Shown here: piece after piece, positions 1-64,000 of the stretch
How positions within the stretch are numbered: the first letter of the stretch is position 1
How the letters are laid out: each line of letters starts with the position of its first letter
Origin: Minisyncoccota bacterium
Lineage (GTDB): Bacteria > Patescibacteriota > Minisyncoccia > Minisyncoccales > RBG-13-42-11
NCBI GenBank assembly: GCA_016782605.1
Contig: JADHYE010000001.1
Location: forward strand, 11,128 to 75,127
Direction of reading: 5' to 3'
DNA length: 64,000 nt
Notes under the pieces: generated by a model
Database searches by the model: none
Told to the model about the DNA's origin: nothing
What the model saw: only the letters and a program-made list of their open reading frames with translations
Translations under genes and position numbers: made by a program

Positions 1-50
1 TTTCCGGGAAACTGGCAGAAAACGACATAATCGTAATCCTGAGCAAAGAG

Positions 51-1616
51 ATGGCTGACGCTTTCTTAAAAGAAAATCTTTTAAGCAAAATAGCAGCTAT
101 TTTCCCCTTCAGCCAAAGAAAGCTCAAAGAGGCCTTAAACGAAAAAAAAGAGCAATTAACCAAAACTTCCGGCCTCTGCCTGCTGATCGCCCTGACCAAA
201 CAAACAAGCTCAAAAGAAAAAGAAATGATGGCTGGAAAGAAAAGCTTCAAAATGTTTTCTCTGGTCAAAGAGGTCTCCGTCCTCTTTTCCCGCTTCGCTT
301 CCATAGGAAACTCAGCTAAAGAAGTTTTTAATCGCCGAGCTTTTATTCGTAAAAGCGAAGGCAAAGAAGAGATTTATCTCTTCGCTCCCCTGCTCAAACT
401 GGTCAAAAAAGCAAAGCTTCCAAAGCCTTCCTTCAGAATAAAAATACCTTTCAGAAAACCGCAGATAAAAATAGCAAAACTTAAATTATCTCTGCCGAAA
501 ATAAAAGTGCCGAATTTCAGCAAAAAAATAATCCTGATTTTAGCCTTAATCGCCTTCCTGGCTTTGGGCTTCTTCATTTTCCAAAATGAAGAAGAAAATG
601 ACATCCAAGAATACCAAAAACAGCTCAACCAGATTCAAGAAAAAATACACCAGGCAGAATCGTATCTGATTATCGCTGATTTCAATCCGCAGGCCAAAGA
701 AAACGCCAATAACATATATAAAGAGATCTGGGACGAGCTTTCCTCCCTGGAAAATATTTCATTGAATTTGCCCAAAACTGTCGCCAGCCAAGTCCAAGTT
801 TTAAGAAACACGGTTTCAGAAGATCTTTCTAAGTTGAACAATTTCGTACAAATACCAAAGCCAGAAGAAGTTTTTAAGTTTGAAGCGAAAACATTCATTC
901 CCCAGAAAATGATTTCATTTAACAATGAAATATATTGTTTCAGCTCTTTATCGAAAAACATACTTAAAATAAACCAGGAAAACAAAGACGAAATCCTGCA
1001 AATCAACGAGAAAATAAAATCAGCAACCCTGCTCTCAGATTCAATACTTTTTTTCTCAAAACCGAACAAACTAATTAATCTGAAAAACAGCCAATTCAGC
1101 GAAGCAATATTCCTTAAAGAGCCTTCAAATGACTTTGACTTTAACGCTTTGTCCTCTTTTCGCTCAAGCCTTTACTTTCTGGAAACCAAAAGCAATTCGA
1201 TTATAAGGTACCCTTTCTCCCAAGATCTAAGCTGGGGGAATCCTGAAGCCTGGATTTCTCCGGAAACAAAAACTGCTGTTGAGTTCAAATCAATAGCAGT
1301 TGACGGTTCTGTTTGGATTTTAACGAAGGAAAACACGATTGAAAGGTACTACAACGGCAAACTGCAAGAGACGATAAATATACAAACTTTTCCTTTCGTA
1401 AAAAACCTTTCAAAAATATTCACTTCCAACCAGCTCCAATATTTATATATCCTGGAGCCGGAGCAAAAAAGAATAATCATCTTAAATAAATCAGGACAAA
1501 CAATCAGACAATACCAAAGCGACAAATTCGACAATCTCTTGGACTTTTCAATTTCCCAAGACGGAAAAACAATCTGGCTTTTAAATGGCTTAACGCTTTA
1601 TAAACTAAATCTCTAA
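51..1616 (+). CDS. hypothetical protein with one predicted TM helix; may start upstream of the window, as there is no in-frame stop in bases 1-50
   Basis: long ORF; hydrophobic segment IILILALIAFLALGFFIF; no family recognised; contains one in-frame copy of the GAAGAG..CTCTTC hairpin motif at about 366-383. Confidence 0.4.
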   Translation: MADAFLKENLLSKIAAIFPFSQRKLKEALNEKKEQLTKTSGLCLLIALTKQTSSKEKEMMAGKKSFKMFSLVKEVSVLFSRFASIGNSAKEVFNRRAFIRKSEGKEEIYLFAPLLKLVKKAKLPKPSFRIKIPFRKPQIKIAKLKLSLPKIKVPNFSKKIILILALIAFLALGFFIFQNEEENDIQEYQKQLNQIQEKIHQAESYLIIADFNPQAKENANNIYKEIWDELSSLENISLNLPKTVASQVQVLRNTVSEDLSKLNNFVQIPKPEEVFKFEAKTFIPQKMISFNNEIYCFSSLSKNILKINQENKDEILQINEKIKSATLLSDSILFFSKPNKLINLKNSQFSEAIFLKEPSNDFDFNALSSFRSSLYFLETKSNSIIRYPFSQDLSWGNPEAWISPETKTAVEFKSIAVDGSVWILTKENTIERYYNGKLQETINIQTFPFVKNLSKIFTSNQLQYLYILEPEQKRIIILNKSGQTIRQYQSDKFDNLLDFSISQDGKTIWLLNGLTLYKLNL

Positions 1617-1653
1617 AAGAAAAAGGGTGGCCGGAAAAAGACACCAGCCACCC
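1615..1653 (-). terminator. intrinsic terminator for the 1739..2383 gene
   Basis: GGGTGGC..GCCACCC stem followed, on the minus strand, by a T-run. Confidence 0.5.
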
Positions 1654-1738
1654 TAAATAGATTCACAGGTGTTGACTAGAGTTAGCCATTTTTAAGCCAA
1701 TGGCTATATGGACGACCGTCGAGAGCGATGAACGCTCT

Positions 1739-2383
1739 TCAAGTTGCGCGTAGATGCGACAACAGTAACGGCGCCGACATAGACGATCTGGCTATTACTT
1801 CGGAAATACCATCAAATGTAATGCAATTACCAGAACAGGCTATAACTTCATGGCTTAAACTCTCACGGAAAAACATACCCGCGACAAATGCGCAGTCAAC
1901 CGAAACATCAGGGTGAAGCAGCCCGTGGCTTGTTGTTGTAGTAAGGCCGGGGCTGAACATTGGTGAATTGTCATGCATGGCAGAAGCCAGGTAGAGGGCA
2001 ACAAAATCGGCAGAAACGTTATCTGAATTCGCCGTAAGTCCTTGCTGCCCAATGGATACTCCTCCTTGCGTCATAGGCCGGAACACTGCAGCTCCCAGGG
2101 AGTCGGCTGTCGAACCGAATTGTATATAGTTTATGGAGCCGGAAAGCAAAACACCAGCGAGGTTCCTGCTTGACATATTTGATACCGACGGTGTGTAAGC
2201 GGAACCCAGGCCGTCAACAGGAATAGTGGCTACTGTCGGCCCACCATAGTCAGTTGGAACCATTTCGGGCGCGGCCGCTACCAGCCTTGGAGCAGCCATC
2301 GTCACGCATATGACGAAAACCAGAACAAGAATGCATACGAGAGACAATATTTTTCTCACTATGCTTATGACCCCCTTTTTCAT
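1739..2383 (-). CDS. hypothetical secreted or membrane-anchored Ala/Gly/Ser-rich protein; locally GC-rich (about 50%)
   Basis: 214-aa ORF with N-terminal hydrophobic signal-anchor; a TTGACA and extended -10-like promoter lies upstream; composition unlike its neighbours. Confidence 0.4.
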   Translation of the reverse strand: MKKGVISIVRKILSLVCILVLVFVICVTMAAPRLVAAAPEMVPTDYGGPTVATIPVDGLGSAYTPSVSNMSSRNLAGVLLSGSINYIQFGSTADSLGAAVFRPMTQGGVSIGQQGLTANSDNVSADFVALYLASAMHDNSPMFSPGLTTTTSHGLLHPDVSVDCAFVAGMFFRESLSHEVIACSGNCITFDGISEVIARSSMSAPLLLSHLRAT

Positions 2384-2537
2384 TTTTTCAGTCTCTTCCT
2401 GAAAGTCAGTATTACTTTTCTATATAATCACCCCCTTTTGTGAATCATTATGAAGTTGACAAAGCCAAAATTAGGCTACTAATTATATACATACGCTTAA
2501 ATAAAGCTATTGTCAATAGAAATTGTGGAAAAATAAA

Positions 2538-2572
2538 TTAAAAACAGCGCCTCTCAAAAAGCGCTGTTTCTA
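2538..2572 (-). terminator. intrinsic terminator downstream of rplL
   Basis: AAACAGCGC..GCGCTGTTT stem followed by T-run on the minus strand. Confidence 0.65.
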
Positions 2573-2585
2573 ATTCAAAGATAAT

Positions 2586-3002
2586 TTATTTCAATTCCAC
2601 TTTAGCTCCGGCCTCTTCAAACTTTTTCTTTAGTTCGTCAGCTTCTTCTTTCTTAGCATTCTCTTTGACTACCTGAGGGCCGGAAGCAGCTGCGTCAACC
2701 AGATCTTTAGCTTCTTTCAGTCCTTTCTGAGTGGCATCTCTGACAACTTTTATCACTTCAATCTTCTTTTCGCCGACAGCCGTTAAAACAACGTTGAACT
2801 CGCTCTTTTCTTCTTCTGCAGCTACGCCGGGAGCGGCAGCAACAGGAACAACAGCAACGGGAGCTAAAGCTGATACTCCAAACTTCTTTTCCAAAATCTT
2901 AACCAATTCAGCCAAGTCCAAAACAGACATCTTTTCAATTTCTTCAACTAGTTTTTTAAACTTTTCAGGAATCTTTACTTCTTTTTTTGTTTCTTCTGCC
3001 AT
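2586..3002 (-). CDS. rplL: 50S ribosomal protein L7/L12
   Basis: 138 aa; Ala/Glu/Lys-rich; C-terminal EAGAKVELK typical of L12. Confidence 0.9.
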
Positions 3003-3012
3003 ATTATTTGTC

Positions 3013-3047
3013 GATGAAGTTTCCCCCTTCGGGGTTTGCCTTCATCT
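3013..3047 (-). promoter_or_regulatory. stable GC-rich stem-loop in the rplJ-rplL spacer
   Basis: GATGAAGG..CCCCGAAGGGGG..CTTCATC nested hairpin with no U-tract; candidate processing or stability element. Confidence 0.4.
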
Positions 3048-3074
3048 TCACTTTCGTTTTTGCTCTGCAAAAAC

Positions 3075-3587
3075 TTAGTTTTTAATTATAGTTAATAAAT
3101 ATACCAGACCTTTAAGATTATATTGCAAAGAATATACAAGGTTTGAAACCGGAGCAGAAATGCTGCCCACCAGTTTTGCCAGAAGCTCTGGCTTTGTCGG
3201 AAGCTGAGCCAAAGCAATTATGTCCTCTTTATCTTTAAATGATCCTTCAACAAATCCGCCCAAAATCTTCAAATTCTCATTAGCCAACCCTGACTGATAA
3301 ACTGTTTTTGCCGGCATTATTTCGTCTTCAAATCCGAAAACCAAACCTATTTCCTCTTTGTATTTGTTCTTGTTAAAATCCAGCTTCTTTTCCTTTAAAG
3401 CTTTTTCTATCAATGTTTTCTTAGCTACCTGCAAATTACCTCCAATCTCTTTCAGTTTCTTCCTTAAATCAGACATATCTTTCACTTTTAAACCGGCAAT
3501 GCTAATAAAAATCATTGCTTTCTGCTTGGCAATTTTATCTTTCAAATCTTCAAGTATTTTTTGTTTTTGCAGTTTGGTTTGAGCCAT
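3075..3587 (-). CDS. rplJ: 50S ribosomal protein L10
   Basis: 170 aa; position immediately upstream of rplL; L10-like sequence. Confidence 0.85.
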   Translation of the reverse strand: MAQTKLQKQKILEDLKDKIAKQKAMIFISIAGLKVKDMSDLRKKLKEIGGNLQVAKKTLIEKALKEKKLDFNKNKYKEEIGLVFGFEDEIMPAKTVYQSGLANENLKILGGFVEGSFKDKEDIIALAQLPTKPELLAKLVGSISAPVSNLVYSLQYNLKGLVYLLTIIKN

Positions 3588-3850
3588 AGTGGTAATACTT
3601 AATTAATCGCGGCACGCGTCGCTTACGCTCCGCTAACACCGCTCTTTAGAAGACGAACGCAGTGAGGCGGGAAAAGAGATTTATCTCTTTGACCACTCTC
3701 GGTGCTCAATGAAGCTAAAGCTTCATTCCCCTTTCCGACATGGAATGGTTCTACTGAAACAAAAATGTCTGCTTTCCGCAGACAAAAATCAAGAAAAACT
3801 TAAAACTTTTCCTCGGCGGGTCTTATGGACGCCCACTGTCTGCGGATAAT
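3588..3850 (-). promoter_or_regulatory. long structured rplJ 5' leader with mutually exclusive terminator and antiterminator pairings
   Basis: On the gene strand, GTCTGCGGAAAGCAGAC followed by a U-run (plus coordinates 3761-3783) competes with pairing of CCGCAGACA (3837-3845) to TGTCTGCGG (3776-3784). An approximately 89-nt module (3639-3727) is near-identical to the rplK leader. Confidence 0.5.
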
Positions 3851-3852
3851 AC

Positions 3853-3882
3853 TAATTTATTATATATCCAGAATCTTGTCAA
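3853..3882 (-). promoter_or_regulatory. sigma70-like promoter for rplJ-rplL
   Basis: TTGACA (plus 3877-3882, minus strand), 16-17 bp spacer, then ATAAAT/TAAATT. Confidence 0.45.
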
Positions 3883-3992
3883 GTGTTTCAAAAAGAGTAA
3901 GGGATCCGGTATTAAGGGCTCCCTTATGATAAACATTATACCAGGCATCTTTTAGTGACCTAATAATACGTATTTTAGAATTTTTGTCAAGG

Positions 3993-5033
3993 TTATTTGA
4001 AATACTTTACCTTAGCCGTATTGTGTTCGTCCAAGGTTTTGCTAAAAATAGTTTCTCCTTCCCTGGTGGAAAGATAATACCAGTAATCGCTATCTTGAAG
4101 ATAAACAGCAGCGATAATGCTTTCAAGTCCAGGATTACAAATCGGACCCAAGGGAAGCCCTTTGTATTTGTAAGTATTGTAGGGAGAATCAATTTCTGTA
4201 CCAGAAGCGATCTCTGATCTCATTTCGTCAAACGTCCAGTTTTCTTTTCCTAAGATATAAGCAATGGTGGCGCAGCTGCGCAAGGGTTCGCTATTCTCAA
4301 TCTTTCCCCAGAAAATGCCAGAAACTATTTTTTTGTCCTCCAAAGTTATTACTTCCTTCTCAAGAATACTAGCCATGGTCACTATTTCAAAAATAGTTTT
4401 GCCTTGTTTCTTAATTTCCTCTCTTAATTCAGAATTCAATTTCTTATCGAAATTAATAAGCATTTTTTCAACAACGCTTTCCATGCTTTCTTTGCTGGTT
4501 TTCTCGTAAGTATCGGGAAAAAGATATCCTTCCAGACTTAAATTCTCAGGCTTATCTCTAAGAAAAGCAAAATCAGCAGAAAAATCTTTTGAAGAAGAAC
4601 CGGTTATCGGAGAACCGACCAATCCAAAAAAATCATCAGCCCCAAATAAACCTTTGCTTTCAAAATAAGAAGCGATATCCCTTAAACTCCATCCTTCAAT
4701 AATAGTGATCTTTTCCTTTATGACATTGCCGGAAAAAAGCTTGTCAGCAATCTGAGGCATATTCATTGAAGGAGACAAAATATATTCTCCTGCTTTTAAA
4801 TAAGAAGCCATTCCCACAGTCAAAACATAAACCCGGAAAACAGGAGACCACCTTATCAATCCCTGATTTTCCAAATTCAAGCCGATGTCCCTTGAACCCT
4901 GACCCTTTTCCACGCTGAAAATAACTTCTTTTTCAGAATTCTGTTCTACGGGCAAAATAACCAGCCAGGAAGCAATCAGAACAATAATAACGACAATAAT
5001 TAAAATTAAAGATTTTTTCACCCCGTATATCAA
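3993..5033 (-). CDS. mltG: endolytic murein transglycosylase MltG (YceG family)
   Basis: 346 aa; N-terminal TM segment; YceG-like sequence. The called TTG start and first four codons (MIYG) lie inside the adjacent repeat element. The true start may be the GTG spanning 5019-5021. Confidence 0.75.
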   Translation of the reverse strand: MIYGVKKSLILIIVVIIVLIASWLVILPVEQNSEKEVIFSVEKGQGSRDIGLNLENQGLIRWSPVFRVYVLTVGMASYLKAGEYILSPSMNMPQIADKLFSGNVIKEKITIIEGWSLRDIASYFESKGLFGADDFFGLVGSPITGSSSKDFSADFAFLRDKPENLSLEGYLFPDTYEKTSKESMESVVEKMLINFDKKLNSELREEIKKQGKTIFEIVTMASILEKEVITLEDKKIVSGIFWGKIENSEPLRSCATIAYILGKENWTFDEMRSEIASGTEIDSPYNTYKYKGLPLGPICNPGLESIIAAVYLQDSDYWYYLSTREGETIFSKTLDEHNTAKVKYFK

Positions 5034-5152
5034 CCTCCAAGCATTTTCAATGCGAAAATATCCTGAAGGCTGTCTTTATTTAATAATATATTCAACATAA
5101 TAACTTTGTTTGAGATTTTAATACGAAGTATTCTGGAAGTTGTATTACGGGG
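5021..5152 (+). mobile_element. Family-1 miniature inverted-repeat element, copy 1 (divergent inverted-repeat ends; flanked by TTCA direct repeats)
   Basis: ccccgtatatcaacctccaa ... ttggaagttgtattacgggg; shared core gcattttcaatgcgaaaa...; fills the pcm-mltG spacer. Confidence 0.8.
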
Positions 5153-5153
5153 T

Positions 5154-5789
5154 TCATTTTTTCAATAAAGGAACGAAAATAAACCCTGGATGTTCTTTTT
5201 CTTCAAAATCAGTTTCGTTCTTTTTAATTAAAAGCCAGATTGAAGAATCAACCGGAGCAACAATCCTGCCTCCGATTTTCAGCTGCTTTTTCCAAGAATC
5301 GGGAATATTAACAGCACTAGCAGATGCTAAAATCTTGTCAAACCCTTCGACAAACTCAGGGTGAGAGGAGATATTGGGATAACCGTTGTTTCCGTCAAGA
5401 CAGAAAAACTGAACAATCCCCTTTTTAACGAAATTATATTTTGAAACGTTTTTCTCGCCAAAGTCCTTCAATTCCTGGATTATATCAAGGGAAATAACCT
5501 TTCCTTTTTTACCGACAATTTCAGCTAACAAAGCGCTGGTCCAGCCAGAGCCTGAACCAACATCCAAAACCTTATCCCCTTCATGCAAATCCAGCAATTC
5601 CATCATAAAAGCAACAACCAAAGGCTGAGAAATGGTCTGGCCGAATCCTATAGGCAAAGCCTCGTTGATCTCTGCTAAATTCTTTGAGTCTTCCGGCAAA
5701 AAATCGCTTCTCTTTATTTTTTTAAAAGCTTCTATCACTTTCGGCGTTTTCAGCCAGTTATCTTTAATTAGCTCTTCAATAAGCGGCAT
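5154..5789 (-). CDS. pcm: protein-L-isoaspartate O-methyltransferase
   Basis: 211 aa; SAM-binding motif LDVGSGSGW. Confidence 0.85.
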   Translation of the reverse strand: MPLIEELIKDNWLKTPKVIEAFKKIKRSDFLPEDSKNLAEINEALPIGFGQTISQPLVVAFMMELLDLHEGDKVLDVGSGSGWTSALLAEIVGKKGKVISLDIIQELKDFGEKNVSKYNFVKKGIVQFFCLDGNNGYPNISSHPEFVEGFDKILASASAVNIPDSWKKQLKIGGRIVAPVDSSIWLLIKKNETDFEEKEHPGFIFVPLLKK

Positions 5790-5790
5790 A

Positions 5791-5860
5791 CTAGGTAGTA
5801 GAAATTCGACAAATTTATTTTTCTTTGCTGCCAGGCAGCAGTCGAATTTTCACTACCTGG
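5791..5860 (+). mobile_element. Family-2 miniature inverted-repeat element, copy A (flanked by CATA repeats)
   Basis: ctaggtagtagaaattcgac ... gtcgaattttcactacctgg inverted-repeat ends; its left end abuts the pcm ATG and the element overlaps the last approximately 15 codons and the stop of def. Confidence 0.75.
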
Positions 5861-6312
5861 CATAGTTTTTGTGGTAAACTCATTTTATCAATAAATAGTA
5901 TTCCGTCCAAGTGGTCAATCTCGTGCTGGAAAACCCTGGCTGACAATCCATCAACTTTCATTTTGATTTTTTCCCCCTGCAGATTAAGAAACTCCAGTTC
6001 CACTTCCTTAGCTCTTTTAATCTTTAAAAACAAACCAGGAAAACTCAAGCATCCCTCTTCCATGACTTCTGTCTTTCTGCTTTTCCGCACGATCTTTGGA
6101 TTTATGAAAACTTGCGACTTTCCTTCAAAAAAAGCAGCGATTATGCTTTTTGATTCGCCGATCTGAGAAGCAGCCAATCCAATGCCGTCTTTTTCCATCA
6201 TTATCTTTTTCATTTCTTCGGCCAATATCTTCACCTCCTCGGTTATCTCCTTGATCGCAGAAGATTTCTTTCTCAGTATTGGATTTGGATATTCTAATAT
6301 TTGCTTACTCAT
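5815..6312 (-). CDS. def: peptide deformylase
   Basis: 165 aa; motifs EGCLSFPG and HEIDHLDG; the C-terminal approximately 15 codons are encoded by the Family-2 element. Confidence 0.9.
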   Translation of the reverse strand: MSKQILEYPNPILRKKSSAIKEITEEVKILAEEMKKIMMEKDGIGLAASQIGESKSIIAAFFEGKSQVFINPKIVRKSRKTEVMEEGCLSFPGLFLKIKRAKEVELEFLNLQGEKIKMKVDGLSARVFQHEIDHLDGILFIDKMSLPQKLCQVVKIRLLPGSKEK

Positions 6313-7534
6313 GTCTTCTTAATGCATCAACTGGTTTTAATTTAGCAGCTGTCCTGGCCGGCAGAACTCCGGAAACGCAACCGATAATAAAAGAAAAAAC
6401 CAAGCCGAAAACAACCAAACCGAGGTTTACCGAAGCAGTAAAATAGAAAACAGGATGCACCTGTCCATAGAATTCAATACCTTTGGCCAGTAAGGAACCG
6501 AGCAGAGTGCCGCCTATCCCTCCAATTAAACCGACAATGCCCGCTTCAAAAAGAAATATCAAAAGGATAGCTGAGTTTTTCGCTCCAATTGCCTTCATGA
6601 TACCTATTTCTTTAGTCCTTTCTCTGACCGAAGTAAACATGCTGTTAGTAATTCCGATGCCCCCGACAATAATGGCAATGCTGGCAAAAGCAAAAATGAC
6701 CATCTGAATTATGCCCAAAATATTGCCGGCTATCGCCCCCATTTTTTCGGAAGTGATAACGGAAAAATCAGCCTCGTCGGTTCCTGACCTTCTCTTTCTT
6801 GTTTCGCTTAAGGCTTCTTCAATTTTTTGAGCCACGACATTCTCATCCACTCCGTCTTCAAGCTTAACCATGGCATAAGCAGCAGTGCCCCGCTTTTCTC
6901 CGGTAACGTCCTGGTAGACTTTCATATCCATATATACCATACTGTCGTCCTGCTTGCTGCCCAAGGAATCGAGCACTCCTGCCACCTGGAATTTTCTTCC
7001 CTTTATCGTTATTTCCGAACCGGCTTTCACTTCCTTTGAGAAAATTTCAGTGGCCACCTGGGAACCGATTAAAACTTCGTTTCCTTTGCTCGGCCACCTT
7101 CCTTCGGTCAAACTCCAGCCCTGAAAAATGCTCAAAATATCCAAACCTTCCTTCCACGGATCATAGCCGGCGATGGCTATTTGCTTTGATTCTTCCTTAA
7201 ACCTGGCAATAGCTCCGGTATAAGAAAATCCCAAAACCTTGTCTACGCCTTCTGCTTTTTTAATCGCTTCAATGTCTTCTTTCTGCAGCTTTGCGCCACC
7301 GAACATCATGGACGTAAGAAGATCTTCATCGCTGCCCGGCATAACCATAACCATTTCTCCGCCCATGGCCTGCAGCTGCTGGTTTATCGTTGATTTCAAT
7401 CCTTCTGACAGAGAAAGCAGGGAAATTATTAAAAAAACGCCAATGACAATGCCTAAAATAGTAAGAAAACTTCTCAATGACCTTGTTCTGATATTTCTGA
7501 CGGCAATATTAAAATATTCTTTTAATTCTTCCAT
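6305..7534 (-). CDS. ABC transporter permease (FtsX/MacB-type)
   Basis: 409 aa; N-terminal TM helix, large periplasmic domain, and C-terminal three-TM FtsX-like region. Confidence 0.8.
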   Translation of the reverse strand: MEELKEYFNIAVRNIRTRSLRSFLTILGIVIGVFLIISLLSLSEGLKSTINQQLQAMGGEMVMVMPGSDEDLLTSMMFGGAKLQKEDIEAIKKAEGVDKVLGFSYTGAIARFKEESKQIAIAGYDPWKEGLDILSIFQGWSLTEGRWPSKGNEVLIGSQVATEIFSKEVKAGSEITIKGRKFQVAGVLDSLGSKQDDSMVYMDMKVYQDVTGEKRGTAAYAMVKLEDGVDENVVAQKIEEALSETRKRRSGTDEADFSVITSEKMGAIAGNILGIIQMVIFAFASIAIIVGGIGITNSMFTSVRERTKEIGIMKAIGAKNSAILLIFLFEAGIVGLIGGIGGTLLGSLLAKGIEFYGQVHPVFYFTASVNLGLVVFGLVFSFIIGCVSGVLPARTAAKLKPVDALRRHE

Positions 7535-8235
7535 AAATAGTCTTTGGCAGTGGAATGGTTTTCAACTATCATGCCGTCTTCAATGTTTACTACCTGTTCG
7601 GCATAATTGGCGATCTTTGCATCATGGGTGACTACGACAACGGTCTTGCCCTCATTCTTGTGAAAATCGGTCAGCACTTCCATTATCTTTTCCCCGGTAA
7701 CAGAATCCAAATTTCCCGTCGGCTCGTCAGCGATAATCACTTCGGGATGATTGGCAAAAGCCCTGGCAATAGCCACTCTCTGGCGTTCGCCTCCGGAAAG
7801 CTCTCCTGGCCCATGGAAAATCCTATCCTCCAAATCAACGGAAACTAAAATGTCTTTTGCCCTCTTTTTTCTTTCTTCCTGGGCTATACCCTGAAAAGTC
7901 ATGGGTAGCATTACGTTTTCAATAGCTGAAAGATTAGAAAGTAAATTGAATTCCTGAAAAATAAAACCGAGTATCTTACCACGAAATTGAGCCAGTTGGC
8001 TTTCTGCCATTAAAGAAATGTCTTTGCCTTTTAAAAAAACTTTTCCCTTTGTCGGCGAATCCAAACAGCCGATAATATTTAAAAGAGTTGATTTGCCCGA
8101 GCCCGAAGACCCCATAATCGCCACAAAAGCGCCTGGAAAAATTTCCAGGCTCAATCCTCTTAAAGCGTGAACTTCTGTCTTTCCTAATTCGTAAGTTCTC
8201 CAGACATTATCCAGTTTAATAATTGGCTCTGCCAT
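7522..8235 (-). CDS. ABC transporter ATP-binding protein (MacB/LolD-like)
   Basis: 237 aa; Walker A GSSGSGKST; signature LSGGERQR; Walker B IIADEPT. Confidence 0.9.
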   Translation of the reverse strand: MAEPIIKLDNVWRTYELGKTEVHALRGLSLEIFPGAFVAIMGSSGSGKSTLLNIIGCLDSPTKGKVFLKGKDISLMAESQLAQFRGKILGFIFQEFNLLSNLSAIENVMLPMTFQGIAQEERKKRAKDILVSVDLEDRIFHGPGELSGGERQRVAIARAFANHPEVIIADEPTGNLDSVTGEKIMEVLTDFHKNEGKTVVVVTHDAKIANYAEQVVNIEDGMIVENHSTAKDYLWKN

Positions 8236-9776
8236 TATCTTAAAATTACTTTTTCTCCCTGCTCCAAACCAGAAACAATCTCCACCATATCATTACTACC
8301 TTTTAACCCGACTTCAATATCTTTTTCCTGAACGTTTCCGTCAACAAGAATTTCAACAAAATCTCTGGAATCCCTCGTACGGATTGCATCCTCAGGAAGA
8401 ATCAAAACATTGTCTTTTGTTTGGGCTTTAATGACAATATCAGCTGACATGCCAGACCTTATGCCTTCTGGAGTATCTTCAAATCCAATAATCGTCTCGT
8501 AATAAACCACTCCGTCAACTATTTTCTCCGCCGGGCTTATTAAAATAATCTTTCCTGTAAAAGTTTTTCCAGAAAAAGCAACCAAAGAAATATCAACAGA
8601 ATTACCGACAGCAATCTTAACCACGTCTTCTTCGTAAATATCTACTTTTATCTCGTAGGAAGCTGTTGGCAAAAGCACTATTACCGCTTCCTGTGAACCT
8701 GCTTGCGCTGACTCGCCTTCATTTTTATTTATCTCAGCAATCTTTCCTTCTACCGGACTGATAATCTTTGACTGCTCAATCTCGTTCTGATAAAGCTGCA
8801 CTTTAGTCAAAGCCTGCTTTACCTGGGTTGAATATAAATCAACGTCTACTTGTTTAGGATCGCCCGCCACCAGATCAAAATTATTCTCTGCTTCCTGGAG
8901 ACTTGCTCTCATCGTTTCAACGCCGGCTTCTGCAGAATAGATTGCCTGCTGATTGGTAATGATACTAGCTAAAGCAGTGTTAATATTTGTTTTTAAAGTA
9001 TCCAAAGAAGCTCTGTCAGCTGCTGAAACCTTGCTTTTATAAACAGGGGCTGTATCAACGACAGAACGTATTGTTTCTAGATGCAAAAATGTCTTCTCAA
9101 GATAATCTTTCATTATGGCCAAAGAAGCTTTGATATTTTCATTGGTCGGATTGGCTGCTAACGCATCTAAATTGCTTTCTGTCGCTTTTTCTACGCTTTC
9201 TATAGTATCCCTGGCTATCATTATTTTTCCGGCATCTGAATCAAAAGTACCAACATAACTGATGACAAACTGCTTCACAAAAACCAAAGCATTGTAAATG
9301 GAAGGATAAGAACTGTCCAAAACAGTCATGGCTGTCTGAAAGCTTTGCTGCAGATCATCTTGAGAGTTTTTAAAGGCAATTTGGGCGTTGTTAAGTTGTG
9401 CCTGGGAGATTTTAACTTCTTCAGTGCTAGCTCCTTCCAGCAGCTTTGTCAGATTTAACTGAGCTATCTCATAAGCAGCTCTCGCTTCCTGAAGCTGAAT
9501 ATTAATATCAGCTGTATCCAATATAGCCAATTCTTGTCCGGCCTGCACTTCATCGCCCACAGCAACATAAATCTTTTCAATTTTCCCGGTATTGCCGAAA
9601 TTAAGACTCAGCTTCTCTCCCTTTTCTACCTGTCCTGTTTCAAAAATCTCCTGACTGACGGTTCCTAAGGTTACTTCAACCAAATTAAACTCAGGCTTCT
9701 TTTCTTTCAAGAAAACCTGATAAACGAAAACTACTAGAACGATTACTGCGCCGATTATTAATATTTGTCTTTTCAT
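8235..9776 (-). CDS. efflux periplasmic adaptor (HlyD/MacA-like membrane fusion protein)
   Basis: 513 aa; N-terminal TM; biotin-lipoyl-like segments (AGQELAILDT); long coiled-coil middle region. Confidence 0.6.
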   Translation of the reverse strand: MKRQILIIGAVIVLVVFVYQVFLKEKKPEFNLVEVTLGTVSQEIFETGQVEKGEKLSLNFGNTGKIEKIYVAVGDEVQAGQELAILDTADINIQLQEARAAYEIAQLNLTKLLEGASTEEVKISQAQLNNAQIAFKNSQDDLQQSFQTAMTVLDSSYPSIYNALVFVKQFVISYVGTFDSDAGKIMIARDTIESVEKATESNLDALAANPTNENIKASLAIMKDYLEKTFLHLETIRSVVDTAPVYKSKVSAADRASLDTLKTNINTALASIITNQQAIYSAEAGVETMRASLQEAENNFDLVAGDPKQVDVDLYSTQVKQALTKVQLYQNEIEQSKIISPVEGKIAEINKNEGESAQAGSQEAVIVLLPTASYEIKVDIYEEDVVKIAVGNSVDISLVAFSGKTFTGKIILISPAEKIVDGVVYYETIIGFEDTPEGIRSGMSADIVIKAQTKDNVLILPEDAIRTRDSRDFVEILVDGNVQEKDIEVGLKGSNDMVEIVSGLEQGEKVILR

Positions 9777-10084
9777 ATGTTTTGCTTAATTATTATTTGA
9801 TGCCAGTCCTCGTAGCAATATATTCCCTGGAACATCCAACCGACGAGAAAACCGGCAGAAAGGGTAAAAAACAAAGGCGAAAATCGATATTTCTTTCTTA
9901 AAAAAAATATAAGAAAGCACAATAAAGTCATTGAAATCAGCCAGTGATGCAAATGAATATGCCATCCCCACACATTAAAAGCCAAACTAAACAAGCCGAT
10001 ATCTCCTGTTTTTTCTCCGGCTAAAAACTTGCCAGTAAAATATCCAGCTGATGAACCTGTAAAAAATCCTAATAAAGTTCCCAT
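9773..10084 (-). CDS. hypothetical small membrane protein
   Basis: 103 aa; two or three hydrophobic helices; 4-bp overlap with the upstream gene. Confidence 0.4.
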   Translation of the reverse strand: MGTLLGFFTGSSAGYFTGKFLAGEKTGDIGLFSLAFNVWGWHIHLHHWLISMTLLCFLIFFLRKKYRFSPLFFTLSAGFLVGWMFQGIYCYEDWHQIIIKQNI

Positions 10085-10091
10085 ATTTTTG

Positions 10092-10163
10092 CGGGGGCGC
10101 CAGGATTCGAACCTAGAACAGAAATTTTGGAGATTCCCATGATAGCCATTTCACCACGCCCCC
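10092..10163 (-). tRNA. tRNA-Trp (anticodon CCA); 3' CCA not encoded
   Basis: revcomp GGGGGCGTGGTGAAATGGCTATCATGGGAATCTCCAAAATTTCTGTTCTAGGTTCGAATCCTGGCGCCCCCG folds as a cloverleaf; anticodon loop CTCCAAA. Confidence 0.8.
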
Positions 10164-10167
10164 GTAT

Positions 10168-10500
10168 TTACATATTTCGTCTTGCGCAAAAAGCGTACTG
10201 CAAGAAATAATCATCAAGGTCTTTAAGCGAACTATTGTATTCTTTGCCACCGGTAACAGCATCGCAAAATAATTCTTTTACTCTGGCAATTTCCCTAATT
10301 CTTCCACTCAATCTTGGATCTATAAGAGTCAAATCAAACAACTCCAAAGCCCTGGCAACTGCTCCCCAAAAAGTATCTTCATCTTCCCCCTGCCATTTTC
10401 TAGCCCTGCTAACCTCACTACCGATATTAGCCATTTGCTCAATTAATGAAAGCTTGAACCATCTCCCCGATGAAAGGTCTTTGTGCAAGGTTTTTGTCAT
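10168..10500 (-). CDS. hypothetical protein (downstream member of an overlapping two-gene cassette)
   Basis: 110 aa; 4-bp ATGA overlap with the upstream ORF; no family recognised. Confidence 0.4.
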   Translation of the reverse strand: MTKTLHKDLSSGRWFKLSLIEQMANIGSEVSRARKWQGEDEDTFWGAVARALELFDLTLIDPRLSGRIREIARVKELFCDAVTGGKEYNSSLKDLDDYFLQYAFCARRNM

Positions 10501-10847
10501 TGTGAAATTAATTTCTCTACGATATTTCTAATTTTATTCTGGATTTCTGGATTATCAACACTACGAGAACGATTGCCGAATGACGGTTTCAGATTAATAA
10601 CCGAATCGAATTCTATCATTTCTTCTTTATTTTTTCCCGGATATATATTTATCCCCCATGTGCTTTCGCGCCTTGATGTTTCCTTTTCCATTAATATTGC
10701 TTCTTCGTCAGCATGCATTTCTCCGCCCACGGCCATTATCCCCTGATCAATATCAACAACCGCTTTTATCAAATCGCCAAACTGCTCTTTTGCCATGTCA
10801 ATAAGCTCTTTTTTACTTATTGGATCTTTAATAATTTTTATCTCCAT
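10497..10847 (-). CDS. hypothetical protein (upstream member of the overlapping two-gene cassette)
   Basis: The probable start is the ATG at 10845-10847 (MEIKIIKD...). The track's longer TTG-initiated version runs into the upstream repeat. Confidence 0.4.
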   Translation of the reverse strand: MEIKIIKDPISKKELIDMAKEQFGDLIKAVVDIDQGIMAVGGEMHADEEAILMEKETSRRESTWGINIYPGKNKEEMIEFDSVINLKPSFGNRSRSVDNPEIQNKIRNIVEKLISQ

Positions 10848-10915
10848 ATTGCTTATTTGCTTGCCGAGCTGCAGCAAGATAGAAGAAGAGATTTATCTCT
10901 TCGCTTCTTTGTGAA
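10848..10915 (+). repeat. Family-3 hairpin-pair element (GCTGCAGC palindrome plus GAAGAAGAGAT-TT-ATCTCTTCGC hairpin) abutting the start codon
   Basis: same two-hairpin layout as the 15138-15270 and 56365-56433 copies. Confidence 0.55.
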
Positions 10916-11021
10916 AACTAACTAAAAAGCACTTATATGAATATTATATCTAAAAAATAGATTATTACAAGCAATTTTTCTGTATTAATGTTTATTTAAT
11001 AAACACTAAAAAACCGTCTTC

Positions 11022-11046
11022 TTGAGAAAACGGCCGAAATCGGCTC
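11022..11046 (-). terminator. terminator-like hairpin with U-run after the small ORF 11106..11285
   Basis: GCCGA-TTT-CGGC stem followed by CGTTTTCTC on the minus strand. Confidence 0.35.
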
Positions 11047-11105
11047 CCCTGGTTGGACGATGCCTGTCCTGAGTCGCATCGAAGGGTTAGAACCTGGTTA
11101 AGAAC

Positions 11106-11285
11106 TGCTAATTGGTCTTTTTAATTTTTTTTCTCATGGCTAATAAACCAATAGTAATAAATAATACTCCTGTCAATATCCATAATAGTGATGCAACTCC
11201 CGACATAACAGCTGCTCCAATAACAATCCAAATAACTCCGATAGCTATGTGAATTTGAAAAGGAAATTCTCTTTTTTGTTTTTCC
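11106..11285 (-). CDS. small (59 aa) two-TM membrane protein, missed by the ORF track
   Basis: ATG..TAG ORF translating MEKQKREFPFQIHIAIGVIWIVIGAAVMSGVASLLWILTGVLFITIGLLAMRKKIKKTN; hydrophobic. Confidence 0.35.
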
Positions 11286-11380
11286 ATATGTTTAAAAATT
11301 AATTATTTATTCCTTTTTCAATTCTACCAAAAAACCGCCCAAAACAATAGACGGAATAGCTACATCTCCATTGTTCGATT

Positions 11381-11920
11381 CTATTTTGTAAAAGGTAAAT
11401 TTGTTATTATTCTTGTAATCGCTGGGTGTTGGCTACAAAGTCTATATTGAAGTAATTTTATCACTATAAAAAAATCTTCTATTTCTGAAGTTAGTTTTTC
11501 TGGCCCAGTAAATATTTCTTTCGCCTCTTCAAGTGTGTGTTTAAAATACTCGCCAAGTTTTTCAGTATTAACCTTATTCTTTAAATAAGCTATGATTTTT
11601 TTAAACTCTCCATCATCGAGCCAAATCCCTTTACATTTGTTACAAAAATCTACTCTAACATCAGAACCTCCATAATGAACCTCATATAAATTCACTTTAC
11701 ACGTGGGGCAGATTTTTGAGGAATGAGAAGGTTGAAATTTCTCACTGTCTTTCCAAAGGTCAATATCTAACCATTTTAAAAATTGGTCTTCTTCATCTTT
11801 TGCTTTTCTTAACTCATCCTGATTAAACCAAATTCCTTTACATTGACTACACCTCTCTATTTGGTTTTTATTAAAAGTGATTTTTTCTAACGTTTCTTGT
11901 TTACAATTTGGACAATTCAT
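11381..11920 (-). CDS. zinc-ribbon protein with two CxxC..CxxCxGxW(F/L)(N/D) units (TFIIB-type zinc-ribbon fold)
   Basis: 179 aa; CPNCKQ..CSQCKGIWFNQDE and CPTCKV..CNKCKGIWLDDGE. Confidence 0.5.
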   Translation of the reverse strand: MNCPNCKQETLEKITFNKNQIERCSQCKGIWFNQDELRKAKDEEDQFLKWLDIDLWKDSEKFQPSHSSKICPTCKVNLYEVHYGGSDVRVDFCNKCKGIWLDDGEFKKIIAYLKNKVNTEKLGEYFKHTLEEAKEIFTGPEKLTSEIEDFFIVIKLLQYRLCSQHPAITRIITNLPFTK

Positions 11921-11960
11921 ATAATTATATTTTTAAAAAAATAATCTTTTAATCAGTATA

Positions 11961-11988
11961 CCAAAAAACCGCCACCGCCGAAAGGCGG
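11961..11988 (-). terminator. intrinsic terminator (CCGCC-TTTC-GGCGG followed by a U-run)
   Basis: minus strand reads ccgcctttcggcggtggcggttttttgg. Confidence 0.6.
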
Positions 11989-12029
11989 ATTGGCGATTTT
12001 TATCGTGGCTTGCCCTGAGCGAGCGAAGC

Positions 12030-12066
12030 GAGTCGAATGGGCTCCGGAGGTAGGATTCGAACCTCT
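12030..12066 (-). other. tRNA-like fragment (T-arm-like GGTTCGAATCC plus CTCCGGAGCCCA) downstream of rpmG; not a complete tRNA
   Basis: no D-arm or anticodon arm could be folded; followed by 50 nt and then the terminator at 11961-11988. Confidence 0.3.
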
Positions 12067-12111
12067 ATTATTTTATGTTTATTATTTCCTCAAGCTCAAG
12101 ACAAAAAGCGC

Positions 12112-12276
12112 CTAACGCTTCCCTTCTTTGTGCAAGGTATGCTTTCTGCACCATTTGCAGAATTTCTTAAAACCCAACTTCTTCTCAACAGCTTCCTTTG
12201 ATTTCTTAGTAAAGTAATTAACCCTTTTGCATTCCTGGCATTGAAGTTTAGTAAATGGTCTTTTTTTAGCTGCCAT
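12112..12276 (-). CDS. rpmG: 50S ribosomal protein L33, missed by the ORF track (54 aa)
   Basis: translates MAAKKRPFTKLQCQECKRVNYFTKKSKEAVEKKLGFKKFCKWCRKHTLHKEGKR; lies upstream of the secE-nusG region as in many bacteria. Confidence 0.75.
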   Translation of the reverse strand: MAAKKRPFTKLQCQECKRVNYFTKKSKEAVEKKLGFKKFCKWCRKHTLHKEGKR

Positions 12277-12348
12277 ATGTTTTTATTGTTATTATTTGAT
12301 AAGGCGATGAAGATAAATCTTCATCTTCTCTCTTCTTTGCGACTCGAG

Positions 12349-12420
12349 AGCCTGAGGCCGGGATTGAACCGGCGGCCTCGTCTTTACCAAAGACGTGCTC
12401 TACCAACTGAGCTACCCAGG
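12349..12420 (-). tRNA. tRNA-Thr-like (GGT-type) with an atypical anticodon loop
   Basis: revcomp GCCTGGGTAGCTCAGTTGGTAGAGCACGTCTTGGTAAAGACGAGGCCGCCGGTTCAATCCCGGCCTCAGGCT. The acceptor, D, T and variable arms fold normally. The anticodon arm CGTCT-TGGTAA-AGACG gives a 6-nt loop, or CGTC-TTGGTAAA-GACG an 8-nt loop, instead of the canonical 7. Confidence 0.6.
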
Positions 12421-12432
12421 CAAAAAATAACA

Positions 12433-12517
12433 GTGGGTGTGGTCGGAGTCGAACCGACGGGATCTAATAAGACAGCGGTTTTACAGACCGTTCCCGCCCC
12501 CTACGGGACTACACACC
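12433..12517 (-). tRNA. tRNA-Tyr (anticodon GTA), type II with long variable arm; CCA not encoded
   Basis: revcomp GGGTGTGTAGTCCCGTAGGGGGCGGGAACGGTCTGTAAAACCGCTGTCTTATTAGATCCCGTCGGTTCGACTCCGACCACACCCA. Confidence 0.8.
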
Positions 12518-12690
12518 CTTTTCAGATAATAATCTTTTTGCTCTTTTTAAGTGCTTTGTATTGCCAAATCCGATTTCGTTTATATACCGATGTAAATCTA
12601 ATTAATATATAATTCTATCAATTCATCCTGTTTTTTCTGTTCTTCTTCAATTGTCCATCGTCGAGCCATTATTTAATTTTACTATAAAAA

Positions 12691-13347
12691 TTATAATTTT
12701 CCAATTGATTTGCCGTATTTTCTCCTCCAGGCTTCTATCATTTTGTGATTACCCGAAACCAAAACTTTAGGTACCCGCCATTTCTGGAAAACTTCAGGCC
12801 TGGTGTATTGCGGATATTCCATAAATCCCTTTTCCTTAGTTATCCTTTCTTTCAATAAAGCAGGTTTGCCCAAAACTCCAGGTATTAACCTTGTTATGGT
12901 TTCCATAACTATCATTCCAGGCAACTCCCCTCCCATCAAGTCGTAGTCGCCAACTGACAACTCCATATCAGCAATGTGTTTGGCTACTCTTTCATCAACC
13001 CCTTCATACCGGCCGCAAATCATAATTATCTGGTTTAATTTTGACAACTGATAAGCTGTTTTCTGATTGAATTTCTTTCCCCGGGGAGTAAATAATATGA
13101 CTTTTGTTTTGCCTTTGCCTTTTATCTTTCTAACAGCTTTATATATGGACTCTACCTTCAAAACCATACCCAGCCCTCCGCCAAAAGGCCTATCATCAAC
13201 TGTTTTGCGCTGATCTTTGGCCCAGTCCCTCAAATTATGGACATTTATCTTAATCAATTTCTTTTCCCTGGCTTTCTTAATAAAAGACTCCTTCAGATAA
13301 GAATCGAATATTTGGGGAAAGATTGTAATAATATCAAATTTAAGCAT
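12691..13347 (-). CDS. trmD: tRNA (guanine37-N1)-methyltransferase
   Basis: 218 aa; MLKFDIITIFPQ...; SPOUT-type TrmD motifs. Confidence 0.9.
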   Translation of the reverse strand: MLKFDIITIFPQIFDSYLKESFIKKAREKKLIKINVHNLRDWAKDQRKTVDDRPFGGGLGMVLKVESIYKAVRKIKGKGKTKVILFTPRGKKFNQKTAYQLSKLNQIIMICGRYEGVDERVAKHIADMELSVGDYDLMGGELPGMIVMETITRLIPGVLGKPALLKERITKEKGFMEYPQYTRPEVFQKWRVPKVLVSGNHKMIEAWRRKYGKSIGKL

Positions 13348-13348
13348 A

Positions 13349-13480
13349 CCCTGTATATCAACATCCAGGCATTTTCAATGCGAAAACACCCTGAAGATTG
13401 TCTTTATTTAATAATATATTTAACATAATAACTTTGTTTGAGATTTTAATACGAAGTATTCTGGATGTTGTATTACGGGG
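13349..13480 (+). mobile_element. Family-1 element, copy 2 (flanked by CATA repeats)
   Basis: ccctgtatatcaacatccag ... ctggatgttgtattacgggg; abuts the trmD ATG. Confidence 0.85.
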
Positions 13481-13544
13481 CATAAAAACAAAAACGGCCT
13501 ATTTTGAACAATAGCACCGTTTTTGCACTCTGTAAACTTAGAGT

Positions 13545-13856
13545 TTACAGTTTTAAATCTTCAATAGATTCAGACTTCCTTTCTCTCGTTGGCCTGCCGC
13601 CTTCTGGCTCTTCGATCTTCAAATTCACTCTTGCGTGATTTTTAAGACCGACAATTCTTACCAGATTTCTGATAGATCTGGCGGTAGAACCTTCTTTGCC
13701 GATAATCTGGCCCATGTCTTCAGGGTTCACTTTCAAAGAAAGCAGAACTCCCATCTCGTCAACCGTACGGTCAACTTTAACATCTCCAGGATTGTCGACT
13801 AAAGCTTTAATGAGATATTCAAGGAATTCTTTATCGTTTCCTTTTGTATCAGCCAT
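13545..13856 (-). CDS. KH-domain RNA-binding protein (YlqC/UPF0109-like)
   Basis: 103 aa; GKEGSTARSIRNLV KH motif; sits between rpsP and trmD. Confidence 0.8.
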   Translation of the reverse strand: MADTKGNDKEFLEYLIKALVDNPGDVKVDRTVDEMGVLLSLKVNPEDMGQIIGKEGSTARSIRNLVRIVGLKNHARVNLKIEEPEGGRPTRERKSESIEDLKL

Positions 13857-13947
13857 AGTTCTTTCTGAGTTTTAGTAATTACTGATATTTATTCGTTTCT
13901 AGTAGCGCCGACCTTTCAATAAATCTGAAATGTAGCTACTGATTAGT

Positions 13948-13975
13948 ATTATATTCATTTGAACCATTTTGTCAA
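13948..13975 (-). promoter_or_regulatory. near-consensus sigma70 promoter (TTGACA-N16-TATAAT) between rpsP and the KH gene
   Basis: minus strand reads TTGACAaaatggttcaaatgaaTATAAT. Confidence 0.5.
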
Positions 13976-13981
13976 GAAAAC

Positions 13982-14440
13982 TCATTTTTCAACTTCTTTT
14001 TTCTCTTTAACCTTCTCTTCTTTTTTCTCTTCGGCAGGTTCAGTTTTAATTTCTTCAACAGCCGCTTCAGCCGGCGCTACAACTTCAGCTTGTTTAGGCG
14101 AAGCCTCAACAGGTTTCTCAACAGGTTTCTCTTCGTGCCTCTCCGGCACATCCGCCGGAGAGGCGGACTTTTTTGATTTTTTATGCAAAGCAATCTTTTT
14201 CCCTTCAATGATTTTCTGAGAAATCAGCATATTATGGATGGTTTCAGAAGGATGGGCGCCGACTGAAATCCAGTATTTTATCCTTTCTGCCTTTAATTTC
14301 TTCTCTTTTGTCAAAGGATTATAAAAACCGACTTCTTCAATATATCTTCCTGAAGTCGAAGATTTCTCTTTTTCGACCACCACTATCTTGAATGATGGCT
14401 GATTCTTTTTTCCTGTTCTTAATAATCTAATAACTAACAT
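13982..14440 (-). CDS. rpsP: 30S ribosomal protein S16 with Lys/Glu-rich C-terminal extension
   Basis: N-terminus MLVIRLLRTGKKNQPSFKIVVV typical of S16. Confidence 0.85.
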   Translation of the reverse strand: MLVIRLLRTGKKNQPSFKIVVVEKEKSSTSGRYIEEVGFYNPLTKEKKLKAERIKYWISVGAHPSETIHNMLISQKIIEGKKIALHKKSKKSASPADVPERHEEKPVEKPVEASPKQAEVVAPAEAAVEEIKTEPAEEKKEEKVKEKKEVEK

Positions 14441-14447
14441 ATATATA

Positions 14448-15137
14448 TTACCAATGTTTGACTGCTAAAGCGTTTTTCGCTGCCTCAACTTCTGCTTCTT
14501 GTTTTGAAGATCCTTTGCCTTCGGCCACTAAATCCTTATCAAGGAAAACGCCGATAACGAAATTCTTTGCGTGATCCGGCCCGTGTTCTTTCAAAACTTT
14601 ATAGGTCGGAGTAATGCCCACTCTTTCTTGGGCTGCTTCCTGGAAAGTGGATTTAGCATCCCTGAAAAGACCTTTCTCAATGATTTCCGGCAATTTAACG
14701 ATTAAATTCTTTTTAATGAATTTTTCGCATGCTTTATAGCCTGAATCAAGGTAAGCTGAACCGATAAACGCTTCAAAAGTGTTGGCCAGGATATAATCCC
14801 TTGATTTGCCTGTTTCTTTCATTTCTCCTTTTGAAAGAAGCAAAAAATCATTAAAGCCCAATTCCTTAGCAACCTCAGCAAGCATTTTAGCATTAACCAG
14901 AGAAGCGCGCCAGTTGGTCAATTCGCCTTCCGGCTTTTTGGGATATTTGACAAAAAGGTGTTCGGTAATAATAAGTTCCAAAACCGCATCTCCCAAAAAT
15001 TCCAGTCTTTCATTGTTATCCAGATTGGCTTTCGGATTCTCGTTCAGATAGGAGCGATGGCAAAAAGCCTGAATCAATAAATCCTTGTTTTTGAATTTAA
15101 AATTTAATTGCTTTTCCAATATTGAAAAATCATTCAT
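14448..15137 (-). CDS. rnc: ribonuclease III
   Basis: 229 aa; catalytic signature ERLEFLGDAVLEL; C-terminal dsRBD. Confidence 0.9.
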   Translation of the reverse strand: MNDFSILEKQLNFKFKNKDLLIQAFCHRSYLNENPKANLDNNERLEFLGDAVLELIITEHLFVKYPKKPEGELTNWRASLVNAKMLAEVAKELGFNDFLLLSKGEMKETGKSRDYILANTFEAFIGSAYLDSGYKACEKFIKKNLIVKLPEIIEKGLFRDAKSTFQEAAQERVGITPTYKVLKEHGPDHAKNFVIGVFLDKDLVAEGKGSSKQEAEVEAAKNALAVKHW

Positions 15138-15270
15138 ATACCGAGTCCGCCCAAGGCGGGCGAAGGTGAAGAAGAGGTTTACCTCTTCGACTTACTTTTC
15201 TAATACCGAGTCCGCCCAAGGCGGGCGAAGGTGAAGAAGAGGTTTACCTCTTCGACTTACTTTTCTAATT
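15138..15270 (+). repeat. Family-3 hairpin-pair element present as a perfect 2 x 65-bp tandem duplication filling the nusB-rnc spacer
   Basis: The unit ccgagtccgcccaaggcgggcgaaggtgaagaagaggtttacctcttcgacttacttttctaata occurs twice with 100% identity (15141-15205 and 15206-15270). It starts right after the rnc ATG, and the last four codons and stop of nusB lie in the second unit. Confidence 0.85.
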
Positions 15271-15676
15271 CTTTATAAACGGTCCCCAAAACGCCATTGA
15301 TAAACCTGCCAGAACTCTCTCCGCCAAAAGATTTAGCCAGCTCAATGGCTTCGTTAATAGCCACTTTTGGAGGAACCTCTTCTTTATTAGAATACAGTAA
15401 TTCAAAAAGTCCCATCCTCAGAATATTCCTGTCAACAACCGTTATCTGGCTTATCGGCCATTCAGGGGCTGCCTGTTCAATAATCTTATCCAGCTTTGAA
15501 AGGTGCTTAACTACTCCGGTAATTATCTGCCAGACCAGGCTTAAGTCCTCCAAACCAGGACCGAACTCTTTGATGTTCTTTTCAACTATCTTTTCCAAAT
15601 CATTTTTCCTGCCGCTAAAATCCCACTCGTAAAGAGACTGCATAGCAATACTTCTTGATAAATGACGACTAGCCAT
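15257..15676 (-). CDS. nusB: transcription antitermination factor NusB
   Basis: 139 aa; NusB-like helical protein. Confidence 0.85.
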
Positions 15677-15693
15677 AATAAAATAACAATTAA

Positions 15694-15978
15694 CTATTTT
15701 TTGCTGAGACCTTCCCAGCTCAAAGGTTTTTTAGCTGAAGCTTTTTCATCCTTACCCTCAATCTCCTTTTCTTTCTTTTTTCTTGCTTTTCGGTCCAGCT
15801 TCTTTAAAACGTCAATCACTTCAACTCCCTTGTAATATCCGCAATTCAAACAAACAACGTGGGGCAAAACAGGTTTGCCGCATTTTACACACTTAGTTAA
15901 AACAGGCGCCTTTATGTGAATATGCATGCGGCGCTTGTTTCTTCTTGATTTGGTGTGTTTTTGTTTTGGAACAGCCAT
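15694..15978 (-). CDS. rpmF: 50S ribosomal protein L32 with Lys-rich C-terminal extension
   Basis: [19 protein letters not shown].. plus CxxC pairs. Confidence 0.75.
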
Positions 15979-15999
15979 ATCAATAAATATATTAACACA

Positions 16000-16626
16000 T
16001 CAATTAAATTTCTGCAATGGTTTAAAGGACATTCTGTGTATTTTACAGGGCCCGTGCTTTTTCAGTTGAATCTTGTGAAGCTTAGTGGGATATCCTTTGT
16101 GCTTATTAAAGCCGTACTTAGGATATTTTTTATCGTACCTGTCCATTATCCTGTCACGCGCCACTTTAGCAATAATTGAGGCGGCAGCGCAGGAAAACAC
16201 TTTATCGTCAGCTCCGACAATCAGCTTGTGATTAAAAGATTTCAGTTTATCAGAATTCAAATGGTTGCCGTCAACTAACAAAAAATCTGGTTTGAACTTC
16301 AAGCTCTTCAAGCTTTTCTCCATAGCCAGTTCAGCAGCGTTTTTAATATTAATTCTGTCAATCATACTTTCAGAAACCCTGCCTATCCCCCACCTGATAT
16401 TTTTATTCTTAGTCAAAAGCTTAAACAGTTTTTCTCTATTTTTAGAAGAAAGCTTTTTTGAATCTTTTACTTCCTGGAAAAGTTTTGAATCCAATGTCCT
16501 AACTAAAACTGCAGCTGCGGTCACGGGTCCTGCCAGAGGACCACGGCCTGCTTCGTCCAAGCCAACCACAAACTTAAAGCCCTTTTTACGTAATCTTCTC
16601 TCTTCTTGAAAAAATCCTTGTTTCAT
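16000..16626 (-). CDS. rnhB: ribonuclease HII
   Basis: motif VVGLDEAGRGPLAGPV. The start is taken at MKQGFF (ATG 16624-16626); the track's longer ORF would overlap the dnaE start. Confidence 0.85.
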   Translation of the reverse strand: MKQGFFQEERRLRKKGFKFVVGLDEAGRGPLAGPVTAAAVLVRTLDSKLFQEVKDSKKLSSKNREKLFKLLTKNKNIRWGIGRVSESMIDRINIKNAAELAMEKSLKSLKFKPDFLLVDGNHLNSDKLKSFNHKLIVGADDKVFSCAAASIIAKVARDRIMDRYDKKYPKYGFNKHKGYPTKLHKIQLKKHGPCKIHRMSFKPLQKFN

Positions 16627-16656
16627 AATATACTTAGATAATACTAACACAAAGTC

Positions 16657-19600
16657 ATGAAATTTACCCAGCACCACTTTCCAAAGGAAAAATCTATTCC
16701 CCAAGAAAAAGCCACAAAAAGTGGTGCGGTGTTTACTCATTTACACGTCCACTCCCACTACAGCCTATTGGATGGCTTACCGAAAATCGACCAACTTTTG
16801 GATTACGTAAAAGAACTGGGCATGGACTCTGTCGCTATCACTGACCACGGCAACATCTACGCTGCCGTGGAGTTTTATAAGAAGGCAAAAGAAAAAGGCA
16901 TAAAGCCGATTATCGGATGCGAGATGTATACGGCCCTTGAAAAGATGGCTGACAAAAGGCCAAATATTGACGACAAAAGACACCACCTTGTTTTATTGGT
17001 TAAAAACGAAAAGGGCTACAAGAATTTGGTAAAACTGATAACTAAAGCCCACTTGGACGGATTCTATTATAAGCCGAGGATCGACGATGAACTGCTCAGC
17101 CAATATTCCGAAGGCCTTATCGGCCTTTCTGCTTGTTTGGCCGGAAAAATACCAAAACTGATTCTGGCAAAAAAAATGGAAGAAGCTGAAAAAGTCGCCA
17201 AAAATTATCAGAAGATTTTTGGAAAAGATAATTTTTATCTTGACATACAGCACCATCCCAATTCCGCTGACCAAAAAACAGCAAACAAAGGATTAATCGA
17301 GCTTTCCAAAAAAACAGGCATTCCCTTGGTCGCTACCAATGACGTCCATTACTTGAGACCGGAAGACTCTGATGCCCAAGACATATTAATGTTAATCAAT
17401 ACAGGTTCTGACCCCAATGATCCTGAAAGATTAAGCTTGAAAATGGATGACTTTTCAATGAGAAGCCCGGAACAAATGGCAAAAGATTTCAAAGATCTGC
17501 CGGAAGCCATTGAAAACACGCAGAAAATCGCTGACCTTTGCAACTTCCAATTTGAACTGGATAAAGTAAAGCTTCCCCAATTTGCCGTACCAACCGGAGA
17601 AGATCCGAATACGTATATAGAAAAACTCTGCCAAAAAGGGCTGACTTCAAAATTCGGGGAAAAACCGGAAAAAGAAGTTATTGAAAGGATGAATTACGAA
17701 CTTTCCGTAATCAAACAAACAGGCTTTACTTCATATTTTTTAATTGTCCAGGATTTTGTCAACTGGGCCAAAGAAAACAGAATTGTTGTCGGGCCTGGCC
17801 GGGGCAGCGTCGGCGGATCTTTGGTCGCCTATCTTCTAAATATTACCAATATTGACCCTTTAAAGTACGATCTTTTATTTGAAAGATTTTTGAATCCGGA
17901 AAGAATTTCCATGCCTGATATTGATTTAGATTTTACAGACAGAAGAAGGGACGAAGTGATCCAGTATGTCAGCCAAAAATACGGCCGGGACAAAGTGGCC
18001 CAGATCATAACATTCGGGACCATGGCAGCCAGAGCAGTAGTCAGGGATGTTGGCAGAGCCATGGGACAACCTTACAGCTTTTGCGATCAGATTGCTAAAA
18101 TGATTCCTTTCGGCATGACGCTTGATGAAACGATGAAAAAAGTAAGCGAATTCAGTTCTTTATATGAATCAGACCAAGAAGCTAGAAAACTGATTGACGC
18201 TGCCAAAAAGTTGGAAGGAGTGGCCCGCCACGCCTCAACCCATGCCTGCGGAGTGGTAATCTCAAATACTCCTTTGGACGAAATCGTGCCTCTGCAGCAC
18301 CCTACCCAGAATGACCAAAACATTGTCACCCAGTATGAAATGCATTCTATTGAAGACTTGGGAATCTTGAAAATGGACTTTTTGGGATTGAAAAACCTGA
18401 CCATTATTGAAGACACCCTTTCCAGAATCTACGTCATTCATGGAACAAACCTTAATATTGAAAAGATTCCGACAGACGACAAAAAAACATACAAGCTTTT
18501 TCAAACCGGAGGAACAGTCGGCGTATTCCAGCTTGAGTCGGACGGCATGAGAAGATATCTAAAACAATTAAAGCCGACTGAGTTCGAAGACATTATTGCC
18601 ATGGTAGCGCTTTACCGCCCTGGCCCGATGCAGTTAATTCCCGACTATATCAGCAGAAAAAACAAAAAACAGAAAATAGAATACTTCCATCCTAAGTTGA
18701 AACCGATCCTGGAGAAAACCTACGGCATTGCCGTTTATCAAGAACAGATTATGCGAATCGCCAAAGATATGGCAGGATTCACATTAGCTGAAGCTGACGT
18801 TCTCAGAAAGGCAATCGGCAAAAAGATAAAAGAGCTTTTAATGTCTCAAAAGGAAAAATTCATAGCAGGAATGAAAAAAAACGAGATAAGCGAAAACATT
18901 GCCCAGCAAATCTGGTATTGGATTGAACCTTTCGCCAGCTACAGTTTTAACAGAAGCCATGCTGCTGCCTATGCCACTATCGCCTATCAGACAGCTTATT
19001 TGAAAACCCACTTCCCTGCAGAATTCATGTCGTCTCTTCTGACTTCAGAGAGAAACGATATTGAAAGAATCGCTGTCTTGATCGAAGAATGCAAGAAAAT
19101 GGGCCTGACCGTTCTGCCGCCGGATATAAATGAAAGTTTCACCTTTTTCAGCGTGGTGCCGAAAAAGAACCAGATAAGATTCGGGCTTTCAGCGATTAAA
19201 AATGTCGGTTCTAATATCGTGGAAGTGGTGGTCAATGAAAGAAAAGCAAACGGCCCTTTCATTTCAATCGATGATTTCCTTACCAGAACCAGCTCAAGAG
19301 ATCTCAATAAGAAGTCTTTGGAGAGTTTAATAAAAACCGGAGTTTTTGATAAAATGGCAGAAAGAAACCAGATGCTCTCTAACATTGAAAAGATTCTGGA
19401 ATACGCCAGAGAAAGCCAAAAAACCAAGACTAACGGCCAGACAGGCCTGTTTGACGGAATGAGTTTTAACAACCATATTCATTTGCCAGACACTACCCCA
19501 GCTTCGGAAAAAGAAAGATTGACCTGGGAAAAGGAACTGCTGGGACTCTTTATCAGCTCCCATCCTTTAAACGGATTCGAAAAGCTCCTGGAAAAGAAAG

Positions 19601-19905
19601 TGGTTTCCATAGCCAAGCTTTCAGGCAATGGCTTAAGAAGAAACGCCAGAGTCAAAATTGGAGGCATTATTTCGAATATTAAAAAAATAATAACCAGGAC
19701 GGGCAAACCAATGCTTTTTGTAAACGTGGAAGATTTAAGCAGCAAAATGGAAGTGATCGTCTTTCCGAACATAATCGCTAGAAACCCGTCAATTTTCCAG
19801 GAAAATAAGATTGTCATGGTTTCAGGCAGACTTGATTCAAAAGATGGCATCCAAAAAATAATCTGCGAAGAAATCGAAGAGATATTAGATATAAAAGAAA
19901 ATTAA
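16657..19905 (+). CDS. dnaE: DNA polymerase III alpha subunit
   Basis: 1082 aa; PHP domain HVHSHYSLLDG; polymerase core motifs. Confidence 0.9.
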   Translation: MKFTQHHFPKEKSIPQEKATKSGAVFTHLHVHSHYSLLDGLPKIDQLLDYVKELGMDSVAITDHGNIYAAVEFYKKAKEKGIKPIIGCEMYTALEKMADKRPNIDDKRHHLVLLVKNEKGYKNLVKLITKAHLDGFYYKPRIDDELLSQYSEGLIGLSACLAGKIPKLILAKKMEEAEKVAKNYQKIFGKDNFYLDIQHHPNSADQKTANKGLIELSKKTGIPLVATNDVHYLRPEDSDAQDILMLINTGSDPNDPERLSLKMDDFSMRSPEQMAKDFKDLPEAIENTQKIADLCNFQFELDKVKLPQFAVPTGEDPNTYIEKLCQKGLTSKFGEKPEKEVIERMNYELSVIKQTGFTSYFLIVQDFVNWAKENRIVVGPGRGSVGGSLVAYLLNITNIDPLKYDLLFERFLNPERISMPDIDLDFTDRRRDEVIQYVSQKYGRDKVAQIITFGTMAARAVVRDVGRAMGQPYSFCDQIAKMIPFGMTLDETMKKVSEFSSLYESDQEARKLIDAAKKLEGVARHASTHACGVVISNTPLDEIVPLQHPTQNDQNIVTQYEMHSIEDLGILKMDFLGLKNLTIIEDTLSRIYVIHGTNLNIEKIPTDDKKTYKLFQTGGTVGVFQLESDGMRRYLKQLKPTEFEDIIAMVALYRPGPMQLIPDYISRKNKKQKIEYFHPKLKPILEKTYGIAVYQEQIMRIAKDMAGFTLAEADVLRKAIGKKIKELLMSQKEKFIAGMKKNEISENIAQQIWYWIEPFASYSFNRSHAAAYATIAYQTAYLKTHFPAEFMSSLLTSERNDIERIAVLIEECKKMGLTVLPPDINESFTFFSVVPKKNQIRFGLSAIKNVGSNIVEVVVNERKANGPFISIDDFLTRTSSRDLNKKSLESLIKTGVFDKMAERNQMLSNIEKILEYARESQKTKTNGQTGLFDGMSFNNHIHLPDTTPASEKERLTWEKELLGLFISSHPLNGFEKLLEKKVVSIAKLSGNGLRRNARVKIGGIISNIKKIITRTGKPMLFVNVEDLSSKMEVIVFPNIIARNPSIFQENKIVMVSGRLDSKDGIQKIICEEIEEILDIKEN

Positions 19906-19976
19906 TATATCTCTTCTCCGCCTTCATTCCGTTACCGCGGAACTTGGCAATAGAAGAAATCGTTGAATCATAATAT

Positions 19977-21668
19977 ATGAAAATTGAAACAATACGCCAT
20001 TCTTTAGCCCACATATTAGCTTTTGCTGTCTGGGAACTGAATCCCAAGGTTAAGTTCGGCATGGGACCGGCAATTGAAAACGGCTTTTATTATGATTTTG
20101 ATTCTTCTTTCGTGCCGAAAGACTTGCCAAAAATAGAAAAAAGAATGAAAGAGCTGATAAAACAGAATATTTTATTTAAAAAGAAAATAATTACAAAAAC
20201 AGAGGCCAAAAAGATTTTTAAAGGACAGCCATACAAGCTGGAACTGATTAATGAATTGCCTGATAGCAAAGCCACTATTTATCAAAGCGGGAAATTCATT
20301 GATTTGTGCAAAGGACCCCACATTAAATCAACCAATGAAATAGACCCTGAATCTTTTAAATTGACAAAAATAGCTGGCGCATATTGGAAAGGTTCTGAAA
20401 AAAACCAGATGCTGACCAGAATCTACGGCTTGGCATTTACAAATAAAAAAGAATTGGCCCTTCGTCTTCAAAAAGAAGCTGAAGCTGAAAAAAGGGACCA
20501 CCGTCTTTTGGGACAAAAATTAGGATTGTTTCTTTTTGACGAGGAAGTCGGAGCCGGCCTGCCCATCTGGAAACCGAAAGGAACCATATTAAGGCAAATT
20601 ATCGAAGACTACCTGCACAAAGAATTAAGCTCGCAAGGCTACCAGTGGATAACCAGCCCCCATATCGGAAAATTAGAGCTTTGGAAAACTTCGGGCCATT
20701 GGAACCATTACCGCGAAAACATGTATTCCCCCATTAAAATCGAGGAAGAAGAATATATGTTAAAGCCGATGAACTGCCCTTTTGCTGTAAAGATTTACAA
20801 GTCAGAGATAAGAAGCTATAAAGACTTGCCGATAAAATATGCGGAATTGGGAACGGTTTACCGCTACGAAAGGTCAGGGGTGCTGCACGGCTTAACCCGA
20901 GTCAGGGGCTTTACCCAGGACGATGCCCACATTATCTGCACGCCGGACCAATTATCAAAAGAGATAGAAAACCTTTTGAAATTTAGCTTTAAAATATTAA
21001 AGACTTTCGGATTTAAAGACTATGACATTTATCTTTCCACAAGGCCGGAAAAATATGCGGGAAACTTAAAAGACTGGGAAAAAGCAACCAATGTTTTAAA
21101 ATATGCTCTTCAGAAATTAAAGCTGAAATGGCAGTTAGACCAAGGAGGAGGAGTGTTTTACGGACCGAAAATAGATATAAAAATTAAAGATTCTCTGGGC
21201 AGGCCTTGGCAATGCACGACAGTCCAGATTGACTTCAATTTGACCGAACGTTTCGATATAGCGTATATCAACGAAAAAGGAAAAAAGCAAAAACCTTTCA
21301 TGATTCATCGGGCTATCCTAGGTTCGCTTGAAAGGTTTATCGGAGTTTTGCTTGAACATTATGCCGGCTCTATGCCTTTATGGCTATCCCCCGAACAAAT
21401 CTGGGTTATTCCTTTGGGAGCAAAACATGAAAAATACGCAAAAATAATTACCGAAACCCTGCGAGCTGCCGGTTTTAGAACGCAACTCAAAAACGAAAAC
21501 GAAACCGTTTCAAAGAAAATCCGTACAGGAGAAATGCAAAAAATCCCCTATCTTTTGGTAGTCGGCGATAAAGAAATGAAAGCTAAATCAGTCAGAGTAA
21601 GGGAAAGACAAAAAGGAGATATCGGCGAAATAAAAGTCAATAAATTTATTGAAAAAATTAAAAAATAA
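19977..21668 (+). CDS. thrS: threonyl-tRNA synthetase lacking the N-terminal TGS domain
   Basis: 563 aa; editing-domain HSLAHIL motif; class II core and anticodon-binding domain. Confidence 0.9.
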   Translation: MKIETIRHSLAHILAFAVWELNPKVKFGMGPAIENGFYYDFDSSFVPKDLPKIEKRMKELIKQNILFKKKIITKTEAKKIFKGQPYKLELINELPDSKATIYQSGKFIDLCKGPHIKSTNEIDPESFKLTKIAGAYWKGSEKNQMLTRIYGLAFTNKKELALRLQKEAEAEKRDHRLLGQKLGLFLFDEEVGAGLPIWKPKGTILRQIIEDYLHKELSSQGYQWITSPHIGKLELWKTSGHWNHYRENMYSPIKIEEEEYMLKPMNCPFAVKIYKSEIRSYKDLPIKYAELGTVYRYERSGVLHGLTRVRGFTQDDAHIICTPDQLSKEIENLLKFSFKILKTFGFKDYDIYLSTRPEKYAGNLKDWEKATNVLKYALQKLKLKWQLDQGGGVFYGPKIDIKIKDSLGRPWQCTTVQIDFNLTERFDIAYINEKGKKQKPFMIHRAILGSLERFIGVLLEHYAGSMPLWLSPEQIWVIPLGAKHEKYAKIITETLRAAGFRTQLKNENETVSKKIRTGEMQKIPYLLVVGDKEMKAKSVRVRERQKGDIGEIKVNKFIEKIKK

Positions 21669-23268
21669 TAACCTTATGTCGGAATTATCCCAACAAACGC
21701 AAAAGCTAATTCAAAAATACCAGACCTGGCAAGATTCTTTACAGCCTAAACCGGAAATACCAACTATCCATGTTGACGAAGTTGCTTCAGCTGTTGCTGC
21801 TTTCTATGAAAAAATAAGAGGCGTCGTAGACTGGCGGGAAGAACATTTAATGAGAAGAGCAGCCATTGAAAGAATGTTAAAAAGAAGATTGCTTTTGACC
21901 AAAGACAGCCAGGAGGTTACTGAACCTTTAATACTGGAACTGATCAGAAGCGGACATTTCCCCAATGACAGAATACCGGAAACAGTGATCAGCCAAGTAA
22001 AGAAAATAATAGAAAAGTACGTCTTTATCTTGGAAAACGCTCCCCCGGCTCCAGCTGAAAAAATGAAAGCCCAGCTTTACGACTGGCTTTTATCGATTGC
22101 CGCCTGCGAAATAGAAGAAGAGCTTATTCCGCCTCACCGGGAAAGAGCGCTGATCGATTATATGACAGAAGCAATGACAGAAAAGATACAATTGAACAAC
22201 GGTATTTCTGAGGAACAAAAAAACATCTATATCCATATCGCCGTCCAAAGAGCTCTTTTCAAGCTGGATAATCCGATAATCATCTACAATCTTTTAAAAA
22301 GGCAGTATCCCCAGTGGCACGATCTGAAAAACGGAGACTCCCCGCTTCCGGAAATATCCCAAAATATTTATTCAAGCTGGAAAACTTTTGAAAAATATCT
22401 AAAACAACGCCTTTCGGAAAAATTCTATAAAGTTTGCGAAAGATACGATACTGCTTATTTGGTTCTGGGAGACGTAATTTCCGAAGAGCCGATGACCGCC
22501 CAGGAAAAGCTGTCTATACCAGAAGAGATGGAAAACAAAATATCAGCTGCTTACAAAAAAAGGTTAAAAACCCTGAAAAAGAGAATCAACCGGGCAGCTA
22601 TTTACGCCACTATTTCCATATTCGTCACCAAAATACTTTTGGCGTTGGCGATTGAGGTGCCTTTTGACAGATATGTAACCGGACAATTCAGCTACCAGGC
22701 ATTGGCTTTCAATATTCTGATCCCCGCCCTTTTAATGCTATTTCTAATCTCGACCATCAGGCCCCCTAAAAAGGAAAATCTGCAGCAGGTTGTCATGGAA
22801 ATAATGAAGATAGCCTACTCAACAGAAAGTAAAGACGTGTACACGATAAAAATCCCAAGAAAAAGAGGCTGGCTGATGAATGCCTTTATCACCAGTTTTT
22901 ATTCTTTCGGTTTTCTGACCTCTTTCGGATTAATAATCTTGGGCTTGTACAAATTGGACTTTGGCATACTTTCCATGATAATCTTCCTTGTCTTCATTTC
23001 CTTGATTTCTTTTGCCGGAACAAAACTCAGGGAAAGGTCACGCGAACTGGAAATAATGGAAAGAAAAGAATCGTTCCTAATGTTTATCATTGATCTTTTC
23101 TCTCTGCCGATCATCCGCATGGGCAAATGGCTTTCAGGCCAATGGGCAAAATACAACGTAATTGTCGTCTTTTTCAACTTTCTCATCGACATGCCACTGC
23201 AAACCTTTATTGAATTTCTGGAAAAATGGCGCGAATTCCTTAAAGAAAAGAAGGAAGAAATACACTAA
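21649..23268 (+). CDS. hypothetical protein, soluble N-terminal half plus multi-TM C-terminal half
   Basis: 539 aa; 20-nt overlap with the thrS stop; followed by an intrinsic terminator; no family recognised. Confidence 0.4.
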   Translation: MKKLKNNNLMSELSQQTQKLIQKYQTWQDSLQPKPEIPTIHVDEVASAVAAFYEKIRGVVDWREEHLMRRAAIERMLKRRLLLTKDSQEVTEPLILELIRSGHFPNDRIPETVISQVKKIIEKYVFILENAPPAPAEKMKAQLYDWLLSIAACEIEEELIPPHRERALIDYMTEAMTEKIQLNNGISEEQKNIYIHIAVQRALFKLDNPIIIYNLLKRQYPQWHDLKNGDSPLPEISQNIYSSWKTFEKYLKQRLSEKFYKVCERYDTAYLVLGDVISEEPMTAQEKLSIPEEMENKISAAYKKRLKTLKKRINRAAIYATISIFVTKILLALAIEVPFDRYVTGQFSYQALAFNILIPALLMLFLISTIRPPKKENLQQVVMEIMKIAYSTESKDVYTIKIPRKRGWLMNAFITSFYSFGFLTSFGLIILGLYKLDFGILSMIIFLVFISLISFAGTKLRERSRELEIMERKESFLMFIIDLFSLPIIRMGKWLSGQWAKYNVIVVFFNFLIDMPLQTFIEFLEKWREFLKEKKEEIH

Positions 23269-23288
23269 TTAAGAATTACAAATATGGA

Positions 23289-23318
23289 AAGCGGCCTTGA
23301 GAAGGCCGTTTTGCTGTT
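23289..23318 (+). terminator. intrinsic terminator (GCGGCCTT-GAGA-AGGCCG followed by TTTTGCTGTT)
   Basis: lies inside the track's N-terminal extension of the next ORF, which argues for the later start. Confidence 0.6.
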
Positions 23319-23332
23319 ATAGAATAAAAGAT

Positions 23333-24391
23333 ATGCTAAAGTACCAAATCATCACTTTCGGTTGCCAGATGAATAAAGCGGATTCAGAAAGAATTGCCAC
23401 GACATTAGAAAAGAAGGGCTATAAGCCGACAAAAGACTCAAACAAAGCCAATCTGGTTTTAATTAACATGTGCTCTGTCAGACAGTCAGCAGTCGATAGG
23501 GTCTATGGTAAAATCAACAATTTGAAAAAGATTAAAGTAAAAAATCCAAAACTTAAAACTATTCTTACTGGCTGTATTCTTAAAAAAGACAAAAGAAAGT
23601 TTGAAAAGTTTTTCGATGAAATTTGGAGCAATAAGAACCATTTCAAAGAAAAAGCCAAATGTCAAAACAAGTCCTTAGCTTTCGTGCCAATTTCCAACGG
23701 CTGCAATAATGCCTGTACTTACTGCGTTGTCCCATATACCAGAGGCGCTTTGAACTGCCGAAGCCATAAAGAAATACTGAAAGAAGCTAAAAGTTTTATT
23801 AAAAAAGGATTAAACCCCATTAGAAATGCGATTTCTAACGGGGCAAGGGAAATCTGGCTTTTGGGGCAGAACGTTAACGATTATCATTCGCCAACGAATA
23901 AAACAATAAATTTTGCCAGGCTTTTGGATCTGATAAATGACATTCCAGGAAACTTTAGGATTCTCTTCACATCTCCCCATCCCAAGAACTTTTCCGACGA
24001 ATTGATTGAGTCTTTAGATCGCTGCCAGAAATTCGGCAATTACCTTAACATACCCGTCCAATCGGGAAATGACCAGATATTAAAGAAAATGAACCGTAAT
24101 TATACGGCCAAAGAATATAGAAAGCTAATAGAAAAAATAAAGAAAAAGATACCGAAAATAAAGTTATCTACCGATATTATCGTCGGCTTTCCAGGAGAAA
24201 CCAAAAAACAGTTCCAAGATACGGTAAAACTGTTTAAAGAGATTAAATTTAACTGGGCCTATATTTCAAAATACTCTCCTCGTCCAGGCACCGCTGCCTT
24301 TAAATTAAAAGATGACATCTCCCTGTCAGAAAAAAAGAAAAGAGAAACCATTTTAAGAGAAATTTTAAAAAAAGCATGGAAAATAAACTAA
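23333..24391 (+). CDS. radical-SAM methylthiotransferase (MiaB/RimO family)
   Basis: N-terminal MTTase domain ITFGCQMN; CNNACTYC radical-SAM motif; start moved to MLKYQ because of the terminator upstream. Confidence 0.8.
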   Translation: MLKYQIITFGCQMNKADSERIATTLEKKGYKPTKDSNKANLVLINMCSVRQSAVDRVYGKINNLKKIKVKNPKLKTILTGCILKKDKRKFEKFFDEIWSNKNHFKEKAKCQNKSLAFVPISNGCNNACTYCVVPYTRGALNCRSHKEILKEAKSFIKKGLNPIRNAISNGAREIWLLGQNVNDYHSPTNKTINFARLLDLINDIPGNFRILFTSPHPKNFSDELIESLDRCQKFGNYLNIPVQSGNDQILKKMNRNYTAKEYRKLIEKIKKKIPKIKLSTDIIVGFPGETKKQFQDTVKLFKEIKFNWAYISKYSPRPGTAAFKLKDDISLSEKKKRETILREILKKAWKIN

Positions 24392-25260
24392 TCGTCATAT
24401 TGGGACCGACGGCTTCCGGCAAGTCGGATTTGGCCGTTAAAATAGCCAGAAAAATCAAAGCTGAAGTCATATCTGCTGATTCTAGGCAAGTCTACAAGGG
24501 AATGGATATTGGCAGCGGCAAGATAACCAAAAAAGAAATGAAAGGCATCCCCCACCACCTGCTAAACGTTGCTTCACCCAAAAAAAGATTCACGGTCAGC
24601 CAATATCAAATATTAGCAAAAAAAGCAATAAACAAAGTTTTAAAGAAAGGAAAAATCCCAATTTTATGCGGCGGAAGCGGCTTTTACATTCAAGCAGTAA
24701 TCGACGGTATAGCTATTCCAGAAGTAAAACCAGATTATACCTTAAGAATAAAACTTGAAAAGTTTACAACTGAAGAGTTATTCAAAGAATTAAAAAAACT
24801 GGACAAAGAAAGGGCGAAAAACATTGATAAAAACAACAGAAGAAGACTGATTAGAGCTTTGGAGATAGCGATTAAAACAAAAAAACCTATTCCTTCTTTA
24901 AAAAAGAATCCCCTAGCCTATCCTGTTTTGATTATCGGCATTCAAAAAGAAAAAGAAGAACTAAAAAAACTAATACAAAAAAGACTCTCAAAAAGATTAA
25001 AACAAGGAATGATTGAGGAGACAAAGAAACTCCATAAATCAGGAATCTCTTGGCAAAGACTGGAAGAATTTGGCCTGGAATACCGCTTTATCGCTCAATA
25101 TCTCCAGAATAAGATAAACTATGAAGAAGTGGTAGAACGCATACAGAAAGAAAGCGAACAGTTTGTTAAACGCCAAATGACCTGGTTTAAAAGAGATAAA
25201 CGTATTAACTGGATTAAAAACTATTCTGAAGTTGAAAAATTGATAAAAGAATTTATATAA
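24376..25260 (+). CDS. miaA: tRNA dimethylallyltransferase
   Basis: 294 aa; P-loop ILGPTASGKS. Confidence 0.9.
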   Translation: MENKLIVILGPTASGKSDLAVKIARKIKAEVISADSRQVYKGMDIGSGKITKKEMKGIPHHLLNVASPKKRFTVSQYQILAKKAINKVLKKGKIPILCGGSGFYIQAVIDGIAIPEVKPDYTLRIKLEKFTTEELFKELKKLDKERAKNIDKNNRRRLIRALEIAIKTKKPIPSLKKNPLAYPVLIIGIQKEKEELKKLIQKRLSKRLKQGMIEETKKLHKSGISWQRLEEFGLEYRFIAQYLQNKINYEEVVERIQKESEQFVKRQMTWFKRDKRINWIKNYSEVEKLIKEFI

Positions 25261-25346
25261 AAATATATTTATTATCCAAATTTAAAGGGCTAAGTTTTAT
25301 ACTTGATACTTAGCCCTCCGATGTTCATCTACCCAGATGTCTGGTT

Positions 25347-25532
25347 CTATAAAACCTGACAAATCTGATTAGTAGGTACAAAAAGATTAATTTCATCGGT
25401 TATCCCTGGGATTCCGGTCTTTACAATAACCGACTCAAGGCCGATGAAAACTACTTCTCCGATTTGTGGATGGGCATCGGTGAACATACGGCGGAATGTT
25501 GCCAAACCGCCCACTTTAAGATTTTGTGGCAC
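25347..25532 (-). CDS. small hypothetical protein (about 61 aa) with a strong AAGGAGG Shine-Dalgarno sequence
   Basis: ORF sits in the miaA/gatB convergent spacer; a GTG start lies 9 nt downstream of AAGGAGG; no family recognised. Confidence 0.25.
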   Translation of the reverse strand: MPQNLKVGGLATFRRMFTDAHPQIGEVVFIGLESVIVKTGIPGITDEINLFVPTNQICQVL

Positions 25533-25653
25533 GAATACCACCTCCTTATATATTAAATTATACTACTTTTTTCTACTTTGTCAACCCGGTAGTAGGTTTT
25601 GGACTCATTCGCCGAAGGCGAATAAAAGAAAGCGTGGCTTTGTCCAAAATTCA

Positions 25654-27087
25654 CTACCGTGTCAATATAGCTTTGAGAAGCTTATTAACTGTCTGGGGAT
25701 TGGCTTTTCCCTTTGATTTTGCCATAACTTGGCCGACTAAAAACTGAAGGACACTTTCTTTGCCCCCTTGATAATCTTGAACTACTTTTTGGTTTTCAGA
25801 AATTACTTCTTTAATAATCTTCTCAATTTCAGCTTCATCGCTAATTTGAACCAAACCTTCCTCTTGTATAATCTGCGAAGGGTCTTTCCTATTTTTTAAC
25901 ATCTCCTCCAAAACCATCTTTGCTCCCTTGCTTGAAATTTTATCTTCGGGAATGGAAATAATAAATTTAGCAAAAAGCTCCAGTGAAGGCCTATTCGGAA
26001 TATTATTTTTCTTCATTAGTCCTGGTAAGTCAGTAATCAGATAATTAGTAGCTCGCTTAATTGCTTTTACTAATTCCTTTTTTGAAACGGAAGCTTTAAT
26101 TTCTTGAATAACTCCCTCAAAATATTCCCCTAAATTCTTATTGTATACGAAAATATTAACGCTATTTTTATCCAATCCGTATTCTTTTAATAATCTTTCC
26201 TTTCTTTTCTGAGGAAGTTCGGGAATTTCATCTCTAATCTCTTCTATTTCCTTTTTAGTAAAATGCAGAGGCGGTAAGTCGGGCTCTGGAAAATATCGAT
26301 AATCATGAGCTTCTTCTTTCTGCCTTTGACTAAAGGTTACTTCTTTAATATCGTCCCATCCCCTAGTTTCTTGGATAATCTTTTCTCCTTTATTTAATAA
26401 ATCAATCTGCCTTTTAATCTCATAATCAATTGAGTGTTCTACTGACCTGAAAGAATTGAGGTTTTTAATCTCAACTTTTGTCCCCAATTCCTTTCCCTTG
26501 GTTACAGAAATATTCACTTCCACCCTCATCTGTCCCTTTTCCATATCAGCATCAGAAATATCCAAATAATGCACGATTAAATGAAGCTCTTCGGCAAATT
26601 CCTTTGCTTCTTTGGCTGAAGAAATATCAGGTTCTGTCACTAACTCCATCAAAGGAATGCCGGCTCTGTTAAAATCAACCAGAGAATAATCAGCTCCTTG
26701 AGGATGTAAAAGCTTACCCGTATCTTCTTCCAGATGAATCCTTCTGATTTTTATTTTTTTCCCCCCAATTTCTAAAAATCCTTCTTTACAGAAAGGCTGA
26801 TGCCATTGAGAGATCTGATAACCCTTTGGTAAATCAGGATAAAAATAACTTTTTCGCTCAAATTTTGAATATTCGGCAATCTGACAGTTTAAAGCTAAAC
26901 CAGTCTTTATCACCTTTTTTACAGCTTCCTCGTTAATGACCGGCAAAGTACCAGGATGACCCATACAAACAGGACAAACATTAACATTGGGCTGTTTTTC
27001 ATCTGGATCATTTAAACAACCACAAAACATCTTAGTTTTGGTTTTTAATTCAATGTGTATTTCAAGACCGATTGTCGGCTTATACAT
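25654..27087 (-). CDS. gatB: Asp/Glu-tRNA amidotransferase subunit B
   Basis: GatB N-terminus YKPTIGLEIHIEL; start moved to MYKPT (27085-27087) to remove the overlap with deoC. Confidence 0.9.
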   Translation of the reverse strand: MYKPTIGLEIHIELKTKTKMFCGCLNDPDEKQPNVNVCPVCMGHPGTLPVINEEAVKKVIKTGLALNCQIAEYSKFERKSYFYPDLPKGYQISQWHQPFCKEGFLEIGGKKIKIRRIHLEEDTGKLLHPQGADYSLVDFNRAGIPLMELVTEPDISSAKEAKEFAEELHLIVHYLDISDADMEKGQMRVEVNISVTKGKELGTKVEIKNLNSFRSVEHSIDYEIKRQIDLLNKGEKIIQETRGWDDIKEVTFSQRQKEEAHDYRYFPEPDLPPLHFTKKEIEEIRDEIPELPQKRKERLLKEYGLDKNSVNIFVYNKNLGEYFEGVIQEIKASVSKKELVKAIKRATNYLITDLPGLMKKNNIPNRPSLELFAKFIISIPEDKISSKGAKMVLEEMLKNRKDPSQIIQEEGLVQISDEAEIEKIIKEVISENQKVVQDYQGGKESVLQFLVGQVMAKSKGKANPQTVNKLLKAILTR

Positions 27088-27091
27088 AGAT

Positions 27092-27790
27092 TTACTCAGT
27101 TTTTCTCCAATCTTCTTTGGCTGAAATATCTTTTCCTTTTTCTTCATTAACTATTTCCACTCCGGAACTAGTGCCGATAATATCAGCTCCAGCTTTAATC
27201 ATCATTTCCAAATCAGCAAGAGTCCTAATAAAGCCTGCTACTTTAACCAGTATGCCGGGAGCTGATTCGCGCATTATCCTGACGTGCTTTGCTTTTTCAG
27301 CTAGTTCTGAATGGTCTAAAGGATCTTCAACCGTGGCTGTCTTAACACAAATTGCCCTAGCTTCCTTGACAATCTCTGAAGCTTTTTTAATTTCCTCGTC
27401 AGTCAAATAGCCAGAGCCGATTATCACTTTTGTCGGCAAAACAGCACAAATCTCTTTCAAATCAGACAAAACCTCGTCATATTTACCGTTCTTGAAATCA
27501 TCTATCTTCATTACCACGTCAACCTCGTCAGACCAATCTTCTTTAGCTCTCAAAACCTTTTTCATCCTGATTTCATGAGGGCTGGCTCCTGTTGGCTCAT
27601 CAATCAAAGTGGTAACCTTAACATCGCTGTCTAACAATGATTCTTTGGCTAATTTGGTGTGTTCTGGATAAACGCAAAGTCCCCGGAAACCGTATTCTCT
27701 TGTTTCCTGGCAAACCTTCTTAATCTCCTGTTCTAAAGCTCCTTTTTTAAGAAATGTCTGGTCTATTAATTTAGCTGTGTTTGGCTGCAT
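27092..27790 (-). CDS. deoC: deoxyribose-phosphate aldolase-like (DeoC family)
   Basis: 232 aa; N-terminus LIDQTFLKKGALEQEIKKVCQETREYGF resembles DeoC; TIM-barrel aldolase signature. Confidence 0.6.
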   Translation of the reverse strand: MQPNTAKLIDQTFLKKGALEQEIKKVCQETREYGFRGLCVYPEHTKLAKESLLDSDVKVTTLIDEPTGASPHEIRMKKVLRAKEDWSDEVDVVMKIDDFKNGKYDEVLSDLKEICAVLPTKVIIGSGYLTDEEIKKASEIVKEARAICVKTATVEDPLDHSELAEKAKHVRIMRESAPGILVKVAGFIRTLADLEMMIKAGADIIGTSSGVEIVNEEKGKDISAKEDWRKTE

Positions 27791-28565
27791 AATAAACGTT
27801 TTTTAATAATAAGGCGACTGTTAAGGGGCCCAAGCCTCCTGGCACTGGTGTTAAAAAATCAGCTTTGCCAGCTACGCTTTTTCTGTCCACATCCCCTACT
27901 ACTTTTTTATTCTTCAAAACAACAATGCCTCCATCAATCAAAACAACACCTTTTTTAATCATATCCCCTTTTATATAATTAGGAAATCCACAAGCTGAAA
28001 TAACAATATCAGCTGATTTAATCTCAGGGCTTTTCCTGTTTTTAAGATAACTAATTTTAATTCTCTCTTTTATAAGAGAAGATTTTAGAACATTGCCGAA
28101 AAAATCAGAATTAACCAAAGCAATAATCTTTTTACCTTTAAGGTTTTTGGATGAATCTTTTAAGGCGATAAGAATGGCCGAAATCAAAGGAGAAGAAAAA
28201 TGTGTTTTCTTCTGGAAACCGTCAACATCTTTGTGAAAATCTATCTTTTCTGTAATCTTCCTTGCTTTTAACTTAGAGGGTAATGGCAATTGGACAATGA
28301 TTCCTGCAACGTCTTTATCTTTATTCAATGCTTCAATCTGCCGCACAATCTCTTTTTCCTTAACTTTGCTGTTAAATTTAGAATAGAGAATTCCAATACC
28401 CACTTCTTCAGCCGCCCTTTTTTTGTTCCTAATAAAAAGCTCTGAAGCAGGATCTTTTCCGACTGAAATTACCGCCAGCTTTAATTTCATTCTTTCTTTC
28501 CTGATTCTTTTTTTCAAATCCGACAAGATTTTATCCGCTTTCTTTTTACCATCGAAAATTATCAT
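27771..28565 (-). CDS. folD: methylenetetrahydrofolate dehydrogenase/cyclohydrolase
   Basis: 264 aa; C-terminal TPVPGGLGPLTVALLL. Confidence 0.85.
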   Translation of the reverse strand: MIIFDGKKKADKILSDLKKRIRKERMKLKLAVISVGKDPASELFIRNKKRAAEEVGIGILYSKFNSKVKEKEIVRQIEALNKDKDVAGIIVQLPLPSKLKARKITEKIDFHKDVDGFQKKTHFSSPLISAILIALKDSSKNLKGKKIIALVNSDFFGNVLKSSLIKERIKISYLKNRKSPEIKSADIVISACGFPNYIKGDMIKKGVVLIDGGIVVLKNKKVVGDVDRKSVAGKADFLTPVPGGLGPLTVALLLKNVYYAAKHS

Positions 28566-28597
28566 AAATTGAAGATTTATTAAAATCTTAGATGAGT

Positions 28598-29872
28598 TTA
28601 AAATTTGAACTCATCGTAAATGGGAAACTTCTTGGTTATTCTTTCCACCTCGCTCTTAATCAAATTTTTAATTTTCCGGCTATCAATATTTTTAATAAGC
28701 TTGACGATAAGGCGAGTAATCTCCCTTGATTCTTTCTCTTCCAAGCCCCTAGTGGTGATTGCCGGCGTTCCCAACCTAATACCCGAAGGAAAATAAGGAG
28801 GTTTTTTATCAAAAGGAATGGCGCTTCTGTTAACGTAAATGCCAACCTTATCCAATTCGTTCTGAATTTCCTTCGAGCCAACGCTAAAAGGAGAAACGTC
28901 TATTACCATCAAATGATTATCTGTTCCCCCGCTGATTACCCTGATTCCCTGCTTCTGGAATTCATCAGCCATGGCTTTGGCATTCAGAATAATCTGTTTT
29001 TGGTACTTCCTAAAAGAGGGTTTCATTGCTTCCAAAAAGCAAACAGCTTTAGCAGCAATAACATGTTCCATCGGCCCACCCTGGATACCAGGAAAAACAG
29101 CTTTGTCGATTTTTTGCGCTAAATTTAATTTGCTCTTAAGATTAAATCTGTCTTTAATTTTGCAAAGAATCAGTCCTCCGCGAGGGCCCCTAAGAGTTTT
29201 ATGAGTAGTCGTTGTCACGATATCGCACCAGGGGAAAGGATTGGGATGAACACCAGCAATAACCAAACCGGCGATATGAGCGATATCAGCCATTAAATAT
29301 GCTTTAGCTTTATCAGCAATCTTCCTGAACGCTTTAAAATCAAGAGTTCTTGAATATGAGGTTGTGCTGACAATGATTAATTTCGGCTTGAACTTTAAAG
29401 CTATTTTTTTCACTTCTTTCAAATCAATCTTTTCCGTTTCCCGATCAACCCCGTAATGGGAAAAATTATACAATTTTCCGGAAAAATTAACCGGCGAGCC
29501 GTGCGTCAGATGACCACCAGCCGACAAATCAATGCCCAGTACTCTATCCTTATAGTCCAACAACGCTAAATAAACGGCTGCATTCGCCTGGGAACCAGAA
29601 TGGGGCTGAACATTGGCATGTTCTGCCCCAAACAACTTCTTGGCCCTTTCTATGGCTGTCTGTTCAACCTCATCAATGAATTCATTGCCGCTGTAATACC
29701 TTTTATATGGATAACCTTCAGAATATTTATTGCTCAAAGGCGTGCCCATAACAGACAAGACCTCAGGACTGGCGTAATTTTCCGAGGGAATCAAAACAAG
29801 GCCCTGTTTCTGGCGCAAAATCTCCTTTTTAACCAAGTTATATATTTTAGAATCTGATTTTAAAAGCTTCAT
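28598..29872 (-). CDS. glyA: serine hydroxymethyltransferase
   Basis: 424 aa; PLP-lysine motif TTTTHKTLRGPRGG. Confidence 0.9.
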   Translation of the reverse strand: MKLLKSDSKIYNLVKKEILRQKQGLVLIPSENYASPEVLSVMGTPLSNKYSEGYPYKRYYSGNEFIDEVEQTAIERAKKLFGAEHANVQPHSGSQANAAVYLALLDYKDRVLGIDLSAGGHLTHGSPVNFSGKLYNFSHYGVDRETEKIDLKEVKKIALKFKPKLIIVSTTSYSRTLDFKAFRKIADKAKAYLMADIAHIAGLVIAGVHPNPFPWCDIVTTTTHKTLRGPRGGLILCKIKDRFNLKSKLNLAQKIDKAVFPGIQGGPMEHVIAAKAVCFLEAMKPSFRKYQKQIILNAKAMADEFQKQGIRVISGGTDNHLMVIDVSPFSVGSKEIQNELDKVGIYVNRSAIPFDKKPPYFPSGIRLGTPAITTRGLEEKESREITRLIVKLIKNIDSRKIKNLIKSEVERITKKFPIYDEFKF

Positions 29873-29889
29873 TTCACTTCCCTAATTTT

Positions 29890-30408
29890 TTAAGATTTTT
29901 CTCGAATTTTTCTTTCCAAGGTTACAAAGTTATATTTATAAGAATTATCTTTATCAGGGTTATTTTCAATTCTTCCAATTTCTATCCAATCATTCCAATC
30001 AAATTCTGGGAAATAAGCATCAGCTTCGAACTCTCCCTCAATTAAAGTTAGATACATTCTATCGGCTAATAGTAAAAATTGACGATAAATTGACACTCCG
30101 CCACAAATCATTACCTCATCAAAATTTTTGGCAGCTTCTAACGCCCCTTCTATTGAATGAGTAACTAAGCAATCAGGTGGAATAAAATTTTTATCCAAAG
30201 TTAAAATAATATTAGTCCGCCCTGGTAACGGCTTACCGATGGATTCAAAAGTTTTTTGCCCCATAATTACTGGTTTCCCCATAGTCAGTTGACGAAAATG
30301 TTTCATATCGGCCGGCAAATTCCAAGGCAACTTATTTTTGATACCAACTACCCAATTATTACCTACGGCTGCAATTATTGAAATTAGACACTTGTCCTTT
30401 TTTTTCAT
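29890..30408 (-). CDS. folA: dihydrofolate reductase
   Basis: 172 aa; ISIIAAVGNNWVVGIKNKLPW.. Confidence 0.85.
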   Translation of the reverse strand: MKKKDKCLISIIAAVGNNWVVGIKNKLPWNLPADMKHFRQLTMGKPVIMGQKTFESIGKPLPGRTNIILTLDKNFIPPDCLVTHSIEGALEAAKNFDEVMICGGVSIYRQFLLLADRMYLTLIEGEFEADAYFPEFDWNDWIEIGRIENNPDKDNSYKYNFVTLERKIREKS

Positions 30409-30487
30409 TATATGATATTATATCCTAAGGTTAGAAAATATACAACGTTAAAAATCTTATTTTTTAAATTTAGATTAAATTCTTATT

Positions 30488-31030
30488 ATGAATAAAAAAC
30501 ACAAATGCATTATATTAAACTATTCAGAGCTTAAAAGGGTTGTTGATGCCCACAAAACTTTAGAGCATAAAATTATCTGCACTGTTGGTTCCTGGGATAT
30601 GCTTCATATAGGGCACTTGCGTTATCTTATTAAAGCGAAGGGACAAGGCGATGTGCTCGTTGTAGGAGTGGATAATGATAGGGGAATAAAGTTGTATAAA
30701 AAGAATGAGTTGAGACCTGTTATCCCCCAAGAAGAAAGAATGGAAATGCTTAGTTATCAAGACTGTGTTGACTACGTTACCTTGATAGAGGATATAGATG
30801 ATAACGGCGAATGGCAGTATGAATTAATAAAGACAATAAAACCCCATCTTTTTGTCACAACCACGGACAGCTACCCAGAAGAACAAATTAAAGATATTGG
30901 GCTACACGTTGATAATGTTTTAATTTTGCCAAGACAGGCAGAAAACACTTCGACTACACAAATTATAGAAAGAATGATAAAAAAACATTTAGAAGTAATG
31001 CTCTCTAATATAACAAAGAAAGGAAAATGA
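30488..31030 (+). CDS. cytidylyltransferase-superfamily nucleotidyltransferase (RfaE domain II / HldE C-terminal-like)
   Basis: 180 aa; GSWDMLHIGH HxGH motif and LVVGVDND segment. Confidence 0.6.
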   Translation: MNKKHKCIILNYSELKRVVDAHKTLEHKIICTVGSWDMLHIGHLRYLIKAKGQGDVLVVGVDNDRGIKLYKKNELRPVIPQEERMEMLSYQDCVDYVTLIEDIDDNGEWQYELIKTIKPHLFVTTTDSYPEEQIKDIGLHVDNVLILPRQAENTSTTQIIERMIKKHLEVMLSNITKKGK

Positions 31031-31467
31031 AAAAGTTTGTTAATATAAAAAATGCAAGACGCGGAGAATATCGAAAAGTAATAAAGGAAATAGCCCTAAA
31101 GGGCGAATGTCCTTTCTGCCCAGAAAATTTCAAATATCACAAAAAACCAATCTTCAAACGAAAGGAAGATTGGTTTTTAACAAATGATAGCTGGCCCTAT
31201 AAAAATACCAGTTGCCATCTTATTATCTTGGGGAAAAAACATAAAGAAAAATTTCAAGAATTAACAAAAAAAGATTTAGAATCTGTAGCTTACTTAACTC
31301 GCTGGGCAATTAAAAAATACAAAATTAAAGGAGGTGGATTGGCGATAAGATTTGGCAATACGGATTTTACTGGAGCTTCCGTTACTCATATTCACTTCCA
31401 CTTAATTTCACCAAAAATAGATAAAAAAACAAAATACGCAAAAACAGTGAATTTTCCTATAGGATAA
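31027..31467 (+). CDS. HIT-superfamily protein (GalT-like branch) with CPFC zinc-site-like motif
   Basis: 146 aa; HIHFHLI histidine-triad; ECPFCPENF; 4-bp overlap with the upstream nucleotidyltransferase. Confidence 0.55.
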   Translation: MKKFVNIKNARRGEYRKVIKEIALKGECPFCPENFKYHKKPIFKRKEDWFLTNDSWPYKNTSCHLIILGKKHKEKFQELTKKDLESVAYLTRWAIKKYKIKGGGLAIRFGNTDFTGASVTHIHFHLISPKIDKKTKYAKTVNFPIG

Positions 31468-31469
31468 AT

Positions 31470-32291
31470 TCAAACAGCTATCTCCCCTTTAATCGGTGGA
31501 TAAGGATTATATCCCTCAAGTTGAAAATTTTCATAATCAAAATCAAAGATGTTTTTTATTTTAGGGTTAAGAATCATTTTAGGTAAAGGTCTGGGTTCGC
31601 GGGTTAATTGAAGTTTAACTTGTTCAATATGGTTGAGATAAAGATGGGTGTCAGATAAGGTATGCACAAATTCATAGGCTTTTAATCCAGTAACCTGTGC
31701 CATCATCATCAACAATAAAGAATAAGAAGCGATATTAAAGGGGATACCAAGGAAAACGTCGCAGCTCCGCTGAAAAAGATGCAAAGATAATTTTCCCTGT
31801 ACGTGAAAAAATTTAAAAAAACAGTGGCAAGGAGCAACAAAAACTTTATCAACATCTTCCGGATCCCAAGAGGTAACAACTAAACGTCGGGAATCAGGAA
31901 AATTTTTAAGCTCTTCAATAACATTTGATATTTGGTCAATTACTCTACCGTCTCGAGTTTTCCAACAACGCCATTTCTCGCCGTAAATCGGACCCAGTTC
32001 ACCAGGAGGCAAATTATACTTAGCCGTAGCCTCTGGCATTGCCCACTCATCCCAAATTGTCACTCCATGGTCTTGCAAATACTTTACATTGGTATCTCCT
32101 CGTAAAAACCATAATAATTCATAAATAATTGATTTTAAGGACATCTTTTTTGTGGTAAGTAAAGGGAAACCATCATCCATTTTAAATCGCATCTGATAAC
32201 CACAAACAGCAATATTCCCTATGCCTTGTGGGTCGTTTTTTCTTTCTCCATTTTCTAAAACATATTTTAATAAATCTAAATACTGCTTCAT
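31470..32291 (-). CDS. thyA: thymidylate synthase
   Basis: 273 aa; active-site PCH region [10 protein letters not shown]. Confidence 0.9.
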
Positions 32292-32297
32292 GATTTT

Positions 32298-33149
32298 TTA
32301 TTGTAAAAGATTTTGAGGAATATGTATAATTTCGACCCCAGCTGCCTCTAAGGTTTTTCTCCCATCAAGATTTGAAGCTCCTTCAGAAAAATAGACTTCC
32401 TTAATCCCAGCCCAAGCAATAAGTTTTGCACACAATGAACAGGGAAAATGAGTAAGATAAAGAAATAAACCCTCTAATTTAATTCCGTTTTTAGCGGATT
32501 CGGAAATAAGTTTTTGCTCGGCATGAATAGTTGGAGAAAAATCTTGTTTCTCCCCGGCTTGAAAAAAATCTCTTACTGAGCCAACCTGATAAGGAGTACT
32601 ATCGTTTGGTACCCCTTGGTTATAAGAACGAGCTATTATTTTTTTATTCTTTAGCAAGACCGCTCCAATTTGACGCCACCAATCACTACTTTTTTGAGCT
32701 TCTTTATAAGCTTCTTTCATTATTTCTATGTCAAAATTATCCGTCGAAACCTTAATATCGTCTATCGGTAAATCGGCCACAACTTTTTCCTTATCCCATC
32801 GAAGAAAAACTGATTCCCATTCTATGTTTTCTCCTTTTAAATATTTTTCTTCCAAATTTCGGGAAATTTCGTCTTGGATAAGAATGATTTCTTTGCCCTT
32901 CAGCTCTCCAATGCTGTTTTTGGAAAGAATTGAAACATTTTTAAAATCGAATTTTTCTAATAAATCCTTCACTGTATTTACATCTAAAGAAGCAATATCC
33001 TGTTTAATATCAGAAAGTTCTTTTTGAAAAGTTTCATCAATGATATATATATTAGAAATTCTATCTAATTTTTTTTTAAAAAAATCTAAATAACCCTTAT
33101 GGATTACAGGAATATGAATAATGAGATTTTTATTTCTCATAAAATACAA
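32298..33149 (-). CDS. dCMP/cytidine deaminase-domain protein with about 140-aa N-terminal domain of unknown function
   Basis: 283 aa; zinc motifs HAEQ and PCSLCAKLI in the C-terminal half. Confidence 0.7.
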   Translation of the reverse strand: MYFMRNKNLIIHIPVIHKGYLDFFKKKLDRISNIYIIDETFQKELSDIKQDIASLDVNTVKDLLEKFDFKNVSILSKNSIGELKGKEIILIQDEISRNLEEKYLKGENIEWESVFLRWDKEKVVADLPIDDIKVSTDNFDIEIMKEAYKEAQKSSDWWRQIGAVLLKNKKIIARSYNQGVPNDSTPYQVGSVRDFFQAGEKQDFSPTIHAEQKLISESAKNGIKLEGLFLYLTHFPCSLCAKLIAWAGIKEVYFSEGASNLDGRKTLEAAGVEIIHIPQNLLQ

Positions 33150-33152
33150 GTA

Positions 33153-33575
33153 TCACTCAATGGTAATGCCCATGTTCTTAGCCGTACCCTCAATTATTTT
33201 CATTGCCTGTTCGATGTCATCTGCGTTCAAATCAGGCATCTTTTTCAAAGCTATTTCTTTCAATTGTGCCCTTGAAATCTTGGCCACTTTAGTTTTATTG
33301 GGAGTGCCAGAGCCCTTTTCAATGCCAGCTGCTTTTTTCAATAATTCGGAAGCTGGCGGCTGCTTCAAGATAAAAGTATAGGTTCTGTCCTCAAAAACCG
33401 TGATTTCAACCGGAATAACGAAACCCTGGTTGTTTTTGGTCGCATCGTTGAACCTCTGGCAGAACTCGGATATGTTCACTCCGTATTGAGCCAAAACAGG
33501 ACCGACCGGAGGAGCCGGAGTCGCCAGAGCTGCTTTAATTTGAAGTTTTACGATTGCTTTTACTTTTTTTGCCAT
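33153..33575 (-). CDS. rplK: 50S ribosomal protein L11
   Basis: 140 aa; L11 N-terminus [34 protein letters not shown]. Confidence 0.9.
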
Positions 33576-34031
33576 AGTGGTAATACCTAATTAAGTCGCG
33601 GCTCGCGCATATTATATATTAATATATTGCCTTCGGCGAATGTGCTACTGCCGCTCTTTAGAAGACGAACGCAGTGAGGCGGGAAAAAAGATTTATCTCT
33701 TTGACCACTCTCGGTGCTCAATGAAGCTAAAGCTTCATTTCGGTCTGCGCTTCCGTGAACGGAAGCTTGCCTTCTAACGTTTTCCACCTCATCGGCGGAA
33801 ATCCTGTTTTCCTATACGGAAGAACCTGATGGTTCTTCCGACCCATCTCCGATATGGGATACTATTACGTTAATTATTAATTGTTCAAGCGAGGCAACAA
33901 GTTTTAAAGTAGCTCTCGGAAGCCTATTTGCATGGTTCGCCGGAAGCGAAAATAGGCTGAGAGCGCAACTCCCAAAATCTCGCAGGGATTTTGAGAAGCG
34001 GTACTTTCAAAACTTAGTTGCCGAGCACCCC
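33576..34031 (-). promoter_or_regulatory. 456-nt rplK leader built from modules shared with the rplJ and rpsK leaders
   Basis: 33651-33739 is near-identical to 3639-3727; 33820-33870 (GGAAGAACC..GGTTCTTCC and CCCATATCGGAGATGGG hairpins) is shared with 57721-57790; the approximately 30 nt before the ATG are shared by all three. Confidence 0.5.
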
Positions 34032-34577
34032 TTATAGTTTCTTTATCTGTAAAGAATCCAGTTCAACGGGAGTATCTCTGCCAAACATATTAACCAATAC
34101 CTTTACCTTTCCCCTCTCCTGGTCAACCTCTGAAACCTTTCCGTCAAAATCCTTGAATGGGCCGTCAATAATTTTAACCAAATCCCCTGGCTTGGCTTCT
34201 ATCTTGAAATGCGGCTCATCTCCGGCAATACGCTTCTTTAAAGTTTCAATCTCTTCTACGGAAACTGGCACTGGTGTTGTGCCTGCTCCGACAAAACCAG
34301 TAACATTAGGCGTGTTTCTAACCACGTACCAGGAATCATCGGTCACGATCATTTCCACCAAAACGTAGCCAGGATAAATCTTTTCTTCTATCGTTTTTCT
34401 TTTGCCGTTCTTAATCTTAATCTTTTTCTCTTTGGGAACGATGACGTTGAATATCTTGTCTTCCATGCCCAAAGATTCAACCCTTTGCTTTAAAGCTTTG
34501 GCCACAGCGTCCTCATACCCGGAATAAGTATGGAGAACATACCAATTTTTTTCTGTGCTGATTTGCTGTTTTGGCAT
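34032..34577 (-). CDS. nusG: transcription termination/antitermination factor NusG
   Basis: 181 aa; NGN domain KNWYVLHTYSGYE; KOW motif. Confidence 0.9.
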   Translation of the reverse strand: MPKQQISTEKNWYVLHTYSGYEDAVAKALKQRVESLGMEDKIFNVIVPKEKKIKIKNGKRKTIEEKIYPGYVLVEMIVTDDSWYVVRNTPNVTGFVGAGTTPVPVSVEEIETLKKRIAGDEPHFKIEAKPGDLVKIIDGPFKDFDGKVSEVDQERGKVKVLVNMFGRDTPVELDSLQIKKL

Positions 34578-34582
34578 ATAAT

Positions 34583-34777
34583 TTAAAAAACAAACTTCTC
34601 CAGCAAAGTGGTAAACAAAACGTCAAGCCCTCCCAAATAGGCAGCGACAACCGCTGAAACACCGACCACAATCAAAGTGTATCTTATGGTCGTTTCTCTG
34701 GTCGGCCAATTAACCTTCCTCATCTCCAATCTTACTTCTTTTAAAAAAGTAATAAGTTTATTAATAATTTTTCCCAT
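34583..34777 (-). CDS. secE: preprotein translocase subunit SecE
   Basis: single TM helix; start taken at the ATG for MGKIINK; the track's GTG-extended version runs through the 5' hairpin. Confidence 0.75.
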   Translation of the reverse strand: MGKIINKLITFLKEVRLEMRKVNWPTRETTIRYTLIVVGVSAVVAAYLGGLDVLFTTLLEKFVF

Positions 34778-34796
34778 GTTTTTGAGTCTAAAAAAC

Positions 34797-34845
34797 GGCC
34801 TAACGGCCACAAGTTAAACTTAGCCGAAAACAAACTAGATGTCAA
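34797..34845 (-). promoter_or_regulatory. secE promoter (TTGACA-N17-TAAGTT) followed by a 5'-proximal hairpin plus U6
   Basis: minus strand reads TTGACAtctagtttgttttcggcTAAGTT, then GGCCGTTAGGCCGTTTTTT, then 12 nt to the ATG. Confidence 0.45.
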
Positions 34846-34930
34846 CCCCGCACCACTTTGCAGAAGAAATCTTCTTTTTAATATTTTGAAACAACTAATG
34901 AGATTTAAGTTGCATCAAAGTGGTGCGGGG
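34846..34930. repeat. 15-bp perfect GC-rich inverted repeat (CCCCGCACCACTTTG) with a 55-nt spacer between gyrB and secE
   Basis: arms at 34846-34860 and 34916-34930; one arm lies next to the secE -35. Confidence 0.6.
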
Positions 34931-34939
34931 TCAAGGTTT

Positions 34940-36871
34940 CTAAATGTCTAAATTCTTAACGCCTTTGGCATGCGTCTGGATGAATTTCTTTCGGGGCAGC
35001 ACTTCATCTCCCATCAAGATATCGAAAATTCTGTCAGCTTCCTTGACATCTTCAATATCTACCCTTAATAAAGTCCTTTTTTCAGGATTCATGGTGGTTT
35101 CCCAAAGCTGATCCGGATTCATTTCTCCCAAACCCTTGTATCTTTGTATCGAAACATTCAAGATTTTCTCTTTCTTCAATTTCATTAAAACCTTGTCTTT
35201 TTCCTCTTCGGTATATGCATATTCTATCTTTTTGCCTGACTGTAAACGGTAAAGAGGAGGCTGAGCAATATATATGAAGCCTTTTTCAATCAGCAGCTTG
35301 AAATAGCGGTAAAAAAGAGTTAAAAGAAGAGTTCTTATATGGGAACCGTCAACATCAGCATCAGTCATTATAATAATGCGGTGGTATCTGGCCTTTTCAA
35401 TTTTAAAATCATCAGCCACTGCCGTACCCAAAGCAATGATCAATGATTTTATCTCTTTGGAAGAAAGCATCTTGTCCAGACGGGCGCGCTCAACATTCAA
35501 TATCTTTCCCCTTAAAGGCAGAATAGCCTGGAATCTTCTGTCCCTAGCCTGGCGAGAACTGCCGCCAGCTGACTCACCCTCAACTATGTAAAGTTCTGAG
35601 TCTTCGGGATTTCGAGAACTGCAGTCAGCCAATTTGCCCGGCAAAGCCAATCCCTCTAATGCTCCCTTGCGCAAAACAGTCTCACGCGCCACCCTAGCTG
35701 CTTTCCTGGCTTTTGAAGAAAGAATACATTTTTCAATAATCGCCCGGGCATCCTGCGGATTCCTTTCCAAAAAATCAGTCAGGGTTTCCGAAACAACTGC
35801 TTCCACTGCTGTTTTGGCCTCAGGATTACCTAACTTTGCTTTGGTCTGTCCTTCAAATTGCGGCTCTTTGATTTTTACGGAAACCACGCCGGTAAATCCC
35901 TCTCTGACGTCTTCACCCGACAAATTCTCATCGCTTTCTTTAAGAATGCCGTTCTTTTTGGCGTAATCGTTAAAAGTCCTGGTTAAAGCGGTTCTAAAGC
36001 CGGTCAAGTGATTTCCCCCCTCTCCGGTAAAAATGTTATTGGCAAAACTTTCTTCAAAACATTCATATTCTTCAGTATATTGGAAAGCTGCCTCAACCAG
36101 AATTCCTTCTTTTTCCCCGATACCGTAATAGATATTGGGATGGCGCTTAACCACGTCTCTGGTCAGATATTTGACGTATGAAGACAGTCCGCCCTCAAAA
36201 TAAAAAGCGTAGAACTTTTCCGGTTTTTCCCTTTGGTCAATGGCAGTGATTCTTATCTTTTTTGTCAGGTAAGCCTGCTGCCTGAGATGTTTCAGAATCT
36301 TATTAAAATCGAATTTGATTTCGCTGAATATCTCAGGATCCGGTTCAAAGTAAACCGTGGTGCCTGTCTGCCTGCATTTGCCGTCTTTTTTAACGGCTGT
36401 TTTAGGCTTTCCTTTGGCATATTCCTGGCAATACCTAATGTTATCTCGGCAGACTTCAACCCTCATCCATTTTGAAAGCGCGCAGACCACGGAAACTCCC
36501 ACGCCGTGCAAACCGCCAGCCACCTGGTAAGCTTTGCCTCCGAATTTAGCTCCGGCATGCAATGTTGTCATTACGGTTTCCAAAGCTGATTTTTTAGTTT
36601 GCCAGTGCCTTTCAACCGGAATTCCCCTGCCATCGTCAGTTGTCTTCACTTTGTTGCCTGGCGAAAGAATAACTTCAATGTTTTTTGCATGCCCGGCCAT
36701 TGCCTCATCCAAACTGTTATCAATGCATTCCCAAATCAAATGATGAAGTCCCTCTGGACCGGTTGAACCGATATACATGCCGGGCCTTTTCCTGACAGGA
36801 TCAAGGCCTTCCAAAACATAAATGTCTTTGGCAGTATAATCTTTTTCAGTTTTTTTAGGTTTTTGTAGCAT
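34940..36871 (-). CDS. gyrB: DNA gyrase subunit B
   Basis: The GHKL ATPase, TOPRIM and C-terminal gyrase B domains are present. The start is taken at MLQKPKK (36869-36871). The track's MVLEVDIRG extension comes from the adjacent repeat element. Confidence 0.9.
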   Translation of the reverse strand: MLQKPKKTEKDYTAKDIYVLEGLDPVRKRPGMYIGSTGPEGLHHLIWECIDNSLDEAMAGHAKNIEVILSPGNKVKTTDDGRGIPVERHWQTKKSALETVMTTLHAGAKFGGKAYQVAGGLHGVGVSVVCALSKWMRVEVCRDNIRYCQEYAKGKPKTAVKKDGKCRQTGTTVYFEPDPEIFSEIKFDFNKILKHLRQQAYLTKKIRITAIDQREKPEKFYAFYFEGGLSSYVKYLTRDVVKRHPNIYYGIGEKEGILVEAAFQYTEEYECFEESFANNIFTGEGGNHLTGFRTALTRTFNDYAKKNGILKESDENLSGEDVREGFTGVVSVKIKEPQFEGQTKAKLGNPEAKTAVEAVVSETLTDFLERNPQDARAIIEKCILSSKARKAARVARETVLRKGALEGLALPGKLADCSSRNPEDSELYIVEGESAGGSSRQARDRRFQAILPLRGKILNVERARLDKMLSSKEIKSLIIALGTAVADDFKIEKARYHRIIIMTDADVDGSHIRTLLLTLFYRYFKLLIEKGFIYIAQPPLYRLQSGKKIEYAYTEEEKDKVLMKLKKEKILNVSIQRYKGLGEMNPDQLWETTMNPEKRTLLRVDIEDVKEADRIFDILMGDEVLPRKKFIQTHAKGVKNLDI

Positions 36872-36872
36872 A

Positions 36873-37019
36873 CCCCGTATATCAACTTCCAGAACCAAAC
36901 GCCGTTAGGTGCGTTTTAGCCTGTAAGCGGTTATTTGATAATAATTTCATATTTACAACCATTTGAGTTATGCCCGGCGTTTGTTTAGAACGCACCTTAC
37001 TGGAAGTTGTATTACGGGG
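36873..37019 (+). mobile_element. Family-1b element (copy 3): Family-1 inverted-repeat ends with an unrelated palindromic core
   Basis: ccccgtatatcaacttccag ... ctggaagttgtattacgggg; the core has its own inverted repeat (aaacgccg..ggtgcgtt / aacgcacc..cggcgttt); left flank cata, right flank catt. Confidence 0.75.
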
Positions 37020-37031
37020 CATTTTTTAAAA

Positions 37032-39050
37032 TTATTTTCTAACTTTCCATCCTTGCTCTTTTTCCAAGGATTTAATAACTTTTCTCTGCAAAGAATCAAT
37101 TTCAGAAGAGGAAAGAGTCCTGTCCTCAGCTTGGTAAATTATATGAAAGGCCAAATTCTTTTTGCCCTCTGGCATTTCCATGCCCTCGTAAAGATCAAAT
37201 AATTCAACATTCCGTACTGCCTTTCCACCAGCTTCATAAATTTTATTCAAAATTTCAGCCACTTTCACGTCTTTAGGAACCAGAACAGCTATATCCCTGA
37301 TAGCTGAAGGAAATTTGGAAATCGGCCGGTACTCCTGTTCTTCAGAAGATAATTGTGATAGTTTTTCAAAATCGATATCAAAGAGAATCACTTTGTTTTT
37401 AATTCCCAAAACACTGAGGATTTTAGGAGAAATCTCACCCAAAAACCCTATTTCCTTACCATTGACCTTTATTTCAGCGCACTTGCGAGCATGCCAGATT
37501 GATTGGCTGCTTTGTTCGGGAGTCGGTTGATGTTCGTCGTACCAAACGTCTCCTATACCCAATTTTTCAAAAATCAGATCAACCACGCCCTTCAAATAAT
37601 AAAACTCTTCATCTAGAATCAATCCGGAAAGCTGCCTCTTCTCTATTAAAGGATATTTGAAAACCTTACCCAGCTCAAAAATCTTAAAATTATTAAAATT
37701 ACTGATGTTTTTTTCAACGTTCTTTAACAGCCCTGGAATTAAACTGGCTCTGAGATACTCGTATTCCTGGTTTAAAGGATTTTCCACTTGCACCAGTTCT
37801 TTTTCTTTGTAACCAAACAACTTTGCTTCCTTTTCTCCGAAAAAAGAATAATTATATGTCTCAATAAACCTGGCTTCTTTTAAAACGTTTTTAACGAAAT
37901 CTTCCCAGAAAACATTCAGATTTCTTTTAGCGGGTATTAAATATGATATCGGAGAAACCAAAGGAATTCTATCATAGCCGTAAATCCTGCCGATTTCTTC
38001 AATCAGGTCTTCTGGCAAAGAAACATCCAGCCTGAAAGTCGGCACTTTAACGTAAAATATCTTTGACTGTGAATTCTTAATTTCAAAACCCAATCTTTCC
38101 AATATTTTCTTAATCTCAATTGAAGATATCTTTATCCCCAATAATCTCTCAACATAAGCCAAATCCAATTTTATCATTTTGGCTAAAACTTTTTTAGGAT
38201 AAACGTCAATCACTGAACCAGCCATCTTGCCGCCGGCAATCTCTTCTATCAAAAAAGCTGCCCTGTTGATTGCTGGTTCTGTCAGGCCAGGGTCTATACT
38301 GTGTTCAAATCTCAAAGAAGCGTCTGTCCTAAGATTCAATTTCTTGGAACTCTTTCTGATAACCTGAGGATTGAAGTTGGCTGATTCCAAAACTATTGTT
38401 TTTGTTGATTTGCCAATTTCAGGAGATTTCCCTCCTTTTATGCCGGCAATGGCTATGGGATGATTGCTGTCGGCAATAACCAAAACATCTGGGCTTAAAT
38501 TAAATTTCTGGTCCTCAAGCGTCACAATCTTTTCTTTATCTTTGGCAAACCTTACTACGATTTTTCCTCCGGCAAGCTTTTCCGCGTCAAAAGCGTGCAA
38601 GGGCTGGCCGGTCTCCAACATCACATAATTGGCAATATCCACTATGTTGTTTATCGGCCCTAACCCGCAAATCTTCAGTTCGTCGCTCAGCCATTTGGGA
38701 GAAGGCCCGACTTTAATGTCTTTTACCAGTCTGGCAGTATATCTTAAACAAGCGCTCTTTGCCAGGACTTCCACTTTAACAGAAGCTTGTTTGCCAGCTG
38801 TATTTTTTACCGAAGGAAAACGCTTAATTTGATAGTTTAAAATAGCGGATATTTCCCTGGCAATTCCCATGTGAGAAAAGCAATCCGATGCCCTATTCGG
38901 CCTGATATCAATGTCAAAAATATAATCATTGCCGTTTTTCTTAATTTCTTCAACTTCGGCAAAGTGTTTTGTCAAAAGTTCAGACAAATGTTTTGCCTGA
39001 GGTAATTTTTTATCAAAAAAAGATTGTAACCAATTATATGAAAACAACAT
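37032..39050 (-). CDS. pheT: phenylalanyl-tRNA synthetase beta subunit
   Basis: 672 aa; B3/B4, B5 and FDX-ACB domains. Confidence 0.9.
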   Translation of the reverse strand: MLFSYNWLQSFFDKKLPQAKHLSELLTKHFAEVEEIKKNGNDYIFDIDIRPNRASDCFSHMGIAREISAILNYQIKRFPSVKNTAGKQASVKVEVLAKSACLRYTARLVKDIKVGPSPKWLSDELKICGLGPINNIVDIANYVMLETGQPLHAFDAEKLAGGKIVVRFAKDKEKIVTLEDQKFNLSPDVLVIADSNHPIAIAGIKGGKSPEIGKSTKTIVLESANFNPQVIRKSSKKLNLRTDASLRFEHSIDPGLTEPAINRAAFLIEEIAGGKMAGSVIDVYPKKVLAKMIKLDLAYVERLLGIKISSIEIKKILERLGFEIKNSQSKIFYVKVPTFRLDVSLPEDLIEEIGRIYGYDRIPLVSPISYLIPAKRNLNVFWEDFVKNVLKEARFIETYNYSFFGEKEAKLFGYKEKELVQVENPLNQEYEYLRASLIPGLLKNVEKNISNFNNFKIFELGKVFKYPLIEKRQLSGLILDEEFYYLKGVVDLIFEKLGIGDVWYDEHQPTPEQSSQSIWHARKCAEIKVNGKEIGFLGEISPKILSVLGIKNKVILFDIDFEKLSQLSSEEQEYRPISKFPSAIRDIAVLVPKDVKVAEILNKIYEAGGKAVRNVELFDLYEGMEMPEGKKNLAFHIIYQAEDRTLSSSEIDSLQRKVIKSLEKEQGWKVRK

Positions 39051-39052
39051 AA

Positions 39053-40072
39053 TTAAAATTGATTTAAAAACCTTAAATCTCCCGAACGAAACAACCTGAT
39101 ATCGTTAATCTTGTATTTAAGCATGGCCAGTCTTTCTAAACCAAACCCGAACGCCCAACCCTGCCAGTTTTTAGGAACGAGTTTGGAATTCTTGAAAACA
39201 TTAGGATGAACCATTCCAGCACCAGCCACTTCCAACCAACCTGTACCTTTGCAAACAGAACATCCCTTGCCCTGGCAAACAAAACAGCTTATGGCGATAT
39301 CAAAAGACGGTTCAGTAAAAGGAAAATAATCCGGCCTCAAGCGGAACTTAACGTCTTTCTCAAAAAATCTGCGGAAGAATTCTCCGACAATGGCTTTCAA
39401 ATTGGCTACTGATATATTCCTATCAACCATCAATCCTTCAACTTGGAATAATTGAAATTCATGGGAAGAATCTGTTGCCTCATGCCTGAAAACATTTCCC
39501 GGAACAATTATCCTTAAGGGTGGATTATTCTTTTCCATATAGCGGACCTGGACAGGACTGGTATGAGCTCTAAGCAAACGTTTGTTTTTAAGATAGAAAG
39601 TATCCCAGACATCTCTGGCAGGATGGTCTTTAGGGATATTCAAAGCATCGAAATTATACCATTCTGTTTCCATATCAGGCCCCTCAACAATTAAAAATCC
39701 CATTGATTGGAAAATCTCTTCCACTTTTCTTTTGGTCAAGGTTAAAGGATGCAGATGGCCGGAAAAAGGCTTTTTCCCGGGAATAGTTATATCAATCCAT
39801 TCTGATTCTTTGAGAGAGGTTCCGGTAAAACGCACCTCTTCCATTTTTACTTGTATCTTCTCCTTTAAAAAATCCTTTAGTTTATTTGCTTCGCTGCCGA
39901 TTTTTCTTCTTTCGTCTTTTGAAAGTTTAACCAAAGAACGCAAAACTAAAGTAAGCTCTCCTTTCTTTCCTAAATACTTTTTTAAAACTTCATTCAAAAG
40001 CTCGGCATTTCCTGCACTGTCTATTTCCTTTTCTACTTGTTTTTTAAGCGATTTTAAGTCAATTTGTACCAT
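39053..40072 (-). CDS. pheS: phenylalanyl-tRNA synthetase alpha subunit
   Basis: 339 aa; class II motifs. Confidence 0.9.
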   Translation of the reverse strand: MVQIDLKSLKKQVEKEIDSAGNAELLNEVLKKYLGKKGELTLVLRSLVKLSKDERRKIGSEANKLKDFLKEKIQVKMEEVRFTGTSLKESEWIDITIPGKKPFSGHLHPLTLTKRKVEEIFQSMGFLIVEGPDMETEWYNFDALNIPKDHPARDVWDTFYLKNKRLLRAHTSPVQVRYMEKNNPPLRIIVPGNVFRHEATDSSHEFQLFQVEGLMVDRNISVANLKAIVGEFFRRFFEKDVKFRLRPDYFPFTEPSFDIAISCFVCQGKGCSVCKGTGWLEVAGAGMVHPNVFKNSKLVPKNWQGWAFGFGLERLAMLKYKINDIRLFRSGDLRFLNQF

Positions 40073-40172
40073 ACCTGTTCTTTAATTTTACCTTAAATTT
40101 ACCTTAGAATCAAGCAAAAATCTGGGGAAAACTCAAAGAAAAAACCCACTAAATTAGCTTAAAAAAGCGCAT

Positions 40173-40856
40173 CTAATGGGTTTTTCTAGTAGATTCTATA
40201 TAGGCGATAATTTGATCATGTTTTTCTCGACTGATTCTCCCTTTGGCGAGGCAGCGATGGATAACAAACCACAGAGAAATAGCAGAATGGATTCTACAAT
40301 CGAGACGCTCCATTTCTTTTTTGCCACCCTGCTCTCTATCAAGAAAAATTACCAAATCAGAAACAATCAACCCAGCTTTTCTTATGGCCAAAATCGCCTC
40401 TTCTTTGGTTTCCCCAAAACTAAGCACATCATCAATCAATAAAACAACTTGGCCTAGAGAAAACTTTCCCTCAGCAATGCCAGTTATTCTGCGTTTGCCA
40501 TCGATAACTTCCTTTTTTAATTTCAAAAGGGGCTTTCCTGATAATCGTGAAATTGCCTCGGCGAAAGGTTCGCCAGCCTGAGGAACACCAGCTACCAAAT
40601 CGAACTGAAATCTTTCTCCTTTAATCAAATGAAACATAACTTCGGCAATCGCTTCCACAGCATCGGGAATTAAAGGTCCCCCATACTCTCTTGTTCTTAA
40701 ATTAATCTTAAAGGGAGATTTCGGAGCTGTGGGATCGCCTTCATGATGTTTCAATTTAAATTCTCCAAGTTCAAGTATCCCCAAATTTGCCAAATTATCG
40801 ATCAACAATTTCAGTTCATCGACTATATACCCTTTAACATGCCATTTCTTTGTCAT
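40173..40856 (-). CDS. type I phosphoribosyltransferase (orotate-PRTase-like)
   Basis: PRPP-binding motif VVLLIDDVLSFGET; start taken at MTKKWHVKGY. Confidence 0.55.
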   Translation of the reverse strand: MTKKWHVKGYIVDELKLLIDNLANLGILELGEFKLKHHEGDPTAPKSPFKINLRTREYGGPLIPDAVEAIAEVMFHLIKGERFQFDLVAGVPQAGEPFAEAISRLSGKPLLKLKKEVIDGKRRITGIAEGKFSLGQVVLLIDDVLSFGETKEEAILAIRKAGLIVSDLVIFLDREQGGKKEMERLDCRIHSAISLWFVIHRCLAKGRISREKHDQIIAYIESTRKTH

Positions 40857-40947
40857 TTTACCTCCCATCCTATATGAAATTAGAAAATAGCTGTTTATAT
40901 GCCTCCTTTCTGTACTAATACTATTCAATTTTCAATAAGGCGTCAAA

Positions 40948-40978
40948 CCAAAACCCGCCATTAATATAGGCGGGAAAT
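40948..40978 (-). terminator. intrinsic terminator after the tRNA operon
   Basis: CCCGCC..GGCGGG stem followed by TTTTGGTTTG on the minus strand. Confidence 0.55.
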
Positions 40979-40981
40979 TTA

Positions 40982-41059
40982 TGGCGGACCCGACCGGATT
41001 TGAACCGGCGATCTCCTTCGTGACAGGAAGGCGTGTTAACCAGGCTACACTACAGGTCC
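40982..41059 (-). tRNA. tRNA-Asp (anticodon GTC), CCA encoded
   Basis: revcomp GGACCTGTAGTGTAGCCTGGTTAACACGCCTTCCTGTCACGAAGGAGATCGCCGGTTCAAATCCGGTCGGGTCCGCCA. Confidence 0.85.
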
Positions 41060-41060
41060 G

Positions 41061-41136
41061 TGGTGCCGAGGGTGAGAGTTGAACTCACGACCCCTGCCTT
41101 ATGAAGGCATTGCTCTAACCACTGAGCTACCCCGGC
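41061..41136 (-). tRNA. tRNA-Met (anticodon CAT), elongator type (G1-C72 paired), CCA encoded
   Basis: revcomp GCCGGGGTAGCTCAGTGGTTAGAGCAATGCCTTCATAAGGCAGGGGTCGTGAGTTCAACTCTCACCCTCGGCACCA. Confidence 0.8.
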
Positions 41137-41144
41137 TAATGTTG

Positions 41145-41215
41145 TTGCGGGGGCCGGAATTGCACCGGCGTCTCGAGGTTATGGGCCTCGCAAGGTACTA
41201 CTCCTCCACCCCGCG
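41145..41215 (-). tRNA. initiator tRNA-fMet (anticodon CAT) with C1-A72 mismatch; C at position 33; CCA not encoded
   Basis: revcomp CGCGGGGTGGAGGAGTAGTACCTTGCGAGGCCCATAACCTCGAGACGCCGGTGCAATTCCGGCCCCCGCAA; close to E. coli tRNA-fMet at the acceptor and T arms. Confidence 0.75.
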
Positions 41216-41258
41216 GCAAAACATTTTAATTATACTTTCTTTTTCAAAAAAATCAAGG

Positions 41259-41789
41259 CTAAAAAGCATCCAAATCTCTAAGCGCTTTCTCATAAATGCC
41301 CAGTGCCTTTTTAGTCTCATCCAAAGTTAACTTGTAATCAGGATCGCGAACAATATTGTTGCGAATCTGGTGTGCTTCTTTTAACTCTTCGATATTGGAA
41401 AGAGTGGCGACGGTTAGCTTTTCCAAGCTCTCTTCTAAAGAAGCGCCTCCGTACCCCATCTTTTTCAAAATATCATTCATTGTATTGTCCGCTTCAATAA
41501 CCGTTAACTTGTATTCCGATTCCAAACCAGTATCTAATCTAGCAAGAATCTTCCGCCAATCCCTTTCCATTCTTTTTACGCCAAAAGGCTTGTATCTGAA
41601 GAATTCAGCTGCGTCATAAAGAACATACATTCTCAGCCAAGAAGACTTAAAAAGCGCGAAAATTATGAAGCCCACTGCAAATACGCCAAAAACCATAAAA
41701 GCTATCTTTAAATAGAAAAGCAAATCGTCAAAAGCGGCGGAAGAAAAAAACGGCATGAAACTATTTGTAAATCCTTCAATTATTTCCAT
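41259..41789 (-). CDS. hypothetical membrane protein
   Basis: 176 aa; two TM helices; the ATG is flush with Family-1 copy 4. Confidence 0.4.
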   Translation of the reverse strand: MEIIEGFTNSFMPFFSSAAFDDLLFYLKIAFMVFGVFAVGFIIFALFKSSWLRMYVLYDAAEFFRYKPFGVKRMERDWRKILARLDTGLESEYKLTVIEADNTMNDILKKMGYGGASLEESLEKLTVATLSNIEELKEAHQIRNNIVRDPDYKLTLDETKKALGIYEKALRDLDAF

Positions 41790-41790
41790 A

Positions 41791-41922
41791 CCCCGTATAT
41801 CAACATCCAGGCATTTTCAATGCGAAAACACCCTGAAGATTGTCTTTATTTAATAATATATTCAACATAATAACTTTGTTTGAGATTTTAATACGAAGTA
41901 TTCTGGATGTTGTATTACAAGG
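41791..41922 (+). mobile_element. Family-1 element, copy 4 (flanked by CATA; variant right end ..ttacaagg)
   Basis: its terminal 8 bp supply the last codon and TAA stop of gatA. Confidence 0.85.
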
Positions 41923-43345
41923 CATATAATTTTGATATTTCTAAAATTTTATCTTCTTCGAACGGCTTGCCGATTATCTGAAGTCCGACAGGAAGATTGT
42001 CTATCTTACCGACAGGCAAGGAAACAGCCGGCAATCCAGCCAAACTGACAGGACCGGTAAAAACATCGCAAAGATACATTTGAAGCGGGTCTTTAATCTT
42101 TTCTCCGAGCTTGAAAGCCGGAGTCGGCGCAACGGGTGTCATTAAAACGTCTACCTTTTTAAACGCCTTTTCAAAATCCTGTCTTACCAAAGTCCTTACT
42201 TTCTGGGCTTTCAAATAATAAGCGTCGTAATAACCGCTGGACAAAGCATATGTTCCCAAAATAATCCTGCGGCGTACCTCGTCTCCCAATCCCCTGCCCC
42301 TTGAACGCAAATAAACTTCCATTAAATCATTACTGCTTTTGTCCTGGTGTCCGTATTTTATGCCATCGTATCTTGCCAAATTAGCAGAAATCTCACAAGG
42401 CATAATTATGTAATAAGTAGCTATAGCGTAATCAGTATGAGGTAAACTTACTTCCATTATCTTTGCGCCCATTGCCTCGTATTTCTTTATCGCCTCTTTC
42501 ACTATTTTTTCCACTTCCTTATCAACTTCTTTGACAAAATATTCTTTGGGAACGCCTATTTTCAAGCCCTTGATTTTCAATCCATTGTTTTCAACCCTCA
42601 TATCAACCGAAGTTGAATCCATCTGATCTTTGCCCCTTATTACATCAAAAACAATCTTGCAGTCATCTATATTCTTGGTTAAAGGCCCTATCTGGTCAAG
42701 AGAAGAAGCCATAGCAATCAGTCCGAAGCGGGAAACTGCGCCGTAAGTCGGCCTTAACCCGACCACTCCGCAAAGAGAAGCAGGGTAACGTATCGAACCA
42801 GCTGTATCAGAACCCAAAGCGTAAACTGCCATGTCTGCGGCAACAGCAGCTGCTGAACCAGATGAAGAGCCGCCTGTTACCCTGGTTAAATCGCAAGGAT
42901 TCTTTGTCGGACCGAAGGCTGAATTCTCTCCGGAAGCTCCCATGGCAAACTCATCCAAATTGGTTTTTCCCAAAATAACCGCCTTTTCCTTTTTCAATTT
43001 CCTGACAACCGTAGCCTCATAAAGAGCAACGTAGTTTTCTAAAATCTTTGAAGCAGCCGTACACTTCAACCCTTCAACCATAATATTGTCTTTTACAGCG
43101 CAAGGAATGCCTGCCAGAACCGGTATGTTCTCGCCTCTCTTGATTATATCATCAACTTCTTCTGCTTGCTTTAAAGCTGTTTCCTCGATAACGGACAAAA
43201 AAGCAAAAATGTCTTTGTCTTTTTCCCTTATCTTTTCCAGATAAGCTTTGCACAATTCAACAGATGAGAACTCTTTGTTGACTAATCCTTGATGCGCCTG
43301 AGCAATGGTTAGATCCTGTATCTTCACCCCGTTAGAAGTTTGCAT
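41915..43345 (-). CDS. gatA: Glu-tRNA(Gln) amidotransferase subunit A
   Basis: Amidase signature is present. The first 6 codons (MQTSNG) fall inside the left inverted-repeat end of the element at 43327-43455, and the last codon plus stop fall inside Family-1 copy 4. Confidence 0.9.
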   Translation of the reverse strand: MQTSNGVKIQDLTIAQAHQGLVNKEFSSVELCKAYLEKIREKDKDIFAFLSVIEETALKQAEEVDDIIKRGENIPVLAGIPCAVKDNIMVEGLKCTAASKILENYVALYEATVVRKLKKEKAVILGKTNLDEFAMGASGENSAFGPTKNPCDLTRVTGGSSSGSAAAVAADMAVYALGSDTAGSIRYPASLCGVVGLRPTYGAVSRFGLIAMASSLDQIGPLTKNIDDCKIVFDVIRGKDQMDSTSVDMRVENNGLKIKGLKIGVPKEYFVKEVDKEVEKIVKEAIKKYEAMGAKIMEVSLPHTDYAIATYYIIMPCEISANLARYDGIKYGHQDKSSNDLMEVYLRSRGRGLGDEVRRRIILGTYALSSGYYDAYYLKAQKVRTLVRQDFEKAFKKVDVLMTPVAPTPAFKLGEKIKDPLQMYLCDVFTGPVSLAGLPAVSLPVGKIDNLPVGLQIIGKPFEEDKILEISKLYAL

Positions 43346-43455
43346 ATGTATTATTGGCCAAAAAAGACCAAAGGTTCTTTTTTGGCGGAAGTTTAACGAA
43401 ATAAAGTAATTGTTTAATCTTTAGCATGTTTAACCGTGGCAAACTTCTAACGGGG
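43327..43455 (+). mobile_element. Family-1c-like element: 17-bp perfect inverted-repeat ends (CCCCGTTAGAAGTTTGC) flanked by TTCA repeats, spanning the gatC-gatA spacer and the gatA start
   Basis: ends at 43327-43343 and 43439-43455 with TTCA on both sides; an internal CCAAAAAAGACC..GGTTCTTTTTTGG hairpin; the gatA ATG lies inside the left end. Confidence 0.6.
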
Positions 43456-43456
43456 T

Positions 43457-43741
43457 TCATTTCAAAATTGATTTTACTTTTAAATAATCTTCTTTTTTAT
43501 CGGGAAACGATTCTATTAATTTCCTGCTGCTCCCCTTTCCTTTTGGCTCATCTTTCCTTAATACGTTTTCAACTTTGATCGAATGGCTGGTCGGCTCAAT
43601 GCCGGAAATATTCACTTCTTTCAGTTTTTCAAAATAATCCAAAATCGAAGAAAGCTCTTTCTGATATTTTTCAATTTCTTGATCAGTTAAGCCCAATCTG
43701 GCAAGTTTAGCTATATGTTGTACTTCTTCTTTAGAAATCAT
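43457..43741 (-). CDS. gatC: Asp/Glu-tRNA amidotransferase subunit C
   Basis: 94 aa GatC-like. Confidence 0.8.
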   Translation of the reverse strand: MISKEEVQHIAKLARLGLTDQEIEKYQKELSSILDYFEKLKEVNISGIEPTSHSIKVENVLRKDEPKGKGSSRKLIESFPDKKEDYLKVKSILK

Positions 43742-44790
43742 CTTGGCGGTTCCAAATATTCTGTTTCAACTAATACTTCGTGAAGCTGATCAAGGTTTTC
43801 CAATACCATGCCTGCTCCCCTAACCACAGCTGTTGTCGGGTCTTCAATAACCTTGGTCGGAATCTTGGTTTCTTTTTGAATTAGAGTAGCCAACCCCCTT
43901 AAAAGAGAGCCGCCCCCTGCCATCTGAATCCCTGAAACCATGATATCAGCCAGTAATTCTGGCGGAGTTTCCTCGACAGCTGTTTTCGTTTCGGCAATTA
44001 TCTGTTTTATTGATTTTTCCAAAGCTTTTCTGATATCCTCGTCAGAAACTAGAATTTCCTCGGGCAATCCCGTTACCAAATTCCTCCCCCTCATTGGCAA
44101 CTGCTTTTTCTCTTTTAAAGGATAAGCTGAACCTATTATTATTTTAAGCATTTCTGCTGTTCTTTCGCCGATCAGCAGCTTGTATTCATCTTGGGCGAAC
44201 TGAATAATGTCCTGGTTTAATCTGTCTCCGGCAATCCGGAGAGTTTTTGACAAAACTATTCCTCCCAGAGAAATCACGGCAATATCCGTTGTCCCTCCGC
44301 CAATATCAACTATAAGGTTTCCTCCTGCTTCTTGTATGGGTAAACGAGCGCCCAAAGCTGCAGCCATGGGTTCCTCAATAATGAATACCTCCCTGGCACC
44401 TGCGTTCTTAGCTGCATCAGAAACAGCTTTTTTCTCAACTTCTGTTACTCCGCAGGGAATGCCGATAATCACCCTGGGCCTTGGATTCAAAAGAAACTTT
44501 TTCTGGTGCGCTTTATCAATAAAATACTTTAACATCTGCTCTGTTACTTCAAAATTAGAAACAACGCCGGAAACCAAAGGCCTGGTGGCCACAATATGGG
44601 CTGGCGTACGGCCTACCATTTTCTTTGCTTCATCTCCAATAGCCAAAACCTGGCCTGTTTTCTGATTTATGGCAACAACCGAAGGCTCAGTAATAATGAT
44701 TCCCCTACCCCGAACGTAAACCCGAGAATTAGCTGTTCCTAAATCAATAGCAATATCTTCTGAAAGTATTCTCCAGAGTTTATTAAACAT
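43738..44790 (-). CDS. mreB: rod-shape protein MreB
   Basis: 350 aa actin-fold ATPase; DLGTANSRVYV. Confidence 0.9.
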   Translation of the reverse strand: MFNKLWRILSEDIAIDLGTANSRVYVRGRGIIITEPSVVAINQKTGQVLAIGDEAKKMVGRTPAHIVATRPLVSGVVSNFEVTEQMLKYFIDKAHQKKFLLNPRPRVIIGIPCGVTEVEKKAVSDAAKNAGAREVFIIEEPMAAALGARLPIQEAGGNLIVDIGGGTTDIAVISLGGIVLSKTLRIAGDRLNQDIIQFAQDEYKLLIGERTAEMLKIIIGSAYPLKEKKQLPMRGRNLVTGLPEEILVSDEDIRKALEKSIKQIIAETKTAVEETPPELLADIMVSGIQMAGGGSLLRGLATLIQKETKIPTKVIEDPTTAVVRGAGMVLENLDQLHEVLVETEYLEPPR

Positions 44791-46033
44791 AATTATTTAA
44801 AAATTTACCTAAGTCTTTGATTTTCATCAACTTTGTTTCTTTTTTGTCCCTGAATTTTAATTCAACGGAATTCACCTTCAATGTCCTTTCGCTGACAACG
44901 ATTCTTAAGGGCAAACCGATCAAGTCAGCATCAACGAATTTTTCACCAACGCTCTTATCCTGCCTATCGTCATATAATACTTCAATTCCCTGCTTTTGAA
45001 AATTCTCATATAAACCAAAAGCTGCTTTGCTAACTTTCTGATTGTTTTCTACCTGAATTAGATGAATTAAGAAAGGAGCAACTTCTTTCGGCCAAATAAT
45101 GCCTTTATCGTCATGATTAATTTCGACAATAGCTCCCATTAATCTGCTCAAGCCTATTCCATAACAACCCATGGAAACAAGCTTTTCTTTTTTATCCTTT
45201 CCAACAAAATTAAGATTAAAAACCTTAGAAAACTTGTCTTTTAATTGGAAAATGTTTCCTATCTCAATCGCTTTTTCAACTGATAAAGACTTATTGCCGC
45301 ATTTCGGGCATTTATTCTTTTCCTGCTTGATTATTTCCTTATTTACGGCCAATCTACACTTCTTACAAAGAAAGATTTCGTCTTCGCCAAAAGGCGTCAC
45401 TGTCTGAAATTCATGGGAATACTTGGAAAAGGTACCACCGGCAGCCAGGGTCAAAAATGTCTTGGTGCTTAAACCGCATTTATCAAATATATTAAAGTAA
45501 GCTTTTTTCATTTTCTCGTAATAACCATCAAGGTCTTTTTCATCGGCGTGGAAAGAATATAAATCTTTCATCAAAAACTCCACTCCCCTTAAAAGTCCTG
45601 ATTTCACCCGTAATTCATCTCGAAACTTATCCTGAATCTGATAAGCATAAAAAGGCAGGTCTTTGTACGAGTTAATAAATTCTTTGACTAAGGGAGTAAT
45701 GATTTCCTCGTGAGTCCAGCCAAGGGAAAAGTCTTTGTCTGAACGGTTTTTCAATTTAAACATTTCAGGATACTTCCATCTGCCTGTCGTTTCCCAATTC
45801 TTCTTAGAATGCAAAGCTGGCATTAAAATCTCCTGACCACCAACTGAATTCATTTCATTACGGATAATCTCTTCAATCTTTTTTTGGACCAAAAATCCCA
45901 AAGGTAAAAATGTATATACCCCCGCCATTAATTTACGGACAAAGCCGCCTCTTGTCAAAAACTTGGCATTAATGCTCTGCTCGTCTTTTGGCGCTTCCCT
46001 GATTGTTTTTGTGAAAAGTTGAGATTGTTTCAT
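44783..46033 (-). CDS. proS: prolyl-tRNA synthetase (short form with inserted CxxC..CxxC zinc ribbon)
   Basis: 416 aa; class II core; CKKCR..CPKCG. Confidence 0.85.
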   Translation of the reverse strand: MKQSQLFTKTIREAPKDEQSINAKFLTRGGFVRKLMAGVYTFLPLGFLVQKKIEEIIRNEMNSVGGQEILMPALHSKKNWETTGRWKYPEMFKLKNRSDKDFSLGWTHEEIITPLVKEFINSYKDLPFYAYQIQDKFRDELRVKSGLLRGVEFLMKDLYSFHADEKDLDGYYEKMKKAYFNIFDKCGLSTKTFLTLAAGGTFSKYSHEFQTVTPFGEDEIFLCKKCRLAVNKEIIKQEKNKCPKCGNKSLSVEKAIEIGNIFQLKDKFSKVFNLNFVGKDKKEKLVSMGCYGIGLSRLMGAIVEINHDDKGIIWPKEVAPFLIHLIQVENNQKVSKAAFGLYENFQKQGIEVLYDDRQDKSVGEKFVDADLIGLPLRIVVSERTLKVNSVELKFRDKKETKLMKIKDLGKFLNNYV

Positions 46034-46035
46034 AA

Positions 46036-47112
46036 TTAAAATAATCTGGCAACGTCTTTTATCGTCACCAAAACCATTAATAAAAGTAATAAACTGAAAA
46101 ATACAGCTGTTATGTTCTGCTCCACTTTTTCGCTAATCGGCCTTCTCCTGATAGCTTCAATCCCCAGAAATAATATCTTGCCTCCGTCAACTGCTGGAAT
46201 GGGCAGAATATTGAAAATAGCGATATAAATGGCCACTATGCCGACAAATTGCAGAAAATAATTCGTTCCCATCTGGCTAGCCTGAGTAAAAAGATGAACG
46301 ACCCCTACCGGACCCATCAGTTCAACTCCCGAAGACTGGCCTTGAACAATATTGCTTATCACTTGGCCGTAACCTTTAATTATTGCTCCTGTCATATTAA
46401 CCGTTGCCACCAATCCCTGCCAAGGAGCCTGGTACCAGGAAAAAGACTGCATTGCTGTTCTGACTAAAGCTACGCCCAAAGGACCTTCTCCTGCTGGCGG
46501 CGAAACTCGAGGTACGACTTTGACGTCAAAAACTTCATTCCCCCTTTCAACCGTCAAAACAATCTCTTCTCCTAAATGAGTATTACTGAACTCCTGCACT
46601 TCCCGTATTTTACCAACAGCCAATTGCTCCTCGCTAATTGCCATTCCTTTTATCGTATCCCCAGGTTGTAAGCCAGCAAGTTTTGCCGGAGAGCCAGCAG
46701 AAATGCTAGCAATCTGCACTCTTGGATTAACTAAACCAGAAGCTTCATCGTCTACAGCCACTGCTGTTCCTAAATTGAAAACAATAGCAAATAGAATTGC
46801 TGCCACTATCCAAAAAGAAAGCACTCCGGCAAAAGCAATTAAAGCCCTTTTCCAGACAGCCTGACCTGAAAAACTGCGAGGGTCATTTACCTGACCTATT
46901 TCGCCCGGCATTTTTACGAAAGCACCTAGGGGCAGAAGATTTAAAGAATAAATAGTATCGCCAATTTTTTTTCCGAATATCCTGGGAGGGAAACCTATGC
47001 CAAATTCTTCAACTTTTACTCCGAATTTCTTTGCTACGATAAAATGGCCGAATTCGTGAAGAGTTACTAGCCCTATTAAGCTTAAAGAAGCGATAAGAAT
47101 TGTTAAAAACAT
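46036..47112 (-). CDS. rseP: site-2 protease RseP (M50 family)
   Basis: HEFGHFIVAKKFGV HExxH motif, PDZ segment, multi-TM. Confidence 0.8.
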   Translation of the reverse strand: MFLTILIASLSLIGLVTLHEFGHFIVAKKFGVKVEEFGIGFPPRIFGKKIGDTIYSLNLLPLGAFVKMPGEIGQVNDPRSFSGQAVWKRALIAFAGVLSFWIVAAILFAIVFNLGTAVAVDDEASGLVNPRVQIASISAGSPAKLAGLQPGDTIKGMAISEEQLAVGKIREVQEFSNTHLGEEIVLTVERGNEVFDVKVVPRVSPPAGEGPLGVALVRTAMQSFSWYQAPWQGLVATVNMTGAIIKGYGQVISNIVQGQSSGVELMGPVGVVHLFTQASQMGTNYFLQFVGIVAIYIAIFNILPIPAVDGGKILFLGIEAIRRRPISEKVEQNITAVFFSLLLLLMVLVTIKDVARLF

Positions 47113-47113
47113 A

Positions 47114-47245
47114 CCCTGTATATCAACATCCAGGCATTTTCAATGCGAAAACACCCTGAAGATTGTCTTTATTTAATAATATATTTAACATAATAACTTT
47201 GTTTGAGATTTTAATACGAAGTATTCTGGATGTTGTATCACGGGG
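47114..47245 (+). mobile_element. Family-1 element, copy 5 (flanked by CATA)
   Basis: abuts the rseP ATG and fills the frr-rseP spacer. Confidence 0.85.
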
Positions 47246-47249
47246 CATA

Positions 47250-47810
47250 TTATTCTGATATTTCTTTTTTCTTATTCTCTCCCATTTCTTCTATCTTTTT
47301 ATTGTAATCGTCAACCAACTCCTGAAGCTCGTCTTTAGCCCGGAACTTGTCATCCTCCCTGATTTCTCCCTGTTTTGTTTTATCCTGGATTTCACTCCAA
47401 ACCTCTTCCCTCCACTTTCTAATAGTCCTTCTTGACTGTTCTTCTTTTTCCGCAATGGTCCTGGTTAAATTCTTCCTGTATTCTTCGTTCAAAGGCGGCA
47501 AATTAATCCTGACTGCATCCTTGTCAACAATTGGATTAGCGCCGATTCCCGTCTTTTCCAAAGCTGAAACAATGCCTTCGATATAAGACTTATCCCAAGG
47601 CTGAATTAAAATCTGCTTTGCCTCAGGTGTAGAAATGGCAGCCAATTGTTTTAAAGGAAACTTCTGGCCGAAACAGTCAACAACAACATCCTCCACCAAA
47701 GAAGGCGTTGCCCTGCTGGTACGAATCTTATTCATTTCCTTTTCTAAAAAGCCGATTACCTTGTCTAATTCCGGTTTAATATTTTGAATGATTGTTTTGT
47801 AGCTATCCAT
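47250..47810 (-). CDS. frr: ribosome recycling factor
   Basis: 186 aa RRF-like. Confidence 0.9.
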   Translation of the reverse strand: MDSYKTIIQNIKPELDKVIGFLEKEMNKIRTSRATPSLVEDVVVDCFGQKFPLKQLAAISTPEAKQILIQPWDKSYIEGIVSALEKTGIGANPIVDKDAVRINLPPLNEEYRKNLTRTIAEKEEQSRRTIRKWREEVWSEIQDKTKQGEIREDDKFRAKDELQELVDDYNKKIEEMGENKKKEISE

Positions 47811-47811
47811 A

Positions 47812-47943
47812 CCCTGTGTATCAACATCCAGGCATTTTCAATGCGAAAACATCCTGAAGATTGTTTTTATTTAATAATATATTTAACATAATAACTTTGT
47901 TTGAGATTTTAATACGAAGTATTCTGGATGTTGTATTACGGGG
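47812..47943 (+). mobile_element. Family-1 element, copy 6 (flanked by CATA)
   Basis: abuts the frr ATG and fills the holB-frr spacer. Confidence 0.85.
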
Positions 47944-47951
47944 CATAAAAA

Positions 47952-48842
47952 TTACATTTCCATTACCAGTCTTTCCAGAGCCAATCTGGCGTTAACATTG
48001 GTCTGGGCAAGCAGTAATTTTGTCGTTTGAATTAGATTAATAATATTTTTTAATTTATCAGCTGAATAACTTTTAAAGCTAATATCGGAATTGCCAGAAG
48101 AAAAACGGGCAAGCAGAATGTCCCTGAAATAATTAAGCCAGACATCCAGGGTTTTTTGCGTTTCTATCGGCTCTTCGCTCAAATCTTTTACGTACTGGAA
48201 ACGGGAATAAAGCATTGATTTTGAAAGATTTTTAACTTCTTCTATTTTTTTCTTGAACGCTCCAACCGCTTTTTTATCGGAAACGAAATCCATAACCAGT
48301 CCCGGTTTCCCAGAAGAAATGGAAGAAAGCTCTTCTGCCTCTTTTTTCAAAAACCCTTTGTCTAATAGATAGCGATTGATTTCTTCTTCTTTGACCGGAT
48401 TAAACTTTACAACCTGAACGCGGGAAAGAATGGTCGGTAAAAGATAATGTATTTTGTCGCTGATTAAGATTAAAACGCTGTCACCCCTCGGCTCTTCCAA
48501 TGTTTTTAAAAGCGCTGTCTGTGCCTCCTGATTCATTAAGTGGGCATTATCTATAACAGCTGCTTTCACCGAATTAAAAGAGCTTTTAAGCGAAAATCTG
48601 CGAATCAAATCCCTTATCTGGGAAATCTTTATCTCTTTTTCCTCAGGCGTAACAAGAACAAAATCTGGATGATTGCCAAAATCCTTACTGACTTTATCGC
48701 CAAAAAGCAGCGAAACCCATTGTAAAGCCAAAGTCCTTTTCCCTAATTTTTCGGAACCGGCAAATAAATAAGCGTGGGAAAAAGTCTTAGTCTCAGCCAA
48801 TTTTTTCAAAAGATTCCATTGTTTTTGGTGTCCGACCAACAT
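47952..48842 (-). CDS. holB: DNA polymerase III delta-prime subunit
   Basis: 296 aa; AAA+ clamp-loader N-terminus HAYLFAGSEKLGKRTLA. Confidence 0.65.
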   Translation of the reverse strand: MLVGHQKQWNLLKKLAETKTFSHAYLFAGSEKLGKRTLALQWVSLLFGDKVSKDFGNHPDFVLVTPEEKEIKISQIRDLIRRFSLKSSFNSVKAAVIDNAHLMNQEAQTALLKTLEEPRGDSVLILISDKIHYLLPTILSRVQVVKFNPVKEEEINRYLLDKGFLKKEAEELSSISSGKPGLVMDFVSDKKAVGAFKKKIEEVKNLSKSMLYSRFQYVKDLSEEPIETQKTLDVWLNYFRDILLARFSSGNSDISFKSYSADKLKNIINLIQTTKLLLAQTNVNARLALERLVMEM

Positions 48843-48845
48843 AGC

Positions 48846-49847
48846 TTATCTTTTATTCATTATGCTCTTTTTGTAAACATCAAGGTTTTCCAAAACTACG
48901 CCCGTTCCTTTGGCCACGCAAAGCAAAGGGTCTTCAGCCAGAAAGCAAGGGACGCCTGTTTCCCGGGAAATCATTTCTGTAATATTTCTTAACAATGCGC
49001 CGCCACCAGAAACGATCATGCCTTTGTCGATTATGTCGGCTGACAATTCAGGCGGCGTATCCCTTAATACAGTTTTAATAACATGGATAATATCTCCCAA
49101 GATTTCAGAGATCGCTTCGGCAATTTCGTTGGAAGAAATTTTAACTGTCCGGGGCAAACCGGAAACCAAATCCCTGCCGCGAATTTCTATAAATCTTGGC
49201 TCTTTTTCCGGTATAGCTGTACCTATTTTCATTTTAACCTCCTCTGCTGTCTGTTCTCCGATAGCTAAATTGTATTTTTTCTTTATATAATCTGAAATGG
49301 CAAAATCCATTTTGTCTCCGCCGATCCTGATAGAATTACAAGTGACTATTCCCCCCAAAGATATGACAGCTATTTCAGAAGTCCCGCCGCCGATATCAAC
49401 AATCATATTGCCAGAACAGGAATTAATCGGAATGCCAGCGCCAATGGCTGCTAAAATCGGCTCTTTTGCCAAATATGCCTGTTTGGCACCCGCATTCAAA
49501 GCAGCTTCAATTACCGCTCTTTTCTCGGTTGAGGTAATGCCAGCTGGCACGCCTATCATTAATTCAGGTTTTAAGAAACGCCAAAAACCGCATACTTTAT
49601 CAATAAAATGCCTTAGCATTGCCTGAGTCACCCTGAAATCAGCAATCACCCCGTCTTTTAAAGGACGATAAACCCTAATTGTGTCTGGAGTACGACCGAT
49701 CATTTCTTTTGCTTCTTCCCCGATTGCCAGAATTCTGTTCTCTTCTAGGGCAACAGCAACAACTGAAGGCTCTTGCAAAACCACTCCTTTACCGGGAAGA
49801 AAAACCAAAGAATTGGCAGTACCCAAATCTATACCTATTTTTCTCAT
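48846..49847 (-). CDS. second MreB-like actin homolog
   Basis: 333 aa; IGIDLGTANSLVF; paralog of the 43738..44790 gene. Confidence 0.8.
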   Translation of the reverse strand: MRKIGIDLGTANSLVFLPGKGVVLQEPSVVAVALEENRILAIGEEAKEMIGRTPDTIRVYRPLKDGVIADFRVTQAMLRHFIDKVCGFWRFLKPELMIGVPAGITSTEKRAVIEAALNAGAKQAYLAKEPILAAIGAGIPINSCSGNMIVDIGGGTSEIAVISLGGIVTCNSIRIGGDKMDFAISDYIKKKYNLAIGEQTAEEVKMKIGTAIPEKEPRFIEIRGRDLVSGLPRTVKISSNEIAEAISEILGDIIHVIKTVLRDTPPELSADIIDKGMIVSGGGALLRNITEMISRETGVPCFLAEDPLLCVAKGTGVVLENLDVYKKSIMNKR

Positions 49848-49877
49848 AAATATATTAACAATTAATTCAAATCTATC

Positions 49878-51074
49878 TTATCTTAATTCCCGTCTTTTGA
49901 CAAATATACCAACTATCAAAACTACAATAACTACGAAAATACCGCCGAAAATAAACACTAAATCATATCCCAGAAAACCAATAAGCAAGCCGGAAACCAA
50001 AGCTCCTAAAGCAACGCCTAAAGGAGCAAAAACAGTATCAATGGCACTGGCTTCTTCCGGCTCTGTCTTAAAGCTTCTGGAGACCAATCCTGAACGGCCA
50101 GAATTGCAAATTAAAGCGCCAGCAGAACGTAAAACATTAATCAGCAAAACGCTGAAAAAATTCAAAAAGCCACTAGCTAGACCAAAGACAATCGATAATA
50201 GTCCAGCAATTAATCCGCCCCGAAAAATACTTGCTCTACTATTGCTCTTTTCTAAATATTTAATAAGTAAGAAAGATAAGGGAAGAAACAAAACTGAAAA
50301 AACTGAAATAAAAATCAGAATTAAATTCTGCGACCAGACCAATTGCTCTTTTAAAAATAAAACGAAGAAAGCATGGTAAAAACCGGCCAAAAGCAAAACG
50401 GAAAAAGAAATCAAAAGAAAAGGCAGAATACTTCTCTTTTTTAAAAGTTGAAAAATCTTTTGGTAGTTATTCTGGGAATCCCTGACCTTAAAGCCTGCAT
50501 CCGTTAAAGTTCTCGCTGGTTTCCTTAGTTTAAAAAAGCAAAAAAAGGCGGTAAAAAGATGAAGTGCCATGCTTAAAATAAACACGCCGACAAAATTAAA
50601 CTGCCAGACAAAAAAAGCGCCGATAGCCGGAGCAATGGCATCAGCATAAAAAGGAGCAGAATAAAACCAACCGAAAGACCTGTCAGCATTCTCTAAAGGA
50701 AAACCCATTAAAATAGACCTAATTGAAACAAAAAACAAGGCAGCAGAAACCCCTAGCAAAACCTGCCAGAAATAAAACAATGCCTGGTTTTGAATTAAAA
50801 TCATACCCAGAGCGTAAAGAGCGTAACCAAAAATTCCAATAGCTGAAAGTATGGCCGGATTAATCTTGTGATTCAAAAAACCGGCAATCGGAGCGAATAA
50901 AGCAAGAGGCAAATAAATAAGCAGAAAAGCATAACCAACCTCAGGTAAAGACAAACCACGAGTAACCAAAAACAAAGGGAAATACAAAGAAAATGTTTTG
51001 TAGCCAAACAATAAAAAGAAATGGACTATGGTTGCGTCCATGGTTATCTTTTCTATCTTGGGAATGAAAAACAT
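49878..51074 (-). CDS. MFS-type transporter
   Basis: 398 aa; about 12 predicted TM helices. Confidence 0.5.
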   Translation of the reverse strand: MFFIPKIEKITMDATIVHFFLLFGYKTFSLYFPLFLVTRGLSLPEVGYAFLLIYLPLALFAPIAGFLNHKINPAILSAIGIFGYALYALGMILIQNQALFYFWQVLLGVSAALFFVSIRSILMGFPLENADRSFGWFYSAPFYADAIAPAIGAFFVWQFNFVGVFILSMALHLFTAFFCFFKLRKPARTLTDAGFKVRDSQNNYQKIFQLLKKRSILPFLLISFSVLLLAGFYHAFFVLFLKEQLVWSQNLILIFISVFSVLFLPLSFLLIKYLEKSNSRASIFRGGLIAGLLSIVFGLASGFLNFFSVLLINVLRSAGALICNSGRSGLVSRSFKTEPEEASAIDTVFAPLGVALGALVSGLLIGFLGYDLVFIFGGIFVVIVVLIVGIFVKRRELR

Positions 51075-51090
51075 ATTCAGTTATTCTAGC

Positions 51091-51129
51091 AAAAAAAATA
51101 GCGGGTAGCCATTACAATTGACTACCCGC
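51091..51129 (-). terminator. intrinsic terminator after the TPR gene
   Basis: GCGGGTAG..CTACCCGC stem followed by TATTTTTTTT on the minus strand. Confidence 0.6.
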
Positions 51130-51134
51130 ACTGC

Positions 51135-51893
51135 TCACAGAGCAGATAACTTCTCCTCAACTCCACTGATGTGGAATTTAGCACTCAGCCCAGTCTCCTT
51201 CTGAGACCTCTCATATAACTTTATGGCCGTTCTGTACTCCGTCTTTGCTCTTCGTGTCTCTCCGATTTCCCTAAGGGCATCGGCCTTGTTCTGTTTGGCA
51301 TGCCCCGCTGTTCGGAGATCTCCCTTTGCCAAAGCAGTCTTATGCACCTTTTCGCACACTTGAACACTCTCAGCGAACCTTCCCTCACGACGAAGGGTAA
51401 TGGCCTTGGTATTCCAAACCGATGGCTCTTCGGAGAATGATGCAACAGCCTTATTGATAACTGACCAAGTCTCTGGCTTTTTATCTAAAAGCCAAAGTGC
51501 CAAGGGCAGCCCATTCAAACAGGAAATTTTCCTGCTTTTGTTTCTGGTATTAAGAGCTTCCCGAAACGAAAGCTCTGCTAGTTTAAGGTTGCCCTTCCTG
51601 GTTGCGACCGGGCCTTTGATTGAGATATAATAGTAATCCCATCCCAATATCCGGTTAGCCTCGGCAATCTCTTCTTTGCCGGTTAAACTTACTTTGTTCT
51701 TCTTGATCAAGGCAACTGACTCATCATATTTACCATCTGCATACAATTTCTTAGCCAGTTTCAAGATCTTTTGGGCCGGCATCGCTTTGGCAATTTCCTG
51801 CTCTTTTTTAAAGAACAGATAAACCATTGCATTGCAACCGGTAACAAAGCCCAATAGCAAGATAAATCCTGCTGAAAGAAAAAACTCTGCCAT
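51135..51893 (-). CDS. TPR-repeat protein with N-terminal TM helix
   Basis: 252 aa; tetratricopeptide-like repeats. Confidence 0.5.
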   Translation of the reverse strand: MAEFFLSAGFILLLGFVTGCNAMVYLFFKKEQEIAKAMPAQKILKLAKKLYADGKYDESVALIKKNKVSLTGKEEIAEANRILGWDYYYISIKGPVATRKGNLKLAELSFREALNTRNKSRKISCLNGLPLALWLLDKKPETWSVINKAVASFSEEPSVWNTKAITLRREGRFAESVQVCEKVHKTALAKGDLRTAGHAKQNKADALREIGETRRAKTEYRTAIKLYERSQKETGLSAKFHISGVEEKLSAL

Positions 51894-52192
51894 CTCGGCA
51901 CCTCCTTTCTTTATTTCTTATCTTTCGTTAATATATTAATCAAATCCTTACCTTGCAGGATATAATATGAATTCAACCTCCATCTCTCTTCTCTGCTCCT
52001 CACCATATATATCAACCCATATTGGACATAAAATGAACCACCGCTCCCCTCCTTCTACAATCACATATATTACCACGCTCTTTCCAAAATGTCAACCCCA
52101 TTAGAAGTCCGCCTTGCCGGAGGCATGGCGACAGCCACCAAGGGGGCAGCTTACTTCTAACGGAGTCAAGATTGAGGTATAATAATCATATG

Positions 52193-52264
52193 CCAGGTAG
52201 TGAAAATTCAACCACTGCCGCGGCAGTGAAAAAAATAATAATTTGTCGAATTTCTACTACCTAG
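52193..52264 (-). mobile_element. Family-2 element, copy C, inverted relative to copies A and B and abutting a plus-strand gene (flanked by TATG)
   Basis: ccaggtagtgaaaattcaac cactgccgcggcagtg ... tcgaatttctactacctag; the ATG at 52266. Confidence 0.75.
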
Positions 52265-52265
52265 T

Positions 52266-53570
52266 ATGACCAAAAAGACAAAAACAATACTGTTTTTAGC
52301 CTGCTTACTTGCATTCATCCTGTTAGCTCCCTCAATAGTCCTGTACTCCCAAGGATACAGAATTGATTTTAATCCTCCAGAAGGCGGAAAAATGATTACC
52401 CAAACCGGAGGCCTTTTTTTGAAAGTCACGCCCAAACAAACAGATATTTATATTGACGGCAAACCTAAAAAAAGAACTGATTTTCTATTCGGTTCTGTTT
52501 TAATTGAAAACCTCATTCCTGGAAAGTACAAAGTAGAAATCAAAAAATTAACCAGCCAGGAAGAATACTATCCCTGGGAGAAAAACCTGGAAATACGGGA
52601 AAAACAGGTAACTGAAGCCAAGAACGTTGTCCTTTTCCCGAAAAACGTTAATTTCAACGTCTTATCAACCAACGTAGAACAGCTTTGGCTTTCTCTGGAC
52701 CAAAAGAAACTAATCTTAAAGGAAAATGAAAAAGCCAGCTGGTCCTTAAAGCTTTACGACCCGGAAAAGAATATAAAAAGCTATTTAATAAGCGACGAGG
52801 ATTTCTTCACGAAAGAACCCCAATTAATCAATCTGAAATTCTCGGGAGACTCAAGAAGTATTAATCTGGAAGTCAGCATAAAAGAAGCAATACAATCTTT
52901 TTCTCTGCAACTTGACCAAGCAAAACCAACTTTAAATAAAAAAACAGCAGCCACAACGACAACTGGAAACGCTGCTATCTCGCAACAAGCAGGCAATGAT
53001 ATATATTATCTGGACAGTTTCGGCTATCTTTTCAGGAATAAAGAAAAGCTGGCAGAAACTCCCTTTCAAACAAAACAAGAAACAGAATATGCTTTAGATA
53101 TTTTCAACGGCAACATATTCTTAAAAGAAAACGACAAACTGTACAAATTCAATTACAATCTGAAAACATTTGAACATTTCTTTGACGGAATCAATATCTT
53201 AAAGCTTTCTCCGGACAATAAAAAACTGCTTTACGCTTCAAACAATGAAATGTGGATTCTTTTCCTGGAAGACAAAATCGACCAGCCGCAGAAAAAATCA
53301 GGAGAGAAAATCTTTTTAATCCGCTTATCAGACCAAATCACAAGCATCTCCTGGATAAACGACAATTACCTGGCTTTTCTTGCCGGCAATACCGTTAAAA
53401 TCATTGAAATAGACGACAGGGACAGAATAAACGTTATAGACATCTTTGAAACAAAAAACCTCCCTCAAGAAGGAAGCATTAATGAAATGTCCTGGAACAG
53501 GTTTGACAATAAAATCTATCTCTTGGACGAAAACGGCTATTTATATAGCTCTAACGTCCTGCTCCCGTAA
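52266..53570 (+). CDS. hypothetical secreted or anchored protein (N-terminal TM, PEGA-like segment, beta-rich C-terminal region)
   Basis: 434 aa; no family recognised. Confidence 0.4.
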   Translation: MTKKTKTILFLACLLAFILLAPSIVLYSQGYRIDFNPPEGGKMITQTGGLFLKVTPKQTDIYIDGKPKKRTDFLFGSVLIENLIPGKYKVEIKKLTSQEEYYPWEKNLEIREKQVTEAKNVVLFPKNVNFNVLSTNVEQLWLSLDQKKLILKENEKASWSLKLYDPEKNIKSYLISDEDFFTKEPQLINLKFSGDSRSINLEVSIKEAIQSFSLQLDQAKPTLNKKTAATTTTGNAAISQQAGNDIYYLDSFGYLFRNKEKLAETPFQTKQETEYALDIFNGNIFLKENDKLYKFNYNLKTFEHFFDGINILKLSPDNKKLLYASNNEMWILFLEDKIDQPQKKSGEKIFLIRLSDQITSISWINDNYLAFLAGNTVKIIEIDDRDRINVIDIFETKNLPQEGSINEMSWNRFDNKIYLLDENGYLYSSNVLLP

Positions 53571-54269
53571 TTTGATTTTCTTTTTAAAAGCTTCCCAGCC
53601 CATTTCTCCGGTATTGGCTATAACGCAAACTTCCTTGAACTGGCAATAACGACACTGCCAATTATCGGGGTAATCCGATAATCTGTCGGGAATAACGTTC
53701 TTATCAATCTTCTTTCTAATACCAGCCAAAAAGTCCAAAAGAGAAAGGGCGCATTTTTTATCGTATTTTACGACAAAATCCTTCAGCTGCTGGTTATCTT
53801 TATTAACGTAAAGCAGTATTCCTTTAGGAATCTTAAAATAATGGAGATAAAGCTGAAGCTGAGCAATATTTTCCTCCTTTGGCTCAGTTAACTTACCAAA
53901 AATCATGCTGTTCATACTTTTAATATCCAAAACATATAGTTCCTTGCCATCGCTGATTATGGCATCAGCCCTGCCTGAAATCAGTTCCTGAGGAGGAATA
54001 TTAACTTCGGCAGCCACCACATGGATTTCCCTGGTGCTCAAAAGCGGCTTCATAATAAGCTGATGGATGTGGTCGCCATGGTCAAACAGCCTTAGAATAT
54101 TGGCCTCCATCTCCTTTCTGGGAACATTCTTGAACTTAAAAAACAAAGCTCTGCCGCATTTGCCTGCGTCAGTAATATAAAAGTGATGCTGCTCTTTATC
54201 TCTTTGCCTGTCCAAATAGAATTTATCGATTATATCTTTAAGAAACATAGAGTTTATCTCTTCTGCCAC
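53541..54269 (-). CDS. Cas4-like PD-(D/E)xK nuclease with 4Fe-4S cysteine cluster, stand-alone
   Basis: N-terminal Cys (ITDAGKCGRALFF); GDHIHQ; D..ELYVLDIK; QLQLYLHYF; C-terminal CRYCQFKEVC (Cx2Cx5C); overlaps the rpsI stop by 16 nt. Confidence 0.6.
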   Translation of the reverse strand: MAEEINSMFLKDIIDKFYLDRQRDKEQHHFYITDAGKCGRALFFKFKNVPRKEMEANILRLFDHGDHIHQLIMKPLLSTREIHVVAAEVNIPPQELISGRADAIISDGKELYVLDIKSMNSMIFGKLTEPKEENIAQLQLYLHYFKIPKGILLYVNKDNQQLKDFVVKYDKKCALSLLDFLAGIRKKIDKNVIPDRLSDYPDNWQCRYCQFKEVCVIANTGEMGWEAFKKKIKLREQDVRAI

Positions 54270-54739
54270 TGAGGAGCACGACGAGCGCGCTTCAATCCGA
54301 ACTTCTTTCTTTCCCTCATCCTCGGGTCTCTTTTCAAAAAACCAGCTTTTTTCAACTGTTTCCTCAATTCTGGATCGAATAAAACTAAAGCGCGAGTTAA
54401 ACCGTGCCTGACAGCTTCAGCCTGGGAAGTCGTCCCTCCCCCTTTAACTTTTACTGAAACCTGAAATTTGTCAGAATAATCAGTCAAAATCAAAGGAGAA
54501 AAAATAATACGCTGAAGGTATTTTGTCGGAAAATAATTTTCAAAAGTCCTTGTATTTATTAAAAAGGTCTTTTCTTTTTGAACAGAAATTCTCACCCTGG
54601 CTACAGCTGTCTTTCTCCTGCCTATGCCCTCAAAATACCTGGCTACTTTAGGTTTAACTGTTACTTTGGCAGTTTTTTTAGCTGGAGCTTTTTTGACTTT
54701 CTTTACTGTTTCTTTTTTTGTTTTTTTAGCCTTTGGCAT
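54254..54739 (-). CDS. rpsI: 30S ribosomal protein S9 with lysine-rich N-terminal extension
   Basis: C-terminal GGGTTSQAEAVRHGL..KKFGLKRARRAPQWQKR; start taken at MPKAKK; the track's MDVDIRG extension is derived from the repeat element. Confidence 0.9.
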   Translation of the reverse strand: MPKAKKTKKETVKKVKKAPAKKTAKVTVKPKVARYFEGIGRRKTAVARVRISVQKEKTFLINTRTFENYFPTKYLQRIIFSPLILTDYSDKFQVSVKVKGGGTTSQAEAVRHGLTRALVLFDPELRKQLKKAGFLKRDPRMRERKKFGLKRARRAPQWQKR

Positions 54740-54740
54740 A

Positions 54741-54872
54741 CCCCGTATATCAACATCCAAGCATTTTCAATGCGAAAACACTCTGAAGGCTGTTTTTATT
54801 TAATAATATATTCAACATAATAACTTTGTTTGATATTTTAATACGAAGTATTCTGGATGTTGTATTACAGGG
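54741..54872 (+). mobile_element. Family-1 element, copy 7 (flanked by CATA; variant right end ..ttacaggg)
   Basis: abuts the rpsI ATG; its last 8 bp supply the final codon and TAA stop of rplM. Confidence 0.85.
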
Positions 54873-55215
54873 CATATTTTAATCTTTTAATCATTTTTGC
54901 TCTTAATTTATTCTTGGGCAGCATGCCAAAAACCGCTTTCCTCAAAACTTCTTCCGGATTCTTCTCAAATAACTTCTCCAAAGTTATCTCCTTCAAGCTT
55001 CCCAGATATCCAGAATGACGGTAGTATTTCTTCTGTTTGGCTTTTTTGCCGGTGAATTTCAACTTATCAACGTTTTGGACAATAACAACATCGCCGATAT
55101 CTTTGTACGGCGCAAAGTCTGCTTTCTGTTTCCCCCTCAAAAGCAAAGCTATTTCAACAGCCAGTCTGCCTAAAACCTTATCAGTAGCGTCTATTTTGTG
55201 GGTTTTGCGTTCCAT
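54865..55215 (-). CDS. rplM: 50S ribosomal protein L13
   Basis: 116 aa L13-like. Confidence 0.85.
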   Translation of the reverse strand: MERKTHKIDATDKVLGRLAVEIALLLRGKQKADFAPYKDIGDVVIVQNVDKLKFTGKKAKQKKYYRHSGYLGSLKEITLEKLFEKNPEEVLRKAVFGMLPKNKLRAKMIKRLKYAL

Positions 55216-55217
55216 AG

Positions 55218-55568
55218 TTATTTAACCAATTCTATTATGGCTATTTTGGCAGCATCTACTTTTCTTTGGCCAAGCTTAATAATCCTGGTATATCCTCCTT
55301 TTCTTTCTTTGAATCTCGGGGCGATCTCATCAACCAATTTCTTAACCACTTTTCCAGTAAAAAACTTTGCCAATAATCTGCGCGAAGCCAAAGTGCCGAC
55401 TTTCGCTTTGGTAATCTTTTTTTCAACGAAAGAGGAAACCTCTTTTGCCTTAGCTTCTGTTGTTTTAACTTTTTCTTTCAATATCAAAGCAGCAGCTAAA
55501 GATCTTAAAAGAGCGTTTCTTTGGTCTTTTTCCCTATTTAGTTTTTTCCCTTTTTTTCTTTTTCTCAT
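55218..55568 (-). CDS. rplQ: 50S ribosomal protein L17
   Basis: MRKRKKGKKLNREKDQRNALLRSL.. Confidence 0.85.
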   Translation of the reverse strand: MRKRKKGKKLNREKDQRNALLRSLAAALILKEKVKTTEAKAKEVSSFVEKKITKAKVGTLASRRLLAKFFTGKVVKKLVDEIAPRFKERKGGYTRIIKLGQRKVDAAKIAIIELVK

Positions 55569-56364
55569 TTTTTACTTTTTTGCTTACTGCTTTCTTTTCT
55601 TTTTTCGGCTTCTTGGCCGCTTTTTTCTTTTCTTTGTCTTCCGGTTCTACAGATGCAGCTTTCGGCTGGAAAGCTGTAGCCAGCAACGAAAAGTGGCTAA
55701 TCAAAATTTCCGAAGCCTGATAAAATGCCTGTTCCGGATCGATAATGCCGTCTGTTTCAATTTCCAGAAACAATCTGTCAAAGTCAGTTCTTTCTCCGAC
55801 ACGCATATTCTCAACCCTGGAACTTACCCTTTTTACAGGAGTAAAGCTGGCATCCAGCAGAATAGCTCCTATCTCTAATTTTTCAGGCATGGAGCCTGCT
55901 GTTTTTTTCCTTGTTTCGCGGCTGGAATAGCCAATTCCCTTTTCAATCTGGATTTCCATTTCCAGTTCAGCGGATTTTGAATTCAAAGTGGCAATATGGC
56001 AGTTTTTATTTACCAATTCCACTTGGCTGGGCAGCTTGAAATCAAAGCCCTTCACTGCTTTTTCTCCCTTAACTTTCAGGGTCGCTTTCTGTGGCTCGTC
56101 GCTAAAAAGCTTAAATCTCAATTGCTTCAAATTAAGCATTATAGTGATAACGTCTTCTAAAACTCCTGAAATCGTTGAGAACTCATGGGAAACTCCCTTG
56201 ATTTTGACTTGGGTAATAGCAGCTCCTTCAAGCGAAGAAAGCAAAACCCTTCTCAAAGAATTGCCGACGGTTACTCCGTAGCCAGGACGCAAAGCTTCTA
56301 TTTCAAAAACAGCTTTGTTCCCTTCTTTTTTAACTATTTTGGGAGCGTGAGGTAAATTAATCAT
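55534..56364 (-). CDS. rpoA: RNA polymerase alpha subunit (N-terminal domain plus lysine-rich tail; no recognisable alpha-CTD)
   Basis: 276 aa; alpha-NTD motifs; C-terminal KEKKKAAKKPKKEKK..; overlaps rplQ by 35 nt. Confidence 0.85.
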   Translation of the reverse strand: MINLPHAPKIVKKEGNKAVFEIEALRPGYGVTVGNSLRRVLLSSLEGAAITQVKIKGVSHEFSTISGVLEDVITIMLNLKQLRFKLFSDEPQKATLKVKGEKAVKGFDFKLPSQVELVNKNCHIATLNSKSAELEMEIQIEKGIGYSSRETRKKTAGSMPEKLEIGAILLDASFTPVKRVSSRVENMRVGERTDFDRLFLEIETDGIIDPEQAFYQASEILISHFSLLATAFQPKAASVEPEDKEKKKAAKKPKKEKKAVSKKVKNEKKKKREKTK

Positions 56365-56433
56365 ATAGCGAGTCCCGCAACAACGGGACGAAGGTTAAGA
56401 AGAGGATGAATTCCTCTTCGATTTATTTTGAGT
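56365..56433 (+). repeat. Family-3 hairpin-pair element filling the rpsD-rpoA spacer
   Basis: atagcgagtcccgcaacaacgggacgaaggttaagaagaggatgaattcctcttcgatttattttgag; starts right after the rpoA ATG and contains the rpsD stop. Confidence 0.7.
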
Positions 56434-57052
56434 AAAACTCGAAAATTGCGGAGAGTTCTGCCGGTGGGACAGCCTCTTCTAAATTTGGTGAATCGATGAC
56501 CTTTGCCTCCAGCTTCTCAGCGTCTAATTTGAGCCAAGACGGAGGATTATATTTTTTTAAAGTAGATGATAATTTCTGGAAAATTGTTTTTTTTAAAGAA
56601 TTGGGGTTAACGCTTATTTTGTCCCCTTTCTTAACCAGATAGCTGGAAATATTAATCGGCCTGTCGTTAACCATAAGATGGCTGTGGGAAACCATTTGTC
56701 TGGCAGCAAATTTGGAAGGAGCGAAACCTAATCTGAAAACTACATTGTCCAAGCGGCTCTCCAAAGTTTTAATTAAAGCAGCGCCGGCATCCGTCACCTT
56801 TCCCCTGGCCTTTAAAATATCTTTGACGTAGTTCCTGAATTGCTTCTCTTCCAAATTATACCAGTTCTTTAATTTTTGTTTTTCCCTTAATTCTTTACCG
56901 TATTCAGAAAGCGATTTCACTCTTTTTTTAGCTTTTGGCCCTGGCGGATAAGGTTTTTTGATCATTGGGCATTTCTGCGATGAGCACCTTTCGCCTCTCA
57001 AAAAAAGCTTAATTCCTGCACGACGGCAAATTTTGCATTTAGAAACATTCAT
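56423..57052 (-). CDS. rpsD: 30S ribosomal protein S4
   Basis: 209 aa; N-terminal zinc ribbon CKICRR..C..C; S4 domain. Confidence 0.9.
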   Translation of the reverse strand: MNVSKCKICRRAGIKLFLRGERCSSQKCPMIKKPYPPGPKAKKRVKSLSEYGKELREKQKLKNWYNLEEKQFRNYVKDILKARGKVTDAGAALIKTLESRLDNVVFRLGFAPSKFAARQMVSHSHLMVNDRPINISSYLVKKGDKISVNPNSLKKTIFQKLSSTLKKYNPPSWLKLDAEKLEAKVIDSPNLEEAVPPAELSAIFEFYSK

Positions 57053-57053
57053 A

Positions 57054-57185
57054 CCCTGTATATCAACATCCAGGCATTTTCAATGCGAAAATATCCTGAA
57101 GGCTGTCTTTATTTAATAATATATTTAACATAATAACTTTGTTTGATATTTTAATACGAAGTATTCTGGATGTTGTATTACAAGG
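57054..57185 (+). mobile_element. Family-1 element, copy 8 (flanked by CATA; right end ..ttacaagg)
   Basis: abuts the rpsD ATG and fills the rpsK-rpsD spacer. Confidence 0.85.
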
Positions 57186-57192
57186 CATAAGT

Positions 57193-57642
57193 TTATACCC
57201 TTCTTACTTTTGGCTTACGACAGCCGTTATGCGGAACTGGAGTCATATCCTTAATTGAAACTATTTCCAAACCCCTGGCAGCCAATGACCTAATAGCTGA
57301 ATCTCTGCCAGAACCTATCCCCTTTACGAAAATCTCTATCTTTTCAATCCCTATTTTCTCGGCAATCTGGACGATTGCTTCAGCTACCTTGGAAGCAGCA
57401 AAAGGCGTTGCTTTTTTTGCTCCTTTGAAACCGATATTGCCAGCGCTAGTCCAGCCCAAAACATTACCCTTTGGATCTGTCAAAGTAAGGATGGTGTTGT
57501 TATAAGAAGAAGCAATGTAAATTCTGCCCTCTTGTATCCTTTTAAGGGTTTCTTTGGCCTGCTCTTTCACTTTCGTTTCCATGGCTTCACCTTCTTTCAA
57601 AATCTCTTCTTCAGTTTGTCGTATAACACGTTTTTTACCCAT
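57193..57642 (-). CDS. rpsK: 30S ribosomal protein S11
   Basis: 149 aa S11-like. Confidence 0.9.
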   Translation of the reverse strand: MGKKRVIRQTEEEILKEGEAMETKVKEQAKETLKRIQEGRIYIASSYNNTILTLTDPKGNVLGWTSAGNIGFKGAKKATPFAASKVAEAIVQIAEKIGIEKIEIFVKGIGSGRDSAIRSLAARGLEIVSIKDMTPVPHNGCRKPKVRRV

Positions 57643-57794
57643 AATGGTAATACCTAATTAGGTCGCGGCACGTCCCACTTGCAGCGGGACTAACACCGCT
57701 CTTTAAAAACCCTCGGTTTTTAATATTTTCCTACACGGAAGAACCAAAGGGTTCTTCCGACCCATCTCCGATATGGGACGTTATTACTGAATTA
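57643..57794 (-). promoter_or_regulatory. rpsK leader sharing hairpin modules with the rplK and rplJ leaders
   Basis: 57721-57790 matches 33820-33870; 57691-57705 (taacaccgctcttta) matches the rplJ leader; the approximately 30 nt before the ATG are shared. Confidence 0.5.
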
Positions 57795-58184
57795 TTATGT
57801 AGGTCCCGGAGGCGGCTTTCTGCCAGAACCAACTGTCTTTCTTATATTTCCCCTGGCAGTTCTCGTATTGGTTTTGGTTCTCTGCCCCCGCACAGGCAGG
57901 CCTTTAATGTGCCTGATGCCTATCCAGGTTCCTGCGTCCTTCAACCTTTTAATATTCATCATAATTTCTCTTTTCAAATCGCCCTCTGTCTTATAATTCT
58001 TCTCAATAATGTCTTTTAAGGTAGACACTTCCTGAGTGGTCAATTCTGAAGCTTTTTTTGTTTCTCCAATACCAGCTTCCTCTAAAATTTTCTTGCTCAA
58101 AGAGCGGCCTATTCCGAAAATATAGGTTAGGGCTATTTGTATTTGTTTTTTTTCAGGGATGTTAATCCCGGCAATACGTGGCAT
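57795..58184 (-). CDS. rpsM: 30S ribosomal protein S13
   Basis: MPRIAGINIPEKKQIQIALTYIFGIG. Confidence 0.9.
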   Translation of the reverse strand: MPRIAGINIPEKKQIQIALTYIFGIGRSLSKKILEEAGIGETKKASELTTQEVSTLKDIIEKNYKTEGDLKREIMMNIKRLKDAGTWIGIRHIKGLPVRGQRTKTNTRTARGNIRKTVGSGRKPPPGPT

Positions 58185-58189
58185 AAGTT

Positions 58190-58306
58190 TTATCCTTGAC
58201 GCTGCTTATGTTTGGGATTTTTTTTGCAAATAACATAAATTCGTCCTGATCTTCGGACGATTTTACAGTCTTTGCAAATTTTCTTGACCGATGGACGTAC
58301 TTTCAT
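58190..58306 (-). CDS. rpmJ: 50S ribosomal protein L36, missed by the ORF track (38 aa)
   Basis: translates [38 protein letters not shown]. Confidence 0.8.
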
Positions 58307-58339
58307 AATAAAAAAACAATAATGACTTATTGCGCGAAA

Positions 58340-58555
58340 CTATTTTCCGCGGTATGTTATTCTTCCTTTTTTCAGATCATAGGGGCTTAATTCAACCGTC
58401 ACCCTGTCGCCCGGCAAAACCTTTATCCTGAACATCCTTAATTTACCTGCCAAATGGCACGAAACCTCCTCCCCGTCATCCAGCTTAACTTTAAAATGCG
58501 TGCTGGGAAGAGCTTCTGTGATTATTCCGGTTTTTATTAAGTCATTCTTATCCAT
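58340..58555 (-). CDS. infA: translation initiation factor IF-1
   Basis: 71 aa S1-like OB fold; ..[30 protein letters not shown]. Confidence 0.9.
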
Positions 58556-58603
58556 TAAATAGGCAATTTTTTAGTTTATCAGAAATTAGTTATTTGGTCA
58601 ATG

Positions 58604-59905
58604 CTAATCAATGACCAGATTGAATTTAATCTTACTTAGGTCTTCTGGCACCTTATTGACCCAGAATGGCCAAAACTTGACGCTGGCCCTGGTAATCTTA
58701 GGATAGTTTTCCAAGAAGAGCTTAGCCTCGAGCAAAGACTTTCCTTTTAAGGCGTTTTTAAAGCTGAAAATGTCAACGTCAGCATAGATTTTAGCTGAAA
58801 TTGTCAAAGAAACAGCAATTTTGCCGGTCTCTAAATCAACATCGTCAATAGAATAATTTATTTTCAAACTTTCCTCATAAAGCTTTTTATCCTGGGGAAT
58901 TTGAAAAGTAATCGCTTCTTTAACGTAATTCCTAATATCTTCTTTCTTAAACACTACGACTTGGCATTGCGCTTTCACCTGATAATTAAAGTCTTTTGCT
59001 TCTGTTTCAGCAGAAGTCAAAGAAAAGTTCTCAATAATTTCTGTCTGGATGCTGTCTGGCAAATAATCGAACTTGGAAGAAATCGCTTCTGACTGCAGTT
59101 CTTTCTGCAGCAGTTCATTGCATTCTTTCTCCGCTTGTTTTGTTAAAGTTTCTTCAGCTTGAGATAAATCCTTTTCTGTCACTTTAGCAATTTCTTCATG
59201 GAAGCCGCCTGCCATTGCTTCAAAAGATTCGCCGTAGAATTTAGTATACCTGTCTGTGCCGGCAAATCCCGGTACGGAGAACTTGGTCAAAGCGATATTG
59301 TATTCTTCGCCAGGCTGATCTGCCACCACTTTTACATCTATTTCTCCTGGAACAAGCTTTCCTTTCTCATAAGTACCTCCAGGAACAGTAACTTTGATTG
59401 GCGTGCGGAATACCTTTCCGTCAGCTGAAACAAAACGGGTAGTGGCTATTAAAACCTGCTGCGAAGTTGAATAGGCATTGTACACTTTTATTGTGCCTTG
59501 CGCCTTCTCCTCTTTCATAATTTTACCGGAAGCCGGAAAAGTCTGAACAATGGTTTTTTCTTTCTGAAGCGTTTCTGCCGGAATAATCTTTAAAAGAGAA
59601 TCAATAGCTGTTGCGTTTTTGTCGATATTCGTTTCTTCTATAAGATTAAAAACTTCTGTCTCCGGCCAAACGCTTATTTCAGCTTTAGACAAAGCAATGT
59701 AGCAAAACGCTCCCAATAAAACCAAAAAAAGCAAAGAAAAAGTCAAACCCTTTTTAAAGGGTGGATTAGGAGCTTTTTTAGGAAAACCCCACAAAGGAAC
59801 CTTGGGCTTTTGCTCTAGTTCTATCTTTACTTCTGGCTCTTTGTGCTCCTCCTTTTTTTTCTCTTTTTTCGAAGGAGGGAAAACGTCTATTACTTTTTTG
59901 CTCAT
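58604..59905 (-). CDS. hypothetical protein with Lys-rich N-terminus and one TM helix
   Basis: 433 aa; no family recognised; the ATG is flush with Family-2 copy B. Confidence 0.4.
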   Translation of the reverse strand: MSKKVIDVFPPSKKEKKKEEHKEPEVKIELEQKPKVPLWGFPKKAPNPPFKKGLTFSLLFLVLLGAFCYIALSKAEISVWPETEVFNLIEETNIDKNATAIDSLLKIIPAETLQKEKTIVQTFPASGKIMKEEKAQGTIKVYNAYSTSQQVLIATTRFVSADGKVFRTPIKVTVPGGTYEKGKLVPGEIDVKVVADQPGEEYNIALTKFSVPGFAGTDRYTKFYGESFEAMAGGFHEEIAKVTEKDLSQAEETLTKQAEKECNELLQKELQSEAISSKFDYLPDSIQTEIIENFSLTSAETEAKDFNYQVKAQCQVVVFKKEDIRNYVKEAITFQIPQDKKLYEESLKINYSIDDVDLETGKIAVSLTISAKIYADVDIFSFKNALKGKSLLEAKLFLENYPKITRASVKFWPFWVNKVPEDLSKIKFNLVID

Positions 59906-59906
59906 A

Positions 59907-59979
59907 CCAGGTAGTAGAAATTCGACTAATTAAACATTATTATCACTGCCGCGGTAGTGGTCGAATTTTCACTACCTGG
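59907..59979 (+). mobile_element. Family-2 element, copy B (flanked by CATA)
   Basis: ccaggtagtagaaattcgac .. cactgccgcggtagtg .. gtcgaattttcactacctgg. Confidence 0.75.
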
Positions 59980-60006
59980 CATAATAATATTATACACTAT
60001 TTATGC

Positions 60007-61665
60007 TTATTCCAAAACAGCTCTGATCCTTCTAATGCCAGCGCTGGAAGATTCTTCCTTAACAATCTTGAAATGGCCGAGCTCGCCAGTGCGGCGAACG
60101 TGAGGTCCGCCGCATATTTCCTTTGAAAAATCGCTGATACTGTAAACTTTTACTTTCTCTTCATATTTATCTTCGAAAACTCCGGTCGCTCCCTTCCCCT
60201 TCGCTTCCTCTAAACTCATTTTTTCACAGACCACAGGCAAATCCTCTTTGATTTTCTGGTTAACAATCTCTTCAACTTCTTTAATCTCTTTTTCTGTCAT
60301 CTTTCCTGGATGAACAAAATCAAATCTTAATCTCTCAGTTGTGATATTGCTTCCTTTTTGAGAAACCTGGTTGCCTAAAACCTGCCTCAAGGCAGCTAAC
60401 AACAAATGATTAGCAGTGTGATATTCAACTACTTGCTCAGAATTATCAGCTAATCCTCCTTTGAACATGCCAGAAGAAGAAGTTCTTGAAAGGTCCTGAT
60501 GTTCTTTGAACTTTTTATTAAATTCTTCCACGTTAATATCCCTCCCTCTTTCTTTAGCCAATTCTAAGGTCAATTCTAAAGGAAACCCGTAACTGGTATA
60601 TAATTCAAAAGCGTCTGTGCCTTTTTCAAACTGTTTCAATCCCTCCTCTAATGTCTTCTCAAATTTCTCCTCTTCATTTTGAATTGCTGTTAAAATATCA
60701 GTTTCTTTTGATTTCAACTCAGGATAAACATCTGTGTACATTTCAATCGCTTTTTGAGCTAAAGGAATCAAGAAATTCTCCGGCAAATTAAGCAGTTTGC
60801 CATATCTTATCGCCCTCCTTAAAACTCTTCTCAAAACGTATCCTCTTTCAACATTAGAAGGTAGAATCCCGTCTGAAATTAAAAAAACCGAGCCCTTAAC
60901 ATGATCAGAGATAATTCTTTTTGCTCTTTCATTATCACCCGGAATCTCATTAATAATCGGTAAAAACAAATCAGTCTCAAAAACTGATTTTTTGCCCTGA
61001 ACAACCGTTGCTAATCTCTCTAATCCCATACCAGTATCAACGCCTTTCTGTTTTAAAGAAGTAAGTTTTCCTGTTTTATCCTGGTAATATTCGTTAAATA
61101 CCAGATTCCAAACTTCAATACCGTTAAAATGAATTTCAGTTGTCGGGCCGCAAGGCCCCTCTTCGCCTGTCGGTCCCCAGAAATTATCTTCCCTGCCGCA
61201 CTTTTTAATTTTATTCTCCGGAACACCAAGTTTTTGCCAAATCTCAGATGACTCTTTATCCTCAGAGACCTTCCCATCTCCTTCAAAAACAGTAAAAACA
61301 GCCTTATCTAATGGCAGTTTCAACTCTTTAAAAAGAAATTCATAAGCCAATTTTATCGCTTCCTTTTTAAAATATCCTCCGAAAGAAAAATTTCCAAGCA
61401 TTTCCAAAAAAGTCAAATGGCTATCATCTCCCACCTCTTCAATATCTGACGTCCTGAAGCACTTCTGGCAGGAACAGACATTCTGGCCAAGAGGAGATTT
61501 TTCACCGAGATAATACGGCTTGAACTGCTGCATGCCGGCCGTAGTAAACAAAACACTTGTGTCAGTCGGTATAAGCGAAGAGGAAGGCACTATTTTGTGT
61601 CCCTTTTTTTCAAAAAATTCTAAAAACTTTCTCCTCAGGTCTTTTGAGTTCATTAAAGTTTCCAT
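60007..61665 (-). CDS. alaS: alanyl-tRNA synthetase, short form (catalytic core plus editing-domain region; no C-terminal C-Ala domain)
   Basis: 552 aa; AlaRS N-terminal motifs; HTANHLLLAAL editing-domain histidines. Confidence 0.8.
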   Translation of the reverse strand: METLMNSKDLRRKFLEFFEKKGHKIVPSSSLIPTDTSVLFTTAGMQQFKPYYLGEKSPLGQNVCSCQKCFRTSDIEEVGDDSHLTFLEMLGNFSFGGYFKKEAIKLAYEFLFKELKLPLDKAVFTVFEGDGKVSEDKESSEIWQKLGVPENKIKKCGREDNFWGPTGEEGPCGPTTEIHFNGIEVWNLVFNEYYQDKTGKLTSLKQKGVDTGMGLERLATVVQGKKSVFETDLFLPIINEIPGDNERAKRIISDHVKGSVFLISDGILPSNVERGYVLRRVLRRAIRYGKLLNLPENFLIPLAQKAIEMYTDVYPELKSKETDILTAIQNEEEKFEKTLEEGLKQFEKGTDAFELYTSYGFPLELTLELAKERGRDINVEEFNKKFKEHQDLSRTSSSGMFKGGLADNSEQVVEYHTANHLLLAALRQVLGNQVSQKGSNITTERLRFDFVHPGKMTEKEIKEVEEIVNQKIKEDLPVVCEKMSLEEAKGKGATGVFEDKYEEKVKVYSISDFSKEICGGPHVRRTGELGHFKIVKEESSSAGIRRIRAVLE

Positions 61666-62177
61666 TAGCTGTATCTGTCAGCTACTGATGAAGCAGCGAA
61701 AGATTCCGGCTTGATTTTCGGCTCAAAACCGTTCCCTTTTATCAAACCGGTAACCTCTTTAATCATGTCCCTAGTTTTTCCGTTCTCACCGACATCGGCA
61801 TGAATGTAGCGAAACTGATAGTTAAGATTTGCTTTTCCGGGCTTTTGAATCACCTTTTCAAAGCTTTCTCTCAGATATAAAGCAAATTGGCAGGAAAGAT
61901 AAACTTCTTCTAAAATTCTCTGTTTCCAGTTATAGAAAATCCTTCCTTTATAATCTATCTTTTTAAGAAAAAATCTGCCCCCCTCGCCCACTCTCAAAAC
62001 AACTACTGCCAAAGGAAAATGCGGCTCTGTACCGGAGGAGGAATCGCAACCAACGATAACATCGTAAAACTTTTCAGGTTTTTCGGAAATATAATTAATT
62101 ATCTCCTCAAGCACCTTCTCAATCTTAAGATCGCCCTTGGTCGGATTAAAAAAATAGCCGTTTAGAATCTTATCCAT
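61665..62177 (-). CDS. hypothetical protein (possibly YkuK/DUF458-like RNase H-fold; weak)
   Basis: 170 aa; VIVGCDSS motif; assignment uncertain. Confidence 0.35.
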   Translation of the reverse strand: MDKILNGYFFNPTKGDLKIEKVLEEIINYISEKPEKFYDVIVGCDSSSGTEPHFPLAVVVLRVGEGGRFFLKKIDYKGRIFYNWKQRILEEVYLSCQFALYLRESFEKVIQKPGKANLNYQFRYIHADVGENGKTRDMIKEVTGLIKGNGFEPKIKPESFAASSVADRYS

Positions 62178-62215
62178 AATTTAATGGTTAAAAATAACAA
62201 AAATACCCAATAAGG

Positions 62216-62947
62216 TCAACTTTTCCTCACGCTCTCAATAAAGTCTTTGGCGTTCAGAGAGGCTGCGCCGATTAAAGCGCCGTTTATACCATCAACAGCA
62301 ACAAACTCTTGAATGTTCCTGCTGTTTACGCTCCCGCCGTACAATATCCTCAATTTCTGAGCAATATTTTTACCAAATAATTTAAACAAATTCTCCCGAA
62401 TAAAAGCTGCTCCTTGTTCAGCTTGTTTTGGAGTAGCTACTTTTCCTCCTTTTGTCGTACTTATCGCCCAAACAGGCTCGTAAACAACAACTAAATTCTT
62501 AACCTCATTTTTATTAATTCCAGATAAAGCTATTTCTAGCTGTTTCTTGATTTCTTTGAATTCCTGCTTCTGATTCTTGCTCTTGCTACCAATACAAAGA
62601 ATTGGCTTCAAACCAGCTTTTAAAACCGCCTTTAATTTCCTATTAACTATTTCATCTGTCTCTTTCAGAACTTCTCTTCTCTTAGAATGGCCAAGAATGA
62701 CATATTTTACACCAATGCTTTTCAACATTAAAGGAGAAATTTCCCCGGTAAAAGGCCCTCCGCAACAAAAACAATCCTGGGCTCCCAGTTCCAAACCGGG
62801 ACTGAGAGAAGCAATATATAAAAAAGGAGGGCAGATAACCACCTCTGCTTTTTTAATGTTTTTTACCCCTTTAGCAACAGAATTAAAAAGCTTTTTAGCT
62901 TCTGTCAAACTTTTAGGGTTGCATTTCCAGTTTGCGACAATCAACAT
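62216..62947 (-). CDS. tpiA: triosephosphate isomerase
   Basis: 243 aa; N-terminal ANWKCN; active-site-like YEPVWAI. Confidence 0.9.
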   Translation of the reverse strand: MLIVANWKCNPKSLTEAKKLFNSVAKGVKNIKKAEVVICPPFLYIASLSPGLELGAQDCFCCGGPFTGEISPLMLKSIGVKYVILGHSKRREVLKETDEIVNRKLKAVLKAGLKPILCIGSKSKNQKQEFKEIKKQLEIALSGINKNEVKNLVVVYEPVWAISTTKGGKVATPKQAEQGAAFIRENLFKLFGKNIAQKLRILYGGSVNSRNIQEFVAVDGINGALIGAASLNAKDFIESVRKS

Positions 62948-62973
62948 AATCGTTGTTTTATTATAGAACTTTT

Positions 62974-63720
62974 TTAAGCTTCTGTTAATATTTTGCAGCC
63001 CTTTTCCGCTACAACAATAGTATGTTCAAAATGGCAGGATAAAGAATTATCAGCAGTTTTATAAGCGTGCCCGTCAGAAGCCAATTTGATTTTCCAGTCG
63101 CCTACGGCCAGCATCGGCTCAATGCAGAAAACCATTCCTTCTTTTATTTCAGGACCGCTCCTTCTTTTTCCGTAATTCAATATTTGCGGCTCTTCGTGAA
63201 CTTCTCTGCCAATTCCATGACCGCATAAGTCCTGTATAACGCTGAATCCCTGCGACTCAGCAAATCTCTGGATAGTATTGCCAATATCGCCAAAAGTATT
63301 GCCCGGCCTGACTTTTTTCAACCCTCTCTTTAAAGCTTTCTTCGTTGTGCGGATAAGCCTAGAAACTTCAGAGCTAACCTTGCCGACGGGCAAAGTCACT
63401 GCCATATCAGTATGAAAACCCTTATAAAGCATTCCTAAATCAAGGGAAATTATCTCTCCCTCTTTCAAGACACGATCTGAAGGAATAGCATGGACTATTT
63501 CCTCGTTTATCGAAGTACACAAACAATTAGGATAACCATCGTGTCCCTTAAAAGAACATTTTCCTCCGGATTTTAAAATCAGACTCTCGCTGAGCCTGTC
63601 TAATTCTTTAGTGGTAATTCCTGGCTTCACTTTCTTCTCCAACTCCTGCATAATCTTTGCCAGAATTTTACCGCCTGCTGCCATTATCTTAATTTCCTCT
63701 TTTGTTTTTATCGGAATCAT
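62974..63720 (-). CDS. map: methionine aminopeptidase type I
   Basis: 248 aa; metal-ligand pita-bread fold residues. Confidence 0.9.
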   Translation of the reverse strand: MIPIKTKEEIKIMAAGGKILAKIMQELEKKVKPGITTKELDRLSESLILKSGGKCSFKGHDGYPNCLCTSINEEIVHAIPSDRVLKEGEIISLDLGMLYKGFHTDMAVTLPVGKVSSEVSRLIRTTKKALKRGLKKVRPGNTFGDIGNTIQRFAESQGFSVIQDLCGHGIGREVHEEPQILNYGKRRSGPEIKEGMVFCIEPMLAVGDWKIKLASDGHAYKTADNSLSCHFEHTIVVAEKGCKILTEA

Positions 63721-63829
63721 TTACCAAGTTTTTATTTATAAGTTCGATGAGATGAATCTCATTTCTCGCTCAATTTATATTTATCTCTCAAACGCGAAAT
63801 GAAATAAATATTTCATTGAGCAAACGCAG

Positions 63830-63970
63830 GTGGAAAAGAAGCTTTAGCTTCTTTGACCAAGCCGAGCTTCCGAAAGAGTCAAAGAGATAAATCTCTTTTC
63901 CATCTTTGTTTTCGCTATGCGAAAACTTGATAAACGAAGATGAAGAAGAGGATTTGTCCTCTTCGCTTAC
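63830..63970 (+). repeat. two Family-3-type hairpin modules upstream of map, in plus orientation (GAAGCTTTAGCTTC, AAAGAGATAAATCTCTTT, GAAGAAGAGGATTTGTCCTCTTCGC)
   Basis: reverse-complement relatives of the rplJ/rplK leader hairpins at 3671-3727. Confidence 0.5.
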
Positions 63971-64000
63971 AGAGCTTTTAAAATATCTTTAAAAACATCT

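Follow-up and report, generated by a model that had tools for sequence, protein, structure and literature searches.

We analyzed a 64-kb window of DNA from a Minisyncoccota bacterium and found that gatC and gatA, two essential genes of translation, are separated by a 129-bp, MITE-like element whose insertion left both genes in existence (Table 1). The target of the insertion is the ATGA in which the stop codon of gatC overlaps the start codon of gatA. We put at roughly 80% the reading that the element is a recent, non-autonomous arrival at this overlap, that TGAA was duplicated when it inserted, and that it belongs to a GIY-YIG-linked family whose layout it has kept. This mobile-element family is apparently both widespread and undescribed. 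The initial annotation of the locus had proposed an insertion; the ATGA target, a GTG start codon at the junction, a reading frame that begins at the ancestral gatA ATG, and the widespread GIY-YIG-linked family go beyond it.

Table 1. The gatC-gatA element, its parts, and related elements in the window
Feature	Position	Strand	Remark
129-bp non-autonomous mobile element (MITE-like)	43327..43455	-	Missing from syntenic L006 and L010; copies of 82-95% identity elsewhere
Upstream TGAA target duplication (gene sense)	43456..43459	-	Holds the gatC stop TGA, 43459-43457
Downstream TGAA target duplication (gene sense)	43323..43326	-	TG plus the element's last G gives GTG
Upstream (mRNA 5') 17-nt terminal inverted-repeat arm	43439..43455	-	CCCCGTTAGAAGTTTGC
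Downstream 17-nt arm	43327..43343	-	GCAAACTTCTAACGGGG; holds the TAA stop (43334-43332) of the element-crossing frame
Inner A/T-rich hairpin	43356..43386		13 pairs and one bulge; predicted fold
42-codon frame MNPVRS...ANF*	43332..43460	-	From the ancestral gatA ATG to the TAA in the right terminus
Element-borne ATG	43343..43345	-	Annotated gatA start; six codons before the junction, in frame
Junction GTG	43325..43327	-	Alternative gatA start; restores the ancestral MKIQDL N terminus
gatC	43457..43741	-	PF02686
gatA as annotated	41915..43345	-	PF01425
Family-1 element, 132 bp	41791..41922	-	At the following gene's start codon
Family-1 copy 1	5021..5152	-	TTCA-flanked (TGAA gene sense); junction of a PCMT-family gene and mltG (YceG family)
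Degenerate 70-bp relative of the gatC-gatA element	52096..52165		TCAA-flanked; intergenic

The perfect 17-bp inverted repeat with TTCA on both sides, from which the initial annotation had started, was recovered as described: on the forward strand, CCCCGTTAGAAGTTTGC at the left end is matched at 17/17 positions by its exact reverse complement at the right end. The element thus has the perfect terminal inverted repeats of a MITE, as well as the short length and the lack of a mobility gene of its own, its sole frame being 42 codons long. Pfam matches agreed with the gatC and gatA identities. Read on the minus strand, the downstream end of the element does supply gatA codons 1 to 6 and runs directly into host sequence (ATG CAA ACT TCT AAC GGG/GTG AAG, encoding MQTSNG/VK, with the slash marking the junction); the A and T of this ATG (43345 and 43344) lie just beyond the 17-nt arm, still within the element. 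Arm-like sequences with up to 3 mismatches occur 4 times in the window against 0.13 expected, a number that 0 of 100 shuffled sequences reached, and the paired-termini pattern gave 0 matches in 100 shuffles. The inner hairpin that had been noted between the arms (43356-43369 with 43373-43386) forms in the predicted fold and is retained in all family copies, with its tip inverted in some. Scans for consensus promoters and terminators found nothing within the 129-bp element, and an Rfam search of positions 43200-43600 at a permissive threshold returned only a subthreshold antisense M-box match (20.2 bits; gathering score, 44), which we regard as a chance hit.

The state of the junction before the insertion is preserved in relatives. 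In L006 (94-96% nucleotide identity) and L010 (82%), the gatC stop and gatA start overlap in ATGA and are accompanied by a single TGAA, whereas in the window two copies of TGAA enclose the 129 bp at this place. Since these two relatives have a single TGAA and no spacer, the element was inserted with a 4-bp target duplication, which is a further hallmark of a MITE. BLAST segments of both relatives break at 43456/43326 with a 4-nt overlap in the query. When the element and one TGAA were removed in silico, the resulting sequence, AAATGAAGATACAG, had gatC ending in ...ILK* and gatA beginning with MKIQDLTIAQ, and L006 and L010 match it exactly. The GatA proteins of these relatives begin with MKIQDL rather than MQTSNGVKIQDL, and MKIQDLTIAQ is also the GatA N terminus of P0003 (96% identical) and P0004 (92%). 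Both the MQTSNG N terminus and the gatC-gatA spacer are therefore missing from the relatives compared, as the initial annotation had predicted for an insertion; MQTSNG conserved in relatives without the repeat, which it had named as the contrary outcome, was looked for in the relatives, and the opposite was found. At the same gatC-gatA junction, a 68% relative, L009, carries a 77-bp element that is independent of this one and ends in the same termini. The empty sites in L006 and L010 refute the idea of a cis-regulatory RNA, such as a riboswitch or attenuator, that evolved locally in the gatCAB operon. Although the subthreshold antisense M-box match could be taken to favor such an RNA, the element is missing in close relatives and present at many unrelated genes, and its interiors are not conserved between genomes, so we give this idea practically no credence.

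Full-length relatives that are 82-95% identical to the 129-bp element occur at many metagenome loci, mostly in the arrangement ATGAA/.../TGAA. About 20 of them are distinct and have differing flanks, in keeping with the multi-copy nature of a MITE. Short assemblies end inside the 129-bp element. The family as a whole is defined by the termini CCCCGTTAGAA...TTCTAACGGGG and by 4-bp, mostly T-R-A-A, target duplications, and its 11-nt termini (CCCCGTTAGAA) were found as pairs in species-level genomes of >120 species of many phyla. Identical 4-bp flanks border 74 of 127 copies, most of them TAAA/TTTA (27), TGAA/TTCA (21), or TTGA/TCAA (9). A start codon is overlapped by 32% of copies, compared to 2.5% of the other occurrences of the same tetramer, and the essential host genes hit at a start codon or a stop/start overlap include gatA, frr, rseP, trmD, rpsD, rpsI, and gyrB. 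The interior of the 129-bp element has no similarity to that of copies from other phyla, and because interiors are dissimilar across phyla, the family does not represent a conserved structured RNA. No copy of the 17-mer was present in the viral contigs searched, and a literature search on the terminus string and on MITEs in CPR bacteria returned nothing relevant.

Kinship between the gatC-gatA element and the Family-1 elements of the window, which had also been suggested at the outset, is borne out by their CCCCGT ends, size, and duplication length. Copy 1 is likewise flanked by TTCA and begins with CCCCGT, and the G/VK junction recurs there, the longest ORF of the downstream YceG/MltG-family gene reading (M)IYG/VKK across it. 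The 132-bp Family-1 element duplicated TATG (gene sense; 41787-41790 and 41923-41926) and altered the C terminus of GatA from ...YGNN to ...YAL; both the N and the C terminus of GatA have been remodeled by insertions. The degenerate 70-bp relative has 3 mismatches in each arm. An element-spanning frame is found in 8 of 9 window elements, among them three unrelated interiors, and is closed in copy 1, which lies at a gene start. In the loci that were fetched, Family-1-type termini had one partial match only.

The same termini also bound units that encode a protein. These elements of 281-283 bp have 4-bp duplications and a single ORF that matches PF01541 (E = 6e-14 to 8e-17) and encodes a stand-alone GIY-YIG nuclease of 85-93 amino acids. 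The ATG of the ORF is often the host gene's own start codon, and its stop is a TAA within the right terminus. Among the best 120 homologs of at least 1,699 matches, 42 start with M-x-PVR, i.e., with the target ATG followed by the left terminus, and nearly all end in ...KGF* or ...QGF*, the right terminus providing the stop. The catalytic residues Y, Y, G, R, H, and E are invariant in the units. All five copies L251, L263, L264, L261, and L269 (intergenic) have 4-bp duplications; contexts were located by script for L251, L263, and L264 and read from the junctions for L261. The sites occupied by GIY-YIG units are RNase H, a NusA N-terminal-domain gene, a small-ORF pair, and a position upstream of rpoB, and an empty site for the L264 copy was seen in L265. 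Identical GIY-YIG proteins that seemed to occur at several loci (P0153 and P0181) give no multi-site evidence, since all of them come from the same locus in different samples.

The GIY-YIG units share their outer 11-13 nt and the length of the duplication with the 129-bp element. No unit with the exact 17-nt arms of the gatC-gatA element was found, and there is no GIY-YIG ORF in the element or elsewhere in the 64-kb window. Because its interior is unrelated to the nuclease gene, the 129-bp element is not a simple deletion derivative of such a unit. We see about an even chance that the long and the short elements alike are mobilized by the GIY-YIG protein. It would be rather unlikely, in our estimate, for the element to be an ordinary MITE that depends on a conventional, DDE-type transposase encoded elsewhere and acting in trans, with the GIY-YIG protein a passenger or in some other role. 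Terminal inverted repeats combined with a fixed 4-bp duplication are the classic cut-and-paste signature, and the absence of a GIY-YIG gene from the window also fits such a scenario, as does a literature search that found no GIY-YIG transposase and no work tying GIY-YIG proteins to a transposon, MITE, or target-site duplication; we know of no GIY-YIG enzyme that acts as a transposase. However, no DDE or other known type of transposase was encoded between paired termini in ~250 loci of up to 15 kb, sampled as the DNA around small copies, and the long-range pairs of termini in these loci are separate small copies around housekeeping genes. The 282-bp units, moreover, have space for the nuclease alone. 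Since in dozens of diverged homologs the limits of the nuclease ORF match the termini, and its catalytic residues are conserved, the nuclease looks like the element's own enzyme rather than a passenger.

Two known groups of elements were considered as a home for the family, and membership in neither is supported. piggyBac and the related IS1380 generate 4-bp duplications of the T..A type, have C-rich outer ends, and can potentially excise precisely, and the piggyBac end CCCTAGAAAG... presumably resembles the family end CCCCGTTAGAAAG.... The target of piggyBac is TTAA, which accounts for 0 of the 74 identical flanks, and a DDE gene bounded by the same termini, as in IS1380/piggyBac-like, IS5, and IS701 elements, was found in none of the ~250 loci. 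Homing endonuclease genes encode a further domain for DNA binding and lack terminal repeats and target duplications, whereas the 85- to 93-residue proteins consist of the catalytic domain only, score 22-26 bits against the NCBIfam intron-endonuclease model (cut-off, 56), and lie between repeats and duplications at unrelated genes. In T4-like phages, the free-standing GIY-YIG homing endonuclease genes segA-G are promoter-less cassettes between conserved host genes. The seg genes often overlap the upstream ORF, translational coupling has been proposed for them, and hairpins control their initiation (PMC2988022). They resemble the present units in having a GIY-YIG gene as a cassette, an overlap with the upstream ORF, and a hairpin at initiation, but Seg proteins carry an extra DNA-binding domain and cut hundreds of base pairs away. 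The seg genes also lack terminal repeats and target duplications, and their spread from one homologous genome to another relies on the repair of double-strand breaks, in contrast to the 11-17-bp terminal repeats, 4-bp duplications, many unrelated loci, and short non-coding derivatives seen here. The closest solved relatives of the GIY-YIG proteins are of the UPF0213/YhbQ type and SLX1 (1zg2, 1ywl, and 4xlg), at weak similarity (E = 0.002-0.05). UPF0213 proteins share the single-domain size and the catalytic core, and SLX1 shares the core, but both groups are considered to act in repair or as structure-specific nucleases, and the papers covered on UPF0213/YhbQ and SLX1-type nucleases do not raise mobility as a topic.

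In the mechanism that we propose, landing in (A)TG-A-A would allow the nuclease ORF to take over the host ATG together with its initiation context. Translation of the nuclease would then end at the TAA of the right terminus, and the last G of the element plus the duplicated TG would give the host gene a re-created GTG start. This layout of the GIY-YIG units is retained in the 129-bp element, with the ancestral ATG, a 42-codon frame, and a nearby GTG and ATG. The ancestral gatA ATG (43460-43458) is still present and overlaps the gatC stop; 8 nt separate the element ATG from the TAA, and 4 nt separate the TAA from the GTG. Because the junction G/TG re-creates a GTG that yields the ancestral N terminus, the element ATG, although invariant in 11/11 family copies, is not the sole candidate start for gatA. 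The frame is open in 8/8 family copies at true gene starts but in 3/14 elsewhere (Fisher P = 0.001), a difference that is weaker when copies of similar divergence only are compared (8/8 versus 3/6, P = 0.055). An open frame was rejected as a general trait of the wider termini family, where only 5/24 have it. Conceivably, the frame is kept open as a functional small protein, since 11 copies, with divergence down to 82% identity, all have it open. We consider this very improbable, however, given that the frame has no Pfam family match, has a weak third-position excess of variable columns (15/11/20 at codon positions 1/2/3), and is interrupted in most of the copies that lie elsewhere than at gene starts.

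The initial annotation had further proposed that the two ends of the element pair in the gatCA mRNA and bury the gatA start. The pairing itself holds thermodynamically: in silico, the stem duplex has an energy of -29.6 kcal/mol, P(unpaired) is 0.00 for both arms, and the element region folds at -52.3 kcal/mol (z = -6.65). The pairing need not mean net occlusion of gatA, because translation of the 42-codon frame from the ancestral ATG would unwind the stem. We weighed, and find doubtful, a model in which the main effect of the 17-bp stem is to bury the gatA start and to lower or regulate GatA relative to GatC. The stability of the stem, with arms paired at a probability of ~1, argues for it, and because this genome does not use Shine-Dalgarno sequences (no enrichment was found), start accessibility should matter. 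Structure at the downstream start also represses in known coupled pairs (PMC12548453). However, the GatCAB subunits are needed jointly where an organism relies on the pathway, both the ancestral ATG and the 42-codon frame, which is kept in all 8 family copies at gene starts, cross the stem, and a ribosome terminating at the gatC stop already covers the upstream arm in silico.

Both gatA starts are occluded in the predicted fold and become accessible only with a ribosome at the TAA, so that the locus has, in silico, the two attributes of translational coupling, a stop near the start and a start inside a structure that the ribosome at this stop opens. Our model for the element, to which we assign about equal odds of being right or wrong, is that ribosomes from gatC translate the 42-codon frame and melt the stem and that gatA is then translated through this unfolding and/or through reinitiation at the GTG or ATG. 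Coupling between gatC and gatA would be largely preserved because translation of the frame would melt the stem and gatA (re)initiation would follow. In the phage f1 VII/IX, MS2 coat/lysis, and Escherichia coli rpmI-rplT pairs, a downstream start hidden in an inhibitory hairpin is similarly opened by the upstream ribosome, with stop and start a few nucleotides apart (PMC12548453), whereas here a mobile element supplied the structure and the frame and replaced a 4-nt ATGA overlap.

By analogy, the terminal stem could instead be an RNase III-type processing site that splits the gatCA mRNA into gatC and gatA messages, although we regard this as improbable. RNase III-type stems are known from Neisseria Correia elements and rRNA intervening sequences, and the stem is a long perfect duplex within a co-transcribed operon. 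Short ORF-less as well as GIY-YIG-encoding non-intron insertions are reported from the rRNA genes of CPR bacteria (PMC11270868), which would fit if these were the same elements and tolerated via processing. Nevertheless, a duplex of 17 bp is rather short for an RNase III substrate, and processing leaves the conserved open frame and the conserved ATG unexplained.

The Neisseria Correia/NEMIS, enterobacterial ERIC, and pneumococcal RUP/BOX elements are bacterial MITEs that are co-transcribed with operons. The gatC-gatA element is like them in that they are ~100-150 bp long, have terminal inverted repeats and many intergenic copies, pair their ends as a long hairpin in mRNA, and affect the expression of neighboring genes. 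In contrast to the TA duplication of Correia elements, which to our knowledge have been assigned to no GIY-YIG enzyme, the elements here duplicate 4 bp (T-R-A-A) and are tolerated preferentially at the start codon or stop/start overlap itself, where their end forms a new start codon and a reading frame runs through the whole element. Rickettsia palindromic elements are short mobile repeats tolerated in or at the ends of coding regions, where they are sometimes read in frame and add residues to host proteins. They have no sequence relationship to the gatC-gatA element, and we know of no nuclease gene linked to them and of no description of a start-codon target or re-created start.

It is possible, at somewhat less than even odds, that these elements constitute an undescribed minimal class of prokaryotic transposable element. 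Its sole protein would be a stand-alone GIY-YIG nuclease of ~90 amino acids (UPF0213/SLX1-like), and it would combine insertion at a start codon or ATGA with a 4-bp staggered duplication, translation from the host ATG, a right end (TAA...G/TG) that returns the ribosome to a re-created host start, and abundant non-coding derivatives, the gatC-gatA element among them, in Patescibacteria as well as several other phyla. Should mobility prove to depend on the GIY-YIG protein as its enzyme, a nuclease family would be added to the known transposase repertoire, and ~282 bp would be the smallest autonomous DNA element known to us. Such a class would also explain the abundance of small "GIY-YIG nuclease family" ORFs in Patescibacteria, the non-intron GIY-YIG insertions in their rRNA genes, and the spurious N-terminal extensions (MNPVR... 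and ...SNGV) of many database proteins from these phyla. Start codons at such sites are misplaced by gene callers; in the annotated GatA of this window, six residues come from the element. The gatC-gatA element illustrates how a mobile element can colonize an extremely compact genome, by landing on the starts of essential genes while keeping the host genes translated.

The 129-bp element between gatC and gatA is an insertion into the ATGA overlap of these two genes. The features described in the initial annotation, namely, a 17-nt inverted repeat, its TTCA flanks, an inner hairpin, and the MQTSNG/VK reading across the junction, were all present in the sequence. A chance origin of the repeat is excluded; with ≤3 mismatches allowed, the arms have 4 matches in the window, relative to 0.13 expected, and the paired-termini pattern is absent from all shuffles of the window. 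Removal of the element (43327-43455) and one TGAA yields ...TTTTGAAATGAAGATACAGGAT..., in which gatC ends in ...SILK-TGA, gatA starts with ATG-AAG-ATA-CAG (MKIQDLTIAQ), and the genes overlap by ATGA. Two syntenic relatives, L006 (94 to 96% nucleotide identity) and L010 (~82%), have the same uninterrupted sequence, and their BLAST segments stop at window position 43456 and restart at 43326 with 4 query bases in common, the signature of a 4-bp target duplication. GatA begins with MKIQDLTIAQ in 96% and 92% relatives and with M-x-L-x-x-L-T-I in more distant ones. MQTSNG is thus missing from the relatives' N termini, and the gatC-gatA spacer of L006 and L010 is the ATGA overlap without an insert, as the proposed insertion had predicted. 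The element is also present in a second assembly of this organism (L001; 99.98% identity across the aligned part) and in contig L002, which encodes an identical GatC; three short assemblies end 25 nt within it, since assemblers halt at multicopy repeats. The element fits the definition of a MITE. The host is a Parcubacteria (candidate phyla radiation [CPR]) genome with a window G+C content of 38.7%, and a "Candidatus Pacebacteria" MAG has an annotated GatA identical to the one encoded here. Elsewhere in the window, a TPR-repeat gene (51135-51893) lies within ~1.1 kb (51093-52264) that corresponds to 70 bp (2619-2688) in the 95% relative L006; L010 carries a gene at the matching position.

Coordinates and junctions of the genes, elements, and repeats
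Feature	Locus or positions	Strand	Remarks
gatC	43457-43741	-	Pfam GatC
gatA	41915-43345	-	Pfam Amidase
Family-1 copies (seven)	13349-13480, 36873-37019, 41791-41922, 47114-47245, 47812-47943, 54741-54872, 57054-57185		minus-strand gene starts
Family-1 insertions	41791-41922, 47114-47245, 47812-47943	-	4-bp duplications; absent from L006 and L010
~100-nt repeat family	52177-52276, 59895-59995, 5787-5864		ends GTCGAATTTCTACTACCT(A/G)GTATG at start codons
Short repeats	364-409, 3632-3727, 10883-10928, 15133-15262, 33644-33739, 63822-63912
GIY-YIG unit	L251		TATGAA/282 bp/TGAACT; between two small genes formerly overlapping by ATGA
GIY-YIG unit	L264		TATGAA/282 bp/TGAAAA; between DHH-family gene and RNase H gene
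GIY-YIG unit	L263		TGAG duplicated
GIY-YIG unit	L261		TGGA duplicated; upstream of gene with NusA N-terminal domain; junctions read by eye, variant left end CCCCGTTAAAAAC not located by script
GIY-YIG unit	L269		intergenic; TTGA duplicated, internal ATG
GIY-YIG ORF	L228, 1221-1913		C-rich inverted repeats CCCCCCACTTTCT...AGAAAGTGGGGGG, TTCA duplicated

A 68%-identical GatA (P0041) starts with MNPVR...VSNGV, and its locus carries a 77-bp element (CCCCGTTAGAAAC...GTTTCTAACGGGG) inserted in that ATGAA, again with a TGAA duplication. Since excision of this element in silico restores the N terminus to MNLSNLTIAQ, the same gatC/gatA site was hit independently. When one genome per species was scanned for CCCCGTTAGAA-N(49-109)-TTCTAACGGGG, at least 120 species-level matches were obtained, and those listed span many Patescibacteria classes together with Planctomycetota, Deltaproteobacteria, Omnitrophota, KSB1, Thermodesulfovibrionia, and others. 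Identical 4-bp flanks occur in 74 of the 127 listed copies (TAAA/TTTA, 27; TGAA/TTCA, 21; TTGA/TCAA, 9; then TGGA and TATG), which indicates a T-R-A-A-like target preference; among listed copies, TGAA duplications nearly always follow A or G (ATGAA or GTGAA). Within this sample, which is biased in that loci were chosen by the termini pattern and start sites were classified by ORF heuristics, 32% of the listed copies overlap a start codon, relative to 2.5% for the same tetranucleotide elsewhere, and 13% overlap a stop codon, relative to 3.4%. Copies from different genomes have unrelated interiors, so a conserved RNA gene is disfavored and recognition of the ends alone is favored.

A metagenome scan with the exact 17-mer returned, among the matches listed, ~20 distinct full-length relatives of the 129-bp element, the counts of both scans being lower bounds. 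These relatives are 70 to 95% identical to the element, interior included, and many are flanked as TTTAAATGAA/.../TGAAGG, TTAATATGAA/.../TGAAAA, or AGTCTATGAA/.../TGAAAA, so that the 129-bp element constitutes a genuine multicopy mobile family. The tip of the inner hairpin is inverted between copies (compared for window positions 43361-43381 and L193, L243, L221, and L167; GAACCTTTGGTC versus GACCAAAGGTTC) while the stem is kept, suggesting hairpin-mediated inversion or selection for structure.

Elements of 281 to 283 bp that share these outer termini each encode a single complete GIY-YIG ORF (PF01541, E = 6e-14 to 8e-17). A protein search with one of these ORFs recovered at least 1,699 relatives of 85 to 93 aa, most of them from Patescibacteria. 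Of the top 120, 42 start with M-x-PVR (MNPVR, 35; MSPVR, 5; MCPVR, 1; MDPVR, 1), which is encoded by ATG-AA/C-CCC-GTT-AGA, that is, by the target ATG, two more bases of the target, and then the left terminus; 44 begin at an internal ATG (MWYVY...), and nearly all end in ...FFFAKGF or ...AQGF, with the TAA of TTCTAACGGGG as the stop codon. The junctions of the units in L251, L264, L263, L261, and L269 (table) bear out this arrangement. The catalytic residues (two Tyr, Gly, Arg, His, and Glu) are invariant in 31 diverse members, Asn is nearly so, and UPF0213 proteins and SLX1 are the nearest relatives with a solved structure. The L264 unit has an empty-site counterpart in L265, an 86% relative that reads ...cttATGAAaaaaatagtc... 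without the 282 bp, its host genes overlapping by ATGA, with a 4-nt BLAST overlap at the junction. Small GIY-YIG ORFs elsewhere have variant C-rich termini (CCCCCCACTTTCT in L228 and CCCGGTTAAATAA in L224); the L228 ORF lies in frame with a larger ORF downstream. Adjoining the unit in L261, a UPF0102 (YraN-like nuclease) domain is apparently fused to a NusA N-terminal fragment that precedes a second, full NusA ORF (2019-3242), and this domain may represent a further small nuclease gene that inserted within nusA or close to it.

Given that the 282-bp units hold nothing beyond the nuclease and the termini and that the ORF boundaries follow the termini throughout a protein family that is large and diverged yet catalytically intact, the most economical reading would be that the GIY-YIG protein is the mobility enzyme. 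It would recognize the ends and make 4-nt staggered cuts at element boundaries and T-R-A-A targets, with host ligation or repair finishing the move; cohesive-end joining would itself give the "duplication" and permit precise excision. Copies landing in frame behind an ATG would be those translated, which, combined with selection in compact genomes against insertions inside genes, would explain the start codon enrichment. Movement by a conventional transposase acting in trans is a serious rival. The 64-kb window contains no GIY-YIG ORF, and no GIY-YIG unit with the 17-nt arms of the 129-bp element was seen among the examined loci. Against this rival, no transposase was found between paired termini in the loci from the genome and metagenome scans.

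The ancestral gatA ATG (43460-43458) still overlaps the gatC TGA and opens a 42-codon frame (MNPVRS...ANF) that crosses the whole element and stops at a TAA (43334-43332) within the downstream arm. Four nucleotides past this TAA, the last G of the element and the duplicated TG form a GTG (43327-43325; GTG-AAG-ATA-CAG), at which initiation would yield ancestral GatA. The annotated gatA start, ATG 43345-43343, lies in frame six codons upstream of the junction and is invariant in 11/11 family copies, with variable preceding bases; its A/T-rich context (...ACATATG) is like that of native starts in the window, typically ...TATG, and no Shine-Dalgarno enrichment was found upstream of window genes (5/54 genes versus 11.5% background). 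The frame, the GTG, and the conserved ATG all result from the family layout.

The 17-bp stem always formed in silico (both arms, P[unpaired] = 0.00), in keeping with the earlier claim that the two ends can pair in the gatCA mRNA; the predicted energies are -29.6 kcal/mol for the duplex and -52.3 kcal/mol for the fold of the region (z = -6.65). Burial of the start codon, also claimed, holds in part: the predicted stem covers the bases just 3' of ATG 43345-43343 and the first base of the GTG, but a ribosome modeled at the TAA fully exposes both gatA starts, whereas one at the gatC stop frees the downstream arm in part only. The frame is open to the terminal TAA in 8/8 distinct family copies at real gene starts versus 3/14 elsewhere (P = 0.001, Fisher) and, among copies ≥82% identical, in 8/8 versus 3/6 (P = 0.055). 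Since substitutions show little third-position excess, openness of the frame rather than the peptide appears to be retained. Spanning frames of 41 to 46 codons ending 8 to 12 nt before the element end occur in 8/9 window elements, including three unrelated interiors (the exception is 5021-5152). We favor a model in which ribosomes leaving gatC would restart at the ancestral ATG and read through the element, thereby melting the stem. Translation of gatA would then follow through this unfolding, through reinitiation at the GTG or ATG close by, or through both; PMC12548453 reviews these two mechanisms.

Seven Family-1 elements are 132 bp each, except for one of 147 bp with an unrelated interior. 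All have the same orientation and lie at the TATG starts of the minus-strand housekeeping genes trmD, gyrB, an unknown 176-aa gene, rseP, frr, rpsI, and rpsD, with TATG duplicated, and each has a 41- to 46-codon frame that runs from the upstream ATG and stops 12 nt before the element end. The copy at 36873-37019 is also absent from L006 and L010, with a less clean breakpoint: one base differs between its flanks (AATG/TATG in gene sense), and its BLAST segments have 6 nt in common. The copy at 41791-41922 changes the GatA C terminus (41915-41926) from ...KLYGNN in relatives, where gatA and the next gene share 11 nt, to ...KLYAL. The ~100-nt GTCGAATTTCTACTACCT repeat adjoins the starts of genes 52266-53570 (+), 58604-59905 (-), and 5154-5789 (-), two of which encode 433/434-aa proteins lacking a significant Pfam match, and may represent either a leader or promoter common to these genes or a further element. 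Other repeats include a hairpin motif, AAGAGATTTATCTCTT, at no fewer than six sites in the window, a 96-nt repeat whose copies at 3632 and 33644 are 96% identical, and a 65-nt tandem duplication at 15133-15262.

The gatC/gatA element works like the operon-embedded MITEs Correia and ERIC and like structure-dependent translational coupling. Its nuclease-bearing relatives resemble the free-standing GIY-YIG genes of T4, which are likewise promoterless cassettes overlapping the upstream ORF (PMC2988022). In contrast, the 282-bp units differ from homing systems in every defining feature: they lack a DNA-binding domain, carry repeats at their termini, are flanked by target duplications, and occupy many unrelated loci. 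A literature search of incomplete coverage found no prior description of the termini family or of a GIY-YIG-based prokaryotic transposable element. Element-encoded extensions, either N-terminal (MNPVR...) or internal (...SNGV...), are present in database proteins (proteins P0041, P0158, P0179, P0180, and P0168; loci L069, L097, and L119), and some GIY-YIG genes bear a short element end (...SNGV/WYVYV) at their own start codon, i.e., nested insertions. Both the extensions and the nested insertions are likely sources of annotation errors.

Follow-up and report, generated by a model that had tools for sequence, protein, structure and literature searches.

A Cas4-family nuclease gene outside CRISPR loci at the end of a ribosomal-protein gene cluster in Nealsonbacteria

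The 64 kb of DNA analysed here (the window), from a genome of the Nealsonbacteria (CPR), carries a gene that, judged by its sequence and predicted fold, is an intact single-domain Cas4-family nuclease combining a PD-(D/E)xK/RecB-type active site with a four-Cys Fe-S module. On the best reading of its position, sequence identity and dN/dS, it is a chromosomal solo-Cas4 of the Nealsonbacteria and related Paceibacteria that has been inherited vertically, and we consider it rather probable that this housekeeping protein processes DNA ends independently of CRISPR, a physiological role that we infer. In one large CPR clade, a solo-Cas4 behaves as a core housekeeping gene whose fixed place is the last in an operon of ribosomal-protein genes. 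The locus reveals no new kind of system, as solo-Cas4 in CPR has been known since 2017, when its grouping with DPANN was also published (PMC5704561), and the gene of the window is an ordinary, well-conserved case.

The gene and its immediate surroundings comprise the following features.

53541..54248, minus strand: coding sequence of the Cas4-family (solo-Cas4) nuclease, beginning at the favoured ATG and encoding 235 aa before the stop
53541..54269, minus strand: the same reading frame from the alternative upstream start, a GTG at 54269, 242 aa
54254..54760, minus strand: rpsI (ribosomal protein S9; Ribosomal_S9, 3e-43), immediately upstream of the Cas4-like gene
54865..55215, minus strand: rplM (ribosomal protein L13; Ribosomal_L13, 3e-41)
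53458..53477, minus strand: terminator-like hairpin with T-run, ~65 nt beyond the stop codon of the Cas4-like gene, by consensus scan only
52266..53570, plus strand: gene for a 434-aa protein with hydrophobic N-terminus, convergent to the Cas4-like gene, of which its 3' end covers 30 nt

An earlier note on this DNA had described the 242-aa ORF from the GTG, which overlaps the rpsI ORF by 16 nt, and had offered a later ATG with a 5-nt gap as the alternative; both forms are present, the in-frame ATG at 54248 following the rpsI stop as TAA-ACTCT-ATG. Because nearly all homologues are 225-235 aa long, with starts that match the later ATG position, the protein made is more probably that of 235 aa, and the true start is probably the ATG at 54248 rather than the GTG at 54269. 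Upstream of rplM lie rplQ, rpoA, rpsD and then two ORFs that are rpsK and rpsM by comparison with an orthologous locus (L001), the Cas4-like gene being the final cistron of this rpsM-rpsK-rpsD-rpoA-rplQ-rplM-rpsI cluster. The consensus scan gave no terminator-like site between rpsI and the Cas4-like gene, and a transcript spanning the ribosomal-protein genes and the Cas4-like gene would probably end at the hairpin downstream of the latter. Given the 5-nt gap, the uninterrupted junction and the position of the hairpin, co-transcription of the two genes is plausible in this genome, as had been proposed, but a tight coupling to rpsI is not obligatory: in strains of ~95% nucleotide identity, a 400-nt insert with an opposite-strand ORF separates rpsI from the Cas4-like gene, and a 44%-identical CPR orthologue has no ribosomal-gene adjacency while keeping the p434-mreB-holB-frr side.

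The 434-aa gene adjoins the Cas4-like gene even in the locus of that orthologue. It has no match in Pfam, PHROG or PADLOC, and as it has no recognisable domain and belongs to a generally syntenic block, we claim no functional tie between the two genes. Neither an integrase, a terminase nor any other phage gene was found in the window, and housekeeping genes stand on both sides of the Cas4-like gene, which lies outside CRISPR-cas loci and outside mobile elements, as is characteristic of solo-Cas4. No helicase ORF, such as would be paired with the nuclease domain in an AddB/RecB-type helicase-nuclease, is adjacent to it. An intergenic repeat gave no match in Rfam at permissive thresholds.

The identity of the protein as a Cas4/AddB-type PD-(D/E)xK Fe-S nuclease, which the earlier note had read from its motifs, is upheld by HMM search, conserved residues and predicted fold. 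Both Pfam models suggested for that search scored above their gathering cutoffs, PDDEXK_1 with 29.9 bits (cutoff 22) and Cas_Cas4 (PF01930, DUF83) with 29.2 bits (cutoff 22.7), the latter placing the protein in the Cas4 family. The PDB entry 4ic1, SSO0001 Cas4 of Sulfolobus solfataricus, was matched with an E-value of 2.9e-9 by the single sequence and of 1.8e-21, over the full length and as the best PDB match, by the family profile. Chance similarity would fall far short of these scores. All of the motifs that had been quoted, including the N-terminal Cys and Cx2Cx5C, are found in the translation, which reads DAGKCGRA, GDHIHQ, GRADAII...ELYVLDIK, QLQLYLHYF and CRYCQFKEVC (the Cx2Cx5C) in turn. 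In an alignment of 40 homologues with identities down to 23%, and in the numbering of the 235-aa form, C199, C202, D95, K110, Q130, Y134, G58 and G92 are invariant, while at least 90% of the sequences have C31, C208 and H62. These residues map to the DNA as follows.

54156..54158, minus strand: codon of Cys31, N-terminal ligand of the predicted Fe-S cluster, aligning with the Cys of 'VRCPRR' in 4ic1
54063..54077, minus strand: GDHIH motif (G58-H62), aligning with GDILH of SSO0001
53964..53975, minus strand: G92-R-A-D95, with the RecB-nuclease motif II aspartate
53919..53927, minus strand: D108-I-K110, (D/E)xK catalytic motif, position 108 being D or E among the homologues
53847..53861, minus strand: Q130-L-Q-L-Y134, QhxxY motif
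53625..53654, minus strand: C199-x2-C202-x5-C208, C-terminal Cys triad of the predicted Fe-S cluster

The His that corresponds to H62 is reportedly a metal ligand in the SSO0001 structure. All elements of a RecB-type catalytic site (D, (D/E)xK and QhxxY) are thus conserved, as are the four Cys, one N-terminal and three in Cx2Cx5C, of an Fe-S cluster that is itself a prediction. The AF2 model of the protein has a pLDDT of 95.3, and its top structural match is again 4ic1 (E 1.8e-11, TM 0.57-0.65), followed by MGME1, lambda exonuclease, type I-C Cas4, ACE1, Pcal_0546, Exo5 and AdnAB. A compact 235-aa protein with so confident a predicted structure is a candidate for biochemical study. SSO0001 and the window protein align over their full length and have in common the four Cys, GDxxH, D, ExK/DxK and QxxxY; however, their identity is only ~23%, the toroidal decamer and the 5'->3' ssDNA exonuclease activity are features of SSO0001, and the model of the window protein suggests an additional C-terminal helix at residues ~218-234. 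The PD-(D/E)xK exonuclease core is also found in AddB/AdnAB, lambda exonuclease, MGME1 and Exo5, and the Fe-S 'staple' is common to AddB, Exo5 and Cas4. Unlike AddB/AdnAB, the window protein is a lone 235-aa domain with neither a helicase domain nor a partner gene, and unlike lambda exonuclease and MGME1 it has a Cys cluster.

Within this family, the sequence comparisons set the protein closer to the Cas4-domain exonucleases of phages and of the solo kind than to the Cas4 of CRISPR systems, and it is not of the CRISPR type. PHROG 1706 and 1990 (phage Cas4-domain exonuclease) were the top-scoring profiles with 112.9 and 98.8 bits, 2-2.5 times the score of the CRISPR Cas4 models, which reached at most 48.5 bits; TIGR00372, the CRISPR Cas4 equivalog, gave 46.7 bits, under its cutoff of 65. 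Domain, motifs and fold are shared with CRISPR-associated Cas4 (type I-C, Cas4-Cas1-Cas2, PDB 8d3l/7mi4), but the window gene has no cas1, cas2 or array nearby, and a PAM-selecting partnership of the kind known from CRISPR Cas4 is impossible without Cas1-Cas2. The search for cas genes covered, with Pfam, the 64 window ORFs of at least 100 aa taken as real genes, outside which lay a few genes such as rpsK, rpsM and 62974-63720 and every ORF below 100 aa, so that a short cas2 would be missed; none of the 64 proved to be a cas gene. No CRISPR-like array was present in the window, and the stand-alone status that the earlier note had assigned to the gene, with no cas1, cas2 or array in 64 kb, holds for the window at this scope. 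Arrays alone, not cas genes, were also sought in 83 orthologous loci (L001-L083, ~849 kb), again with none found; k-mer candidates in L009 and L017 were simple tandem repeats that lacked spacers. The orthologous loci are flanked by housekeeping genes.

The position behind rpsI, whose conservation the earlier note had proposed to check, is kept across the clade. Among 72 species-level loci with enough upstream sequence, 69 have rpsI upstream on the same strand, in the order rpoA-rplQ-rplM-rpsI-gene, and the gap to rpsI, approximate since it derives from tblastn coordinates, is at most 30 nt in 29 of these 69. At least 165 species-representative genomes carry the gene, and species-level orthologues at the same post-rpsI position are 59-98% identical. 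Its median identity is 70%, whereas in the same loci HolB reaches 44% and RpsI, RplM, RplQ and RpoA reach 60-69%, a comparison in which the Cas4-like value is inflated relative to its neighbours because the 80 loci were chosen as the best Cas4-like matches. Against three relatives, dN/dS was 0.02, 0.02 and 0.07, equal to that of MreB and RplM, whereas HolB and the 434-aa neighbour gave 0.09-0.16; the gene is under strong purifying selection. As mreB, holB and frr are just as syntenic, the position is no evidence for a functional link to the ribosome.

Solo-Cas4 is over-represented in CPR and DPANN and mostly inherited vertically (Hudaiberdiev et al. 2017, PMC5704561), and the window gene resembles the genes of that survey in its lack of a CRISPR-cas locus, its small CPR genome, its DPANN kin, its vertical inheritance and purifying selection. 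It differs in its dN/dS, which at 0.02-0.07 falls at the bottom of, or beneath, the range of 0.06-0.18 reported there for the medians of cas4 genes. The survey gives no gene context for the CPR solo-Cas4 (PMC5704561), whereas the Nealsonbacteria/Paceibacteria orthologues are here seen to be fixed behind rpoA-rplQ-rplM-rpsI. The nearest cellular relatives include proteins of Woesearchaeota and Nanoarchaeota (DPANN), although the neighbour-joining tree carries no bootstrap support and gives a rough picture only. Further relatives with 34-39% identity sit on uncultured phage/MGE contigs, and cultured phages encode relatives at 24-31% identity. Genes of DNA metabolism, among them those for PolB, ThyA and methyltransferases, surround the phage relatives. 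Although the phage Cas4-domain exonucleases (PHROG 1706, 1990; MGE-Cas4) are its top profile match, the window gene is not carried on a phage, prophage or plasmid but is chromosomal and syntenic among housekeeping genes. A scan of IMG/VR with patterns of the family returned a single distant relative (25%), which suggests that the close family is not viral.

The fixed position, together with conservation and dN/dS like those of ribosomal proteins and MreB, favours a CRISPR-independent, constitutive role in DNA maintenance over arms-race defence. As the last cistron of a ribosomal-protein cluster, the solo-Cas4 would probably be expressed constitutively as part of the cluster's transcript. Judging from the Cas4 proteins that have been characterised and from lambda exonuclease and MGME1, it would most likely bind DNA ends and degrade one strand in a metal-dependent manner and in the 5'->3' direction; an archaeal solo-Cas4, once purified, was found to be an Fe-S protein that cuts DNA with the help of metal ions (PMC12501428). 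Such end processing would serve recombinational repair or DNA turnover in minimal genomes, independently of CRISPR. Literature searches for the gene in CPR or Nealsonbacteria turned up the phylogenomic work of 2017 and, from a single Nealsonbacteria genome, a cas4 linked to CRISPR; they gave no data on activity, expression or phenotype for this protein or a CPR orthologue. More tentatively, and with greater doubt than belief, the solo-Cas4 of Nealsonbacteria/Paceibacteria could be an indispensable end-resection enzyme driven by the ribosomal operon, perhaps captured from a phage Cas4-domain exonuclease, which takes the place of RecBCD/AddAB-type machinery where minimal CPR genomes are possibly devoid of it; if so, it would be the core nuclease of a stripped-down recombination/repair pathway shared with DPANN archaea.

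Defence is the alternative that the phage relatives bring to mind, namely a stand-alone or trans-acting anti-phage/anti-plasmid nuclease that degrades invading linear DNA, perhaps with unlinked partners, as modelled by ACE1 with pAgo and by the proposal for DPANN solo-Cas4 beside R-M genes. The 34-39% identical phage/MGE genes imply that the family takes part in virus-host biology and, being the nearest non-cellular relatives, could point to a role against foreign DNA; PADLOC returned Cas4 models throughout and one weak DruK match, ACE1 is among the structural neighbours, and such roles have been suggested for some DPANN solo-Cas4 (PMC5704561). We nevertheless regard defence as unlikely, since in 69 of 72 species the gene keeps its place among the same housekeeping genes, no defence-type neighbour was seen in the window or in the orthologous loci inspected, and the close family is absent from the viral contigs of IMG/VR. 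Defence genes are typically patchy, clustered in islands and fast-evolving, whereas this gene evolves like ribosomal and cytoskeletal genes.

A nuclease for nucleotide salvage, digesting imported or host-derived DNA for an organism without de novo nucleotide synthesis, seems improbable as well. CPR generally lack de novo nucleotide synthesis and retain Com/T4P DNA-uptake genes, the window holds a dTMP/folate salvage cluster, strong constitutive expression would fit a metabolic enzyme, and DNA uptake has been proposed as a nucleotide source (PMC10633639; Nealsonbacteria preprint); however, Tn-seq in Saccharibacteria found the com genes dispensable for growth, which argues against imported DNA as the nucleotide source there (PMC10633639). 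Neither a nucleotidase nor a transporter is adjacent to the gene. In addition, enzymes of the Cas4 type act on DNA ends and are not known as bulk DNases.

That the protein is a genuine Cas4 of CRISPR adaptation, acting in trans on behalf of a cas1-cas2/CRISPR locus in another part of the genome, is very unlikely. Its Pfam family is that of CRISPR Cas4, only 64 kb of the genome is in view, and at least one Nealsonbacteria genome carries a type V system; yet that genome has a separate cas4 of its own inside the cas operon (cas4-cas1-cas2; Nealsonbacteria preprint), CRISPR-associated cas4 is almost always transferred along with cas1-cas2 (PMC5704561), and CRISPR-Cas occurs in ~2.4% of Parcubacteria/Microgenomates organisms, a figure that the Nealsonbacteria paper takes from an earlier survey, as against a gene present in at least 165 species-representative genomes. 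The TIGR00372 score below the equivalog cutoff and the lead of the phage exonuclease profiles weigh in the same direction.

A role in RNA or ribosome biology, such as rRNA or mRNA processing, is suggested by the operon position and the short gaps behind rpsI, and some PD-(D/E)xK enzymes do act on RNA, but it is most improbable, as the close structural and sequence relatives are all DNA nucleases, the 44%-identical orthologue has lost the ribosomal adjacency, near-identical strains carry an unrelated insert at the junction, and the phage relatives lie among PolB, ThyA and methyltransferase genes.

As a minor observation, the dTMP/folate salvage cluster of the window is a dense one, with thyA, folA, glyA, folD and a dCMP deaminase gene.

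The protein encoded downstream of rpsI is near certainly a member of the Cas4 family. It scores above the Pfam cutoffs for both PDDEXK_1 (29.9 bits, cutoff 22) and Cas_Cas4/DUF83 (29.2 bits, cutoff 22.7), and the closest solved structure by sequence is the Sulfolobus Cas4 SSO0001 (PDB 4ic1; E 2.9e-9 with a single-sequence query), which a 40-homologue profile aligns end to end at E 1.8e-21; the second-ranked solved relative is the Pcal_0546 Cas4 (4r5q). An alignment of 40 sequences, with identity down to 23%, contains the complete Cas4 signature, namely the N-terminal cysteine and Cx2Cx5C, GDxxH, the motif-II aspartate, (D/E)xK and QhxxY; G58, G92, D95, K110, Q130, Y134, K150, P187, C199 and C202 are invariant, and C31, H62, E81, G143, Y147 and C208 are kept in at least 90% of the sequences. 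The AlphaFold2 model from this alignment has a mean pLDDT of 95.3, and a Foldseek search of the PDB puts SSO0001 at the top (E 1.8e-11), ahead of MGME1, lambda exonuclease, the Cas4 from type I-C Cas4-Cas1-Cas2 complexes, ACE1 (a Cas4 associated with Argonaute), Pcal_0546, Exo5 and the nuclease domains of AdnAB. As HMMs, solved structures, conserved residues and predicted fold agree, the Cas4/AddB-type PD-(D/E)xK assignment of the earlier note is correct.

Judged by its sequence, the protein is evidently not the CRISPR kind of Cas4. It reaches 46.7 bits with TIGR00372, the NCBIfam equivalog for CRISPR Cas4 (cutoff 65), and at most 48.5 bits with the PADLOC Cas4 models, and it matches the phage 'Cas4-domain exonuclease' families PHROG 1706 and PHROG 1990 at 112.9 and 98.8 bits. 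The 64 kb had been described as free of cas1, cas2 and CRISPR arrays, and none was found: a Pfam scan of 64 window ORFs of at least 100 aa judged to be real genes, with a few of that size left out, contained no cas gene (a cas2 below 100 aa would escape), and Tandem Repeats Finder, a direct-repeat search and a k-mer spacing scan detected no CRISPR-like array in the window. The Pfam-matched ORFs are housekeeping genes, including ribosomal proteins, dnaE, gyrB, aminoacyl-tRNA synthetases, gatA/B, two mreB, holB, frr, rnc, rnhB, nusB/G and a thyA-folA-glyA-folD-dCMP-deaminase cluster; 9 of the 64 have no Pfam match.

The ORF is as previously read, with 242 aa from a GTG start (53541..54269, minus strand) and a 16-nt overlap with the stop-proximal end of rpsI, or with a later in-frame ATG at 54248, 5 nt past the rpsI stop (...CAG TGG CAG AAG AGA TAA ACTCT ATG). 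The 235-aa product from this ATG seems the likelier form, since nearly all of 120 listed homologues are 225-235 aa long and their aligned starts coincide with it; residue positions are given for this form.

Features flanking the Cas4-like gene in the window
54254..54760, minus strand: rpsI, ribosomal protein S9 (Pfam Ribosomal_S9, E 3e-43)
53477-53458, minus strand: terminator-like hairpin and T-run, about 65 nt beyond the Cas4-like stop

Ahead of rpsI, Pfam annotation gives L13, L17, RpoA and S4. Because the 5-nt gap is too small for a promoter, a terminator scan found no terminator-like site between the two genes in the window and the hairpin lies downstream, we infer, as the economical solution, that rpsI and the Cas4-like gene are co-transcribed here. 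At its N-terminus, the window RpsI has about 40 additional Lys-rich aa, MDVDIRGMPKAKKTKKETVKKVKKAPAKKTAKVTVKPKVA... (54640-54760, minus strand), encoded by about 130 nt that fail to align with three related strains (L001, L002 and L004), which are elsewhere 94-97% identical. On the other side, a conserved protein of 434 aa, hydrophobic at its N-terminus (52266-53570, plus strand), is encoded convergently with a 30-nt overlap; it has no match in Pfam, PHROG or PADLOC.

Among database matches, a hypothetical protein from Candidatus Nealsonbacteria bacterium RBG_13_38_11 ranks first (99%), and other matches in Nealsonbacteria, Parcubacteria and Minisyncoccales are annotated as 'Dna2/Cas4 domain-containing protein' or 'PD-(D/E)XK nuclease family protein'. 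When each GTDB species was represented by a single genome, 165 genomes were found to encode a relative. Among the best 80 of these (59-98% identity), tblastn of the window neighbours revealed a near-universal order of rpoA-rplQ-rplM-rpsI-Cas4-like, the convergent 434-aa gene and mreB-holB, so that the neighbourhood is conserved in related genomes: rpsI lies upstream on the same strand in 69 of the 72 loci having at least 700 nt upstream, with gaps, estimated from tblastn coordinates, of at most 30 nt in 29 loci, 31-150 nt in 20 and more in 20. The Cas4-like protein has a median identity of 70%, biased upward by the ranking of loci on this match, against 60-69% for RpsI, RplM, RplQ and RpoA, 77% for MreB, 44% for HolB and 46% for the 434-aa neighbour. 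Its dN/dS (NG86) against three relatives is 0.021, 0.018 and 0.067, compared with 0.009-0.035 for MreB, 0.03-0.09 for RplM, 0.09-0.16 for HolB and the 434-aa gene, and medians of 0.06-0.18 for cas4 genes in a 2017 survey (PMC5704561). The gene is therefore under at least as much constraint as solo-Cas4 typically is, in the manner of a core gene. In the closest pairs (53541-54248 against L001 and L004), its dS of 0.25-0.38 is about twice the 0.12-0.20 of its neighbours at very low dN, which could reflect lower codon constraint, local recombination or short-gene noise.

The link to the ribosomal-protein operon is not obligatory. Two assemblies with a 99% identical Cas4-like protein and about 95% nucleotide identity to the window carry an insertion of about 400 nt with an opposite-strand 68-aa ORF in the spacer (L001 8619-9014, L002 2028-2423), and a third, at 98% protein identity, has about 156 nt (L004 5829-6000), where the window has 5 nt (54249-54253). 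In addition, the CPR orthologue P0273 (44% identity) has a divergent CAP-domain gene in front of it and no ribosomal genes in its vicinity; downstream follow the convergent neighbour, its N-terminal domain 46% identical to the 434-aa protein of the window, and mreB-holB-frr-rseP, the pairing being kept even at this distance. Thus, the co-transcription that the earlier note deemed probable stands as the economical reading for the window, and the adjacency reflects clade-wide synteny and probably convenient constitutive expression, and is no evidence for a ribosome-related function. The spacer is an insertion hot spot, with up to 2.4 kb in other species, and at one locus (L017) the rpsI 3' end is tandemly duplicated (45 nt x2.7).

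Searched exhaustively with HMMER, 1.84 billion cluster representatives gave 2794 proteins at E up to 1e-3, 506 of them up to 1e-10. Cluster and contig look-ups placed cellular relatives in Woesearchaeota (47%), Nanoarchaeota and Bipolaricaulota, and phage or mobile-element relatives at 34-39% identity. One of the latter (P0133) directly follows phage-encoded SHMT and ThyA, beside PolB and many small co-directional ORFs; two lie within long runs of small unannotated ORFs, one accompanies an integrase and an N6/N4 methyltransferase, and one a terminase. Cultured phages encode 'Cas4-domain exonucleases' at 24-31% identity, and a family-pattern scan found the close family essentially absent from IMG/VR. 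In an approximate NJ tree that has no support values, the Nealsonbacteria family groups with other CPR and a Woesearchaeota sequence, phage sequences being interleaved further out. This matches published work, in which many CPR genomes encode solo-Cas4, some grouping with DPANN homologues, and genes of the solo-Cas4 kind are enriched in small genomes with their function still to be characterised (PMC5704561).

Given the intact Cas4-type active site and cysteine module, the predicted Cas4-like fold, the strong purifying selection, the stable chromosomal position and the lack of CRISPR context in the window, the most likely role is CRISPR-independent housekeeping DNA end processing in recombinational repair or DNA turnover, at roughly even chances; identity and role taken together are moderately probable. 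By analogy with characterised relatives, the protein would act as a metal-dependent nuclease on DNA ends, probably 5'->3', and its Fe-S module may have a structural or a DNA-binding part; in purified form, one archaeal solo-Cas4 is an Fe-S DNA nuclease dependent on Mn2+/Mg2+ (PMC12501428). A defence nuclease, suggested by the phage kinship and by the R-M contexts of DPANN solo-Cas4, is unlikely, as the gene keeps a fixed place among housekeeping genes and its dN/dS is low. Salvaging nucleotides from DNA that is imported or comes from the host would suit CPR auxotrophy, but it is equally doubtful, com genes being dispensable in Saccharibacteria Tn-seq (PMC10633639). CRISPR adaptation in trans is very improbable, as CRISPR-Cas is reported in only ~2.4% of Parcubacteria/Microgenomates, and a role with RNA or the ribosome, to which the synteny lends no evidence, is just as hard to credit. 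The earlier interpretation is upheld, refined in start codon, non-CRISPR kind and operon link. CPR bacteria are already known from the literature to carry solo-Cas4, and the protein is in GenBank as hypothetical or Dna2/Cas4-domain; its near-universal placement at the rpoA-rplQ-rplM-rpsI tail in Nealsonbacteria and relatives, and a constraint equal to that of ribosomal proteins, have apparently not been described explicitly until now. Both sharpen the question of a housekeeping nuclease in minimal genomes and leave the overall picture unchanged.

An intergenic repeat of about 60 nt also recurs in the window and in related genomes. It consists of TATACCGAG, a variable stem-loop with compensatory changes, and CGAAGGTGAAGAAGAGG-loop-CCTCTTCG.

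Copies of the intergenic repeat
15133-15262, window
56361-56425, window
63907-63971, window
3812-4321, related locus L009
3165-3229, related locus L007
2742-2806, related locus L044

A near-perfect 65-nt tandem pair lies between rnc and nusB, a single copy between rpoA and rpsD, and L009 has a 57-nt x4.2 array plus two further copies in its rplM-rpsI spacer; the repeat is mostly antisense to the genes on either side. The core 17-mer with at most 2 mismatches has 4 real matches in the window and none in 100 window shuffles, and RNAalifold, given 7 sequences only, predicts 19 pairs, of which 6 show compensatory changes. The repeat matches no Rfam family; it could be REP-like or else represent a small structured RNA.

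An ORF of 433-436 aa, conserved and with no Pfam match, lies between alaS and infA-rpmJ-rpsM (window 58604-59905, minus strand; L001 3435-4745; L003 2501-3811), near where secY is expected in the typical operon order. Two MreB paralogues occur within 5 kb in this small-genome CPR bacterium (43738-44790 and 48846-49847, minus strand). Finally, the compact dTMP/folate cluster at 27771-33149 comprises folD, glyA (SHMT), folA (DHFR), a cytidylyltransferase-like gene, a HIT gene, thyA and a dCMP-deaminase-domain protein; phage-encoded SHMT and ThyA stand directly ahead of P0133.
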